A stretch of DNA of 62,706 nt, the filler included, from Hausera hauseri (lineage: Eukaryota), in assembly GCA_046269625.1 (NCBI GenBank). It is 12 parts of 12 records of this genome, joined end to end, with 100 filler letters (N's around TTAATTAATTAA, not from the genome) between each part and the next. Parts side by side here need not be neighbours in the genome. Positions count along the whole stretch, not along the records: positions 47,031 to 52,850 come from JBJURY010183417.1; 11 more parts are not named here. One strand, given 5' to 3'. The notes beneath the pieces are model-generated. The model was not told where the DNA came from, ran no database searches, and saw nothing but the letters and a program-made list of their open reading frames with translations. Positions within the stretch are counted from its first letter, which is position 1, and the number at the start of each line of letters is the position of its first letter. The position numbers and the translations under genes were made by a program. Below are positions 1 through 62,706 of the stretch, piece after piece.

Positions 1-1189
1 ATTAGCACGTATAAATATTTTTCACGAGTTAATTCATGTAAACATCGATCACCATAATATTTTTCGTCACATTTTAGAAAACACTTAGGGTCGGATACGT
101 TGTACTATGACTTAAGACACAATGCCGGGTCTTCTACTGTCATATTTGGTCGTTCGTGCGGCAGAATAACGATACTATCCGTTATGTATAATGATTTTAG
201 ACGCTTTTGGGCAATATATTTGTCTGTTTCGTTTGCCTTTCGATTTAAGTGCGTTTGGGAATNNNNNNNNNNTCAGACAAAATTACTGTTTACCCACACT
301 TTATAAAGTGTTCCATAAAATGAATTGATTCAATAAAGCTTGACCGAAATCTGGTAATAAAAAAAAACAAATTTTTCGCAAATATATCGTAATAAAAGTC
401 AGATTAAAATTGCCGAATCTTCAAAATTGATAAATTCAATGTAAGTAGATAATGCAATATGGCGCTAATAAAGTCAAATTAAAAAATTGCAAAAAGTGTA
501 TTATTAAAACAGAATTCTTTAAATACATAAAAATGTCACAACAAATGACATATGAAAGGGCCAGTAAATCCGGCAACATTAACAAGTACGACAAATGCAG
601 AAATTACGTTGGGGAAACGTGGAAAACGAATTAAGATTACAAGCTATTGTTTAATTTTTATACAAAAAATTTTCTTCATACGATGATCGCCTTTCTTTCG
701 AAGGAGGAATTTGATTACTGTCATTATTAAATTGGAATACAGACAATTGGACTGTTTGGTTATTAGAGATATTTGAGTTAGTCGTAAAGGTATTTTTCAG
801 ATTCAACATATTTTTACTGTCAAATTCATGCGATAAACTTTGTTTCAATTGAATATTTTTATTATTTCGTACATTTCGTGTGTCCGTCAGTTTGAGTATA
901 ATTCTTTCGGAAAAACACAGGCGAAGTATTCGAATCGGAAACGGTTCCAATGGTAAAACTGTTTTAAAATCGTTCAGAACTTATTCACTGCCACCAACGG
1001 AACGGCCTTTTTGGCATCTGGAGTATTTGGAACTGAAAGACTGCTAACATTGGTATTTTGTTTGGTTCCTAAATATGAGCGTTTATCGTTTATCGCAATA
1101 CCGGAGAGAGCACGAAGTAAAATTTCTTGACTAACTGGTCGTCGCGTGGACTTGAACGATGATGGATGGCAATCGGGAACACCTTTTCG

Positions 1190-4100
1190 ATTTTGATTTT
1201 TAGAGCGAAGAGTCGGACCAGACTATTGATCCGACGGGGCGACAACGGACGCCCGGCCGCGCCCAACCAAAATGGGCCAAAGGGCGCCGGCCGTGGTGGG
1301 CACTACAACACCCCCCCACGTGGCAAAGCGAAAACTATAAAGATCAAAATAGACGGGAAGAAAAATCGCTAAACGAAAAAGTGTCTGTGTCAGCTGATCT
1401 TAGTGTAGACAAGACATAGGGTGCCTTCTACTGATTTTTCCCTGCTATACTTGCTAAATGTGACTGCGTGTTTTATCTTTATGCGATGTGTTTCCTTGCA
1501 GAGTTTGAAGTTGGGGAAAAATTGTCAAATTTTGTTGTGAGTGTTGTGTTGTGCAAAGATTAGTTAGAATAAAAGAAGAAGGTGAAGGAGGAAGAAAGAT
1601 TGTTGAAGACGGATGGTTAAAGGTATTCAATATAGTGTTAGAAGACGAAGGAATGATAAAAGGTGTAGTGGCGGATGAAGGAAGAGAGAAGAACATTGGA
1701 GTAGAAGTTGGAATTGTATTAGACGAAAGAGTGGAAGTGAAAGATGAAACAGGGGTAGTGGTAGAGAGAGAAAAAGAGATAGGGATAGAAGTAGACAGAA
1801 GAGGAAGTTGTAAAGCGGAAATGGAAGGAGTGAAAGACGATGTATGAGGAGAAAAGAAGAAAGAAAGCGCCGAAGATGAGAAAGGTGTGGAAGGAGAAAG
1901 AGAGAGATAGAGAAGACGGCGAAGAGAAACAAGGCGGAAAAGAGCAAGAAGATGGAGAAGGCGAAAGAAGGTAGTTGGAAGGTGGTATGCAAGAGGCTGG
2001 AATGATGAAAAGAGTGAATGGAGAGATTAGTGAAGGCGAAGTGATGTTTGGCGGAGGAGGTCTTGTAAAAGGAGAAAGCAAGTTGTCAATAGGGGATGGA
2101 GGAGGTGTTAAAAGGATTGAGGGTGCAAAATCAGGTGGCGAAAAAGAGGATGAATTGTCAGAAAAAAATGAAGTAGAAGTCTTGGGAGAAAACGTAGGGG
2201 AAAGTGGGTTAAAGAAATGAGCAGAGATGGAAGGTGAATTGTTGGATTGCGGCGCGTCGTGTAAAGATGTTGGTGGAGAAGTAGTTTCGATGGCAGACGT
2301 ATCGTCAATGACGAAAGCCGGCTTAGCGGTCTTGATGTGGACTGTTACTTCTTTTTCGTCCTTGAGAATGATGATGTTATGAGAGTGTAGACGAATTACT
2401 TTGTATGGGCCGACATACTGAGGTTGAAAACCACAGGGCGTCTAATTTTTTAGCCGCACGAACTTGGCAGTATATAAATAGTCGGATATGTATGGTTTAT
2501 TTCCGTGTTGCAGTCTACAGAATGAGTCGTTGCTGATCTCAACGAATTGGCTCTGTGCCGCTTGTATGGTTTCATCTGTAGGAATATTATCCAGCTAGGC
2601 CAGCTTGAGTAATGGTCTGATAGAAGTACCAAATAATGCTTCTGCAAGTGAACAACCTCTAGAAGTTGATGGTGTGTTCCGCCAGCCAAGCAGAACGTAC
2701 GGAAGGAGTGTAGTCCAACTGGGATTAGACTCAGCAAGGATTTTGAGAGACGTTTTCATCGTGCGGTGAAAGCGCTCAAGAAAACAATTCGACTATAGTT
2801 GATATGGTGACGTGTGAATGTGGTTAATTCCCAATCTATTGATACGAGCTTTAAACAGGTTGGATTCGAACTGTGGATCTTGGTCCGAAATGATGTGCGA
2901 GGTGATCCAAGTGCGGATGAAAACGTCTCCGATGGTTTCTGTGTTGGTGCTCCGAAGCGGAACAGCCTCTGGCCATCGCTAGGAACGGTCCATCATTTCG
3001 AGGATGAACTAATGGCCGTTGTCTAAGGGTAGTGGGCCTACAAGGTCAACGTGAACAGATTCAAAACGAGACGTGCAGGAAAAATGAAATAGTGGTGGCT
3101 TTAAGTGCTTAGTAACTTTGTATTTCTGGCATGCAACACACTATCTAACCTATGCCTTCACGTCAGCGCGCATCTACAGCCATACTACTTGGCGTTGTAA
3201 GAGTCGAAATGTGGCCTTGGCACCAGGATCGTGCAGCGAATGGATGTTGTTGAATGCTTCTTTTTGAAGCGATTCAGATAGGATGACTTTAGGATTATTA
3301 GGTTTGGAGGTGTCAAAGGCCACACCGTCGATGGTTTTGCACGATTTAAAAGATTTAAGGATGTCAGGAGGTGGCTGGTTTTGTTGAAGTTTAAATTGAG
3401 GGAAAATTGGTGTAAAATTAATCGTGCTGACCGATCGGGACTAAAAGTCAGCTACTAAATTGCCGACTCCGTTTAAGTGCTTAATTTCAAAATTAAATGT
3501 GGACAAATATTATATTTGCTTCGGCTGATGCGGAGAAGGCGACTCCATGGTAAGAATTTGAAGCAAAGGCTTGTCGTACGTTTGTATTGTAAAGGTTCGT
3601 GCGGTTAGCAGATGCTTGAAGTGTTTTATGGCAAGGACCGTTGCAAGCAACTCTCTGACAGAGGTGGAATATCTTTGCTCTTGTGCCGTAAATTTTCGAG
3701 AAAAGAATTCTAATGCCTAATGGGATCCATTTTTGACTTGATGTAAGACAGCACCTGCAGCTGTTGTGGATGAATCCGTGGTTAAGAAGAGTTCTGCATG
3801 GGAGTCGGATTAGACCAGGATTTCCACGATTTTTAGATTATCTTTGAGGTGATCGAAAGCATTGACTAGCTTGGCGGTCCATTGAACAGGCTGTTTTTTT
3901 GCCAGAGCTTAGTGATGCAAATGGAGCGGTTAGAGTGGAGCAGTGTGGAATATACTTATGAATAAAGCGCAAGGTTCGGAGGAAAAATGCATCTCTGTTG
4001 ATGTACCTGGTAGTTGTATGTTTTTGAGCTGTGTGACGCGCTCTGGCTGAGGTGAATGTCCGGAGGAGCTAATAACATGTCCTAGGAAGTTGACCTTATG

Positions 4101-6890
4101 TTGAAGAAAAGAGCATTTGGAGAAATTAATCTGAAAATTGTTTTGGTGCAAGCGCTGCAAGATTAAACGTAAGTGCTCAGAATGTTGTTTCGTGGAAGAT
4201 GATGCAATTTGAATTTCATCGATATAAGGATAAGCAAAATCTAAACCAGAGAGAACTGTACCAGTATGCATTTGGAAGGTCCGGGCAGCGCTACGCATTC
4301 CAAAAGGCATGAAAAGGTATTCGAAAAGGCCGAAAGGTGTAATGTCTGCTGGGGCCACCGGAATTTGGTGGTATACTTTGTGCAAATCAATGCAGGAAAA
4401 AATGGTCGAACCATGGAACCTGTGAAGGATATCGTTGATTAATGGTAGAGGGTAGGCATCCATTGTTGTTATGATGTTGAGTTGGCGGCAATAACCTCAT
4501 GTGCCAAAGGTACCATCTTTTTTGGAACCACATATAGTGGTAAAGACAATGGGGATTTGGATCTTCTGATTATTCCTGATTTTTCCAGTTGGAGAAACTC
4601 AGCCTCCACTGCCCGTCTGCGGCGAGGCGATAGCGGGCGGACCTTTTGACGTATTGGTCTATGATATGCTGTTACTATGTGATGGAAGGTGGATTTAGGT
4701 GTTACGAATGATTCACCCTTTTGCAACAGACGTGTGCAGGAAGACGAAATATATTGCTGTAAGTCAGAGGGCAAAAATGAAGTGTTTTCAGATGGTGTCT
4801 ATGCATCGTGACAAGATACATTTGATGTATGAGTTGTAGACGAGGTGTTGTGACAAGTTGGTATTAGGTGCAGGATGTTCGTGTTGAAAATGGCATTGGC
4901 AGCTGTACTATTAGTAATAGGTGCCGCGCAGTTGGCAATATCGTATTTGTTGCCGTAATAAAAATTTTTATATAATGAATGATTATAATAATAATTCAAA
5001 TCGGAAATCGTTTTCTTTAGTATTGATATACTGGACGCGATCGTCGAGGTGGTCAGCAAAATGCTGCTGATTTGATTAAAATTATTTCCGTTCTTTAAGA
5101 AACATCCTTTGCAGTCTACAAGTAAATTGTAGTGCGACAGAAAGTCTGAACCCAATATAGGTGTGCGTACATTGGCTACTGTAAATTTCCAAGTGAATGT
5201 GTTTGAAAAATTTGGAAGGGTAAAAGTTAATTTTGTAACACCAAAAGTTTGTAAAGGTTCACTGGACGCAGTGAACAGTTGCTTTTCTGAAGTGAAATTG
5301 TTTTGGATGTTCTGTGTTGGCGGTAATAAAGAGATTGCTGTGTCGATGTATATGAGAAAATTAATGTTTTGCTTTGTTGGAGTGACGACTGCTGCTTCCA
5401 ATGTGAATACAGCAAAAGAAATGTGTCGGCTATCTTTTTGTAGATTGTTGCCTTTGCTAGAACTTGCCGTGTGTCCTAGCGGCAAAATCAGCTTTTTGTA
5501 GCTGGTAAGTTTGGCCTACTATTTTGTGTGGGTTTAATAATGTTGATTTCATTGTGCATGTTGTAGTTACAGCTAGGTAGACATTTTTGTGCTTTTGTTC
5601 CAAATTTTGCGTGATAGATGCAAACGATGCTGCTTGTATTAAAATCGGGGGAGTAAAATTTACAACCGATGCAGTATTTCTGAGCATTGTTACCAAATTT
5701 GTTGTGATAGTAGCAAATAGACGACCGCGCGGGCGAAGGTAACCGTCTTTGTCGTTGACGAAATACATCAGGGGAAGCAGCCCTAGAAAAACTTTGTCGA
5801 GGCAGAGTTAATTCATTTAATTTCTCATATTATTAATTGTTTCTGCAACATGTCGTTTTCTGTGCGTAATTGCGCAATTTGTTGCTGCAGAACTGCACTT
5901 TGTTGGTGGCAAAGACAGTTGGTGCTGTGTGTGAGTGCAGCACTTCATAGGCTTTGTCCGCCAGTTCGGTTAATTCTCCAGTGCTATGGAGTCCTCGACC
6001 ACAGTGAGCAAAGCTTTTATTTAAAGGGGCAATGAGTTTAACAAGTAACGACGAAGAAGTTTTGGACTATACTCAGATGTTACACCAAGGGTATTGAGGT
6101 GAGATAAAGATGTGCACAAGAATTCAGAAGGATTCTAAAGGTCCATGGCGTTGTCATTGAAGAACCTTTGAAAGATAGAGTCGATTGACGGCTCAGTGAG
6201 CTTAAGAACGGCATTATAAAGTTGAGCATATGGATCGGTTTGGTGAAGGATGTCGATGATGTTTGTGATTTTTGTTTTGATGGAAGCAGGTAAATAAAAG
6301 AACAGGCTGTTGGCTTTGGATAAGGGCTCGACGAAGTTTTGTGATTGGAGCCAGAATTGATGCAGTTTCAGTCATGTTTGGGTAGAATTTTGGCTGTCGA
6401 GGAAGTATTCTGTGCAGGATGAATGAGTGGGGAGTGTGTAATGTGTCGGAGTGTTTAAAGCACTTTGTTTGGGTAGGTAAGTGATGGAGATAGGTGGTTT
6501 TGTGGGTTTGCCCGTGGTATCAATAGTGGGTGATAAATCCATGTCACCACGGATGCGCAAGTGTATGTGAAGGTAGATATAGGGTGAAGAAGGTTGTAGA
6601 ATTCCAGCGATGGTTATTGTAGAGCCATTGTATGTGATATAAAAGTTAGATAAGTGAAGAAGTTTGGAGATGATGTTGTAGATGGCAGCAGTGTTTAGGT
6701 GTGTTAATGCATTTGTGCAAATATGTTTATTATTTAAAAAAAGAAAACGAAATACAGAGAGGTCGTGTGGACGGGGGCGTGTTGTGGAGCGGCAGTGAAC
6801 TGTGCCGTCTGACCGAATGGCATAGGGTGGGTGGCCGGGACTTCGGTCTCGCCGTGACGGGTCGCAAATTTCGGGGTAGCCGAGATCTCC
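1190..6890 (-). mobile_element. Decayed Ty3/Gypsy LTR retrotransposon, CsRn1-like (copy 1): UBL-gag-PR-RT-RH-IN-S/P/T tail-PPT-3' LTR start
   Basis: RT (YPLPLINDIL..IDLHKVYHQIP..MPFG..YIDE, 3930-4463), protease (FLIYIDTAISLLP..ILGSDFL, about 5130-5360), RNase H and integrase in broken frames (about 2450-3850), G7 PPT at 1311-1317 followed by TGTAGTG at 1307. Many stops and frameshifts; no matching 5' LTR seen. Confidence 0.92.
6543..6745 (-). pseudogene. Ubiquitin-like domain at the Gag N-terminus (copy 1)
   Basis: Manual translation NNKHICTNALTHLNTAAIYNIISKLLHLSNFYITYNGSTITIAGILQPSSPYIYLHIHLRIRGD; the end resembles ubiquitin LHLVLRLRGG; homologous segments in copies at 39.9 and 44.0 kb. Confidence 0.65.
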
Positions 6891-7254
6891 GCATGTAATG
6901 CGTCTTTATCGGTCGCTCCATGTTCAGTACATAACAATTCACTTTTACAAAGCAATGGCGAATTGTTCGCGTAATCCATTCGCAATGGATCAGCCTTAAT
7001 GATTACGGCAGTTTATGGTTCATTACTCAGTGAAATAATTTTCCCATAAAGACTTAATGATGTGTGAATTGTCCGAATTGTCATTTCCTCTGCCATTCCT
7101 TCCATCATATTCACCTCAATCGCACCAGACGGATCAAATTTCAATTTGCCAATTCGTACCAATCCTCGGATTTCCGATTTCTCAGTATCACGAACTTATG
7201 AATTATCGGCGAATTTCAAATCGACTCGCGCATGAAATTGTTTAACATTAATTT

Positions 7255-7901
7255 TTAAATGACATTCGCCATTATTATAATTAAATTTATAGGGACACAA
7301 TTTATTCGTATTGCAAATTGGATTTCGTTATGAACTTGATGATACGTCTCGATTTTCAGTTTGTATTTGCCGACATTCAGTAGACAGAGTTTCGATAATC
7401 CTCTAGGTATTTGTAATAAATCAATAAACGAATTAGAGTTTTCGTCGTCAGCAACATAACAATAATAATGAATATTAACGAGATGAGATGACGAGATGGG
7501 CAACGAGAATCCAATTCGCGCAAATACAAGACGCAAGTCAACATCCTCATCAAATATTATCGTAGTAGTTTGCATTTTATTGCAGCAGCAACAATCATTA
7601 ATAAGTGGTACATTACTATTAATGGATGTTAATTCAATTTGGTAAGTAGCTGATATAACATTAAAGAGGATTACCTTTATGGGCATATCCGAATAGTACA
7701 TTTTTTCTGACACCATTTTTTATTTAACACGGTTCTTTCAACTACAGCATATTCATCTTCATTATCGCCACCATCAGAATGTTTCACGTTCAGCCCAGTG
7801 CTATCGGCGGCCATTATATCTCGGTCCACTTGAACATTGGTTTGTGAACAAGTTCCATGAACATTAAGACCTTCAATTTTATATTCCCTCGAATTGCCCA
7901 T
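7255..7901 (-). pseudogene. Unidentified coding-like sequence (two overlapping ORFs, probably one frameshifted gene)
   Basis: 153-aa and 74-aa ORFs with protein-like composition; no recognisable motif. Confidence 0.3.
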
Positions 7902-7920
7902 AATTTTAATTTGACTTTTG

Positions 7921-8020
7921 NNNNNNNNNNNNNNNNNNNNNNNNNNNNNNNNNNNNNNNNNNNNTTAATTAATTAANNNNNNNNNNNNNNNNNNNNNNNN
8001 NNNNNNNNNNNNNNNNNNNN
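7921..8020. other. Artificial contig linker N44-TTAATTAATTAA-N44. Identical linkers at 11963-12062, 16407-16506, 21467-21566, 28627-28726, 33852-33951, 38481-38580, 42557-42656, 46931-47030, 52851-52950 and 57176-57275
   Basis: Eleven identical 100-bp N spacers containing a 12-mer with stops in all six frames, a pseudomolecule concatenation convention. Confidence 0.98.
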
Positions 8021-11000
8021 AAAAATTTCCCAAAACCTACTACTGTCAATGAGTTACGCAGATTTTTAGGACTGGCAAATTATTATTGAAGTTTTATAAA
8101 GAATTTTAGTAAAATAGCCAAACCACTCTATGAATTATTACGTGAATATTTAGAAAAGGTAATATGGACAAGTGAGTGTAAAAAGGCCTTCGAAGACCCG
8201 AAAGAAAGATTATTAAATGCTTCATCCTGATTTATCTAGATATGACTAAACCATTTATATTGGCAAAGGACGCAAGCGATTATGGGGTAGGAGCGGTATT
8301 ATCACAAAAAGGCGAAGATGGCAAGAAACATCCAGTTGCTTATGCGTCGAGAAAACTAAATAAACAACAAAAGAAATATGCCGTTATTGAAAAGGAATTA
8401 TTAGCGGTGACATACTCTTTAGAAGTGTTCTCACCGTATATTAGTGAGAATAAACCATTGATAATATACCCAGACCATCGACCACTGCAATGGCTAAAGA
8501 AGAATGAGAACCTCAGTAGTAGGTTACTACGGTGGGCCTTAAAACTCCAACCTTATACGTTAGATTTTCAACACAAACCCTGCACACAAAATGCAAATGC
8601 GGATTATTTATCAAGAATGCCGAAGAAAGAGTTAGAAAAGAAAGAGGTGATTGCAGCGGTGTGGAGCATGGATGGATCCGCAGAAAGAATAAAAGATAAT
8701 CAAGAAGAAGATGAAGAAATAAAAGCTATTAGAAATTATATACAAAATAAAATCATATCCAAGGATAAAGAATTGGCTCGTCATCTAACTAGATTTAGCG
8801 ATACGTACGAAGAAAAAGATGGATTCTTATACTATATTCATCAAAATGGACCTGTACTAGTAATTCCAAAGAAGAATAGAGCGGTACTGCTAACCCAATA
8901 TCATAATGGATTACCAGAGTACATCAGTCAATGAGAAAAGCGATAAATAAATTAAAAAGGAAATACTTCTGGACTACAATAGCAAAGGATGTCAAAGATT
9001 GGTGTGACAGCTGCAAACTGTGTGCGAAACGAAAGAATACGGGATCCAAATTTAAAGCGCCCCTGAAAATATTGGACAATCCACCTGCCCCGTTTGAATT
9101 TACAGCAATAGATGTAACAGGACCTCTACCACTAACAAGAAACGGAAACAAATACATCCTGGTGTTTATAGATTATTTTACCTGATGGGTTGTTGCACTG
9201 CCTATGCCAGATATGAAAGCTGAAACGATAGCCGAAAAAGTTGTTGAAAACATCATATTTAATTGTAAAGCTCCTCGAATCGTGTTAACAGACCAAGCAT
9301 CCAATCTAACCGGTAATGCAAAGAAATCAGTATACGATATTATGAAGATATTAAAGTTGAGTCCAACTCCGTTTCATCAGGAAAACAACGGAATGGTTGA
9401 AAGGTATATAGGAGATTTGAATGAAAAGCTACAAACAGTAGTTAATGAAAGACAAGACGATTGGGATGAGTATATTAACGCATGTGTTTTTGTGACTCGA
9501 ACGTCTGTGCACTAAGCTACCAAAGAGACACCCTTTTATATGATGTACTTAAGAGATGCCAGATTACCCATTGATTTGGATTTCAATGTACTGCCTATAT
9601 CTCAGTTAATGGAAGTAGAGGAATATAAGCAGCTAATGCAGGAACGTCTCCAATTAGGGTATACCATAAGAAAAGATAAACAGAAGGAATATAAAATGAA
9701 ACACAAAAAGTATTATGACGAAAAGACAAAGAAGCCGGTAATCAAAGTGGGAGATAAAATGATGCTATACATGCCGTTAAATAAGAAAGGCAAGACATCC
9801 AAGCTGGACAGATCTTATAATGGACCGTATGAAGTAGAAAAAGTGGATTTGCCTAACATATGTTTAAAGAAGAATAATACTAGAATTAAAGTACATGTCA
9901 ACAGGTGTAAACCTGCGCCGAAGGAGAGCGGATTAAGAAACGACGAACAGGAACTAGTACGGGCCATCGAATTTAAAAAGGGAAGTAATAAAACTCAGAA
10001 TTATGACGTATTCAAATACCTATGTCTATTTGTTTTTATAGGGACACCAGGCCTGTTAGCTCAAACAACAAAACCACTGGATCCATGGATGAGAACATTT
10101 CCTTCAAATGAAACGTTAGAAAATAGCCTGATGAAAAGTGTTTATCATGAAATAACCTATACCAGGAAAGTCCAAAAAGGTATAAGCTTTATGATATTCG
10201 AAAGGTTACCCAACCAGTATATGATAGTAACTCAGATGATTACGAACAAAGCCCGAAACAACAAAAGTATGATTGCGGCCTTACTTATTGGAGGAACACG
10301 ACAGAATGCATAGTAGATGACCGCGGCAATTATCTCATATACTATACTCTCATCAAAAGACATAAGAACCATTATAAATGGCAATATACTAAGTGCCGAG
10401 GTATCATACAGGTTCCTAGTAGAAGGACAATGAATGTAACCAAATTAGATAAGATAATATTAACTCAACTCACTGTTAGGCCGATAGCATTTAAAGGTGG
10501 ACGAAGCTGCATCGAAATTAGAACAATGATAAAACTGGAAGAAAATAGAGTAATAAGTATAAGACTTACAGATGTAGAAAAGAAACAACAGATGACAACA
10601 AAATGCCAGTTAACTGACAAGCATCTCCAAGTCTGCTGTAATGCTTTACGGGGAAGAACCTATGACTTACAATGTAGGTTACTACAAAAGAATCGAGAGA
10701 GCGTTAAAAGTCAAACTTACCAAGGGCCTAGAACATATGTTCCACTCAAAAGTGTCATTGAATATGACGATGACCAGCAGCCCCATGTCACGACATCTCT
10801 TGTAAATTCTACGCTATCTAATAAAATAAATACAAACGTCGGAGAAATGACCGTTCTTATTCGGCCTCATGACTCGTCCTATTGTTACAAGCATTCCGTC
10901 TTAGAAAATGTCACAATATCTTCCACGCTGACTTCTTTAATCATAGCCACCCAACCTGAGTTAAATTTTTATAAAATTAAACTCACTTGTAAACTAGGTC

Positions 11001-11962
11001 AAAAGATAATAGCAAAAGGCACAATTACACCAGACGACACCGTAGTGCCGTGTGCCGACTTAAATCCAAATATGAAATATACGGTTACACTGCAACTATA
11101 TGGCGACGATAATACCATAATTTCTATTAAGTTACCGACAGCCTCAACGGAAAGCAAAATAAAGCAGGCAGTAGAAAATAAAAAGGTGAGTCTAAGTAAA
11201 AGTCCACCACTACCGAAAACGAGTTACACCCATTCCCGAATAGAACTGATCATAATTAGCACTGTATGTCCCATAATTTTCTTAATCACGTTAGCGTTTA
11301 TAATAAAACTAATTGTTTGTATAAGAAAACGTCGCAGACCAAACTGGGTTAGAATAGACATGCGACGCATACCAAATATTTTGGATACTGATAATCCAAG
11401 TTGACGATGGCTTCAGCAGATTGTTGTCGACAAAATCCGAGAAATTAAGATAACTGAATATTATTCATTTACCGTGAAAAATAATAAGTTTAAAATGACA
11501 ACGATTACCAAACCGAAATATATGATAACCGTTGTATTATATTTAAGATTTTGTGATATGGATATGACATTGATTTTTACAGCAATGGATATTCAGGCCG
11601 CGCAGCGCAGCACGAATTGGTACGAGAACGCCAAAAACCACCTGATAAATGCAAACTCTTGTAATCAATACTACATCCGAGTCAACGAAAATACTTACAG
11701 TCTCAATTATCCAATGATTCACCAAATACCCAATAATCTCAAAGGGTATTCAATGGGGAATCGATCATTGGCGTTAGTCCACATAACAAAGGCTACCTCA
11801 TTTCTTTCCGGATAAATTTCACAGTATTAATATTTATGACATCATCGGCAAATTCCAAATAAAAATAAAGGACATTAAAACAAATCAGCAAGGGGAATTA
11901 ATCAACTTGTATCCAAACCACGGAATGGCACTCCAATTCGAGGTAATCAAAAGAAATATTCT
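8021..11962 (+). mobile_element. Ty3/Gypsy element (family B): RT connection, RNase H and integrase followed by membrane-protein ORFs
   Basis: RNase H DASDYGVGAVLSQ..PVAYASRKL..EKELLA..DHRPLQWL..NADYLSR; integrase zinc finger (CDSCKLC) and core AIDVTGPLP..TDQ..NGMVER; GPY motif. Confidence 0.95.
10005..11404 (+). pseudogene. Env-position type I membrane protein: signal-like peptide, Cys-containing ectodomain with FN3-like module, TM helix, basic cytoplasmic tail
   Basis: VFKYLCLFVFIGTPGLLAQ lies in the integrase frame; the frame of ORF 10430 is open back to 10151; NVTISSTLTSLII..YKIKLTC..DLNPNMKYTVTLQLY fits FN3 LxPxTxYxVxV; TM IELIIISTVCPIIFLITLAFIIKLIVCI followed by RKRRR. Confidence 0.7.
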
Positions 11963-12099
11963 NNNNNNNNNNNNNNNNNNNNNNNNNNNNNNNNNNNNNN
12001 NNNNNNTTAATTAATTAANNNNNNNNNNNNNNNNNNNNNNNNNNNNNNNNNNNNNNNNNNNNACTATTGAGGATGCTGCACTGACCCAATGGATTTTAA

Positions 12100-12861
12100 A
12101 GTTGATGCGAGATGAAGTGGGTCTGTAGTTGCAAAATTGTCTGTATAATGGAGGTGCTATATATCGGCTACGGGATGACTATAAAGAAATTGTTGAACTT
12201 AGCCCTTTGATAATGGGTCTACCTCTTCCAAAGGAACAATATTATTATAACCAACCAGGGGCGTACCACCAAGCCAGATGGATGGCAAAAGCTATTTATT
12301 GCATGAAGATTTTCCTATTCAGAGACCAATTCCGTCTAACATTGAGTGAACCTGAGAAACTGTGTAAATTCCGTCTTTTTCATTTACGTTTATCCATGAG
12401 TTACCTGTCCAGTAGCTAGCGATGCACCTGCGAATGAATCTATATTGTTTAACAGAATAATCATGTTTGCGGGCATAAACGAAATAGTATCGAAAGCTAC
12501 GTTAAATAAATTACTGAATCACACGTGGTATTTGAGTCCTGAGATGATTCCATTTTTCCTTTTTTCTATGATGAGCGACGAAGAAAAGACAATGACAGTC
12601 TGCCAACTGATCGAAAATGACGATGACTGGTCTAACAGAGGCATCAAATGTTCATTCACAAATGCTGTGCAGTTAAGTTCAAGGAGATTAAACCAGTTAG
12701 TCACTTCAGTTTCTACCCCAACATTAAAGCTGTTCGGATTGGACGTTGCAGTTCTGGCAGGAACACGTCTACGGTCATGGAGTACCATTCCGTCTTATCA
12801 ACTGGCTAAAGCAATGGCATTTGATAAACGTTTTAAACGCTTTAATGACAATCGACAATAA
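12100..12861 (+). mobile_element. Decayed hAT-superfamily (hATm-like) transposase fragment
   Basis: PGAYHQARWMAKAIYCMKIFLF and NHTWYLSPEMIPF motifs; frameshifted. Confidence 0.7.
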
Positions 12862-13044
12862 TACTTTGACGAAGAATGGAATTTTTTGTTAATAAATGTT
12901 TTACATATTAACCTTGTATGTATGTATGTTCACAAAACAGTATAAATGAAACGTATTTACTATGAATAAAACCCCATTTGTCAAATAAAAGGTGAATAAA
13001 ACATGAAGAATAACACGAAATATTTATTAATACAACATTTACAA

Positions 13045-13587
13045 CTAGTATTTATTTGTTATTTCACTCATCGCAGAAATAAGCTGTTGTACTATTCTGA
13101 GCAAATCAGATACATGTTGAGTCATATATTGTAGGTGTTTCTTTTCTTCATTTTCTGAGTAGGGCTGGATTAATGGGTTCAATTCAAATTTGATTGTTAA
13201 GGTATCACTGGACAAAATTGAATCCAATTTTCTTAGTGGATAAAATGTTGGAAAACCAATTGCACTGTTGCGTCCACTTTCGGGTTTCATGTAACATACA
13301 TAACTGCTATCTGTTTGTATTCTGTCTGAGCATATGACAGCACCTTGTTCATCCAATAGAGACATTTTTATTATTCCACGAAAAGGCCATTCCAACGTTT
13401 CATCATCTTCACCTTTCACCAAAGCAAAAAATACCGATAAATGTGTATATCTGCCAACACCGTCACCTTCCGGATAGACTCTAATACAGAATTGGTACCC
13501 ACTGATACTGAAAGTATCACTGATAATGACCATATTGTCTTTGCTTTTTTCGTTGAAGTTTGTTAATTTCCAAATATAGGTATTCAT
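13045..13587 (-). CDS. Intronless stand-alone TRAF-type MATH domain protein (180 aa)
   Basis: YIWKLTNF..SDTF..GYQFCIRVYPEGDG..THLSVFFALVKGEDDETLEWPF..IKMSLLD..GFPTF..DTLTIK; AATAAA at 13023-13028 on the minus strand. Confidence 0.88.
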   Translation of the reverse strand: MNTYIWKLTNFNEKSKDNMVIISDTFSISGYQFCIRVYPEGDGVGRYTHLSVFFALVKGEDDETLEWPFRGIIKMSLLDEQGAVICSDRIQTDSSYVCYMKPESGRNSAIGFPTFYPLRKLDSILSSDTLTIKFELNPLIQPYSENEEKKHLQYMTQHVSDLLRIVQQLISAMSEITNKY

Positions 13588-13617
13588 AATTAATGAAAAC
13601 AGGATATATGTACATGC

Positions 13618-13711
13618 TTATATACAAGATTGTAGCCAATCAGAGAAGAGGAAAATTTACAAGCTGTAATGCCCGTAGGCTACACTGGTATTCCTTTGTG
13701 TCCAATGACGT
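13618..13711 (-). promoter_or_regulatory. Putative promoter of the MATH gene: TATA, two CCAAT boxes, CRE-like TGACGT
   Basis: TATATAA (minus strand) 13618-13624, about 30 nt above the ATG; CCAAT at 13636 and 13702; TGACGT at 13706. Confidence 0.45.
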
Positions 13712-13820
13712 AGATGTACAGAATTGATCAACTTATATCACAGTCGCAATATTACAAGGGTTCTTTTATAACGTGGATAATCGTATATCTAATATTGACT
13801 ATTGTGCTTCTGAGGAAACG

Positions 13821-14535
13821 ATAGAATGAACACGTATAATACACTTGTTGATATTTTGTGAATGTTTTTATTATTTAGTTGTTACAAATAAGACTAAGCA
13901 ATACAAATATTATTTAACAATTCTTCATCTAAAACAGCAAGCATATCAGCAATAACATACGATTGGTTAAATCAATAATGTTGCAATACTTTAGGTAATG
14001 TTACACACACACATTTAATACATATATTGTTAACACTAATGCACCTCATTAGTGACCACATATGTGGATTAATATGAAGCGAGAGTTAATCAGTCCTCAT
14101 TAGGGTATATATATTTTGATTTAGAATTTTCACGCGACTTTAATAATTTATTTACAAAAATTGCAAAACATGGAGAAGTTAGTGAAATTTTTATAACACA
14201 AAATCTATTTCATCAAGGATATTGTAAATAAATTATTAAAGTCTGCGTGAAAATTCTAAATCAAAATATATATACCCTAATGAGGACTGATTAACTCTTG
14301 CTTCATATTAATCCACATATGTGGTCACTAATAAGGTACATTAGTGTTAACAATATATGTATTAAATGTGTGTGTAACATTACCTAAAGTATTGCAATAT
14401 CATTGATTTAACCAATCGTATGTTATTGCTGATATGCGTGCTGTTTTAGATGAATAATTGTTAAAAAATATTTGTATTGCTTAGTCAAAAAACATTCAAA
14501 AATATCAACAAGTTTATTATACTTGTTCATTCTAT
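13821..14535. repeat. Long imperfect inverted repeat (foldback): arms 13821-14157 and 14222-14535, 64-nt loop
   Basis: Arms are reverse complements end to end (ATAGAATGAA/TTCATTCTAT outer; TAATAATTTATTTACAA/TTGTAAATAAATTATTA inner) with scattered mismatches and one about 20-nt indel. Confidence 0.95.
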
Positions 14536-15966
14536 TGGGGCCATTATTAATTTCAACACCATTCATGATCATAGAAAAAACCTATTGAGGACATGTGATC
14601 CATTCGTACTACTTTCTAATTGAAATAAAATACCAGAAATCAGTATTAGAGATTTATACAGTGAATTTAAAGTATTAAAACTAGTGAAAAAACCTATCTA
14701 CGTAGGATGATTAGGAAAATACCATATTATGTATTCTACCATAAACAAACATTAAAAAAATGATTAGGTATACTGATCTCCAACAAAATAAAGAATATCT
14801 AATCATTTTCTCTCAAGATCACGCAGTAACACAACACCAGATAGCTTGAACCCAGACTATAACCAGAAGGTATTTAATACCGGGAAAAATCCAAGTTTAC
14901 ATTCAGATGCTTCTTATAACTATTACTAATGTTAATAATGATGTATTCAAAACCTTAATACCATTCGTTATCGTGATAGTTCTACTATTATTAATTTCAA
15001 CACCATTTATGATCATAAAATTAAAAATGGCACGAAAAGCGACAACAAATTAATAAACAATTAAGATTAATAGAATATTCTGAACAACTAAATATAATTA
15101 ACAAAACTTTGTTAATCACAGCAGGTATACTTTGCTTCTTAATCTTTCATAAGGATAAAAATGTAAACTTGACAACTGGCGTTCTAAAAGCTCAGAAGCT
15201 CCAAATTACTCACAGACTCACAATAAACATTTCAATAACTAAAAATATTAAAAAATAAAAACATGAAAAAATATACCCACAAAAAATACACAAATACTAA
15301 ACGACCAATAAAGAATAACTGTCAAAAGTTATACAGGGTAACCACCTACCCTAATAATAACGGACTATATAACGCAACCCGTAAATATAATCTCTCCTTT
15401 TTAGCTGTCCAACTCGAACGAAATCAATGCAAACATTTGATCAGAAATAAGACTCCGATTCAGATGCTTCAATCAAAACTGTGGTCCCTAAATCTAAGCG
15501 AAGGGTTATACAACAATAATCTCAATTTACCTTCAAAAACCCAACTCAAAGATTTGGAATGACCCACGGAATTTTATCAACACCAGTAAAAACAATCTCT
15601 ACAGAAACTAGGCAAAAATTAAATCCATCTCTTTCTGATTTTAATTTGGTATCTTGTCTATGTGTTTCTGACTCAGAATATCCCCAGGGTTCAGAAAACA
15701 TTCCTGTTTGCTTCAAAATGCTCCAATTTTTTTGTCAGTTTTGGAATAAGGAAAATACTTTTTTCAGTGTTTTTTTTTGTGTGTGTGTGAAAGCAGGTGC
15801 TTTTAATAGCTGAGAACCACTCAAGACAACGAATCCTAAATTAAAAGCAGCTGTGTGGAGCTGCACCCACTATCCTCTAAAATCCTCTGTGGACTCAACA
15901 CTGCTAGTAAATCTTACTTATTGTTATATGGCAAAGCAAAGTGAATTTTAAGCACGCGTTCATGTG

Positions 15967-16406
15967 CTAACACACTTTTTGCAGATGGTTCTGACGCCAC
16001 GGAGCTGCTGCCTCTGTCTCCTCGTAGTGGATGGTGGTTGTGGTTCTGCCCGGTGTTGGTTCCATCGTAGATCGAGTGGTTGAAACTCTCATGGAGGTGG
16101 TTTTGCTCTGAACTGAGCTCAGTTCAGTCTGGTTGGTCAAAGGTGAAACAAAATTAAAGGTGGTGACTTTACGAGGTTCAGGTGAGGTTCTGATTATTCT
16201 GCCTGTGACTCTAGTCAGAGCTGATGTTGCAGCTGGTTCCTTTAACGCCTGGGTCATCCATGAACTCAAAGTCTCAGGCCTTCGGACTGTAGACGGATGT
16301 GGAGACATGGAGCCTGTCGAACGTTGAGGCATCATAGTCGTATCAGGGGTTCTGGTTGACTCAGGGATCGTAGTCGGTTCAGGGGTTCTGGTCGACTCAG
16401 GGATCG
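15967..16406 (-). CDS. 3' part of a Thr/Pro/Ser-rich mucin-like ORF with 36-nt tandem repeat (TIPESTRTPEPT), truncated by contig end
   Basis: Two 36-nt repeat units at 16335-16406 read in frame into the 122-aa T/S/P-rich ORF. Confidence 0.5.
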
Positions 16407-16506
16407 NNNNNNNNNNNNNNNNNNNNNNNNNNNNNNNNNNNNNNNNNNNNTTAATTAATTAANNNNNNNNNNNNNNNNNNNNNNNNNNNNNNNNNNNNNN
16501 NNNNNN

Positions 16507-19500
16507 CGGATAAACGCCTAGATGGCTCCAAAAATTTTAATCGACAGAATGACAGCCGAAATTACGATAATCGCCAATATGGAGACCTTAGACAGGCCCT
16601 GTCGCAGCGAGGTTACAATAGAAATCCGAGTAAATCAAAATCTCCATTAAATAAAGATGGCCGACAGAGGATCGGAAGAAACGGCAACTTAATTTGTTAT
16701 ACATGCGGACAAGAAGGACACATAGCGAGATCCTGTCCAAACCCGCGAAGTGTTTCGTTTGTCGAACCTAGTAAAAGTAATGTAATTAAAAACGAAAATT
16801 TAGAAGCAATTTACAATGTCCGTAGAGATACGAACATGATCATCGAGATACAAGATTTACGACATTTTTTAAAGGCCCAGCCTGATACTAAGGACCCCAA
16901 AGTTTTAGTGGTTAGAAACCAGTACGAACATAAGTTACGACTATTAGAAGTTTATCACGGTCTGCGCGAACCAAAAACGGAATATGAACGTTCCATTGCC
17001 CCACCAAGGCTGAGTAATATGGCATGGAAGAAGAATATTCCTACAATAAATAAAAAAGTCAGATGAAATGCGAAAACCTGAGAGCCCTGGCATGGTAGAT
17101 TTAAATGTAGAACCGGAGTATACTGTAAAAAAAGTAACCAAGGAGGCAGAGCTCGACGAAAAAGAAGAATTTCTAGAATCATTCATACTTAAAATTACGA
17201 AGAATAGGGGCCGTAGCCCATCAATGAGACGGAAACGCAAGGATCGCTCGAGATCCCCAATGATTAAGGAGAAGTCAGACACAAAGATAGAAACCGAAAT
17301 CGCGTTAGAAAGCGACACAGAGTGCGCCTCAAACGTTCCGGAAATTAATCTAGTTACGCAGAGCGAAATGGATGAGTCAACGAAATCTATAAATGAGATA
17401 AACGACATATGTCCCTTACCTACTAGCAAAGAGGAATTAGAACAAGAGAAACTCGATCCTAATAAGTGGAAAATCATGCGCTCGTCGACAAATGCCGATG
17501 AATTCAAAAGAATGAGGATAAACTGCTTCAATCCAGAGGTAGTGCGACAGAATCTGGAGAAACTTAAAGCAATAAGTAAGCAAGTAGATATTTCGGGCAA
17601 GTAACAGCAGTTTGTAGAGAGATTATATAAAAAGATGAAGCTATATAATGAAGGAAAACTAAGTGAAGCTATAGACTTAGATCAGCCTGAAGAAGTGGCA
17701 AAAGAAACACTAGTTCAATGGAAACGCGAATTAGAACGGTGGATTAAAACTGAGACGAAATTTCCGGAGACGTGGGATAAAACTACCCAAGACATTAAAA
17801 CTAGAATCAACCAGGCTCAGTCGCTATTGGCTACATTAGAAGCCAACCCGAAATTAAAAAGAGTAGTACGTAATTTGGAGCGTGTCACGAATGAAATTAG
17901 ATTTGCAATAGTCGAACGACTAAAAGGAAAGCCGGTCAAGGAACGAGATGCAGATGAGCTACAGATATTGGGCATAAACCCAGTAGATATTCCACCTTTA
18001 ATGGATATGACAAAAGTCGCTTCGACAGCCTCCAAGCAATATAATAGTTTGCAAAATCGTATTTAAATTAAAGCCGAAAAACGGTCGCAGAAATATGGTC
18101 TAAGGAACAGAATTATGCACACCAATAGCGAAGAAACACCCAAAATAATTATGGTTTGTATCATCGAGTTCGATGAATATAAGGATGAATTTGACCATGC
18201 CTGCCGGATCATCGATTTTATTAAAGGTCCAGATGATGAACTAGAAGATGCTCGCAAAATGTTAAACACAGCAATCTTGGCGAAACCAGAAATCGCTAAT
18301 CAGTTGAACGAATGGTCTAAAGTAATAATAAGGTTAAGCGAATTAATAAACAGACGGAAGAATGAATATTCGGAGAGCGAACCTACAGTAAAAATGCAAC
18401 TGGAAGAAGACGTCTGAAATCTAGATACGATGAAAGCAGAAATTGACATCCGAATCCAATTCGAGGCACTGCGTCAATTGGACTTTATGGAAAAGAAACA
18501 GGAGTTAATGATACTAGATGATATATATAAGATAATCGAAGAAACAAACTTCATGCGAAAGCGAAATGCGATTTGTGATTTCTATCCGCGATTAAGAGAT
18601 GTTCGCCTAAAGAGAATACAATAGTTGACAGCCAAACCTACCGAAGAAATCTCGATCCGAGATATTAAAACCTTAGACTGTTGTCCCGAATGCCGGTTAG
18701 TCGTGGAAGAAGCGGTTAAGTTCTTACATCGTCCCCAAGAATGGACAGATGGAACGGATCAAAGACTTCATAACGAACTAAGTAAAATAAATAACGACCG
18801 CCACCTTAATTTTGAAGAGATTAAATTTGTAAAACAATTATTAGATGCGATCGATCCAGATTCAAACAGCATTAACGAGATGTACGAATTAGCGCTATTG
18901 ATGGCGGAAATGGCAGAAATTAGTGACAAAAATCTAAAACAATTGTTGCAGCAGATACAGCAAGTCGAAGAAACTTGCACGAGGACGAAACAGAAAGCGA
19001 TGAGATTATACGAATTAGCTAGAGAATTCGAAAACTATAAAAACAAATACGTCCTTACAGAAGCAGAAAAGGCTGACAGGTCACAATTCATTCAAAGATG
19101 GCAAAGAAATGTCACGTCTGAATTAACGAAATATCAAGAAAAAGGGTTAATTTCACCCGAAGAATTGTGTTCATTGTTAACACTACTTAACCAAACATCC
19201 GCTAATGGGCGATGTTTTCGAACGACGAAAATTGTCCAAATGCAACAGAAACTACAAGAACTCAGAAGAACTACACGGACCGCAGGTGTAGACAAGTCAA
19301 CTGATACACCGTCGAGGAGCTATCAACTGCTAAACGATGAAAACGAACCAGATTGGGAGGCACATTTAGACGCAATGATTGTCGAGAATCCGAAAACCCC
19401 AATACAATTGGATGAAATGGATGTATATTCTTCGGACCAGAGACTTAATGTAGGGATGCTTCTGGACCCAGTACAAACCGAGAAAGATTTAATTCAATTA

Positions 19501-21466
19501 ATTGAAGTAAACCTTACTGACAATCAACTAAGACAACTAGTTCCCACTTTAACTAAATTAACTAGCGAAGATACGATTTCTAGTACGGTACTTAAGCTTT
19601 TACTTAAGGAATATGCAAAATTATTAAAGGCAAAGGCAGAGGAAATGATCTCAGTAAAGATAACATCAGACTGGATAGACGAGGAGGAACAAGAGTTTAC
19701 TACTAACTCCCTTGTAAAGGATGTATTACTATGGATAAAGAACAATGGATACGCCCATAAGCTAAGCTATAGAGTCTATTTTAGATGAAGGATATTAGAC
19801 GAGTCAGAATTATTGATAGAAGTTGGAATTATTCCAGGTGAGGTAAACCGGTTAGTGGTAACTACGGCCATCAACGAAACAAAGAAGGAGGCTATAAGAA
19901 AGGCTAAAGCAGAACAACAGTTAGGACGAATAATAGGAGTCCGAGATGTAGCAGTATATTTCGAGTACCTGCAGACAGATGAAGATAATGAACAATACGA
20001 TAAAAATTTAGTGCCGATCAATGGCAGTACGCCTCCTGTGACAAAACCGAAGCATCATATCGGTAGGCCACGGAAGATACGAGACGAAATCGACTATAAT
20101 AAGGACCTAATCAAAGAATTGAGACAAATGTCCATACCAAGTTTCAATGCGGATAATGAGGAATTAAACAAACTGATGAAAGATTTGATACGAATAGTAA
20201 ACCACACTAATCTCGGCAGTGATATAGTAGGTGAGAAGGAAAAGGCCATAGCAAACACCGCAAAGGCTATGAAAGGTCTTCGGTGTAAATTAACCAGAAG
20301 TACTTTAAGTGATGAAATGACAATCGAGAAAATTATGGTAGAAATTACCATAGAGGAATTGAAAAAAGTGTTGCTATATCTGGCCATCAAAACCAACCAG
20401 AACCGGGAAAATGAATTTAACAAGGCTACCAGCTTGGCAAGGAAGGCCGCAAGGAAATTACGTCGAGAAGTGAACTGGTCTAAGTTATTCGAAAAAGAGG
20501 AAGAACATCAGAATAGATTATTCTTCGATAACAATAGATTCGGAGATCTACTTCAGAATGCAACCGGAAATTTCAAAGGAAATGAATCGAACTGGCTAAT
20601 CAACTTTCTGACCATGATGATGTTGATAAGACAAAAGGGCGAAGTTACAGTATATGATTGTGACAAATTTAAATTGGGCCAAAAATACTCATTAATGGAC
20701 TTAGAAATGTGCGAAGATGCAAGGCCCTACAAATTAGAAACAAAGGAGAAAAGTTATATATTTTATCAACAACGCGAACTATTTACCTGGGACGGAGTAG
20801 AATGTATGTTACGGCAATCTCGCATCATCTTTTATTGTGGACTTGTACATGGGCACTCGTTAATAATTAAGCCAACAACCCCACTAATTCCGATAAATTT
20901 AGAGCGACAACATTGTAAGCAAGCTAGATAAACAAGGAAAATAAAATGGGATGGTATGGAATTGGAAATGCAGCAAGCGAAAATAATCAGAATGTACAAA
21001 GTGGCAGCAGGAAGGCTGTTTATGCACACCGGACATTATTATGGTGCGGAATACGATATCGGAAAAGGATTAGAGTCAAACATCGTAGTAGTGGATTTTT
21101 ACGAAACCGAAATGCGTATACAGAAAGTGACGCTTCATAGCATTACCAAACTTTACACGGAAAACCATAAGTGCCATATTCAGGATGGCACATGCTCGTT
21201 TCGAAGTTCCGTAGTAATTTGGGAACCCCCAGCCAAAACCGAGTGCAACTTTATCAGAATTAAAGAACTTAAATTCAACGAGACAATAGGAAAACGATAC
21301 ATAAGTAGCATGGAAACTAACTCTGAAACACGAAAAGATATAGCTAAATATTCCACACTTACGATAATGATTTCTGATACTCATGGATTAAAATTTGTAA
21401 AGAAAGCTATGCTCACCAGATGCGACGTCGTAATGTATGCCGCTAACTATGAAGCATTTTTTGTAA
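16507..21466 (+). mobile_element. Decayed retroelement-like polyprotein: Gag CCHC knuckle, about 1,250-aa helical region, signal peptide, chuvirus-like glycoprotein; no pol domains
   Basis: CYTCGQEGHIARSCP at 16695; ORFs 17068, 17635, 18115, 18430, 18625, 19813 and 20956 share one frame, separated by single stops; one frameshift in the A6 run near 17055. Confidence 0.8.
20590..21466 (+). pseudogene. Chuvirus (Jingchuvirales)-like fusion glycoprotein, N-terminal half
   Basis: Hydrophobic WLINFLTMMMLI then VYDC..YSL..C..YQQ..EC..FYCG..HS..C..CHIQDGTC..VIW..C, the Cys/motif spacing I recognise from chuviral G proteins. Confidence 0.75.
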
Positions 21467-21566
21467 NNNNNNNNNNNNNNNNNNNNNNNNNNNNNNNNNN
21501 NNNNNNNNNNTTAATTAATTAANNNNNNNNNNNNNNNNNNNNNNNNNNNNNNNNNNNNNNNNNNNN

Positions 21567-23670
21567 TCGACGGTGTGGCGTTTGACACCTCCAAACCTAA
21601 TAATCCTAAAGTCATCCTTTCTGAATCGCTTCAAAAAGAAGCATTCAATAGCATCCATTTGTTGCATCATCCTTGTGGCAAGGCTACTTTTCGACTCTTA
21701 CAACGCCAAGTAGTATGGCCGTCGATGCGCACTGACGTGCAGACATGGGTTAGGCAGTGTGTGGCATGCCAAAAATACAAAGTTACTAAGCATTTAAAGC
21801 CACCACTATATCATTTTCGCTGCATGTCTCGTTTTGAATCTGTTCATATTGATCTTGTAGGCCCACTACCCTTAGACAACGTCCATCAGTTCATCCTCAC
21901 AATGATGGACCGTTCCTCGCGGTGGCCAGAGGCAGTCCCGATTCGGAGCACTAACACAGAAACCATCGCAGACGTTTTCATCCGCACTTGGATCAGCAGG
22001 TTTGGACCACCTCGCTACATCTTTCGGACCAAGGCCCACAGTTCGAATCCAATCTGCTTAAAGCTCTTGTCAATCGATTGGGAATTTACCACATTTACAC
22101 GTCACCATATTATCCTCAATCGAATGGCCTTCTCGAACGCTTTTACCGAACGATTAAAACGTTTCTTAAAATCCTTGCTGAGTCCAATCGCCGTTGGACT
22201 ACACTCCTTCCGTACGTTCTACTTGGCTGGCGGAACACACCGTCTACTTCTACAAGCTGTTCACTTACAGAAGCATTATTTGGCACTTCCATTAGATAAT
22301 TATTCGAGCTGACTGAGCTGGACAATATTCTTAAGGAGAAAGCCATACAAGGGGCACAGAGACACTTTGTTGCGATCAGCAAAGACTCATTCTGTAGACT
22401 ATTACACGGAAATAAACTTTACATACCCGACGATTTATATACTCCCAAGTTAGTATGGCTGAAGAATCAGACGCCGTGTAATTTTTAACCTCAGTATGTT
22501 GGCCCTTACAAAGTAATTCATTTACACTTTCACAACATCATCATTCTCAAGGACGACAAAGAAGTAACAGTCCACATCAACAACGCTAAGCCGGCTTTCT
22601 TCATTGACGAAACGTCTCCCATCGAAACCACTTCTCCACCATCTTTACACGACGCGCAGCAATCCAACAATTCACCTTCCATCTCTGCTCAATTCTTTAA
22701 CCCACTTTCCCCTACGTTTTCTCCCAAGACTTCTACTTCAATTTTTTGACAGTTCAGCCTCTTTTTCCCCATCCAATTTTGCACCTTCAAGCCTTTTCAC
22801 ACCTCCTTCATCCCCTGGTGACAACCTCCTATCTTTTTTTACAAGACCTCCTCCGACAAACACCACTTCGACTTCACCAATTTCTCCATCTTCTTGCTCT
22901 CTTCCGTTTTGTCCCTCTTCGCCGTCTTTTCTCTCTCTCTCTCTCTCTCTCTTTCTCCTCCCATACCTTCCTTATTTTCGGCGCCCGCTTCCTCCCTCTC
23001 TCATCACACATCGTCTTTTACTCCTTTCATCTCCGCTTCGCAACTTCCTTCTCTCTCTACTCCTATCCCTATCTTTCTTCCTCTCTCTACTACTACCTGC
23101 TTTATCCTCTACTTCTACTCTTTCACCTAACGCAATTTCAATTTCTACTTCAATTTCCGTCACTCCTCCTTCATCCGCTACTTCACCTTTTTTCACTCCT
23201 TCGTCTTCTAACCCTCTCTCAAACACCTTTAACCGTCCATCTTCACCAATCACTCTTCCTGGTTCACCTTCTTCTTCTCTTCATTCTAATTTGTCTTTGC
23301 ACGACACAACACTCACAACAAAGTCTGACAATTTTTCCCCAATTTCAACCTCTGCAAGCAAACACACCGCAGAAAGATAAAACAAGCAGAGTCACATTTA
23401 GCAAGTACAGCAAGGAAAAATCAGTAGAAGGCACCCAACGTCTTGCTCACATTAAGACAAACTGACACAAACACTTTTTCTTTTGGCGATTTTTTCTTTC
23501 TGTCTCTTTTACTCTTTATAGTTTTCGCTTTGCCACGGGGGGTTGATGTAATGCCCACAGAGGCCGGTGACCTTTGGTCCACTTGGTTGGGCACGGCCGG
23601 GCGTCCGTTGCCATCGCGTCGGATACTTAGTCGGGTCCGACTCCCCTCGAAAGTTGGAATTAAAATATCC
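21567..23670 (+). mobile_element. CsRn1-like Ty3/Gypsy copy 2: integrase, S/P/T-rich tail, PPT, 3' LTR start
   Basis: HHPC..W..CVACQK, HIDLVGPLP..DRSSRWPEAVP, SDQGPQFES, NGLLER; G6 PPT at 23537-23542 then TGTAATG at 23547; collinear with 1190-3330. Confidence 0.93.
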
Positions 23671-23804
23671 AGATCTCCTCGTGGCACGTTAAAATGAACG
23701 AGTGACATATCTCATACAAAGAAAGACGTTCAACGAAAATATTCTCAATTCTCGAAATATTCTCAAGTTGCCAGTGCGGCCCAGTCGTCATCCGAAGTTA
23801 ATTT

Positions 23805-24512
23805 TTGCAACCACGTATTCATCCCAATACAAATGCAAATCCTGTTGATTATCGCTGTAGAAAGAGATATTTAACTCGCAATCTGTCTTTGATAAAACAA
23901 ACAAAACCTAATCATTCTGTGTTCTGTCAGTCATTGACAAATATCAGCAACTTAGGCACATCTACTCAAAACCTACCCAGCATTAATGAACCAGATATTG
24001 TCGAACTGAAGACTGATAAATCAAAGGTTGTCGAACAAAACACTGCACCTACGGTAAATAATGAGATTAATCGTACAGACTCCGTGACTTCATTATCTGA
24101 TGATAATGGTTCAAATATCAATTCGTTGGATTATAACATAGATTGGAGCGCCGTGTACCAAAAAATATCATTTGAAACATCAAATGATATAGAAACTGAA
24201 TTGATTCATTACTTCCGTCATAAACAAGTCGATCTAAAAAATTCCCCAAATTGCCTTTTTCGTTACATGACCTTTGACTTTATTCTGCAATACATATTTG
24301 AAAATATTCTTTTAAATCGAGATGACAATGATACTTTAGAAGAACTCGAAAATTTACCTTGCCTACTTAATGACATTGATTATAGTATGAATGATGATGC
24401 TATTTTGATGTTGTTGACATGTTGTATCCGAAGATTTACGAACTTGCAAAGGGAATATAGAAGCAGACAAGGCGATTTAAAAACTTTAATAAAACACTCA
24501 AGCAAAAACTAA
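23805..24512 (+). CDS. Unknown 235-aa ORF (low-complexity N half, helical C half)
   Basis: Long open frame with protein-like composition; no family recognised. Confidence 0.35.
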   Translation: MQPRIHPNTNANPVDYRCRKRYLTRNLSLIKQTKPNHSVFCQSLTNISNLGTSTQNLPSINEPDIVELKTDKSKVVEQNTAPTVNNEINRTDSVTSLSDDNGSNINSLDYNIDWSAVYQKISFETSNDIETELIHYFRHKQVDLKNSPNCLFRYMTFDFILQYIFENILLNRDDNDTLEELENLPCLLNDIDYSMNDDAILMLLTCCIRRFTNLQREYRSRQGDLKTLIKHSSKN

Positions 24513-25363
24513 CGCGCACCTGAAAGATCAATCTGACTCGGTAAGAATGCACGCGCAAGTTGACAGAATTTTTAAAATAATTACGGGTTTGAACATTTTT
24601 CTCACTTCAACAACAATTTCAATCGTAATGTGGAAATTTTCTAATACGTTCGACCATATTTTTGATAAGAAAACTTTACTTTTGCCAACAGTATTATCGA
24701 ACAATGATATGCTGGGTTCCGTTCGACGAAGTCACACAAATTTATAACGAAATATCATTAGTCTTTTTTAACGATTTAAACCGGAAAAAATGAAGCAATG
24801 AAATTTTATGATCAGCTTTTCAGCGAAACTTTGACTATCTCACTCTGTATGCCGATCGTTAATGAAAAACTGAGACGAGATACTGAACTTATGGAGCTGT
24901 GTTGGTTCTATCAGTTACCTGTGTTGTCGTTTATTGTTGCCTATTTCTAAAATATGGAATTTTTCTTTTTTGAACCTTGATTTAATCATTAACAGTCAGT
25001 TCGATCCATGTTCGTCGAAATCAGATTTATTTCTGTTTATTTGTAAATTGATTTTTTCTGTATTTTATGAAGCAAGGAAATGGGGTTGGTTAATTATGTT
25101 AATAGTACCAATCAGATGTTACCGATTGTCAGAATGTCTTCGTCAATCAACAAAATGACTTCTTGTTGATGTGTTGTATTATCTTTGTTGCTTTTATATT
25201 TTTCTATGCGTTTTCCTGTTGGCATAATGTCGATAATCATGTTAATTTCTAAAAAAGGAATTTTTAAGGCTGATTAAAATTTCTTTTAATACTCAATAAA
25301 GTTTGAACTTATTTGAAATTTGAATAAAGTTTTACTACGCCAATTTTTTACTATTTTATTGGG

Positions 25364-25883
25364 ATGAATTTGGATGCTGATATTTTACAACCGCCAGTTA
25401 CGGAGAACTTAAGTCCAAATAACAGTTTAGATAAATTCCATGTTGGAAAATCGTTGCGTTATCATGGTGATAAAGAAATTGAGAAAAATAAATTAGATGA
25501 TTTTGATGTTGGAAGTTTGTTGGATATCGGGAAATTTGGTCGTGTTTTTTGCTAATACAAAACGAAGGATTCATCTGTGCAGTGAAGATTATGTTCAAAA
25601 AATCATTGTATGAAAATAATTCTATTAATTTCATTTTTTGTGAGGTAAATATTATGACTAAATTATCTCATCTGAATATTTTACAATTAAATACTTGGTT
25701 TGATGATGATATTCGAATTTTTTTGGTTTCTTAGTATGCGTGGTACGGTCAGATATCGGCTACTCTATGTGAAGCCATTTACAAGGCGTTATACATCGCG
25801 ACGTAAAGCCTGGAAATTTACTCATCGATTATGATTACAATCTGAAATTGGCAGATTTTGGATGGTCCGTGCATTCTCCTCGA
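25364..25883 (+). pseudogene. Aurora kinase pseudogene fragment (intronless, internally deleted)
   Basis: [71 protein letters not shown]; DFGWSVH is an Aurora signature; frameshift and stop present. Confidence 0.88.
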
Positions 25884-25962
25884 ATGAAATTTCTATCGAA
25901 AATCCTGAACGGTGGAATTGCCGGTATTGTCGGCGTGACTTGTTTATTTTTCATTTGATCTC
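25884..25962 (+). pseudogene. N-terminal fragment of a mitochondrial glutamate carrier-like (SLC25A22/18-type) gene
   Basis: [22 protein letters not shown](S)FDL resembles carrier helix 1 [21 protein letters not shown]. Confidence 0.7.
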
Positions 25963-26519
25963 ATAATGGATTACAGACAACACCGTTAAACAGTAAATAT
26001 CATTTCCATTTGTGAACATTTGTGAATATGATTCTACATAACGATGAGATGTTGTAAGATATTTGCGGATGTTGTTATCGACATAAATTGTTCAAATCGA
26101 ATATTCGATTGCGATTCTGGATCATTTCTTTGTTAATTGTTGTATGTTGTTTTATTAGATTTTCCATTTGAATTGAAATGATGTTGACTTTGTTCAGATG
26201 TTTCGTATTTTATATCCGTAAGAAACTCTAGTCGTGGGCTTTTTATTATTTGATTTCTGGGAAACTTCATTAGTTGTCCTTTTTGTTGGTACAAGTGTAA
26301 CTAGATTATGGAACAATTCTTCTGAGAATTCTGTCGGCGGTTTGATGATTGGATTTAATTGAATTCGTGATTCGGTAGATTACAGCTGAGTTCGGCTTTC
26401 GTAGTGCTGCGTAGAACAGACCGACCGACTATCAAACAACAAGGTGCGGCTAGCAAGGACCGGGTCAGAAAACAACACGGCCGAAACGGCGTTGAACATT
26501 AAAACGAAACGCGGATTTG

Positions 26520-27690
26520 TGGTGGCTCCCGAAACTGCGGCACCTCAATTACCTCTCATAATGGATATTCTACACTCACTCCACAAGACCACCATTTATT
26601 CAACCATCAATATTGAAAAGGCCTTTCACCAAATACTAGTAGCGCCAGAAGACATAAAAACTGCATAACCACACCCTTTGTTCTTTTTGAATATATATTC
26701 ATGCCGTTTGATTTAAAAAATGCAGCATATACTTTTCAACGGTACATAGACTCTATCATTTCAGGTTTACCATTTGCATATCCATACACAGACGATATAC
26801 GGGTCGCAACAACTTCGCCTAAACAGCACGACAAACACCTTTAACTAATTTTCCAACAACTGCACAATAATAACTTGCAACTCAGCTTCGCTAAATGCTC
26901 ATTCTGCCAAAAAATAAACTTTCTCGGCAACATTATCAAACCTGATGGACATAGTTTACAGCCTGATAGAGTTCAACAAGTAAGAAATGTCGAATTACCC
27001 AAAACTACAACAGGCATGCACAGTTTTCTCGGAAATTTGCATTTTATACACAAGTAATAATCATAATGTAGTCAGTTAACTTCCACTTTCGCTCACCCAG
27101 GAGCAGTAAAGAAAAAACAGCCTTTATACTGGACACCAGAACTTGTAAACTAATTTGATAAGCTGCGTAACACCTCAAAATAGTTGAGATCTTAACTTAT
27201 CCAGGGCCTGACACTGATTCATCCACAACAAAAGCCGAAGCAATTCTCCATCAAACATATCAAAAGAGAAATGAACCACCTGAGTTTTTCTCACGGAAAT
27301 TACAGCCACAAGAACGTCGCTATTCTACCTTTGAAAGAAAATTGTTAGCTATCATTTCAGTATTTCAACATCTTTCACCTCCACACAAAATGTGCCGTAT
27401 TTCTGGCACAGAAAATTTAATTGCTGACTTTTTGTCTCGATCAGTTAATGCGATAAGGGGTACATCTATTTTCTCCAAAGAACAACTAATTCAAAACCCT
27501 TTAACCACTGATATATTGAACCAATATAAAGTCCTCTAAATCATCGATGACGTTTTGGCAGCAGCTCTTCACCAGACTGCTTTCAACCACGTTCACTCAT
27601 TCCATCATCCAGGTGCAAAGGCTGCATTTCGCCTCCTTAAACGCCATGTAATATCGCCATCGCTAAAATCTGACATTTAGGATAGGGTTA
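26520..27690 (+). mobile_element. Internally deleted CsRn1-like fragment (PBS-like site, RT, RH, start of IN)
   Basis: TGGTGGCTCCCGAAA then LPLIMDILHSL..INIEKAFHQI, YTDD, ADFLSR, HHPGAK; homologous to the other copies. Confidence 0.85.
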
Positions 27691-27832
27691 GGTAATTTTA
27701 GAGGTCTGCTCCTTAAGGATTGACCTCCTAAAATAAAAAGGAACATCAACCTATCAAAACAGTCGAATAAAACGACTGACATGCGAAACAAAAGAACAAA
27801 CAAATAAAACAAACCATTTTTATTCATATTGT

Positions 27833-28620
27833 GTAATGCGTCCACCGAGGCGTAGGATTCTTCCGTTGATGAAAGAGCTGGATCGTTCCTTGTAGCACGA
27901 CATGGACGAGTCGGAGCGTCGTCCGAACTGGCGTCCACCGGCGTTGGTTCCTGTCGTACCGGCTCCAGCCGGCGTCGGCGGCACGGTACTGGGGCCTCGC
28001 CAGAGCTTGAAGTCCTTAAAGGCATTCGTTGGTGATCTTGTCGTGTCGAGATTAACCGGCTCTCCGATGGCGCCACGGAGTCGTAGAGGCGGTCGGAGGC
28101 CGCATCAATCTTAAGAAGACTGGCAGCAAAACCTACGAGTCGAAAAGGCGTCGATTTTCCCCGTCTTCGTAGAACCGATGAAGCGTGGTCGTCGGTAAAG
28201 CGTAGAGGTTGTATTGCCCTAGCCGGGTCAAGTGCCGTACGAAACGGCTCCGTTGGAGCAGCTACCGTACCACCAGAAAGTCCGAGTAGGACCCGCCTGT
28301 TGGTGTCGCGGCGTCGTCTGCCGCGTGGAACGGTATTCTGCCGGGTTGCGCGTTGCCGCTCTTCCGATCGGCTTTGTTCCAGTATGGTGACTCGCTGGTC
28401 GGTGGTATTGCCTGGTTCGTCGTGTGTTGGCCGGGGTATCTTTGGAGTGCAATACCCCGGAGTCGGTGATGTCGCCGTTTTGCCAAGGGTGGTGATGGAG
28501 GAAATAAATGAATAATAAATAATATTCCAACTCCAATCACGTATTTTTTAATCAGTGGTTTTCCGGGCCCATTATTTATAAACTTTGTTCCACTTTGTTC
28601 TCCTTTTGTTGTCATTACTA
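27833..28620 (+). repeat. GC-rich segment, probable solo LTR
   Basis: Starts TGTAATG, ends CATTAC(T)A, AATAAA cluster near 28503, abrupt GC rise. Confidence 0.4.
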
Positions 28621-28726
28621 CCCCGTNNNNNNNNNNNNNNNNNNNNNNNNNNNNNNNNNNNNNNNNNNNNTTAATTAATTAANNNNNNNNNNNNNNNNNN
28701 NNNNNNNNNNNNNNNNNNNNNNNNNN

Positions 28727-31700
28727 TCAGAATTATAAACAGTTTTTAACTGATTTTTCAGTATTACCCGATTTATAAATTAATATAAATTAAACACCTT
28801 TTCCAAAAATTCTAAAAACATATGCCAAATTATTACTAAATTCCTTCATTATATTTGTACAAATTCCTAAGTTTGTACAATAATGAGAAAAAGCCATAAA
28901 ATAATAATTATTTACGATATGCTGTTTATATCAGTATTTACAAATTTTAGACGTCTTTACAACATTGGACGTCTGTACAACATTTCTCCTCCCTGAGCGG
29001 CATCCTTGGATGTACCCATTGGATCTAGAGAGATGATGCCATTATCTGGTCGTCTAAGGAGATTTATTTGTCGACGTAAACTAATTTCGGCTTCCGTATT
29101 AGGCTGAGTTTCTCAGAAATCCGTTTCTAATTCATAACTGTAATGAGGTCTTATGAGGACTACACGGGTGTAACTATCGTTTGAAAAATATTTCAGTTCA
29201 GTTGCTTCAACCCGACACGCTGGACGTGTAGTTTTGCCGTTGTCTAGAGTTCATTTTCTCAAGCAATCTCGGCAATATTTATGTCGACAATCGTGGTTAT
29301 CTAGAACGACGTATCCTTGACTGAGATTCGCTTCACATACTGGGTATTCGTTCTCTTCTTTATCCCATTCTCATCGTCTAAATCTACTTTTATTATGAGT
29401 TCGATGGGTTCGAATATGATATCATATTTATCTTGGTATAGGTAACCATGAATCCTCTTTTGTTTGCGGTTTAAGGAACTCTTTTTGGGATTACAACCTA
29501 CTGGTACTAATGTCCAATCAGCAATGGTATCTCGATCTAATCCGGGAATTTCACCATCCGTTTGATACTTTTGATATTGTTTCTTTAACAAAGCTTTCAT
29601 TTGCTTGTCCATGATACTGTTAACCTACCGTTTCTTTTTGATTGAAAAACTGGTGTGATATATTTTCCTATTTTAGGGTTTTCCCAAATGTACGTGTTTT
29701 CATATACTTCTCGAGCTAGTGTGGTCTTAACGAAAAACATCGTTTCTTTCATTTTTTGGTGATTATAATATTCTGTGGTTACTAGCATTTTCGGGTAATC
29801 TTTAGTAGTTGCAAAGTGTACTTCTTCGGAATTCCTTTTTCTAAGGATATTTACTTCTGTGAACAGTTGCTGAAATCCGCTTTCTGGGTTCTTGTGTTTG
29901 TATATCGATCTTTTGGGTTTTTCTGGAATTGTCATCTGGTTATTTGCGGATGTAGTTGGGATTTCTCTTGATGTCGCCGAAATTCCGGGTTCCTCGCCGT
30001 TTTATTGGTTCGATCCTATTGTACTTGGGTTGAGCTCGTTTCTTTGTTTTTCTCCCTAAACAAGTAATCATAGAGGGATAATTTTCTTTTAATCGAGGAA
30101 ATTTGTGTTCCAGCCTTCTTCTTGTTTGGTAGAATTTGTGGAACCTTGAATGCCTCAATTGCGGTTTTCTTATTGATTATTAATTCTATTTTCTCAGCTG
30201 ATTTTTCAGTGGGAATTTTGGATTTAACGTGGGTATTATGACTGATGCTGGACATATTGGCACATGGTTGATCGAATTTCCTAATGGTTATCTTTATGTC
30301 ATCTTGTATAGGTTCAACGATTCTTCAAGGAGAATATGAATGGTACTGCTTCCGATACTTTTTTCTTATAGTTTCCAGATCTGACGGGCTTCGTAAATTT
30401 TTTTCTGGATTGCTGGGTGTCCACTCATGGTACCAATTTAAAGCTACACAAATATCGCGCAAGTATTGAGTGCGTTGACTTGCGGTTAACAGTTTGTTAA
30501 TCTTAACATGTTCCTTGTTCATGGTGTCAACCATTAATTTGAAATAGGTATCCATAACTTTCGGCATAGGGTAATTCCTTTCTCGCAATATTCGTTTAGT
30601 TTGTTCGGCGACTACTGGGTGTGTCCCTATCTCATGCATTCCAGCGATGCTTGAGCTGGGTATTTCTATTAATTCAACAATCCTGTAAACTCGATATCCA
30701 GCGAGAATATATCCATATAAACAATATCCTAACTCGGCTAGGACAAGTTTTATGTCTCTGCCTCTCGGGCGCGTTTCTTTGTGAATTCTTCTCGTATCGT
30801 ATTGTTTCACGAACGCGTTTTCTCGGACTAATAATCGTACAATATACTTCCGTTCCGTGGGTTTGTCGAATCGAGACTTCCATAGAAATGTTTTGCGCAT
30901 CATTTCCTTCTCCATAATTGATTGCTATGATTCTTGTATTTCTGGCAGAATTTTAAAGGTGGTAGTTGGATATAGTAATCGTCGTAAGTTACAGTGCTAG
31001 AACTATCTGAACGTATGAGATCTGTCTGAGAATTATTGAAAAAGTTTTTTTCTCGTGTTGTCGTAAATTGTAACGTTTATTGAGTCGTATATCTATCTTA
31101 ACGACTGTTTGTACTGATATGACCTTTTCCTTTAAATTCTTACTGATGTATACCGTAGTCGGCGTAACTTTAGTAACTTTGTTTGGTCCTCTGTCTGTAC
31201 GAATCAGTTTTAACGACGTTCCTTTCTTAGCTACCGGGTAATGTACATAAACCCAGTTTCCTTATTCTAAATCGTGTGGCTTCGCTTTCTTATCATATTG
31301 CTTATTAAACTGTTCTTGATATTCTTGCGATAATTCTTTGGCGATTTCCCAACATTTGTGTAGTCGTGTCTGTAGCACTTCTGCAAAATTTTGTTCTAAA
31401 TCTTCGGGGATTATTGTGTATGGTGTCATTCCTAAATCTGTTAATAACACAGCTTCACGTCCGCACATCATGAAGAACGGTGTAAATCCTGTCGCTGGAT
31501 GTGGTGTAGTATTAATGGCAAATTGAGTTCCTTCTAAAAATTCGTCCCAATCTTTTTGGTCCTTGGTTACTACTGTGGATAATATGCGTATGGCGGTTGC
31601 ATTCATTCGTTCAACCACTCCATTACATTGAGGATGGTGTGCGGTTGTAGTTAACCTATCAATCTCAATTATTTTAATAATTTTCTCAAACTGTTCACTG

Positions 31701-33851
31701 GTGAAGTTTCTTCCTCGATCTGTCAGTATCTGATTTGGGGGTCCATAACGACAAATTATTCTTCTTACTACAGCTTCTGCCAAAGTTTCTGCCTTTTGGT
31801 CAGTCACAGCTACTAACTCGACAAACTGAGTTAGCCTATCAATACAAGTCAAGATATACTTATTATTTTTGTGGGTCGTAGGTAGCGGTCCTACAATGTC
31901 CACTGACATGGCTTGCATAGGTCTGTCTGGTACGGCAATTGGTTTTAGCTCTGCCATGTAGTTCTTCGTCTTTTCTGCTTAGTCGTATATAGTTCACAAG
32001 CACTTACCCCATTCTTTACATAAATGTAGATACTGGGCCAAAAGTATTTATTCAATATTATTTCCAGCATCTTTTTCCATGACATGTGTCCTGCTAAATA
32101 TGACTCATGTTCTGCCACTAAAACGTCGGTGAGTAACCTTGTTTGGATGACGTAATTTCCTTCCTTTTCGTTCATAGTACAAAATGTCTTTATGACCATT
32201 ATCGTTCAAGACACAATATTTGTGTCCATTCCTGTGTAGATGTTTCCTAATCTGTCGTCCTCTTGGCACTGTATCCTTTTTAACAAATTCTATAATCTGC
32301 TGGATAACTTTATCCCTCTTCCGTTCGGTTGAAATTTTCATCGCTTTGTCCATCGTCAAAGCGCGTTGATGGACTATTAATTCTTCAAGCTGAGGTTTCT
32401 TCATTACCGTTATTGCACTTGTCTTAGTTTTTAGTCTTGATAGTGTGTCAGCATTTCCATGTTTGTTTCCCGATTTATACTGAAATTCAATATTATATCT
32501 AGAAATTTCTTCAATCCATCTGTCAAGTCTACATGTCGAATTATTTTCTCGTCCTTTTAAGGTCGTGACGGCTTTGTTATCAGTAACAATTATGATTTTC
32601 TGCCCGTATACATAAACATTAAAATATCGCAGCGCTTCTTTAACGGCTAAAGTTTCTAATTCAATAACGGAATAATTCATTTCGCCTTTCTTCAAGGAAC
32701 GTCCTCCATAAACGATTGGGTGCTCTAAATATTCGTCCTCTCGTTTCGGAGCTAATTCATATCCGATACTTCCTTTATTGGCATCTGTCTTAATTATGAA
32801 TAGTAAATTGAAGTCTGGATATCGTAAAACTGGTTCTCTTGTTAGGGTTTCTTTCATTTCGTTGAAGGCCTTTTATTTTACGTCTGTCCATTCCCATTTA
32901 ATTCCTCTCTTAAGTAGACTATATAAAGGTTCATTAATTTTCGAATTATGTGGCACATACGTGGCGTAATATCGACAAAAACCTATCCAGTGTCTTAACT
33001 CTTTTTGATTTTGCAGTTTAATGTAACCTGATATCTTGTTCAATAATGATTTATTTGGTTTTGTTCCTCCTTCTCCAACTACATGGCCAAAGTAAGATAC
33101 TGCATTTTGAGACAATTTACATTTCTTTGGTTCAATTTTAATTCTGCTTGTTCTAATCGCATTATGGTGTGCTCAATGTACTTTAAGTGTTCCTCTTCTG
33201 TCATCGATGCTATCATTACATTATCTAAATATGAAAAAGCGTGGTCTTGACCCATTAACATTTTATTCATCATTCATGTAAAAATAGCTGGTCCAATGGT
33301 GATACCAAATGGCATTACATTAAATTCATAAACACAATCTTGCTTTTTAAACGCGGTTTTATAGCGGTCTTCATTCTCGATTTCCACTTGCCAATATCCA
33401 GATTGTAAGTCCAGAGTAGTAAACCATTTTTCTCCTGAAAGCCTATTTAAGGCTTCTTTTACTGACGGTAACGGGAAGGAATCCTTCACCAAAAAGTTAT
33501 TTAGTGCCCTGTAATCAATACAAAATCGATGTTTTGTAGTACATTTCTTTTTAACCTTAAGAATTGGCGATTACCAAGATCTATAGGTGGGCCAAATTAT
33601 ATCGACTTTAAGCATTTGTTCGACATCTTTTATTATCTCGGTTCTTAATGAATGTGGCGGAGTATATCAATTTGGCATCTTTTGATCTTTAAGGTCCATT
33701 TCCTCAATTAACCAAGGCTTTTTCTTAAGTGAAATAGTCAATTTTAAAGCTTTCGGTCTGTCGATATTTTCTTCGTATTTAGCAATGATTGATTTATAAC
33801 GGCATAATAATTTATAGAATCGGCAATAAGATTCAGGTGAAAACTTAGTTT
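28727..33851 (-). mobile_element. Ty3/Gypsy element (family C): RT-RH-IN, about 2 kb of extra coding sequence ending in a RING finger, PPT, 3' LTR (28982 to contig end)
   Basis: RT DLQSGYWQV..MPFG..YLDN; RH TDANK..ELETLA..NADTLSR; IN DIVGPLP..TDRGRNF..NGVVER; PPT AGGGAGGAGAAA (28983-28994) abutting TGTTG. Confidence 0.95.
29211..29346 (-). pseudogene. Degenerate C3HC4 RING finger
   Basis: (Y)PVC-x15-CRHKYCRDC-LRK*-TLDNGKTT-(R)PACR; the three deviations TAC, TGA and CGT are each one transition from TGC, TGG and TGT. Confidence 0.8.
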
Positions 33852-33951
33852 NNNNNNNNNNNNNNNNNNNNNNNNNNNNNNNNNNNNNNNNNNNNTTAAT
33901 TAATTAANNNNNNNNNNNNNNNNNNNNNNNNNNNNNNNNNNNNNNNNNNNN

Positions 33952-34640
33952 ATATCGAATATCAAACTATTCGAAAAATCTAACAGCGGGAATCGATTCC
34001 TCATATATGAAAACCCCATTATATGTAAAAATTATTTCATGAAAATGTGTTATGTAGGCACAAAATCAATATTTCGAATTAAGCAAAATGTGCATTTAAA
34101 GCCCAGTGAAGCGGAAATCAATAAATCTAATAGCGGGACTGGATAGGAATTCATGTATGCTGAATCGGAGTATGATATTAGATATTCGAATTCGAGCTCA
34201 CAAGTAGAATACTTAGCTATTCGAACTCGAAAACTCGGTCAAGCATGCATTATTCAAAGAATCTAATGGCTTTAATCGATTCTACATGAGCGCAAACCTA
34301 TAGAGCAATCAATATCGGCGTGATGCAGCGCACCACGGTGTATTAAAACAAGGTTTAATGACAAGTAAAAAGTACATGAAAATACTAAGTAATTAAACGG
34401 TGCTTATTTCGATTGCACAATTGACGGTGAAATTGGAGGTGAAGTACACTGAAATCAATAAATCTAATAGTGCATGTAGATAGGAAACAATATATGGTGA
34501 ATCTTAATCTGGTGTTAGATATTCGAATACATTATTCGAAATCGAATAATTATCGATATGAACTTAAAAAATCGATAAAATGTACGTTATTCGAAGAACC
34601 TGATGAGCTCAACAGATTTCCCATATATGGAAACTATGAT
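33952..34640 (+). repeat. Diverged tandem repeat, period about 335 bp
   Basis: GAAATCAATAAATCTAATAG..TTAGATATTCGAAT..TATTCAAAGAATCT recurs at about 34115 and 34451, with a partial unit at 33952. Confidence 0.6.
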
Positions 34641-34933
34641 GAAATTTTAAATTCGGCGCGACGAAATTTATGTATCTGATGCATTAAAACAAATTTTGTT
34701 ACATCTGTGCATGACACTGACAAGTCAAGTGCATCATGTAAACAAGTTCATGTAAATGATGCATTAAAAAAAGTGTTCTAGAATGTTCGAAAAAATCCAT
34801 AAACGATACAGAATGCGTTCACATGGCTACATATTTCATTATTTCCAAATTCACTTTCAAGAATGATCAGTTTTGTTATTTGTGCTCCTCAAATAATTGA
34901 TTTGTTTAGATTTGCAACTTTGACAAATTTGGT

Positions 34934-36421
34934 ATGGCGCAGAAACACGAGGAGCAGAATTGCCACAGTGTGATGCAGAATTATTTTGGATACCAACACA
35001 ATAAAACTCAATACTATGTATGTCCTGTATGTGAGGTAGTGTGTCGGACAGGTTACGAGGAATTTTACAACCAACATAAACAGCTTCTGCATTCGTTCAC
35101 AAAATTGAAGAAAGAAATATTCAACAATAATATGCATATGACAACAAGTGTCCTAAAAGTAAATCAGATGTGCGGTTCCTATGCTTGTTGCACATCCAAA
35201 GCACATAATCCGCAACAATGTCATGAAACGATGTAGCGATATTATGGATACAAATCCAAAATGATCCCATATTATATATATCCGGGATGCAAGACTGTAT
35301 GAGGTGCAGATTACATACAGTTCTATTATGATCACAAACATTATTTGAGTCACTTCTCATTAAAGTCCAAGAAGGCCATCTATAATAAGCAACAAAATAT
35401 TGATGCATCTGCTTCGCAGTATGATGCTTCGCAGTATTTTGCCTCGCATTATGCTGCAGGATCTGGTGCAGTAGCTGCGAAACATCTTAGAGAATTGAAA
35501 CACGCAGCCGCATCATGCGCATCAGGCCAATCAGTCGCATCAGGCCCATCACGCGCAGCGGCTCCAACAAAATGTCAAATACAGCGGCCAGTTGATGCGG
35601 CAGAATTAAAGAGAAAATGCCGCAGATATGTTATTGATGCAACTGGTTAAACAACCATCAAGGAGTTCCTGGAATATACAAAAGAAGAAACAGAGTGAAT
35701 TCTCCAGGACAACATAGCTGAGATCAAGGCCCTTAAAGTTAATATGAAACTGGAGGCCACATACATCAATGTTGATGGCGAGGAGTCCAAAAGGGCCTTC
35801 AAGACCAGAAATAGACCCATTTTTGAACCCACCAATATAGTAGAATGGCAGCATGAAGAGCATGCAAAGCTGATCCGTGAAGCTGAGGAGAGCCAGGATA
35901 AGAAGAGTGGATGGACTATGGCAACCATCAAGAGATTGCTTGTGTATGTGCACGAGCACTCCCACGCAGGGTAGTTCATATATTTAGCTTCCAGAATGGA
36001 TCGCTAAAAAGGAGCATGTGTCAATGTCCATAATAATGACAACATATGTTTCAAGTATGCCATTTTATGTAAACTCGTACGGGATCAAAAACATGTAGCA
36101 AATTGAGTTTGGCTATATAATAATCTGAAGCACAACTATGGCTTCCAATGTATTAAGTTCCCACCATCCATAGATGAAGTAAAGAAGTTCAGTCGAATCA
36201 ACAATATATCCATCAACATCATTGGATTGGATGATAAGGACAAATTCTATCCCCTGCAGATATATGCTACTGAATTGAAAGATTATAGGGATCTGCTCCT
36301 ACTAGGCGATGGAGAAAAGAAACATTATATATTGATCAAGAACTTTCAGCGTTTAGTCAGATCCCAAATTACGAAATGCACAACAAGATTCGAAATATGC
36401 AAACGATGCTTTTCCCTTTTC
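34934..36421 (+). pseudogene. Polinton/Maverick pPolB N-terminal part: zinc-finger-like region, terminal-protein region, vOTU-like protease
   Basis: SGWT..GSSYI..CVNVHNNDNICFKYAIL..KFP..INNISINIIG..DLLLL..HYILIKNFQRL..ICKRCF. Confidence 0.8.
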
Positions 36422-38480
36422 AGTGGATTCCATAGCTCAGGATCTGACTCTTGTCATCCATCCAATCTATGCTTTTCTTGTGCAGTGTTACTGTATGAAT
36501 ATTAAGATCCTTATACTGCATCCTTTGCATCTCTGATATGATATGAGTCTGCTCCTGCAGAACTCTCACATAGTCATTGAAACCAATCTTCTTGGCCAAT
36601 GTAACACTTTGTATGCCCTTGGCTCTCTTTTTGATCTGACTACATATGTCCAGAACATAAATTTTGGACCTGAGAGCTACAAATATCGAGATGATTGCTC
36701 CATTCACCTCGTCTTTGAATTTTCCTAGGACTTTCTTATTGGCAATTGAATAGTTGGGATGATCCTTCGGATAGTCTGAGGTATCCATATGCTCTTCTAA
36801 CTGGGAAAAGTCCTCATAAATATCCTCTGTACAGATCTGATAGATAAAACTATCAGTATCCATATACATCAGCTGCATGGACTTGAACTTGGGGGCCATT
36901 ATGTCGCAATGGAATCTGTTCATTAGGGTTTTTGATAGATCCAATATTGTCATACCCACATATATAGGCTTGTTGAATACCAAGGATGTTTTAAGCATAT
37001 GGATGCTGACCAAGTTCTCAGCATATATGGTGTTTCTGTGGAAGTTGGACTTGGCAATGAGCTTCTCTCCCCGCTTCCACTCAGAGACAAATTCGATGCT
37101 GATCCTGTTGCGGATATTCTCCACGGTCCGAGACCGAGTTGTTGTAAAGTTTGAATTGATCTTTCTCAAAGTCTTTCTTGGCATTAGTCCGCAGCTTGGT
37201 ATTGAAATCTATGTATGACTGTAGCCACATGGATTGGCTAAAATGGAGAGCTTTATAGATCTTAGTAATACAAACCCATGTCTAACTGACTGCTGGAGAT
37301 TGATGTAGTGGACTACATACCTCTCCCTATTACCCAGATAACAGAGCAACTATCTCTGCTTTCCATGGGGCGGAGGTCTGCTCTCGGGGAGGAAAGGCCG
37401 CTGTTGATGCCTTGCGTGGATGGAAACCGGATATTCCATATCCACCTCCAGTATATAGTTCGTATCTCTAGTGGGATCCAGGATTAATATAAGGATGTTT
37501 TCAGGATTCTCGACCCATTTGAAATTATCATACGGCAATGGGGCGCTCATTGCATATCCATATAAGTTGTTGGCATCTAGGTATGATATATATAAGGATT
37601 CCTTGGATGGACCATACTGAGCCATATACTTGTTTTTGGCCTCACTATACCGGTGAATGGCCTGACATATTCCGCCTTTAATGTCTCTCTCGATCATAAG
37701 GATCACGTCGTAATCCTTGATGATCTGCTTACTTATGCCTGTATATCTCACTATATCTGCCCAGCTCTTCTCTGGAGTCGTAAAGAAATGAGCCAGATTC
37801 AAAATATGGATCTTAATTGTAACATCCCTGAAGCTCTCAAAGGCATCTGTCAGAAGCAGCACGTACGTCTTGAGGTATATGTCGCTGTATTCCCCTAATA
37901 TTCGGCATTGGAATGCATTCCAAACATTCTGGGCACGCTGGTAGTCAACATCACTGATATTGCAATCAGAGAGGGTATTGTAAAGTCCTTCTTTTCCAAC
38001 AATGAGGTTTCATTCAGTGTTTCCTATGAAGTTATATAGTCATAGGGAAACGCCTTTCCACTTGACGAGGTCAAAGGTAGTGGGGAAGTACCGCTTCGTC
38101 CCCTTGAGTTCTTTTGCAGGCAGGTTGTTTATTAAACTATACATCTATAAGCTCATGAAGCGGAAGCTGTCTATGAAGCGAAGTCGGATTTTACCAACAT
38201 GTTTAGTGAAAGTGATGTATTTTTCCTCACTATTGGGAATGACGTCAATGTTTTTTTCAATGCTGCCCAGTTCCCGAACAATGAAGTGGGAATCTTAGCC
38301 ACTGAGATTATGGAACACTATAGGCATATATGTACATGTTTTGCAACGCAGATTGTAGTTGTTGCATGCTGCACCTTAATATGTGCCTGTAAAATGGCAA
38401 TGATGCCTTACTTTATTATTATCCTTAATGAATGATTTTGAGTACAAATAACATGTTTTTGCCTTGCACCATTCTTCTTC
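36420..38480 (-). pseudogene. Polinton/Maverick protein-primed DNA polymerase B, C-terminal part (HNH/EndoVII insert, exonuclease, polymerase), inverted relative to its N-terminus
   Basis: KVRHHCHFTG..GAAC..NL, FHNLSG*DSHF, YLDANNLYGYAMS, KPIYVGMTILDLSK, YMDTDS, KKVLGKFKDE, KRAKGI, DDK. Confidence 0.93.
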
Positions 38481-38667
38481 NNNNNNNNNNNNNNNNNNNN
38501 NNNNNNNNNNNNNNNNNNNNNNNNTTAATTAATTAANNNNNNNNNNNNNNNNNNNNNNNNNNNNNNNNNNNNNNNNNNNNCACGACCCATCGACAGATAT
38601 GGTACTTGACATTCAAATGGATTAAAATATATTTCGAGTCGCTGAGTCTACTGTTTCTACATATCAA

Positions 38668-39328
38668 ATGATTAATTATATGAAACATCTAATGTTTCTG
38701 AACGTAATTAGAAACAAAGGTTTTACATACACTGATGATGAATCCTTTTTGATGAACGACATACGGAGCGGTGATGCTGACAACGTATTGTTTATAAAAG
38801 GACTAACAGAAATTCCATTGTCGATAAAACTTATCCAAACATTAATTAGTCTTGAATTAATGTTTATTGTTAACAAACGTGAGTTAACTCTTCTCAGTGC
38901 AATCATTTATATTATGGAACAAATAGCCACTAGTGGACAAATAAAATTTCATAAGGAACTCATCAAATTACTCCAAACGAATTTAGAAAAAATTAATCAA
39001 TTGATGAATCTCAGCAATTTTGTATTTCATTATATCAATTCATATCAACCAAAATCGGCTATTAAATCACATACAAGGACTCGATCAAACTATACATAAC
39101 AATATTGTGACTAAGTTTCGTGATTCATTACTGAGTGAACCGATTTTCAGTAAATTACATACCGAAGAACATTTGAAATACGTTGTCGATTGTATTCTCA
39201 AATTACCTAACTTGATGCAGGGTCATCTAAATTATCTCCAGGCCATGAAAGGACCCAGTGAATTTGGCGAACGACTTGTACATTTTCCGAGTTATAAAAG
39301 TGCACCAAAAGCTCTGGTACCAAAATAA
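38668..39328 (+). pseudogene. Unidentified helical protein-coding remnant (frameshifted)
   Basis: Overlapping 143-aa and 102-aa ORFs with protein-like composition. Confidence 0.3.
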
Positions 39329-39889
39329 AAGTATAATATCAATTAATACTATTACTGCTACCCATGGGTGCCTTCAGTGACAACGTTATGACAACCTGCC
39401 TTTGATCACCAAGTAGGTCGGTGAATTTGCTATATTTTTATTTCGTAACAATTTGTAAAATAATACCAACCAAAGCAGTTCAATCACTGCACTCCATATC
39501 TCTCAGCTTAGTTAATTCAGTTACGTCTTGCAAATTTGGTTGTCTACCCAATGATACACCACGCGATAACTCCTTTTCTATATCGTGAATGTGTGAAAGA
39601 AGCCCATAACCATGTTTCTGAAAGTATAATATACATGTCTATCGAAAAACTGTCAAACCTATGTCCTATTTTAGTCACTACATCACTTTCTGATTCTTAT
39701 TTGAATTATCCTATTGTCTGTGGTAGACAATCTAGTACTATACTGCTTATTAAAAATATACCAGATGAATCATCGCAAGGTAAATCTATGATCTCCACGG
39801 TTAGAAAGATCAGTCATTACAGTGCAAGGATTTTGGGTGCGCTTGTGCCTTATGCGCCACGCTGCAGGCCCGACCTATGTGATATTGTC

Positions 39890-42556
39890 GTTCCGCTCGT
39901 CTTATTATTCGAAAATAAGCATACGCAAACCTACTACATACACAAATCAATAACAATTGCAAATTTTTCAGACACGTTACGGCGACAAACAACTCTTGCT
40001 AATTTTCGCCTTAGTTATAATGGATTTTTTTCCGACAATCCGACATTAGAACAAGTTACACCCACTCATCTTCAACACCTATACTCATCATACACTACCG
40101 TCTGTTAGGTGGATCTGATCCCAAAGCATCTTCTAAGGACCAACAAAACTTTACCGACATTCCTACTATAAATGTACCGTTAAATTCATCTCTACCTCCG
40201 TCGTCTACTGTAAACCTACCTTGCACAGAATACTTCCTTGACAAGCAACATTTCAGCCGGATGTGGTTGGACTTTCATGCGGCTTGGTTGAAGTTGAATA
40301 ATGTTGTCGACTCTTTTCTTAAAGCAAACATTTTGCTTATACTCTTGCCTTCCAACATTAAGTCTCAGCTTTCAAATTTGTCGAAAATTTTCCAAAGTAG
40401 TGACCAATACAAAACACTTTTTAACTCGATTTAAAAAAATCACGGAACCATCTCTGGATAACATCATCCATAAATATTTTAACGACAACACCATAAGCAC
40501 ATTAAAACCCTCAGAATTTCTCCAAACTCCACTAACCCAATTGAGTACTCTTGGCGTTAATCAAGCAAATAACGGCGATTTACTACGCAAATATTTTCTG
40601 CAGTCTTTACTCAGAGATATACTTGCGCTGCTGACCATAGTAGAGGACACATCATCACTACAAAATCTAGCACAACTGGCTGACAAAACCCACGAGATAT
40701 TACATGCACATGCAGCCCCATTAGTAGCCTCTACGTTACAAGTACCAACAATTCAATAAGCTAGCGACATAGCTAATCTAAACTCAGATAAATTTTTTAC
40801 GTGATGAAAACGCCCAAATACATCAAGCAATTTCTGCACTTACGTCAAAAATTGAAGCTTTGACTATACCTAGACGAAATCGTTTCGATGCGAACCATAG
40901 CCGCACTTCGTCTCAAAATTTAAGGCATGCGAGATCACCTACACGATCAATGGTGTGTTACTACTACACAAAATTCAAAAATAACTCTACTAAATGTTGC
41001 TTAGGTTGCAGATTTTATGTTCCCCATTTTAAGTGATCCGATATTATCTGCATATACCATAATAACTTCAATTCCAAAGCACAGAACTGCGTTACAGGTT
41101 GCACATTTGTTAACAAATTTAATCCGTCACATCCTACGCCTTCCAACAACATAAATCCCGTGCCTCCAAAAAACATATAAAGCCACCAGATGTTTCGGCA
41201 CGTGCTGGCACAGGCAAACGTTTTCATCATAATAGCCGTACTTATGCCGTTTTTACATTAAAAGCCTCTTAAACTTCCGAATTCAATCAATCAACTTCCT
41301 AATAGATTCCTGGGCAGCTGTCTCCTTATTACCACCATCCATCTCACCATCTAACATTACAGTGTACACAGCTAATGGCCAAGCATTACGCATTTTCAGC
41401 ACATCCAAGGTTTCATTCACTTCACCAGCATTCTCCGACATTTTCCATTGGGCTTTCATTGTCGCAGACACATAATCTCCAATACTTGGGTCTGATTTCT
41501 TATCTTTCTACAACCTTCTTGTAGATTGCAGACAATGTCGAATAATTAAAAGCAGTTCAACATAGCCAACCTCCATTAATAACCAACCGATCACGCAGAC
41601 TATTTCACTTATAAAATCCATATTAAATAATCCATCAACCAGTGTAAATAAAAGCCTCATTAAGACCAATATAAATAGTCCTACGTTTCCATTGAAGGCC
41701 GATTTAGGCGGCCCGATTTCTACCGTTTCTCACACTAAGTCCAATCAAGCCACTGCCATAACAACAGCCTTTTCTACACTTAGCCAAGAAATGCAACAAT
41801 ATTTAACCAAATTTTGTTTTCATGCAATAAAAAAGATCCAGAATTTCGACCTGCTAACACGACGCTTCATCATATCATCACAGAAAATCCTAGACCCGTT
41901 AGGCACAAACTTTGCCCACTTTCACCACGCCGTCGACAGGCAATCCAAGCGGAATTCTCTGCACTCGAGCAAGCCGGAATAATAAAACGGTCAAAATCAC
42001 CGTGGGCATCACCACTCCACGTCGTACAAAAAAGAAGGCACATTCCGTCCATGCGGCGATTATCGCCAATTTAATAACGTCACTACCATGGATGCTTATC
42101 CTCTACCTTTGGTTACGGATATATTACATTCTTTGCACAAAACTATGATTTATTTAACCATAGATCTTGAAAAAGCTTACCACCAAATACTGATATCACC
42201 CGAAGACATCAGAAAAACGGCCATAATAACACCTTTTGGTCTTTTCGAATATGCATTCATGCCGTTCGGTTTAAAGAACGCAGCACAAACTTTTCAACGG
42301 CACATTGACTCTGTTCTTTCAGGTTTGCCATTTGTTTATCCATATATCGATGATATACTAATCGGATCGATATCATCAAAGCAACACGACGAATATCTCA
42401 GGTTTGTTTTCTAACGTTTAGTCAACTACAATTTGCAATTGAAATTTTCTAAGTGTTCCTTCTTTCAGAAAAAGGTCATTCCACAGCCTGATAGAATCCA
42501 TCAGCTACGAAACATCGAGCTACCAAAAACCACTACTGATATGCGTAGTTTCCTTG
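39890..42556 (+). mobile_element. CsRn1-like Ty3/Gypsy copy 3: UBL-gag (two CHCC)-PR-RT, truncated by contig end
   Basis: ..IIHYRLLGG at about 40090-40113; CYYY..CCLGC and CIYH..CVTGC; A-AAA-AAC at 41168-41174; RT IDLEKAYHQI..MPFGLKNAAQTFQR..YIDD. Confidence 0.92.
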
Positions 42557-43819
42557 NNNNNNNNNNNNNNNNNNNNNNNNNNNNNNNNNNNNNNNNNNNN
42601 TTAATTAATTAANNNNNNNNNNNNNNNNNNNNNNNNNNNNNNNNNNNNNNNNNNNNAGCGGCTGAAAAAAAAAAATCAAGTTTTCACAGACTTAAGCGAT
42701 ACCCTCCCTGAATTTGACCCTGTCCTTGCGGCTGGCCTCAAAATCAATTTGATAGTGTGTTATCGATCTATCTGACCGCGGTCAGTATCTGTTAAGTTGG
42801 CTTGGTCAGTTCTGGATTTAATTAAAGGTCACTTACTGTAGTAAATCATATAGACCCAGACCTGGGAGATCGTTGTTAGCGAAAATATTTCGTCCTCAGG
42901 GTCCATTACAGACAGTTCTTGGCTACGTTATGAAATGTTTAGTCTTAAGTGGGACACCAATGGTCTCATCTAGTCAGGATTATGAAATAGTCTGTATTTG
43001 CCGGGCGCCAGCAGGAGTCCCTCGTGAGCTGTGTTTGATGTATCGAATGTTAACTGGGCGCCACTGTTGGTCGCTTATCTGGTTAAGGGATGGATATTTG
43101 ATCTTCAATGAAGAAAACATCCCATGACCCCTCAATTAGATTATCTGAAAGGTCTAAGCACTGTTGTAAATCCTTCTTTGAACTAAACCATACGGTTGTC
43201 CACGAATATGGGAAACTGTTTCAACAGAACCATGGCTTTGTTAAACACCCTCATATCTTTAAGTCAGACTATAATTCAAAACTGTCGATTGATACTCAGT
43301 TCTATTGAAGAATTAAATCTGAACCATATTGCAATAATAAAAAATATAATAGTTGGAAACAAAGCCACATAACCATCAGAAAATTGTTCGAACACTCGGT
43401 TACTCGTCTGTTCAGATCTCAGTTTTAACCTGCAAGTTGCGAGAAACGAGACAAACAAATTATTGCCACCGTTCTACAGTGCTGTATCTCGAGTTTTGGG
43501 AACAATAACTTTCAACACGAAATATCCGCCAGATCAAGATAATACTAAACGAATAAAGAAACTACGACATATTTGTGACAATATTGTTTGGAATACTATC
43601 AACAACTCAGAAACCAGAACCCCGGAAACATCTGATTACGAAACTGTCCCCATAAAAAATTTAACGCAAAAATGTCAAATTGCATATGACAAATATTATA
43701 TTCGACAAAAATGTTATAAATTCGAAGCTGCAATTACAGCAGTCGAACTTAACCGACAATCGTATATCTTTGCAAACAACGTCACCTCCAAACCAGTTTT
43801 CGTATCAACAGCCGAACTC

Positions 43820-45856
43820 TTGGATGGGGAGTTCTGCTGCCCGCCATTGATGTGCCATCCTTGCGGGTTCGTGCGCTCGATCGTTTGTCCCGGGGCTGTG
43901 GGTCGCGCGGAGTGCAAGGCGAGGCTTATCACGTCACGCCCCTGGCTCCAGCCAGCCAATTTTTTCCATCTTTATTTTTAAGTACAACATATATCCAAAC
44001 ACATACCGTAAATCACAATACCTTAGGAAAAGAGCTGCATACTTCAATCTTACACGCCACCGACATGTCTGACTTTGCTTTGTTTTTCAATGCCTTTATC
44101 ATCCGTCCACATGATCGTCTGTATAGCTCTTTTTTGCATCCCTCTTCATCCATTTGTATTACGTTTCAGCCTAAACTTCATGGTGGCTCTGACCCTAACT
44201 CTGACGAGATAAAGAAGTAGCCTAACATAACCTTCGTGTCGCCAACTTTTCCTCTTTTTCACACTTCCAGTGCGTTGACTTCTTCCTCGATAATCAGAAT
44301 TCCAGTAGAATATGGTTAGACTTCCACGCAAAGTGGCTAGCCTCACATAAAATCACCGATTCTTTTCAAAAAGTCAACAGTTTGCTGATTCATCTGCCGC
44401 CCAACATAAAATCCTTCATTACTAATCTATCTGACATCTTCAATTACCCCGACCCCTTCAAATCTCTACTGGACGCCGTAACTGCATCAACCGAGCCTTC
44501 GCTATACTCCATAATTCAAAAGTATTTAAACGAAAATGCTCTTGGCCAGCAAAAACCTTCAGAATTCCTTTGAACATCACTTTCACAACTAAATTTACTA
44601 GGCGTAACCCAACAAAATAACGCCGATCTTCTCCGACGTTATTTCTTATCATCCTTGCCAATCCAAATCCGCGCACTCCTCACTGTAGTGGAGGATTCTA
44701 CGTCGCTCGACAAACTGGCGCAACTTGCGCACAAAAGTTACAAAATTTTTCATACCAATAATGCACATACAACGATTTCAGCTTTACAAGCAACTCAATC
44801 ACCAACAATAGTTGCATATCCTCAGTCAACAAACTCATCAAACAACGCAAACAACATAGTTAATGAAATTCGAAATCTTCAATCCAAAAATGCTGCCTTA
44901 CATCAGGCTATTTCGGCTATATCTAGTAGACTCGACGCTTTGTCCTTTCCGCGTCATGATCGATTTAACGCAAATCGAAGCAGACAATCGTCTGTAAACT
45001 CCAGGCGTGCCCAGTCACTTTCGCGACGGATGGTGTGCTATTATCACACCAAATTCAATCGAAATGCCAAAAAATGCTGTACAGGCTGTAAATTCTATAT
45101 GCAGAATTTCCAATCACACGATGTAGTTTGCATTTATCACAGTAAGTTTAAAGGTAATGCAAATCGCTGCTTATCTGGGTGTTCGTTTTACATCCAGAAC
45201 ACTCCAACGTCTTCATATACTCAAAAAAACGCCTAAAGTCGCCAGAAACCACGACAAATTCTGGCAAAGGCCATCTTTCATCACATTACAGCTGTACTAA
45301 TGCAGTTTTCCTATTGAACGCTGCACTCACATCTTCTCCACACCATACTAAATTCTTGATTGATTCTGGTGCGGCCGTCTCGTCACTACCTTCATCTTTC
45401 CATTCTTTAAAAATTCTTCCAACCTCTGCTAAGCTACTTACTACCAATGGGCAAGCCTTACGCATTTCTGGTACTGCAGAACACTCCTTCAACTTAGCAC
45501 ATTTATCTGAACTTTTTCAATTGAAGTTTATTGTTGCTGATATCAAAACTCCCATCTTAGATTCTGATTTTCTATCGCATTACAATTTACTTGTCGATTG
45601 CACACAGCATCTTGTGATCAAAAATACAATTAATAATACAAAATCGCAAAATAATGCACCACTTGTCGCGCAGTTGACTGTAACGCCAGAGTCTATACTA
45701 AAGAAATCTTTTGTTAAACCAGAGAAATTGAATGTTTATAACTCCAATTGTGACGTTTCCATTTATACAGTAACAACAAAAGCAATTGCCAACACCTACA
45801 CAACCTTTCACCTCACCTCCCCATTAAGGCAACTGGATACAGTTCTTCGTGATTAC
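43820..45856 (+). mobile_element. CsRn1-like Ty3/Gypsy copy 4: UBL-gag-PR, interrupted by a nested element
   Basis: QPKLHGG at about 44167-44187; CYYHTKFNRNAKKCCTGC and CIYHSKFKGNANRCLSGC (C-x2-H-x9-C-x3-C); protease FLIDSGAAVS. Confidence 0.92.
45224..45230 (+). promoter_or_regulatory. -1 ribosomal frameshift heptamer A-AAA-AAC at the gag-pol overlap
   Basis: In gag phase (CAA AAA AAC GCC TAA); the pol frame is -1; same heptamer at 41168. Confidence 0.8.
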
Positions 45857-46930
45857 TGTGAGGAGGTATTTAAACGGATATTAATGTTTAAATTCAATTC
45901 AAAGTTAATTAAATAAATAGCCAATAGAAAGTCAGAAAATTCAGGAAAGGAGGAAAATAAGACTTATTTAATGAGTGAAGAAGATAATTGTTATACAAAC
46001 TTTTATAATAAATCTTTTATGGATAATTCTATCTTACAATCATCGAGTGAGGTTGATATCGAGACGGTAGAGACTCGATCTACTAACGTGGCGACAAACG
46101 CTTCAAGAGACTTCTTCGAGAAGAAATTGATGCCAAAAGAACTCCAGAAAGGTAACAACGTGGAAACCTTTATTGAAAAATGCGAGAGATACTTCGACTT
46201 TATAAGGATGCCGGATACGGATCGGGAAACCGCGGTCTTGTGCCTGTTGGTGGAAGAAGCAGAGGAAAAATATCAGCTGGTGAGTCAGAAGGGGAAAGGG
46301 TACCAAAATCGGTTGAGAAAAGCCTTTACAAAACCCCCAACGCTGTGCGGAGATCTGAGGAAGGCATTGGACTACAGAATAAAGGGAGCAGAACCGTCCG
46401 CCTACTTCAACAAAATCGAACAGCTGGTGAAGGAAATCTTTAGTCACAAAATAACACCGGAAGCTTTAACAGAGGAACTAATGATCCACTGTTGTGACGA
46501 TCCGGAGATGAGAAAGCAAATCTACTACAGTGACCAAAAAACAGAACAAATCAAAGCGAAAATACAGAAAGTCCACGAAGTGGAAACAAAGACGGAAGAG
46601 ATAAATAGAGTCAGAGAATATACTAAAGATGGTCGACGGAGTTATCGGAATGTGTTAGGGCACAAATTTGAAAAACTAAGACAAGAAAGCCGGGCTATCA
46701 AACTGCACAATACGCAGGCAAAGAGGATGAGTTAATGCTGGTCGTGTCAGAAAGACGGGCATACAAGCCGGAAATACAACCTCCAACAAGTACCCGGATG
46801 TTTTGGTTGCGGGAAAGAAGGGCACATTAACAGGAATTGCCCGGAAGGGAAACCCATAATATGCTATGGGTGCGGTCAACAAGGGCACAGAAGGCGAAAC
46901 AGCATAAACATAAAATGCAATAGATATCAC
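45857..46930 (+). mobile_element. Nested second LTR element (family D): putative short LTR 45857-46038 and gag with three or more CCHC knuckles
   Basis: TGTGAGG...TCTTACA termini; gag VETFIEKCERYF; knuckles CWSCQKDGH, CFGCGKEGHINRNC, CYGCGQQGH; homology to the CsRn1-like copies stops at 45856. Confidence 0.8.
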
Positions 46931-48969
46931 NNNNNNNNNNNNNNNNNNNNNNNNNNNNNNNNNNNNNNNNNNNNTTAATTAATTAANNNNNNNNNNNNNN
47001 NNNNNNNNNNNNNNNNNNNNNNNNNNNNNNACAATTGCCTTATGTTTTGTCAAGTACATAGCAACTATTAAAGTCTAAGTCCAAGACAAAATAAATTGAA
47101 TGCTCATGTAAGTGTGCCCTTTTTATTGCTTGCAAATTTAGTAATGTTTTTCACCTGCGTTTGTGTTCGGTTATCTGTAGCTTTAACAGTTTTACAGATA
47201 TTAAGCTAATTTTGGTGTGGTGGTATCAGAGAGCTCCCCTCAACTCATACTTTACACACAACCACATCTCACAGTATTACATGAGAGTATGCATGACATC
47301 ATTGGATCAAAATGGCTTCCTTTGCTTTTATAGCATGACTTTAGTTAGGAGTTTGCTTTAGTTTAAATCTCTGTCATGAAAGGTGGTGGCCTTTAACTAT
47401 AGTTGATTACATCATACAGGAGTGACCTTCTTGACGTCCCTGTACTGTTTACACTGACAATAAACAGATATTTCTCTACTTGACTATTCGCACAGGTCCT
47501 TTTAGTTATGATTTGTAGAAACATTTTTTTAAGTTGTTTGCATGTATTTGTTTTTTCCAAAGGCGCTTCCAGTCCTACCACCTCCTGAAGGAAGACCCTG
47601 CTGGACCTGAAGGCCCACGGGTCAGCAGGTCTGAAGGCGGCTCTGGATCCTCCAAACTTTGGAAGTCCCTGAACCGTGGAGGAACCATGGACAGCTGCCC
47701 CCTGCTACAGGACAGGCTGCTGTAACCCCCCCACAGCCAAATGCTGAGCAGCAAACTGCAAAGATGGCTTTTTTACTTGTGAAACATGTTGCTTTGGATG
47801 AAAGCTTAAGAAAGTTGTCATTTTTAAGATTGAATCAAGCTACAGCTAAGCTCTAGAAATCCTGATTATTTTGTACCACAAATCTTAAGGAGTTCTTTCA
47901 TTTGGACAAAAATGTATTTGTTTTTTTATAAATCAAGATTCACTAGTTTGTTCCAGGAATCTTGCTCCATCATAACATGAAGTGCTAAGTTACAGTCAGT
48001 AAAACGTTGGGGCTGGGGTGCATTTACCATAGTGTAGTAACACTTCTATCCACTTCGACTAAGTTCATCGGTATGCATAGATACTTTATTGTTATTTGAA
48101 ACAGCTCGGGAAACCGATGACGACTGTAGAATCAAAGCTTGACTGTTTGAATTTCACCATTAGCTTCAGCAATGCATCGATTGTAAAGTAACCAACTCCT
48201 CTGAAAGCTTACGTTTTATGGATGCAGAGGTAGGAATTCCATTGAAGAAATCGTTAAATCTCAGTGTTTTCGCTTGTTGTAGATTCAAGAGACGTTCTGC
48301 CTGTAGAAAAGAACCGCTGGTTGGGTGAAACATGTCGTAGCAGGACAATAATATTGCGTCAGTTTTGCAGCTGCATCTCGAAATGCCAAACGCTGCCATT
48401 CGGGCGTATCAGCTTCCTCTGATCTTACAATGGTAGCTTGCCTTTAGCACCAACATCTTCCGATTTATCAAACTGTTTGCGCTTATTAACATTAATCTGT
48501 GCAATAAGATGTTTGTCAATAGAGCCTTTCCGTTTATGATCTCAAGTTATATTGCGGCAAGAACAAAACAGCTTACCCGAATCAGCATGCATTTCATCTT
48601 TTGGACATTGTTTTACTCCATCGACGCAAGAAATATTTACCGCTTTCTTCATCGCAGTATAGTCCTACTAGTAATTAACTGTCTTTATTTAAATTATTTA
48701 ACCAATTTATAAGTATAATGAATAAGTATTAGGGACCAGTGAATTTACCGGCTGACATGTCCACCTAGGTATCTGTGTGATATGACAAGACTAAATTGTG
48801 TGCAAAATTTTATGAAAATTGATTAATGTTTAGCCACTCATTTTTGAGTCGGAACTTTTATGCTTAATCCTTAATTTCTATAATTTATATTTATTGTATC
48901 TTTATTATTTCTTATTATTTCTGTTTTGTATCTTTGATTTATCTTTGTTTTACATAAAAATATAGTTAT

Positions 48970-51260
48970 GACAATGGCTATGAAAATTGCTACAACTCAG
49001 ACAGAGCACAAACTATTTGAGTTTGGAGCTTCTTTACCTTAGAACATGTTGCCAACAATTGGCGATGTCATGCGGTTAGTGTGGAGGCTAAAATGTGAAT
49101 ATGGTGATAAAAGATTTGCCTGCATGGAAAATATTATTAAGAATGTAGCAAACAAATTTGGATTCCTATGGGCGAAGGCTGTTGGTGATAAGACAGTTGT
49201 TCCTTTAGTTTTTTAAAAGGCAGTTGAAGAGCGCATCAAGAGATTGTACAATAAAGGTGTGGAAGTAAATAGAAGCAAAGGTGCTAACAAAGTTGCTGCA
49301 TACCAGATTAAAACGGAAAAGCTCTTTGATATCTGCTCATGTGATTGTCCTTCATCAAGTTGCAGTGATATTGGATTCGAGGTAAGGCAATGTTAGCACC
49401 TTTGCTTCTGTTTTCATCTTGGTTGTAAATGCAAAGTGAAGGTTCCAAAGAGAGAAGTGGGGTTTTTGTTGAATAAGAGAGGTGAAAGGAAGATGATCAT
49501 TGATGGAGTTTATATGACAGTTACAAAGATGTGAAGGAGATCCGCTTTCACAGAGGAAGAAGAGCTGACAAGAGTCAAGAAGTATGCCGAGCTGAATAAA
49601 ACTGCTGAAGTATTTGTTGCTGACATTGGTATGGAATTGGAATCAGATGATACTTCCACACACATCCTGATTACATTCCTGCCGATACTTCTTCTCTGGT
49701 TAATCAAAACAGAACTGCTCTTCCAACTCTATCTGAGATTTGTGATCGCTATGGTGTGAGCAATGAAACCGGAGCTGCTAGTGAATCTGCTGTGCTTGCC
49801 GATTATGGATTCATCACGCCAAAAGAGAACGGTCAAGTTATTGATCCCGCCAAGCTACACGGAGAGCGTCGCAAATCCACAATGGAAAGATAACAGGGTG
49901 AGATTGAATATTTTCAAAAGACAATTACTACCTATTTTGATGGAAAGAAAACAGCAACACGAAAGTTGGTTCAAAATAAGAAAACCGGAAAGTGGAGTCC
50001 TAGATCGAACCTGACCATCAGTATCTCACTCATGTTACTCCTGTCACAGGACATGGCAAAGCTATTGCCGAATCAATTTTCAGCTTTATAAAAGAAACAA
50101 ATTTAACTGAACAGCCGATTGATTGCGTAAGAGATGATAGAACAAATGTGAATGTTCGTTTTGCAAATGGAGCCATCCATAATCTTGAAATGATGTTGAG
50201 GAACCCATTGCATTACTTTATTCGTTAGTTGCACGGAAATGGATTACCATGTATGGCACTTTTCTATCACTAAGATGGTAAACCATTGGGACCGGAGCAC
50301 TGGAGAGGTCTCATTGGTAAGAAAGTTAACAAAAATTTGTATGAAATGCAAGTGGTCCAGTTTCCGTCAATTAATTTTGAAAATTTTCCAGTAATTGATG
50401 ATGACTTTGCACCAGACCTTAGCTTGGACCAAAATATCTTTACTATATTTGCCATGCTAATGATTATCTGGCTGCTATTGAGCGTGGCCCTCCCTATATC
50501 TCGAGATGGCTGACTCCTTGGAACAGGATTCTACGTCTGTATATCTCAGATGATGATCCGACTCATGAACTATCAAGACTTGTTATTATGATTATAAAAT
50601 TCGGTGTTCCGATGTGGTTTCAGATAAAGTTCACATTTACAGCAGCCAAGTTGATGAAAAACCTTAGTCTTGAAGAGTAAGTCATTGCCAAGAAGTGTTT
50701 TGAGAGAAATGCATTTTTGCACATTCAGACTAGTTGCTTCTTGCTATGTGTGCAGATCAAGTTGAAAAGGTGAGAAGGAAAGCCGTAAAACTGATTAGTA
50801 AGTTGAGAAGAGAAGGAGGAAGTAATATGTCTGATATCAAAAATAAAGTTACTGACGAGGATGTATTACATAAAGACGTCGATGCTGAATTACTGAAATA
50901 TACAGATGATGAAGAAGAATCAGACTGTAGAAAAGGTGAAGGAAATCCAGGTATAGAACTTGATAAAGACATTAGAAAGGTATGTTCATAAAATTGATTG
51001 GCATGCAAGTAAGTACCATTCCATGATTAATTGGACAAAAGAACTTAAACCTGAACTTCCCTTTATTGTAAGGCTATCTCATAAGGAACTTCTCAACATT
51101 TTGAATATTCTGGTTGGTCCTAAGTGTCCAAATCATACTCGAGAGGCTTGTGTGGCAGTGACCGGAGTCCAGGTGAGAGATCATTACATAAGACAGTCTC
51201 TTCGGTAGGAAAGTGTGATGTCAAAGTTAAAGAAAAAACGTAACTTTAATTTAGTTACGA
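48970..51260 (+). mobile_element. Decayed hAT-superfamily (hATx-like) transposase
   Basis: LFDICSC, LHGNGLP..DGKPLGPEHWRGLIGKK, SRWLTPWNRILRLYIS, PMWFQIK, RNAF..LLAM, YHSMINW, CPNHT; many stops. Confidence 0.75.
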
Positions 51261-51399
51261 ATTAGCTATTTCTGTGTAAGTTTTAAACACTAATCTCTTA
51301 TTGCTTGTTTAAAATGTTTTTGAGTTAAAATTCTATAAATTAGAAGTCTAAAATGAAACGGTTACTGTGGTGCATAATGGTGCATAATGATGCATGATG

Positions 51400-52850
51400 A
51401 AAAATTAAGAATGTTCAATAATTTTCAAAATACCAAATATGTATTGAATATTAAAACAAGAAAAATGTTTTATATACAAATCACCGATTAGGTGAATGTG
51501 GAAACCACATTACCCCCTCCCCATCCGTGACAAGGTTGGTATTGCCAGGAGGGACGCACCGAAGGTCTTCTGGCAACCAGACTTCTGAAACCTGATGATT
51601 GATTATATTTCCGTTATACACCGATTTGTTCTCTTGCAACTAAAACCAAGATGTGAATGGCGAATGGGCAAACTCGGGTTCTTTTTGTATAGCCATAATC
51701 TTTTTCGCATTACTCGGTATTCGACAATCAATACATAAAACATTGGCCGAATTCAGATTCCGTTTAACAAACGAGGCAGGTGAGCAGGAATTGTTACTGG
51801 TAGAATTTTTTACCCCAACGAATGGTATTTTTGCGTCTAAATTCGACTCAACTGCTCTGGCAGACGGAATGTTACTCAGCTGTTTACGAGATATCTTGTT
51901 GTTATTATGATAATTCAACGTATTGTTCAAATCCATCGAACTTTTCGAATTGGCTTTATAGTCACAATTTGATGAAAAGCATATGTTAGATTTATGATTT
52001 ATAGATCCATCGCCTTTTGTTGTCATAAGCAAATGCGCTGAGAAGTTGTTCGAACAATCGTCGATTTTTTTTATTTTTATTCTGTGGTCGATAGAATGAC
52101 GAATTGCTGTCATCACAGTCGGATTCCCGAGAACGCTTGTGGGATTTGCGATAATTCAAATAGTTTGAGTTGCTTGTTTTCTAAGTCATGTGATGATTTA
52201 TATTTTTCGATATTGATCGAATCGACAAAAGTACCATTACGAATATCCGGTGCATCGTCGATGCAAAAATAAGGCAATTTCTGAATTTCCCCTAGACGTA
52301 GAAATTACACGTAAAATTCTAATTTATGTTTCTCGACTATTAGAGAATTGGTCTCTCCTGGTTCCGCCGGCTGATACAAAACCATTGATCCTAATGGGTC
52401 CGTGACAATTAAAATATGTTGGACTTCTGCCCGTTGTACAGCGACTGTGTACAGATCTGGGCTTCTGACACCAATGTGGATTTCGGTTATTTTGTTTCCT
52501 CCGGCATTATCGCCAAAAACGTAAATTCCGTTATAAAAAAATCCCCGTTTATAGTTAAATGTTTACTGAATGTCGTCTAACTCAATTTTCTAACATTAAA
52601 AATAATCAATCATTTTCCAAATTCAACCTAATGTATTTAATATTAAAACAAAATGTTTAAAATAAAATGTTTTTTATATACGAGTCACCGACTGAGTGAA
52701 TGTGGGCACCACATTACCACCCCCCACGTGGCAAGATTGGTATTGCCAGGAGGGACACACCGAAGGTATTCTGGTAACCAGATTTCTGAAACCTGATGAT
52801 TGACCATATTTCCGTTATACACCAATTTGTTCTGTTGCAACTGAAACAAA
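51400..52850 (-). mobile_element. Tandem TRIM-like non-autonomous LTR element: [internal end, PPT]-LTR(52713-52475)-PBS-internal-PPT-LTR(from 51509)
   Basis: About 260-bp direct repeat at 1.2-kb spacing; 239-bp LTR bounded by TGTGG/CCACA; PBS TGGTGTCAGAAG (tRNA-Leu type) at 52462-52473; G-rich PPTs before both LTRs. Confidence 0.8.
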
Positions 52851-54619
52851 NNNNNNNNNNNNNNNNNNNNNNNNNNNNNNNNNNNNNNNNNNNNTTAATT
52901 AATTAANNNNNNNNNNNNNNNNNNNNNNNNNNNNNNNNNNNNNNNNNNNNACAAAATGAAGTTCTGATGACATATTAAATACCCTACGTTAGACGAATAC
53001 TTATAAATCGATAGAGCAATGATCACGGAATGAAAGAAACTGGATAAGAACTTAAAAACATGTTTTAGTACTACGTTCAAAGATTTTATTAGTTTTAAAT
53101 GATTAATTTTACCTGTTCCTACCATGTGCAACATAAGATACTATGATTTTGATATAATTTTATATATCTAGTATAGTAACTTACACTGCAAATGGTCGGA
53201 AGTGATTATATTACCAATTTGAAACAAACAAAATCTCTGAACGTAACCCTACGAATGGCACACACGGTATTTGAAAGGAGAAATAGTGAGAAAGATCCGT
53301 CACTATAGAAATTACAAACCAATCACCAAAAAAAGCCAAACCTCAATTAATTGCTCATTTTACTGGTGTTTTTGCACTAATGCTTTTATTTGTATAAATG
53401 CAATAAATTGTCCGTTTTTATGTTTCTAAAATGGACGTAAATTATATTTACTAGCCATTCAGGAATACTCTGTCTATATATAATGTACAATGCTATTCCG
53501 GTAAAATATAGATGAAACAATTTGTAAATGTTTATCGTCTCTAATTTAGATGTAACTAAAATGGAATGAAAATATTTTATGGGGAACGATACGTAGTGAA
53601 AGTTGGTACATGATTTAGTAGAATATGATACTGATGCCATCTGTGCACGATTTTATCCTGCTGGTATAGTTTTAATTTATCTTCCATTATTTTTCTTTTT
53701 GTTCATATGAATACTGATCAAGTATATTGTCCACACAATTGTGATAAGTTTGAGGTATGAAGAATAAAGAGTATTTAATCGAAAAGTTTGGGTTCTGAAA
53801 CCTCAAACCTATACTTTATTACTTTGGTACGAATAGCTCAAGGTATCGCTTCCTTGAGCCCAGTTATTTTATTTAGTCTTAAAAGCCGCCTGTGGGGCCG
53901 GCCTAAAATTCAAATATATTTGTGTATGTGAATTCGATCACCAGGAGGAACACTGGTGTCGTTCCCAGATTTTAGGTGATTTTGAGGTTATACGGATTTT
54001 TATGTCCGTAAAACAATAGGGCCCCTTTTATGAAATTAATAAAAGACCTTACTATAAAAACTTTAGAAATTTGCTAGTTTATCAAAATTCACGATTATAA
54101 AGAAAAATCAATGGATTAACAATACTCTTAAAAATATAATTGAACTAAAACAAATAGTTTTTAAAAATGAAGAAAAACAAGCATGTACAAAAAAAATACT
54201 TACAAGAATAATAGCTTACGTGCATCATCAGTCATAAAAATTTTGTGTTTGTGTTCCAATACTGTGGGTTTATATACCCTTTTGGAGATAGACGATCAAA
54301 TTATTATTATTCCAAACAAATATCCTGTTACATGAAAGAATTCATAGCAAATAAATGAAATAAAAGATGAAAATAAAGACAGACAATTACAGATAAAATA
54401 AATCTACAACAATTACGATCAAATAAATACGATCAGTTAAATTTGATCAGATAAATACAATCAATTAAAATTCAGTTGACATTACGAATGTTGATTAAAA
54501 TTCAGTTAGAATGATGTTCAGTATCAACAAAATCAATTTAAATTTTTTTAACATTCGTGCCAACAAATTGAAAATTTTGTTTAAATTATTGCTTATTTCT
54601 TAAACATTACAATTTACCA

Positions 54620-55180
54620 ATGCTCATCTACAAAGATCTGATTTCAGGTTTGTTTAATTCATAAGTCTATGAAATATTTAAACTCATCTTTACAGGAGAT
54701 GAATTGTGCTCTGATTCATACCCAAGAAAACTCGTCGATGATATTGTCTACGAATTCGACGGTAAACGTATCTCCGTTTCCAATGGCATTTCCGATGCTG
54801 CCATTGGTGGTAATGCATCAGCTGAAGGTGAAGATGATGAGGAAGTTGCCGATGCCGCTGAAACACACATCAACATTGTCTACTCTCACAAGTTGACCGA
54901 AATGTCATTCGACAAAAAGAGCTACACCAAATATATCAAAGATTACATGAAGACCTTGTTGGAAAAACTGAAGGCCACCAATCCGGAACGGGCTGAATTA
55001 TTCAAGGAAAAGGCTCAGAAATATGTTGTCCGTATTCTGAAGAATTTTGATGAATACCAATTCTACGTTGGTGAATCAATGAACCCGGAAGGCATGGTCG
55101 TTCTCTGCAATTACCGAGAAGATCAAGTTACTCCATATTTCGCCATGTTTAAGGATGGTCTTGAGGAAGAAAAATACTGA
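54620..55180 (+). CDS. TCTP: Translationally controlled tumour protein; exons 54620-54647 and 54696-55180 (170 aa)
   Basis: MLIYKDLISG|DELCSDSY..IGGNASAEG..FDKKSYTKYIKDYMK..FYVGESMNPEGMV..FKDGLEEEKY; 48-nt GT-AG intron after the 28-nt first exon; AATAAA at 55181. Confidence 0.97.
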
Positions 55181-55929
55181 AATAAATTTTATTCTATTTC
55201 ATATTTCTTTGTTTTGTAACGATTATCAGATAATATTTCAAATATCACGTAGTTCTAAGACGACATAATGCAATAACTAATAATATGTATTACCGTCTGT
55301 TTCATTGATAACATAATACCATGAAAATTCAAATTGATTCAATCGATAATTAATTTGATGACTAAGCTACTTTGATAAAGTTAAATTTTCAAGTTGCTTA
55401 AATGTCTACTGCTTTACTTGTTTCAGGAAATTTTTCGTTATTGGAGGGGGGGTATATGTCAGTGATAGTTAAATATTACACGAAAGCATTTTGACTAATA
55501 TGCCAATGAGACATTGCTTAGCTGTATTTGCATTAATAAGCGATTGTTTAAGATTTAATAGGTTCCATAAATTTTGAAAACGTGGTTCGGACAATTATAA
55601 AACCAGTGAAGTATATTTTTATGAAATCATCAAAATCGGTGTAGACAATTCAATCCTTTCAAATTATTTTTGGACTTTTCGAAACAAAAGAATACAGTTA
55701 ATTAAAAATCATTTATTATGTGTTGCATATATAATATTTAATTTGTGTAAAAGTAATCCAAATTCATTTATTTTTGCATTATTTAGATTGTTACATATTG
55801 TTTCATTATGACGAAGCCATTAAGTTCATTTGTGAAAGGACAAATTTGTTTACTTCGGGAATAAGGTCATTCATTACGCGAAATTGCTGCAGAATTCAAT
55901 ATAAATGACAATAGAGAGGAATCACATCA

Positions 55930-56000
55930 AATGTTGTTGAGTTTCTCCCAAAATCGTCTGATTTAAACCCTATTTAAAACTTGTGGCATCTGGATCAACA
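55930..56000 (+). mobile_element. Tc1 transposase remnant
   Basis: PKSSDLNPI*NLW matches the Tc1 SPDLNPIENLW motif. Confidence 0.6.
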
Positions 56001-57767
56001 ACAAATGTCCCAAATGACTTATTTTGTTACAGATATCTTGTAACAGACGCCAGTCAGGAGTTTCCTAAGGGGAGCGCATAATGATACCATGCGAATACCG
56101 CATTCTTCAAAAATGTGTAAATTTTCTTAGGAAAATTTTTTTGTGAGAACCAGTGGGACCACATTGGGTAACTGAGCGTCTTTACGCACTTGCACTCCTT
56201 GACCAACTGCTACTGGTATGATGTGCTGCTAATAATCTCCTTATTCCCCTATCTATTTCGTGTTTTGCTTAAGATTACTGCTTCCGCCAGACCCTGTAAG
56301 TGATGTGAAAGGAAAAAGGAATTATTAAAAATTTAAGGCAAAATCCCTTTTTTATAATTGTTCAGTAAAGTTTTACTATCAATAATTTTGCCCACAGGAG
56401 GGGCAAATGCCCCGAATGCTCACCCCTTGTCTGCACCACTGCCTCATAAAATAAATACTAATTTGAGCAATTGATATTAAGTGTATAAAATGAACACTAA
56501 AATTTTATATAAGATTTCTATAATTACTCTTCGACAGTGATTAACACCAAGTAACGATTGACGTTTCGCTTGATAGCGAGTGTAAAATACCGTATACATC
56601 GCTCGGTTAAATTCAAGTGTAGGTTTATGTGAAAAAGCAAAAATTGTTAACTTATTCTGGTCTATAAATACCCTTGGAATTTGTCATCCTTTTTCCCCTT
56701 AACAAATTAGTTCATGTCAATTTACTGGATGGAGTGGTTATACCTACATTTGGTAGACTTATCCATTAGGTCTCACTATGTCTGAACATAGGTTATTCTA
56801 GTCTTGCTTTGCAATCTTCTAGGATTGTTGGTTGAGTCAAATTCGACAAAAGAACTCCAGTAAGTAGCATTGCCAACCTTGGATTATTTTGGTATAAAAC
56901 CAAAGGTTCTTGAATACATCCCTTTTCTTCTGCATTGATCGGAACATTTATTATTTCTTATTCCTAAGTTATCGAAACAATTTAGGCCAACTTACTTCTA
57001 GAAACAGCTTCCTAGCGGCTTTTCAAGTCACGTTAGTGGCTTTATTATGTTCGTTTTCTCGCATTGGGTTTGTTTTAATAGCCAAGTGTGGTTAGTAGGT
57101 AGAAGTGAGCTGTCCACCGCACTTCTCTAATTGGTCCACCGACCAGTTTTCTCCACCGTATTGGCTGCTCTGAACNNNNNNNNNNNNNNNNNNNNNNNNN
57201 NNNNNNNNNNNNNNNNNNNTTAATTAATTAANNNNNNNNNNNNNNNNNNNNNNNNNNNNNNNNNNNNNNNNNNNNATACTACATTTTTGGGACATACTAT
57301 GAAATTTAAATTTCATTTTTTGCCGAGGGCATTACTTGTCAAACACCCTCTATTTTGCGATTTTCAGTTGAAATATTCTACATTTATGTTGTACGATGAA
57401 AATTAAATAGACATATATAGTTGTTTTATATTTCTGTAATCAACATCGATTATAATATGAATGTTCTTATGGAGGCAGTTTTATGATAGAAAAATAAGTT
57501 TGTNNNNNNNNNNATTATTTAAATTACGACAAATGTAGTTATGGCGATTCCTTGTATTTTCCATATAAACTATATACTTAAGTTGTATATATACTTCCTT
57601 ATACATTTTGTAAGGTATTGTATATTTGGAGATATTTGAATAACTATTGATCAATAAAATTCTTATATTAATTTTACGTTTGAGACAGATTCGTTTGTTC
57701 GTATTTTCAAACAGCTGTTCGAACCAATAATCTATCGTAACCGAAAATTATTTCAAACAGTGTAGCC

Positions 57768-58943
57768 TACAACATCGATAAGTTTCCTCGTTTACTAAGT
57801 AGATGTCTCTACAAAGTGTAAACAAGCACATTTTCGAAAAATACAATCTTTTTAGGAATCTACGGGAAATCTCGAGTAAATCGATTAAATCAATAGAGAT
57901 CTATGTTTTTTTAAGTCAATAACTTCCGCCATTTTATAGATTTGGATAAAATTCAAATCCGTTCAGCAATCCATTATCTTTATCTGAAGGGATTGCCAGC
58001 CGCAGAAATTAAAATGGGCATGGGTGAAACATTGCATGAATCTGCTCCATCAGATTATACTGTTCGTTTCTGGGTTAATGAGGTTAAACGTGGCCGAACG
58101 AGCGTTTTTGATGAAGATCTAAGTGGACGCCAAAATGAAGTAACTACACCAGAAAGAATCGAAAAAAAAACATGATATTGTTTTAAAGATTGCAAAATAA
58201 AGCTCAGAGAGATAGATGGTATTACAGGAATCTCATTTGACAGAATTTGAAATATATTACATGAACATTTGCATATGAAAGGCATGTTTACTGATAAATG
58301 CCGCGCGTGCTCACAGTCGATCAAAAACGCGAACGAGTAACAACTTCAGAGGCATGTTTGAAAATGTTGAATCACAACAATAAAGATTTTTTGCGTCGAT
58401 TAATAACTGTTGATTAAACGTGGATTCGGAATCCCAAAAGTAATCAGAACAGTAGGTTTCCTTCCTCCTACCTTGAGAAAGGAAAAACGAGAAATAGTGA
58501 GTATTACTGTGTATTACAAGAAAAGGTGGATGCCGTGATCAAGATGAAACAAGCACATTTGGAGAAAAAAATTCGTTTTCTGCAGGATAATGCATCCGTG
58601 CGCAAGTCGGTCAACAACATGACTAAAATACATCAGCTACAGTTCGAACTTCTTCTACAAGCCCCCTATTCACCCGATCTAACCATTAGCAACTACTTCC
58701 TGTTACCAGCATTCAAAAGATGGTTGTAGGGAAAGAGATTTTCCTCAAACAGTGACGTCATCTCCGAGACAAAGGGGTATTTTGATGAACTTGACAAAAG
58801 ACGTTTTTAAAAGGCTTAGAAATCCTAAAAAACGCTGGACTAAGTGTATAAAGCTAAAAGGAAACTACATCGAAGAATAAAAAAGAACTTACCAAAAAAC
58901 GTTTTTACTTAGCAAACGAGGAAACTTATCGATCCATGTTATA
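57768..58943 (+). mobile_element. Mariner element with TIRs and decayed transposase (57942-58880)
   Basis: TIRs ..CGATAAGTTTCCTCGTTT(A/G)CTAAGTA at 57768-57801 and 58906-58943; WVNEVKRGRTS, PRVLTVDQK, QDNA, PYSPDL, RWTKCI..GNYIE. Confidence 0.93.
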
Positions 58944-60399
58944 GCAATAAAAGCACAAGTTAATGAGAAGACTGCAGATAATTGTATAAAGTGGTTTGAA
59001 CTCTTCAGTGTGAATGTGATAATGATATGGCTTTTATATGAAACCTTGATCATCATTTGATTATGTTACCCGGCAAAAAATAAATGTCATTTCATTTGAT
59101 TTTGGTGTTCTGTTTTTGATCACATACACCAGCTGACAACAATAAGCATTGAAAATAATAACACGCACTAACTACTAATTATTTGATCTGTTCTACAATC
59201 GCTTATGGCTGGAGCTAGGCAAGAGGCAGAGTATTCGATAAAGCAGGTTAAAACATTTTCAATACACTTATTATCTGAAAAAGTAAGTCAAATTTGATTG
59301 TAAAAATAATCTCAAGTAGAAATAAAACATCTTAAAAAGAATGTTGATTTCATGAACTTTTTAATCCGAATTAAAGTATGTAAGTTATTTTACGTTCTCA
59401 TCCATAAATTTCAGAGTTCTCCATATTTTTTAAACATTGGCACTTACTATATAAATGGTTCCTCGATATGAATTTAATAAATACACAAAATTGAGGTGTT
59501 TTGATTTAGTAAGGGAAACTGTGGAATAGAGGGACACGTCATTTTTCGTCCATATCAGCAATAGTTTGACACATTCAAATAGATGTATATGTTGGTCTCG
59601 GTACGTCTTCACTTATTATTAGTAACAGATATGTCAATATACATTGTGAGCATTTCTGCATTAGCTACTTGTTAAATTATTTACAAAAGTTTTAAATACT
59701 ATTCGTATTTGCATCCATTGCACAACACATTTGAGGAATAGAAAAGATAAATATGTGAATGATTATCGTGAGTTATTGACATTATGACTTACAAAAGGAA
59801 TTTTGCACGAACACGTGTTTAGTCACTTAGGGGACGATTGTTAATTTCTTCTTTTTGACGAGAATTGTCATTAAATTTCGTCAGATTTTTTGATATTTTG
59901 ATTGGTGATTAAATATTGAAAACTGGAGCTTTTGTTGCAGTATATACAGTAAATGCAAATCAAACAAGTTCGATTTTCTTTCAAATAACGTAATTAAAAT
60001 TACAGTGCTGAAAAGTTGCATTTTTACAAAATTCAGAAACTCACGGTAAATTTTAGACTGAACGTAATTTCTAAAATAGGAACACAAAACGATTTTAAAA
60101 ATATTAAGATCCAACTGTTCATTGCGAAATAATTTTAAAAGTTTATTTACAATGTTTGCATATTAAAACAACGTATGCATATTTTTGTCTATATAAAAAG
60201 TCTATCCATTTTTGGTTGGCCAATGTTGGCATCATAACGATCATATTTAAATTTATATCTTTTGGGGAATTGCAGGACACTTATTTGGGCGAATAGTGTA
60301 TTTTAATGTATTTTTGACTTTTCTTAAGTGCTGTAAGATAAAATAAAGGAGTGTCAAGCGTGGATAAAAAGCCAATGGTGAAACTTTGGAATTGTACCA

Positions 60400-61225
60400 C
60401 GTGCTACTCATCGCTGAACAATGCCTTGATAGTGCCGTAACACCGAAGATTATGCAATCCGGATTCAAGATAGCTGGTGTTTTCCCATTCGATCCGAATG
60501 TGTTTATGAGATGTCGATTTCAATGCTTCACAGCTGGGAGGTGAAAATGAAAACGTTGAAGACGATGACAGTGACACTACGAACCAACGGCATATTTTAG
60601 TGAGTAATGCTGATATTGAAACCTCCGCTTCTGAAATGGAAAGCATATGTCGGCTTCCAGCACATCAGTGGCATCTCTTCACGCCGCGTTACAAGACGTT
60701 AGTCCACTGAAGTATGATAAACCAACGAAAAAATCAAATTGCGGCCGAAAACCAATGAGATCCGCCATTTAAATATCGCCTGAAGTTATGGTCGATTTCC
60801 ATAAGAGAGCTGAAAGCAAGCGCAAAATAATGAAATCCCAGATGAAAAAGGATTACGCAGTAGCAACGTCAACGAAGAAACGAAAAGGTCCTACAAAGCC
60901 AACAACAACCAAAAAGCGAAACGTTCCTGCAAAAGCAACATTCCAATTATAATTTTTGTCATTTAGAACCTTTCAATAAACATTTTGCATCAATTTTAGC
61001 TCGTTTCACACTATTCCCCAACATTTTTGAAAACGTCGAAAACGCATGGTTTCAAAAGACATGATAAGACTTTTAATTGTTTGGAATTTCAACAAACTAT
61101 TATAGCCAAAGTTTATCAGTTTCCACGTACTATGACATCTACTTCTAATTTTGAAAAAATATCGATTTTTAAGCCAGTTTTACACCAAGGAAAAAGGGTG
61201 TCCCACTATTCCCCACTTTCCCCTA
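60400..61225 (+). mobile_element. 3' remnant of a pogo/Tigger-type (DDE_1) DNA transposon
   Basis: AVTPKIMQSGFKIAGVFPFDPNVF motif, basic tail, TIR-like end CCCCACTTTCCCCTA at about 61211-61225. Confidence 0.65.
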
Positions 61226-62706
61226 CAATTATACTGGAAATTGCTTTCGTGGGAAACAGTCGAGGTTGTTTTCGACTGTTCATTTTGACAGTGAGGAAAC
61301 TGAATGGTTTTAGTCTTTTAGTCGCTGTAGTATACAACCGTCAGTAATTAATATTTTGTATTATGACTACTGTAGTTTTGTTGTATAAAACCAAACGCAT
61401 TACTTGCAACTGACATAAATTTTTTCCCACTTCACTTCTGATATTAGAAAATAAGTTGTACACTACATTTTTGATATTTGAGAGCAAATTTGGCTGGTAA
61501 TCGAACACTGTATTCTTGGTATTCGTTCTAATTTTGAAAAAAAAATCTTAAAAAAGGAAATTGAAAGTAGTGGACCCAAAGACAACAATGCGCCATAAAG
61601 TGTGTTATTTGGTTTTGTTTCTTTATTAGTAATTGTCATCAGGGCCGTTATTGGGAATAGGCAAATGAGGCAACTGTCCAGGGTCCCGCGTTTTAAATAG
61701 CAGTTGAGGGCCCCGCGCTTCAGAGCAATTTGTGAGGTAAAAGCATGTGAAATAATATCATTATTGTGTCGTGTGCTCTCTGGGGACGCGGTCACTTAAA
61801 AGTTAACAAGATTGATAAAAAAGAACAGTGTTTATTTATTGTTCTAAAAACTTTACACTTGTTTATATTTGAATGAACCATATTCCTCTGTCTAGGACTC
61901 CGCGGAGGCTAAGAACGGACCTGATTGTCATTGGTTTGCTTGTTGTAAATCCTTTTGGACCCTAAATTGTTTGAATAACAAGTAAGATTATAGGCGTAAT
62001 TTGTTATTGGCCGTCCTATGGACAACTATAACCTATTACTTATGATTGTTAAGTAAATTTAATTGCTTGATAAAATTTTTGATTGAAATTATTCGGGCCA
62101 TTATTATTTTATTATTACTTTCGTTGAGTTTGTTGTAAATCTCATCCGGCATAATTATGGTCTAAATATGTTTTGTGATTAATTTTGAATTCTGATAGAG
62201 ATCTTAATAAGTTCGAAATATTAATTTAATAAGCTTTGTAACCATACTGTTCTCAAAAATATAAATAGTTATGTTCGCACTTTGGTAAATAAGATCAGCT
62301 AAATAGTAATGATAATTTATAGAAAACCAATATTGATGTAATAATTGTATGGATTTTATTATATCAATTACATTAGATACTATCAAAATAAGAAATATTT
62401 TAGCTGGATACTTTGTAAAACTTAGGCTAAATAATTATAGACAATGTTCCCGAATTATTTTTGAAGACATATACGTACTTATACATTATATCCCCCATAT
62501 AAACTAAGATATCGAACGAGTAATATGTACGCATATTGTCATTATGGTAGCACACCAAATTATTCCGATTTTGTACATCAAATCCATTATTATCTCAATG
62601 AATACTATTTCGTTCATCGAGAATTTCGGCTAAAGGATGAGATATTACGAATGCAGGATTTTCTCGAATGATCAAATTACACTTGAATATATCAAGGTCT
62701 CCAAAT

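Follow-up and report, generated by a model that had tools for sequence, protein, structure and literature searches.

A Ty3/Gypsy family of Hausera hauseri with a predicted FN3-like membrane glycoprotein in the env slot

In one contig of the Hausera hauseri genome (JBJURY010870404.1, assembly GCA_046269625.1), the frame of a Gypsy integrase runs on into a long open region, raising the questions of which kind of protein occupies the place where related elements carry env, and of whether that protein belongs to the element or was joined to it by chance. The contig covers 3942 bases (positions 8021-11962, flanked by N-linkers) of the window, i.e., the whole stretch of 62,706 nucleotides that was analysed, in which short repeat-rich contigs are chained by N-linkers; the contigs on either side of 7921-8020 and of 11963-12062 are not neighbours in the genome. 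The features recognised along the contig are the following.

8021-8915, + strand: Gypsy pol, end of the RT connection and RNase H (Pfam RT_RNaseH, frames)
8916-9914, + strand: integrase with H2C2, core and C-terminal domain (Pfam; likeness to related pols)
9915-10016, + strand: in-frame linker past the normal end of pol, with no Met between the integrase end and the signal-like peptide
10017-10061, + strand: predicted signal peptide (hydropathy), with likely cleavage before the Gln at 10062
10062-10440, + strand: N-terminal part of the ectodomain, beta-rich and Cys-containing, including the probable frame break
about 10460-10750, + strand: first predicted FN3-like beta-sandwich
about 10850-11140, + strand: second, membrane-proximal predicted FN3-like domain (PDB sequence matches, Pfam fn3)
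11240-11338, + strand: transmembrane (TM) helix and basic stop-transfer motif RKRRR (hydropathy, predicted model)
11339-11404, + strand: short cytoplasmic tail ending in TGA 11402-11404
11405-11962, + strand: further coding-like region, with 136 open codons, a shift near 11800 and a frame open to the contig end, found in other copies too

The contig is a decayed Ty3/Gypsy element carrying RNase H and integrase. It begins inside the RT connection and shows the order RT-RNase H-integrase that is expected of this group, with RNase H and integrase recognised by Pfam RT_RNaseH (E 7e-38) and Integrase_H2C2 (E 8e-11), respectively. In the RNase H part there are one stop (near 8087) and two frame breaks (near 8221 and 8915), and the integrase part has stops at 9183 and 9513, giving for pol three in-frame stops (3 per 655 codons) and two frame breaks over about 1970 bases; indels were found in other copies at the pol break sites, a thin detection relying on only 1-4 contigs each. 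The similarity to integrase stops at 9914, a few residues from the C-termini of related pols, the closest of which are just 40-50% identical across RNase H. No long direct repeat was found inside the contig, and single-protein scans of viral contigs matched neither integrase (0/8) nor RNase H (0/31). In a tree constructed on 117 sequences of RNase H plus integrase (430 columns), from which those without one of the two pieces at the length limits were excluded, the pol of the contig falls, with support 1.0, in a clade of 59 members, a placement that holds to clade level only; the same clade includes the F-env and gB-env carriers L001, L002, L003, L020 and L035.

The frame encoding the integrase is open from 9516 to 10310, i.e., 132 codons beyond the usual end of pol, and, as had been noted earlier, it runs on into a signal-like peptide at 10017-10061, whose hydrophobicity over 15 residues was matched by 112 of 3000 shuffles. 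Just 5' of this peptide (9975-9998, + strand) lie a run of 11 purines and a possible in-phase splice acceptor, either of which may be due to chance, the strand being A-rich. A single frame break joins this frame to the next one, in agreement with the earlier note, which placed it at or after about 10150; the break is most likely near 10235-10252 and not at 10150, because related contigs are gap-free over 10036-10234 and 10253-10478. Two related pieces cease aligning at 10234 and 10241. The first 30 or so codons of the next, 417-codon frame are therefore probably non-coding. The break is most likely a lesion of this copy; among the variants listed, none was an indel that would confirm it. A programmed -1 frameshift at this point is not favoured, since there are two near but no perfect slippery heptamers and no stable structure behind the break (z +1.04).

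The second frame is open, as described before, from 10151 up to the TGA ending at 11404 (10151-11401, 417 codons), a length that none of 2000 dinucleotide shuffles reached, the longest attaining 194. It encodes a Cys-rich ectodomain and contains 11 Cys before the TM helix, two Cys within it and four N-glycosylation sequons. The base composition matches that of pol, with an A content on the + strand of 0.384 against 0.395. The TM helix (about 11240-11323) and the RKRRR motif that begins at 11324 were both found where the earlier note had seen them; the hydropathy of the helix was matched in only 2 of 3000 shuffles, and the helix is the sole high-confidence part of the predicted structure model. 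The only RxxR-type motif of the protein sits after the helix. The N-terminal part of the ectodomain (10062-10440) yielded no Pfam or credible PDB match and no likeness to gB.

As regards the fold, a single membrane-proximal FN3-like module had been claimed; the FN3 signal was recovered, and two modules are predicted instead of one. FN3 folds in two domains are probable, on the basis of four concordant tests, each of them weak and none over its formal cut-off. The ten best family matches all belong to the same clan (10/10, score 0.90), and in another test the top rows are tandem FN3 proteins (E about 1e-3). For the second domain, 10/10 PDB sequence matches are fibronectin FN3 domains or monobodies (best E 0.013). 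The only Pfam match of each domain is an FN3 family, with E values for fn3 of 0.15-0.18 and scores of 12.5-13.2 bits, below the 25-26 bits required by the gathering score. In the second domain, which has DLNPNMKY at 11057, the Leu-x-Pro-x3-Tyr motif before strand F aligned in register, and the strand-B tryptophan is absent at the aligned place in this decayed copy; the first domain, as read from the sequence, keeps the Leu and Tyr of the motif without the Pro. The two domains did not align to each other.

Out of 88 related loci, 7 carry an env ORF (6 F-type and 1 gB-type), which in those examined lies downstream of pol. The contig shows the same arrangement as errantiviruses, with a frame for a signal peptide (by hydropathy only), an ectodomain and a TM helix after pol. 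No homology to F (Baculo_F) or gB (Monjiviricetes_fusion) env was found in the sequenced part by Pfam, whose same models detect the related env proteins at E <= 1e-37. Profiles built from the related loci, with only six sequences for F and one for gB, scored below 0 bits on each piece; as a control, the window's own gB element was recovered at E 9e-8. In a viral structure library, the best E was 9e-4, to mixed beta-rich proteins, with no class I-III fusogen standing out, an absence that excludes nothing. The protein thus resembles an env-slot surface protein and falls outside the F and gB env classes.

Other parts of the window and of the related loci deserve mention. Fragments at 36107-38009 presumably resemble a Polinton-type DNA polymerase B, and a frame at 54665-55180 (- strand), with no intron break in the part listed, is one that we take to be TCTP-like. 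A frame with a TRAF-type MATH domain (E 3e-29) lies at 13045-13617 (- strand). A second Gypsy pol, at 29597-32872 (- strand), is 33-43% identical to that of the contig under study, and the frames after it (30325-30924 and 29597-30001) show no Pfam match and no similarity to the FN3 frame. The retroelement contig at 16507-21466 (+ strand) contains a CCHC zinc knuckle (E 7e-8), then long unassigned frames totalling about 1100 codons (in the one scanned, no Pfam family exceeded the cut-off), and, in its 3' part, an in-frame hydrophobic stretch followed by a fusogen of gB type (PF24664, above cut-off at E 5e-7); it looks like the gag-X-env order described for some invertebrate phyla (PMC13524379). 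The MATH frame and this gB-type element point to an invertebrate animal as the host. Among the related loci, L064 (5748-12101) harbors a Gypsy pol in which RNase H and integrase are separated by a Dam-type adenine methyltransferase (E 2e-8) and a PHD finger, and long frames located 3' of env or pol in L001 (7266-8684) and L082 (6755-8137) have no Pfam match.

The question of whether the region belongs to the element was approached through its other copies. One public run contains the stretch; since the assembly may have been built from this run, it is not independent, yet it shows other copies. No RNA run was listed as containing it. The pieces aligned to 8021-11962 were 7568 and those aligned to 9990-11962 were 2089, with all 30 bins covered in each case; those of the 3' region are mostly 80-95% alike, 1685 of the 2089 being below 95%, so that in this run multiple diverged copies exist, as expected of a Ty3/Gypsy element. 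Variant sites in the membrane-proximal FN3 domain and in the TM helix are each carried by 16-32 distinct contigs, and one site just upstream by nine. Between the integrase end and the signal peptide, overlapping pieces appear to tile the linker, with 51 contigs at 9931 (up to 95 letters beside it) and further pieces over 9990-10101 and 10036-10234. The 10 indels listed over 9990-11962 pair up and keep the frame. Over 10317-11401, 10 of the 22 differences listed are synonymous against 5.7 expected (P 0.03), with no stops; this tally was drawn from 40 of 650 rows, and since the same tally in pol gave 2/30, the choice of rows shapes the test and little weight is given to it.

Since diverged pieces cover the 3' region and its apparent link to pol, the region belongs to a diverged multi-copy family, and it is unlikely that host DNA was inserted by chance into a single copy. 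The earlier note had named two outcomes that would speak against its reading, i.e., other copies lacking the region and the absence of an FN3 fold; the region is present in other copies and the FN3 signal was detected. Its proposal that the family carries a signal peptide-FN3-TM protein in the position of env is supported by the 2089 pieces on 9990-11962. One contig of the public run joins 9878 to 11723 and skips the FN3-TM region, with 26 letters on its short side, which might weakly suggest an internally deleted copy.

The reading that we prefer, and hold to be slightly better than an even prospect, is that the contig is a decayed copy of a multi-copy Ty3/Gypsy element whose env slot encodes a glycoprotein predicted to be a type I membrane protein and to contain two FN3-like domains, likely a non-fusogenic attachment or adhesion protein. 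The observations are the pol gene, the open frames, the TM helix and the occurrence of the region throughout the family, and from them we infer a function as a non-fusogenic, receptor-like attachment protein. FN3 domains are ligand binders and are not known as membrane-fusion folds, and therefore the simplest role would be attachment or cell docking, through which capsids might reach new, probably germline, cells. The product, arising either from read-through of pol or from a spliced subgenomic RNA that would supply the missing start codon, would be sent by the signal peptide into the ER. After cleavage, its glycosylated ectodomain, consisting of one other domain and two FN3 domains, would be displayed on the producer cell or on the particle, anchored by the TM helix and RKRRR, and might bind a partner on neighbouring or germline cells, favouring the transfer of capsids, with fusion or uptake provided by something else. 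An ancient capture, from a cellular receptor or else from a different virus, is the likely source of the FN3 modules. A bolder version, which we advance tentatively and would not expect to hold, is that this is a third kind of Gypsy env gene, in which an invertebrate lineage has replaced or supplemented its fusogen with a captured cellular tandem-FN3 receptor fold, making an attachment protein as an in-frame extension of integrase that targets germline or neighbouring cells. If true, retroelements can recruit a cellular adhesion fold, through a family-wide FN3-TM protein in the env slot, and this protein would be a candidate for receptor binding or cell-to-cell docking separate from fusion.

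The region beyond the TGA bears on the first alternative, i.e., that the FN3-TM protein provides attachment within a polyprotein or a pair of genes whose fusogen lies in 11405-11962 or past the contig end, comparable to viruses in which attachment and fusion are divided between two proteins. The TGA at 11402-11404 may be a true end or a decay lesion; it has no variant among 40 of 650 rows listed, and likewise none of the three decay stops of pol has one among 40 of 1192. With three decay stops in 655 codons of pol, one more would be plausible, and the same frame does resume after the TGA, in line with the earlier note, for 136 open codons (11405-11812; 1 of 2000 shuffles of the tail); after another shift, the last frame stays open from 11796 to the contig end, as also stated there (55 codons, chance about 0.02). 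Other copies cover this downstream region, and related pols carry fusogens. The ORF start proposed at 11474 is a GTG codon, and at the next ATG (11495) most of the depth of the aligned pieces shows a different letter; therefore neither start is supported. The second hydrophobic stretch (11519-11554) does not exceed chance, being matched by 1065 of 3000 shuffles over 11 residues and by 441 of 3000 over 19, so that no second signal or TM segment was recognised after the first anchor, although decay could have weakened it. The roughly 190 downstream residues contain two Cys and one sequon, and show no F/gB similarity with the same thin profiles (F six sequences, gB one) and the same gB control (E 9e-8). 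The second exported domain, or a fusogen in the sequenced part, is thus not supported, and the split of attachment and fusion between two proteins appears unlikely.

Searches with the downstream frame gave an Atlas score of 0.80, which is chance level, no PDB match (0), none in viral contigs (0/7) and none in Pfam or PHROGs. One match to related locus L077 (E 0.01) was taken as noise, and neither 11796-11960 as a Polinton penton end (Pfam, PHROGs) nor the frame as an F N-terminus (F profile) found support. No read-through stem-loop follows the TGA (z 0.04). A hairpin of 11 pairs at about 11400-11431 overlaps the stop (z -1.94, 7/200 shuffles), and the tail and TGA surroundings (11310-11441, + strand) are covered by 46 and 38 contigs at two sites, a depth that cannot rank parts; this region is, marginally, a possible cis element.

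A further alternative, to which we give marginally less credit still, is that the protein is host-modulating cargo, i.e., a captured decoy similar to a cytokine receptor or immune receptor, which would alter signalling or defence in the expressing cells with no role in entry. The combination of tandem FN3, extra Cys pairs, a TM helix and a short tail is reminiscent of cytokine receptor chains, and such chains account for many rows in the FN3 fold and family searches; large DNA viruses are known to encode FN3-type decoy receptors. Non-envelope third ORFs are known in rotifer LTR elements, according to the accessible text of PMC5408684. However, the position is exactly that of env and the topology is env-like, and no sequence similarity to cellular receptors emerged: phmmer against 1.84 billion representative proteins returned 0 hits at E <= 0.001. 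A word-indexed search, restricted to lengths of 229-730, left none of 1850 candidates at E <= 0.01, and no match was obtained for the 417-codon frame in metagenome contigs (0/33 pattern matches), viral contigs (0/4), PHROGs or the 88 related loci (E <= 1). Rfam gave no match of note, and PF00041 did not appear, as read by eye, in the precomputed domains of the 120 pol relatives listed out of 380. Even if merely cargo, the gene would be an unusual capture that has stayed open throughout a diverged family. The weakest alternative, that a host gene fragment or other repeat was joined to pol and amplified unselected, or that the contig fuses two repeats, draws on the single run, the lack of a long piece spanning the stretch and the lack of a homologue elsewhere, but is improbable in view of 417 codons open without introns across copies 5-20% apart, the same base bias as pol, the in-frame continuation from integrase and the overlapping pieces across the junction.

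Returning to the env-slot attachment protein, the family-borne architecture, observed in a single run and in a single copy that is decayed and truncated, is real and apparently undescribed; a search of the open literature revealed no LTR retrotransposon described as encoding an FN3 protein. In the accessible text of a recent survey, invertebrate Gypsy env proteins are classed as F or gB fusogens (Chary and Hayashi, PMC13524379); the survey was baited with F/gB env sequences, and would therefore have overlooked a surface protein of FN3 type. Its main text contains none of the words fibronectin, FN3 and immunoglobulin. The same source regards the entry mechanism of gB-only elements as unknown, because herpesviruses need separate attachment proteins. 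The element shares with errantiviruses carrying F/gB env (PMC13524379) the order RT-RNase H-integrase, the signal peptide-ectodomain-TM frame right after pol and a pol that groups with F and gB carriers; it differs from them in its FN3-like ectodomain, which is neither F nor gB, in having an RxxR-type motif only after the TM helix, and in a signal peptide in frame with integrase. In insect elements, as far as the accessible part of PMC12992720 goes, a spliced env without its own first exon is usual, the start being taken from an upstream exon.

The protein can also be compared with the env of Oikopleura Tor elements (PMC4402516) and with ORF3 of the rotifer element Vesta (PMC5408684), which are likewise env-slot membrane glycoproteins of Gypsy-like elements, some of the Tor env and rotifer ORF3 proteins having no detectable similarity to known viral env. 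Unlike the FN3-TM protein, they possess furin sites and fusion-peptide-like or coiled-coil features, and the accessible parts of the two papers report no FN3; the second cautions against calling a protein an env on TM and sequon features alone. Another parallel is sORF2 of MDG1-group retrotransposons, a TM protein independent of env that, in the accessible text of PMC11952523, is proposed to carry capsids out of the soma into the germline; sORF2 is short and a FAST-like fusogen, whereas the FN3-TM protein has an ectodomain of roughly 390 residues with a receptor-like predicted fold. Lastly, the predicted tandem FN3, the TM helix and the basic stop-transfer motif are shared with cellular FN3-TM proteins, such as cytokine receptor chains, Tie2, Neogenin, FNDC5/9 and arthropod Fend, from which the protein differs in lacking sequence-level homology to them and in being encoded, intronless, inside a retroelement.

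Follow-up and report, generated by a model that had tools for sequence, protein, structure and literature searches.

A Ty3/Gypsy retrotransposon of Hausera hauseri carries, between its integrase and its polypurine tract (PPT), an additional reading frame, ORF3, which ends in a C3HC4 RING finger, and on the evidence of its sequence we favor, with moderate confidence, the reading that ORF3 encodes a RING E3 ubiquitin ligase positioned by nucleic acid. The protein would consist, in order, of a catalytically dead DEDDh/DnaQ-like domain, a basic linker, a region referred to here as domain X, and the RING. To our knowledge, few proteins are known with which retrotransposons of animals oppose control by the host; a Gypsy ORF3 joining a likely nucleic-acid reader to a RING is a concrete and testable candidate, and its intact relative described below, P0003, could be assayed unaltered. 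The window, that is, the whole stretch of DNA analyzed (62.7 kb), consists of 12 short contigs with N linkers between them and is made up for the most part of repeats.

The RING-bearing copy lies in the contig at positions 28727–33851 of the window, on the minus strand, as do all of its features given below. Its pol gene retains a broken reverse transcriptase remnant (33205–33621), identified by tblastn with the corresponding piece of a metagenome Gypsy locus, L008 (43% identity, E 8e-33), and interrupted in that alignment by stops at 33573 and 33276. This is followed by an RNase H region (32108–32872; PF17919, E 1.2e-24, and PF17917, E 2.3e-24) and by an integrase core (31262–31978; PF00665, E 1.3e-15) with a premature stop at 31264 within the aligned stretch. 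The core continues in the same frame into a C-terminal tail (31050–31261, the lower end being approximate), and positions 31175–31345 were 42% identical (E 1e-7) to the integrase tail of L008, which itself matches Integrase_p58_C and SH3_Tf2-1; we take the tail of the window copy to be GPY/F-like. The assignment to Ty3/Gypsy was made because of the order of the pol domains, namely reverse transcriptase, RNase H, and integrase. The gag and protease regions of this copy fall past the contig end at 33851.

At the other end of the element, inspection of the sequence revealed a PPT of 12 purines (28983–28994) directly followed by TG, and the region 28727–28982 is probably the beginning of the 3' LTR, truncated by the end of the contig 255 bases past the LTR start. 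The 17-mer at the PPT/LTR junction occurred only once in the window, and no second copy of the LTR of 60 bases or more was found within the window. The first 18 bases of the LTR are tandemly duplicated with two differences (28948–28983). The pol gene is broken by four stops in aligned stretches and by three frame junctions judged by eye over about 2.6 kb, and ORF3 is broken by five stops and four frame junctions over 2.0 kb. The similar density of breaks in the two regions indicates, therefore, that the whole copy decayed together; the window copy is a pseudogene.

The accessory coding sequence between the integrase and the RING amounts to about 2 kb and is broken into ORFs at 30325–30924, 30016–30324, 29597–30001, and 29301–29624. 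A HMMER search of 1.84 billion protein representatives with the largest accessory piece, which does not include the RING, returned a single protein, P0003, of 870 amino acids (E 2.7e-27), a singleton from a 16,242-base ENA contig. P0003 matched all five pieces of the window copy in order, with identities of 30–49%, and the broken ORFs therefore represent one ORF3 that was very probably once functional. The first-pass annotation had reported broken ORFs of unknown type between the integrase and the PPT; the ORFs were indeed found at that place, whereas the description of their type can now be replaced by that of a single ORF3 with an exonuclease-like front and a RING at its end.

The first piece (30803–30967; P0003 residues 234–288, 49% identity, E 1e-14) covers the front of the DEDDh/DnaQ-like domain, including the motif I region; it contains a stop at 30955, and its alignment to the DnaQ structure 8h18 places other residues at the acidic positions. 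The second piece (30040–30798; P0003 291–565, 30–31%, E 2e-34) comprises the rest of the exonuclease-like domain and the basic linker, with a stop at 30327 and one conserved island in the linker. The linker contains 30 lysine or arginine residues in 145, including a KKRRK run that is possibly a nuclear signal. The island, in which basic residues are followed by SLYD (window 30100–30050; P0003 547–558), is kept in an otherwise divergent linker and may be a nuclear signal or a protein-binding motif. Domain X is divided between a third piece (29613–29857; P0003 573–663, 42%, E 5e-18), which holds its first half, and a fourth piece (29370–29612; P0003 665–742, 42%, E 1e-18), which holds its second half and adjoins the RING. 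Domain X (P0003 596–742) has no Pfam family, and a search of the Atlas with P0003 595–745 gave no usable match. The C-terminal region of P0003 (741–870) was 47% identical to the window translation (BLASTP, E 3e-33). After the RING, the ORF3 tail (28978–29214) reads through the PPT into the start of the LTR, with a stop at 29115, and 13 of the 29 residues just after the RING are identical to those of P0003.

The RING finger itself is broken and lies at 29215–29346. When the translation of 28963–29370 was searched with X at the stops, zf-C3HC4_2 and zf-C3HC4 matched with E values of 3.7e-4 and 6.1e-4, respectively; the latter match scored 20.0 bits, just below the cut-off of 21 bits. Identical residues were found at 29 of 45 positions in comparison with the RING of P0003. 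A six-frame search of the 62.7 kb window showed the RING core motif at a single place; because of this single occurrence and the 29/45 identity to an independent, intact protein, we do not regard the RING as a product of chance. Six of the eight ligand positions are kept relative to P0003, the losses being those of ligand 1 (codon at 29346) and ligand 7 (codon at 29226), so that the window copy falls short of the eight-ligand C3HC4 signature. The loop-2 proline and the arginine following it are retained, and the codon of the last RING ligand is separated from the PPT by 220 bases. These data agree with the first-pass annotation, which had placed a C3HC4 RING inside the Gypsy element about 220 bp before the PPT, here followed by TG, and had proposed that three single transitions would restore it; three departures of that kind are seen in the sequence. 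Its claim that the tryptophan position is retained proved incorrect for the window copy, in which this position (29253, in the helix) is a stop; the tryptophan is present in the relative P0003.

In P0003, the RING matched PF00097 with 30.8 bits (cut-off, 21) and contains all eight ligands. The tryptophan, the loop-2 proline, and the arginine after the last cysteine of a RING are the positions through which E3 ligases contact E2 and ubiquitin. All three are present in P0003 (Trp778, Pro788, and Arg791), in register with RLIM and other solved E3 RINGs. The best PDB matches of this RING were RLIM (E 1.6e-4), listerin, RING1B, Arkadia, and RNF4, with the CPxCR loop aligned.

The last six residues of P0003 are identical to the window translation across the PPT/LTR junction. 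This identity is best explained if P0003 derives from an element with the same PPT/LTR junction, and P0003, judging from its C-terminus, would thus lie in an LTR element. An ORF of 870 codons that stays open at 30–49% identity suggests selection, and ORF3 of this Gypsy family was very probably a working protein. No pol domain was detected in P0003 with Pfam, so that ORF3, as called, is not fused to pol in the element of P0003. In the window copy, the ORF3 front sits in the pol frame with two stops before it, an arrangement in which a fusion to pol and a loss of the 5' part of ORF3 look alike. Residues 1–233 of P0003 have no counterpart in the window and no Pfam match, and the start of P0003 may be a choice of the gene caller. 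Although the first 23 residues are hydrophobic, we rejected a signal peptide, since they include arginine and glutamate and a RING has to reside in the cytosol or the nucleus.

Searches for further relatives gave negative results within the following scopes. No cellular protein with the architecture of ORF3 was found among the 1.84 billion representatives at E 0.001. By word-index search, the RING piece had no relative among 177 longer candidates, P0003 240–870 returned itself only among 6416, and P0003 595–870 had none among 228 shorter proteins. None of the 159 pattern matches in metagenome contigs and none of the five in viral contigs was a relative of P0003; likewise, the window integrase had none among 20 in viral contigs, and an exact look-up of four window proteins in the protein collection returned none of the four.

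Other copies of the element were represented in a run, X1, which contains 0.38 of the sampled window words; it may derive from the source itself or from another individual of that species and is therefore not independent of the window. X1 contigs covered all 30 bins of the stretch. Among the differences listed (40 of 1263 base differences and 12 of 25 length differences, a set outside which the three RING breaks and the junction near 30800 fall), 19 to 29 contigs differed from the window at 29156, 29177, 29219, and 29422, in and beside the RING. One diverged contig spanned 29129–29466 and thus the whole RING, and another, spanning 29274–29869, links the RING with domain X. Length differences at 29367, 29611, and 29997 were carried by 6, 8, and 7 contigs (13%, 40%, and 35% of the depth), respectively. 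These sites coincide with three of the four frame junctions, as would fit one continuous ORF, although the length differences account for a minority of the depth. The RING is accordingly present in other copies as well as in P0003, and the first-pass annotation's concern that it might occur in this copy only was not borne out. That annotation had also called for the eight metal ligands in a consensus of copies: all eight were found in the distant relative P0003, whereas the ligand positions of same-family copies lie outside the listed data.

The front of ORF3 resembles DnaQ-type exonucleases. In a PDB search, P0003 246–345 matched DnaQ (8h18, E 8e-4) and the PolC exonuclease (2p1j, E 3e-3), and a three-row profile improved these values to 1e-4 and 4e-4. 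The same domain matched phrog_192, a polymerase exonuclease subunit, in PHROGs (E 1.1e-4), dnaQ/polC models of NCBIfam (E 0.004–0.011), and Pfam RNase_T (E 0.017). The Atlas returned RNase_T clusters (0.91, based on 164 shared features, which is below the 170 typical of true family matches) and the C-terminal domain of the arenavirus nucleoprotein (0.90). These exonuclease matches agree across five libraries, all being weak, below curated cut-offs, and restricted to the first 100 residues (motifs I–II); the window pieces alone had no match to an exonuclease in Pfam, NCBIfam, or PHROGs. When aligned with DnaQ, the window copy and P0003 have the same two residues in place of both motif I acids. 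The motif II acid was also lost, and motif III was not alignable by any tool. Three of the four acidic metal-ligand positions were thus replaced in this alignment, a pattern that departs from that of an active DEDDh nuclease. That two elements with differences at half of their residues share this loss points to a selected pseudo-nuclease, not to decay. Two AlphaFold predictions had pLDDT values of 30.9 and 37.5. Overall, these weak but agreeing matches suggest that the front of ORF3 is a DEDDh/DnaQ-like domain that is catalytically dead.

A strict RING motif was found in four of 61 metagenome loci with integrase relatives, namely L007, L008, L024, and L047. L007 and L008 are 93% alike and therefore belong to one family, which is Gypsy, with a chromodomain integrase, an env-like ORF recognized by eye, and a further ORF of 190 codons. 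Both loci contain an ORF of about 90 residues with C3HC4 spacing (L008:8684–9040 and L007:4442–4798), located about 220 bases before a purine tract followed by TG. This RING matched Pfam weakly (E 0.023–0.025) and is without the tryptophan; its ORF gave no alignment with P0003, and the sequences suggest that it was gained independently. That an unrelated Gypsy lineage also has a RING ORF at the corresponding position suggests that such ORFs are an accessory that recurs and has been overlooked. An interrupted remnant of the L007/L008 RING ORF was present in a further locus, L010. The small RING motifs at L024:1665–2171 and L047:151 were left out of the Gypsy count, as their neighbors look Polinton-like. 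A tblastn search at E 1 found no ORF3 relative in any of the 61 loci, the best of which reached 40% identity to the integrase.

Several other features of the window were recorded. A second Gypsy copy (8182–11815, plus strand) has RNase H and an integrase that is 37% identical to that of the RING-bearing copy; its 3' ORF is different and ends in a hydrophobic, env-like stretch. An intronless MATH/TRAF ORF (13045–13617, minus strand; PF22486, E 3e-29) lies among repeats and adjoins a near-perfect inverted repeat (13892–14486). A long, stop-broken frame (17050–21466, plus strand) bears a terminal fusion glycoprotein domain of the Monjiviricetes type (PF24664, E 5.4e-7). Broken ORFs at 36420–38300 (minus strand) had no Pfam match at E 0.01, and we presume from their motifs that they derive from a protein-primed B-family polymerase of Polintons. 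An intronless, open TCTP frame (54665–55180, plus strand; PF00838, E 2e-64) looks flatworm-like and may be a host gene or a retrocopy. Finally, an integrase-bearing repeat occurs in two contigs, inverted in one relative to the other (1210–3331 and 21567–23643, 79–95% alike).

Taken together, the E3-like RING, the nucleic-acid binding known for dead DEDD folds, and the basic linker suggest a ligase placed by nucleic acid. Dead DEDD folds in Maelstrom and EXD1 are described as keeping RNA binding in the sections of PMC5408684 consulted, and those of the PML-1 PXL domain and Exuperantia as binding single-stranded nucleic acid in those of bioRxiv 10.64898/2026.02.19.706916. The pseudo-nuclease of ORF3 would bind single-stranded RNA or DNA, either from the element (transcript or cDNA ends) or in a host small-RNA complex. 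A charged host E2 would be recruited by the RING, and proteins brought near by ORF3 would become ubiquitinated. Tentatively, the substrate could be a host silencing or restriction protein; a protein of the element itself, such as Gag or integrase, is a possible alternative. We offer with similar reserve the fuller proposal that the ligase strips host silencing or restriction proteins from element RNA or cDNA and that Gypsy elements acquired RING ORFs before the PPT on at least two occasions. Such a ligase would be the retrotransposon counterpart of viral anti-restriction ligases.

Some viral RINGs, for example that of arenavirus Z, are not ligases, and the RING of a functional ORF3 might instead be a zinc scaffold or dimerization module, leaving the pseudo-nuclease as the main actor, which could protect the 3' ends of RNA or cDNA against DEDD nucleases of the host or act as an RNP chaperone in the manner of Maelstrom, EXD1, or Exuperantia. 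The existence of RNA-binding dead DEDD domains (parts consulted of PMC5408684 and bioRxiv 10.64898/2026.02.19.706916) and the Atlas match to the arenavirus nucleoprotein are in keeping with this explanation, which we nevertheless consider rather unlikely, since Trp778, Pro788, and Arg791 are kept in P0003, and the proline and arginine in the window, positions that a scaffold would let drift. A nuclease that is active despite changes in its active site, fused to the RING and serving to process element RNA or cDNA at the 3' end or to destroy host small RNA or dsRNA signals, would have a parallel in the DEDD-type ORF3s of bdelloid LTR elements, which have intact catalytic residues according to the portion of PMC5408684 examined, and the failure of every tool to align motif III leaves room for it; however, with three of four acidic positions replaced, and motif I alike in both elements, it appears very improbable.

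LTR elements capture host sequence, and the window copy is fully broken, as would fit passively captured pieces of host mRNA without function for the element. We judge such a capture very improbable in view of the intact 870-residue relative at 30–49% identity, in which the domain order is kept and the domains are conserved around a divergent linker; moreover, no cellular protein of this architecture was found among the 1.84 billion representatives, and the ORF reads into the PPT. Alternatively, P0003 could be a host gene or belong to a non-LTR mobile element such as a Polinton, the window sequence being a secondary insertion into Gypsy; small RINGs do occur in Polintons, and RING motifs are present in L024 and L047, both of them Polinton-like loci. 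This would hardly account for P0003 ending exactly at the residues of the PPT/LTR junction, for X1 copies covering 30 of 30 bins of the stretch, or for the lack of flanking repeats marking an insertion, and it is the least credible of these explanations. The ligase placed by nucleic acid thus remains our preferred reading of ORF3.

Among known systems, the viral C3HC4 RING E3 ligases with E2-facing residues, herpesvirus ICP0 and poxvirus p28, resemble ORF3 as parasite-encoded proteins with a RING of this type; they belong to DNA viruses and are not known to have a pseudo-nuclease partner. The cellular proteins RLIM, listerin, RING1B, Arkadia, RNF4, and TRAF6 align with P0003 over the RING core only (E 1.6e-4 to 1.5e-3), and with the match limited to the RING, the sequences point to no nameable host gene as its donor. 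PML bears a RING. Its isoform PML-1 contains the PXL domain, a dead DEDD fold binding single-stranded RNA or DNA according to the part of bioRxiv 10.64898/2026.02.19.706916 consulted, and is a precedent for the combination of a pseudo-DEDD domain with a RING. PML-1 is, however, a host antiviral TRIM protein with an N-terminal RING, and the likeness to P0003 is one of analogy only; PXL was not among the best 60 PDB matches of P0003.

Closer in setting are the Juno and Vesta LTR elements of bdelloid rotifers, which, as far as the consulted text of PMC5408684 goes, share with the present element an extra ORF behind pol, a Gypsy-like element, and a fold of the DnaQ superfamily, and for whose ORF3 a non-envelope role was proposed. 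Their ORF3 is RNase D-like (DEDDy) with intact catalytic residues, whereas the domain found here is of the DnaQ/RNase T type (DEDDh-like) and has lost its acids; the window ORF3 also ends in a RING, a word absent from the main text of PMC5408684 on Juno and Vesta. In planarians, the giant Burro/GYPSM1 Gypsy elements encode domains of the ubiquitin and apoptosis systems (MATH/TRAF, BIR, ubiquitin-like, and BCL2), and interference with host ubiquitination and other host systems has been proposed for them; Burro encodes a giant polyprotein with MATH, BIR, BCL2, and an in-frame env upstream of pol (PMC6431247, sections consulted). The MATH ORF of the window and the frame that closes with a mononegavirus-type fusion domain recall the MATH ORFs and in-frame env of Burro. 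The Burro label "AIR1 with RING Zn-finger" derives from an AIR1 match and belongs to a polyprotein whose N-terminus resolves as Gag with CCHC knuckles, and neither a C3HC4 RING nor an exonuclease-like ORF behind the integrase is described for Burro in the same sections of PMC6431247; the comparison with Burro covers the 3' part only, the 5' part of the RING-bearing copy lying outside the contig. Literature searches limited to openly available full texts listed no LTR element that has either a C3HC4 RING or an ORF3 joining a pseudo-nuclease to a RING. DEDD ORF3s in rotifers and ubiquitin-system domains in Burro are thus known separately in the literature covered, and the combination of pseudo-nuclease and RING was not encountered there. 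A RING ORF3 would open to experiment the proposal, made in the part of PMC6431247 consulted, that Gypsy elements meddle with host ubiquitination.

Follow-up and report, generated by a model that had tools for sequence, protein, structure and literature searches.

How would a unit of 1.2 kb, equipped with the terminal signals of an LTR retrotransposon but with no detectable reverse transcriptase (RT), integrase, or Gag, have been copied, and whose enzymes would it have used? The locus that raises this question lies at the end of one contig (47031-52850, with an N-spacer starting at 52851) within the window analyzed here, a 62,706-nt stretch of Hausera hauseri DNA in which short contigs are strung together by N-spacers, so that it is not a single locus. 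We consider it reasonably likely, while leaving real room for doubt, that the locus represents a Ty3/gypsy-type LTR retrotransposon family, non-autonomous and present in many copies, of which this one has decayed. The copy is arranged head to tail around a common LTR, its reading frames would be relics, and mobilization would have occurred in trans.

The window of this eukaryote is rich in decayed transposons and also holds TCTP and MATH-domain frames. The TCTP gene occupies one open frame at 54665-55180 (+) (PF00838, E 2e-64). The MATH/TRAF domain likewise lies in a single frame, 13045-13617 (-) (PF22486, E 3e-29), and adjoins a 715-bp near-perfect hairpin (13821-14535); it may belong to a gene that a foldback element carries. 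A 417-codon frame after a Gypsy integrase, 10151-11404 (+), ends in a hydrophobic C-terminal segment, matches no Pfam family at the cut-off, and is possibly an env-like or captured surface-protein gene. A chain of large frames follows a CCHC knuckle at 16507-21466 (+), with a cysteine-rich end and no pol in the frames listed.

We first describe the layout of the small element, all features of which lie on the minus strand. The order is internal 3' end, polypurine tract (PPT), LTR-A, one spacer base, primer-binding site (PBS), internal region, PPT, and LTR-B. The tandem has a period of 1204 bp, or ~1.44 kb if the element is counted with two LTRs. LTR-A (52475..52713), common to both units, is 239 bp long, runs from TGTGG to CCACA, and contains the TATA-like box TATATAAAA at 52680. 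One nucleotide past it lies the PBS TGGTGTCAGAAG (52462..52473), an exact 12-nt complement to the 3' end of tRNA-Leu(CAA). The length, ends, box, and tRNA-Leu-type PBS claimed for this LTR in the initial annotation were all confirmed. The internal region of the downstream unit B spans 965 bp at 39% GC (51510..52474), is without detectable gag/pol homology or an Rfam family, and ends in a PPT plus spacer (51510..51525). Of the upstream unit A only the internal 3' end is present (52714..52850), cut off by the contig end and including the PPT at about 52725-52714. This segment is 88% identical over 134 nt to 51516-51649. The internal 3' ends of the two units differ at 12 of 124 bases, and the longer inter-unit repeat (51401-51649 vs 52592-52850) is 81.7% identical. 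A G-rich tract precedes the LTR start in both units. LTR-A is preceded by a PPT and followed by a PBS, which establishes the head-to-tail arrangement, but a single whole internal region is seen. The proposed tandem of internal-LTR-internal-LTR with a common LTR therefore stands in its orientation and in the position of LTR-A between the units, but its first internal part is just ~135 bp.

LTR-B had been taken for a full copy of LTR-A, and this did not hold. An alignable 5' part of ~110 bp (51401..51509) is not followed by a PBS, and the similarity of the 3' halves is no better than that of shuffles (p 0.12-0.13). The adjoining 51275..51400 is possibly a diverged 3' half of LTR-B or else unrelated flank. 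A 3' att-like 7-mer at 51281-51275 would close LTR-B at 235 bp, such 7-mers occurring at ~2 per kb in the window. We also considered GTAA, which follows CCACA at 51366, as a target-site duplication (TSD) closing a 144-bp LTR-B. It was rejected as unproven because these four letters recur both at the corresponding position within LTR-A and ahead of each LTR start. The right end of the element is uncertain, the left end is lost at the contig end, and neither a TSD nor a dispersed insertion was observed. Next to the element lies a decayed DNA-transposon transposase, about 49000-51208 (+), which has no Pfam match, is repeated in run X1 (see below), and which we take to be hAT-like.

Two public runs, X1 and X2, from two studies with two organism labels, contain part of this sequence (shares 0.24 and 0.07). 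Their Logan contigs were placed on a 3-kb stretch at 80% likeness. X1 contributed 1336 contig records, with 174, 297, 507, and 358 at 99+, 95-99, 90-95, and under 90% identity, respectively, and up to 44 contigs shared one variant. A single X1 contig over 51593-51926 had a depth of 643.5, compared with 4-11.5 for the six flank contigs listed; depth here is one figure per contig and not a copy number, so that distinct diverged contigs are the firmer sign. X2 contributed 67 records, with depth in 14 of 14 bins over 51451-52850 and in 4 of 16 bins before. Many distinct diverged contigs were present in both runs, and the element is thus a multi-copy repeat family. DNA patterns of the element gave no matches in viral contigs or in metagenome contigs. 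The literature, searched without Repbase and Dfam, held no entry recognizable as this family.

A 10-nt direct repeat was also observed at 52408-52399 (-), 55 nt after the PBS, and at 51533-51524 (-), just before the unit B PPT; these are its only two occurrences in the window. Two diverged loose ends from X2 retain similar letters, so that the repeat may be a cis signal.

The initial annotation had pointed to a close match between the PPT/LTR-start junction of the small element and those of two CsRn1-type copies, the rest being unrelated. Both copies lie on contigs other than that of the small element. The matched strings are in place, at 52702..52734 (-) in unit A, 1296..1326 (-) in copy 1 (LTR start 1307), and 23530..23558 (+) in copy 2 (LTR start 23547). 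In local alignment the unit A junction scored 43 with copy 1 and 34 with copy 2. When it was dinucleotide-shuffled 60 times, no shuffle attained 43 elsewhere in the window (mean 25.9, maximum 36). Outside the junction, all four comparisons of the small element with the two copies were at chance. The claim thus stands for unit A, but not for unit B, whose junction score of 28 was at chance (shuffled mean 26.9, maximum 31, n=40).

Seven bases of the junction match equal the att motif of the CsRn1 clade. PMC3601003 (Table 3) gives the CsRN1 att motifs as TGTGGYG (5') and MSYYAMA (3'); compared by eye, the LTR-A start fits the former at 7/7 positions and its end the latter at 6/7. TGTGGYG occurs seven times in the window. 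The match to copy 1 outruns the clade motif by ~12 nt, of which ~5 lie on the LTR side and 7-8 precede the G tract. X1 loose ends revealed further copies of the family in which an identical LTR start stands behind a G-rich tract. As these differ from copy 1 upstream of that tract, the 15-mer in its exact form is in part peculiar to unit A. A looser junction pattern hit 49 loci in a viral contig collection, none of which had RT, integrase, or the upstream motif; one 37-nt match among the same loci was at chance level. No relatives of the proposed helper were found in the viral collection.

Copies 1 and 2 and their kin are CsRn1-type, as judged by CHCC knuckles and by RT and integrase domains. 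RVT_1 and Integrase_H2C2 domains were found in the proposed helper copies; copies 1 and 2 are 82.8% identical to each other over 2144 columns. Copy 1 has its RT (PF00078) at 3933-4496 and a CHCC knuckle at 5622; copy 2 has an integrase zinc domain at 21569-22309. The window holds four CHCC motifs (5622, 41049, 45036, and 45129), and the CHCC Gag knuckle is described as a feature of the CsRn1 clade (PMC2582038, PMC3601003). In the six frames of the small element we found no CHCC or CCHC motif, and a CxxC within its 171-codon frame is neither kind of knuckle.

Several features of these larger elements deserve separate mention. Three CsRn1-type elements have a ubiquitin-like stretch before Gag, at 6525-6740 (-), 39914-40105 (+), and 43978-44217 (+). 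A profile of the three N-terminal stretches matched a ubiquitin structure (E 0.0035), which gives modest support for the label UBL-Gag. Among the literature matches listed, none mentioned a 'ubiquitin-like domain', and of the two findings this stretch is possibly the more unusual, ahead of the small element itself. Copies 1 and 2 (83% alike over 2.1 kb) have ~100 bp in common after the LTR start (1210-1307 (-) and 23547-23643 (+)) and then diverge, which parallels the divergence of LTR-A and LTR-B past ~110 bp. Both also carry a pyrimidine-rich stretch of ~1 kb between integrase and PPT (1400-2440 (-) and 22500-23500 (+)), with several overlapping low-complexity open frames.

The PBS points elsewhere. 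For CsRn1 elements, PMC2582038 describes a PBS of tRNA-Trp type and a 4-bp TSD, whereas the PBS of the small element is Leu-type. Its 12-mer has a single exact match in the whole window, that of the element itself. The same 12-mer is the PBS reported for Steamer (PMC8905726) and begins a tRNA-Leu(CAA) probe (PMC7997516). The att/PPT end therefore leads to CsRn1 and the PBS to Steamer/Mag. The window yielded neither a 5' LTR nor a PBS for any of the three UBL-Gag copies. An 11/12 Leu-PBS-like string at 7715-7704 (-), ~1 kb upstream of the UBL-Gag of copy 1, was not counted as a helper PBS because it has no preceding CA and no LTR similarity upstream, and is the start of a frame with an Ig_NOMO match. 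That frame, of 154 codons, carries the match below threshold. Likewise, a 9/12 Trp-PBS-like string at 6882 was one of 20 such matches and was not counted.

The same kind of element could thus have been served by a Leu-primed Gypsy helper of Steamer/Mag type, with the CsRn1-like junction persisting from an ancestor or acquired when modules were shuffled between families. We regard this as unlikely, though worth serious attention. Besides the shared 12-mer, Mag-lineage elements, as described for Culex, are primed by Leu or Ser (PMC3286476), a helper should share the PBS of its dependent by the argument of PMC4558846, and non-autonomous lineages are reported to have changed primer repeatedly (PMC10886601). 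One X1 loose-end LTR start also fits the Mag C motif TGTNATRT at 7/8 positions by eye. However, LTR-A ends in CCACA and not in the AACA of the Mag A/C motifs, its start is the CsRN1 motif, similarity to copy 1 exceeds the clade motif on both sides, and the window has no other exact Leu PBS. Weighing both ends, we put a CsRn1-type helper at slightly better than an even chance, and this exact UBL-Gag family lower. Mobilization by the CsRn1-like UBL-Gag family, as originally proposed, would fit the extended junction match but not the primer; a helper related to that family is plausible.

We next turned to the internal reading frames. The first long frame (52113..52562) comprises 85 + 63 codons around one stop at 52307-52305, starts in the LTR, and crosses the PBS. 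The second, in another phase (51481..52155), is Ser/Asn-rich, comprises 171 + 52 codons around one stop at 51642-51640, and crosses the PPT into LTR-B. A stop-free frame as long as the 171 codons arose in 7 of 2000 shuffles, and as few stops as the six in its phase across the internal region in 5 of 2000. The codon-position GC of the first frame is coding-like (GC1/GC2/GC3 = 0.50/0.27/0.37). Given this excess of open sequence over chance and the GC pattern of the first frame, the internal region probably once coded. Of the long non-TE frames that had been annotated, the one running through the PPT is present in both units, and the frames are longer than chance. However, they are broken by stops at 52307, 52158, and 51642 and by phase shifts, and the PPT-crossing portion in unit B is 52 codons long. 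At the PPT, a 3-nt indel between the units preserves the frame.

Searches for homologues of the frames were negative in Pfam, PDB sequences, JGI metagenomes, and 1.84 billion protein representatives, as were word-index protein searches. The frames did not match the Gag/Gypsy proteins of the window itself, and a six-frame comparison with its other contigs (216 pairs) gave low-complexity matches alone. A single-sequence fold of the first frame was uninformative (pLDDT 33). At the RNA level, the element had two Rfam matches at chance level, no tRNA genes by ARAGORN, and 5' structure at chance level (z -0.89).

Substitution patterns on the internal frames, suggested earlier as a check, gave no sign of purifying selection. 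Between units A and B, the 12 differences in the PPT-crossing frame comprise 3 synonymous and 9 non-synonymous changes (pN/pS 0.8). The 27 internal differences to X1/X2 that could be classed, taken from the 40 listed (424 more exist) with two rows at a stop excluded, had no significant synonymous excess in any of the six frames (best p 0.145). With 12 and 27 sites, these tests have little power, and the differences may be private to a dead copy. All 10 differences listed in the first frame are replacements. All seven small internal-region indels listed (among 12 of 46 rows) are non-triplet and present in part of the depth only. One X2 loose end bears its own stop in the first frame. At two of the stops of the window copy, most placed contigs read other letters, and other copies may accordingly have longer frames. 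Two X2 loose ends, read by eye, keep a four-residue motif through third-position changes.

These data bear on the gene-carrying cassette offered in the initial annotation, in which the family would encode a functional orphan protein, either an accessory protein or a divergent Gag, of at most ~300 residues, with the window copy being a dead one. The openness of the frames, the coding-like GC, the stops absent from most contigs, the motif kept through third-position changes, and the frame-preserving indel at the PPT would fit such a protein. Set against them are the lack of any homologue in the searches above, the lack of synonymous excess with replacements throughout the listed first-frame differences, the non-triplet indels segregating among copies, and the separate stop in X2. 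We judge the cassette improbable; with one decayed copy readable whole, it keeps a small probability. The family would be of wider interest if its young copies retained an intact orphan frame. Under our preferred reading of a non-autonomous element, the frames are relics of a former coding region, now drifting. That this was most likely a gag diverged beyond recognition is a guess, as no similarity to any Gag was found.

The public runs also contained LTR length variants, with joints skipping 46-47 and 151 bases. At one joint, sequence like the cut end of unit A runs on as internal region. Among the contigs listed, none covers PPT, LTR, and PBS at once, and none reveals a TSD. A satellite derived from a TE, or a plain tandem duplication, with a 1.2-kb unit amplified by unequal crossing-over alone after retrotransposition had ceased, would account for the purely tandem arrangement, the missing TSD (the left end being cut by the contig end), and the small fraction (0.03) of X1 material placed that runs into unlike sequence, but we think it very improbable given that unit A retains an exact PBS and att ends, that copies cover a wide range of identity and of LTR length, that neighboring units differ by ~10%, unlike a homogenized satellite, and that Logan contigs are too short to reveal flanks.

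Our data therefore favor a non-autonomous element, for which the following model can be proposed. The LTR promoter would yield an RNA that is packaged by the Gag of a helper. For reverse transcription, tRNA-Leu would act as primer at the PBS, with further priming at the PPT, and integration would be carried out by the helper integrase. The common PPT/U3 end would mean that the element either descends from or has adapted to a CsRn1-type family, a relative of copies 1 and 2, which would also be the likeliest source of RT and integrase. Because the units differ by ~10%, the tandem may have arisen by LTR-LTR recombination of two already diverged copies or by an old duplication. The long frames would be drifting relics of a coding region, likely a diverged gag. 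A bolder version, which we hold to be a long shot, envisages a high-copy animal family that is mosaic, with CsRn1-type ends and Steamer/Mag Leu priming, and whose young copies encode an orphan protein of up to ~300 residues, e.g. a private capsid or packaging factor, while parasitizing the RT and integrase of a CsRn1-type family whose Gag bears a ubiquitin-like extension.

The element carries the signals in cis that reverse transcription and integration of the LTR type require, and RT, integrase, and Gag were not detected (a very diverged gag is possible). Of the miniature parasite mobilized in trans that was first suggested, the LTR, PBS, and PPT without gag/pol homology and the many diverged copies stand as observations, while mobilization in trans is the part that we infer. 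At ~1.44 kb the element exceeds the strict TRIM limit of <1000 bp (as used in PMC6934838 and PMC10886601) and falls within the looser 'under 4 kb' definition (PMC4558846). Judged by its signals, the element works like a TRIM. As it is over the strict 1-kb limit, we file it as a non-autonomous LTR retrotransposon, neither a strict TRIM nor a CsRn1 member.

Several known systems resemble this element in part. TR-GAG elements of plants are short LTR elements with a long frame and without pol; here, by comparison, no Gag homology was detected and the frames are broken. The CsRn1 clade has the 5' att motif TGTGGYG that also opens LTR-A (PMC3601003). It is described with a Trp PBS (PMC2582038), however, whereas the element has a Leu PBS and neither a CHCC Gag nor pol. 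Steamer, which is Mag-related, has the identical 12-nt PBS and LTRs of 153-219 bp (PMC8905726). It differs from the element in being autonomous and in its LTR ends (TGTAACA...TAAACA) as given in the same source.

A close likeness is to ta-TRIM of taeniid cestodes, which, as described in PMC4558846, is in the ~1 kb class, with ~200-bp TG...CA LTRs, a tRNA-Leu PBS, a PPT a few bases before the 3' LTR, and some tandem copies. Its proposed helper, lennie, was deduced from identical first LTR bases, much as the CsRn1-type candidate is here. By the same description, ta-TRIM differs in having an internal region of ~590 bp with no ORF over 120 codons, and it shares both PBS and TSD length with lennie. 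The biv-TRIM of bivalves is another animal TRIM with repeats of 202-218 bp, a PPT, and tandem and truncated copies (PMC6934838). Its internal domain is reported as 77-80 bp with no clear PBS, in contrast to the 965 bp and exact 12-nt PBS of the element. Helenus/Ajax elements are likewise non-autonomous, with Gypsy-type PBSs including tRNA-Leu and with tandem arrays, at lengths of 311-1263 bp (PMC10886601). Their helper was also proposed from short terminal similarity; their LTRs, as that source describes them, carry tRNA- or 5S-derived sequence, and none was found in the element by Rfam or ARAGORN. By this criterion the element does not group with Helenus, Ajax, or Cassandra, the families with small-RNA-derived LTRs.

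Tandem copies are also on record from sugar beet, with 97 reported in 38 of 115 families (PMC13570524). In the sources cited, few TRIM-like families of animals have been paired with a candidate helper (those of ant, bee, cestodes, and bivalves, and Helenus/Ajax), and the present element would add one that, to judge from at least two related data sets, seems to be abundant. Paired with its CsRn1-type candidate, it offers a test case for which cis signals decide the choice of helper. The element probably used the enzymes of a larger retrotransposon, an arrangement already known from tapeworms, clams, and plants.
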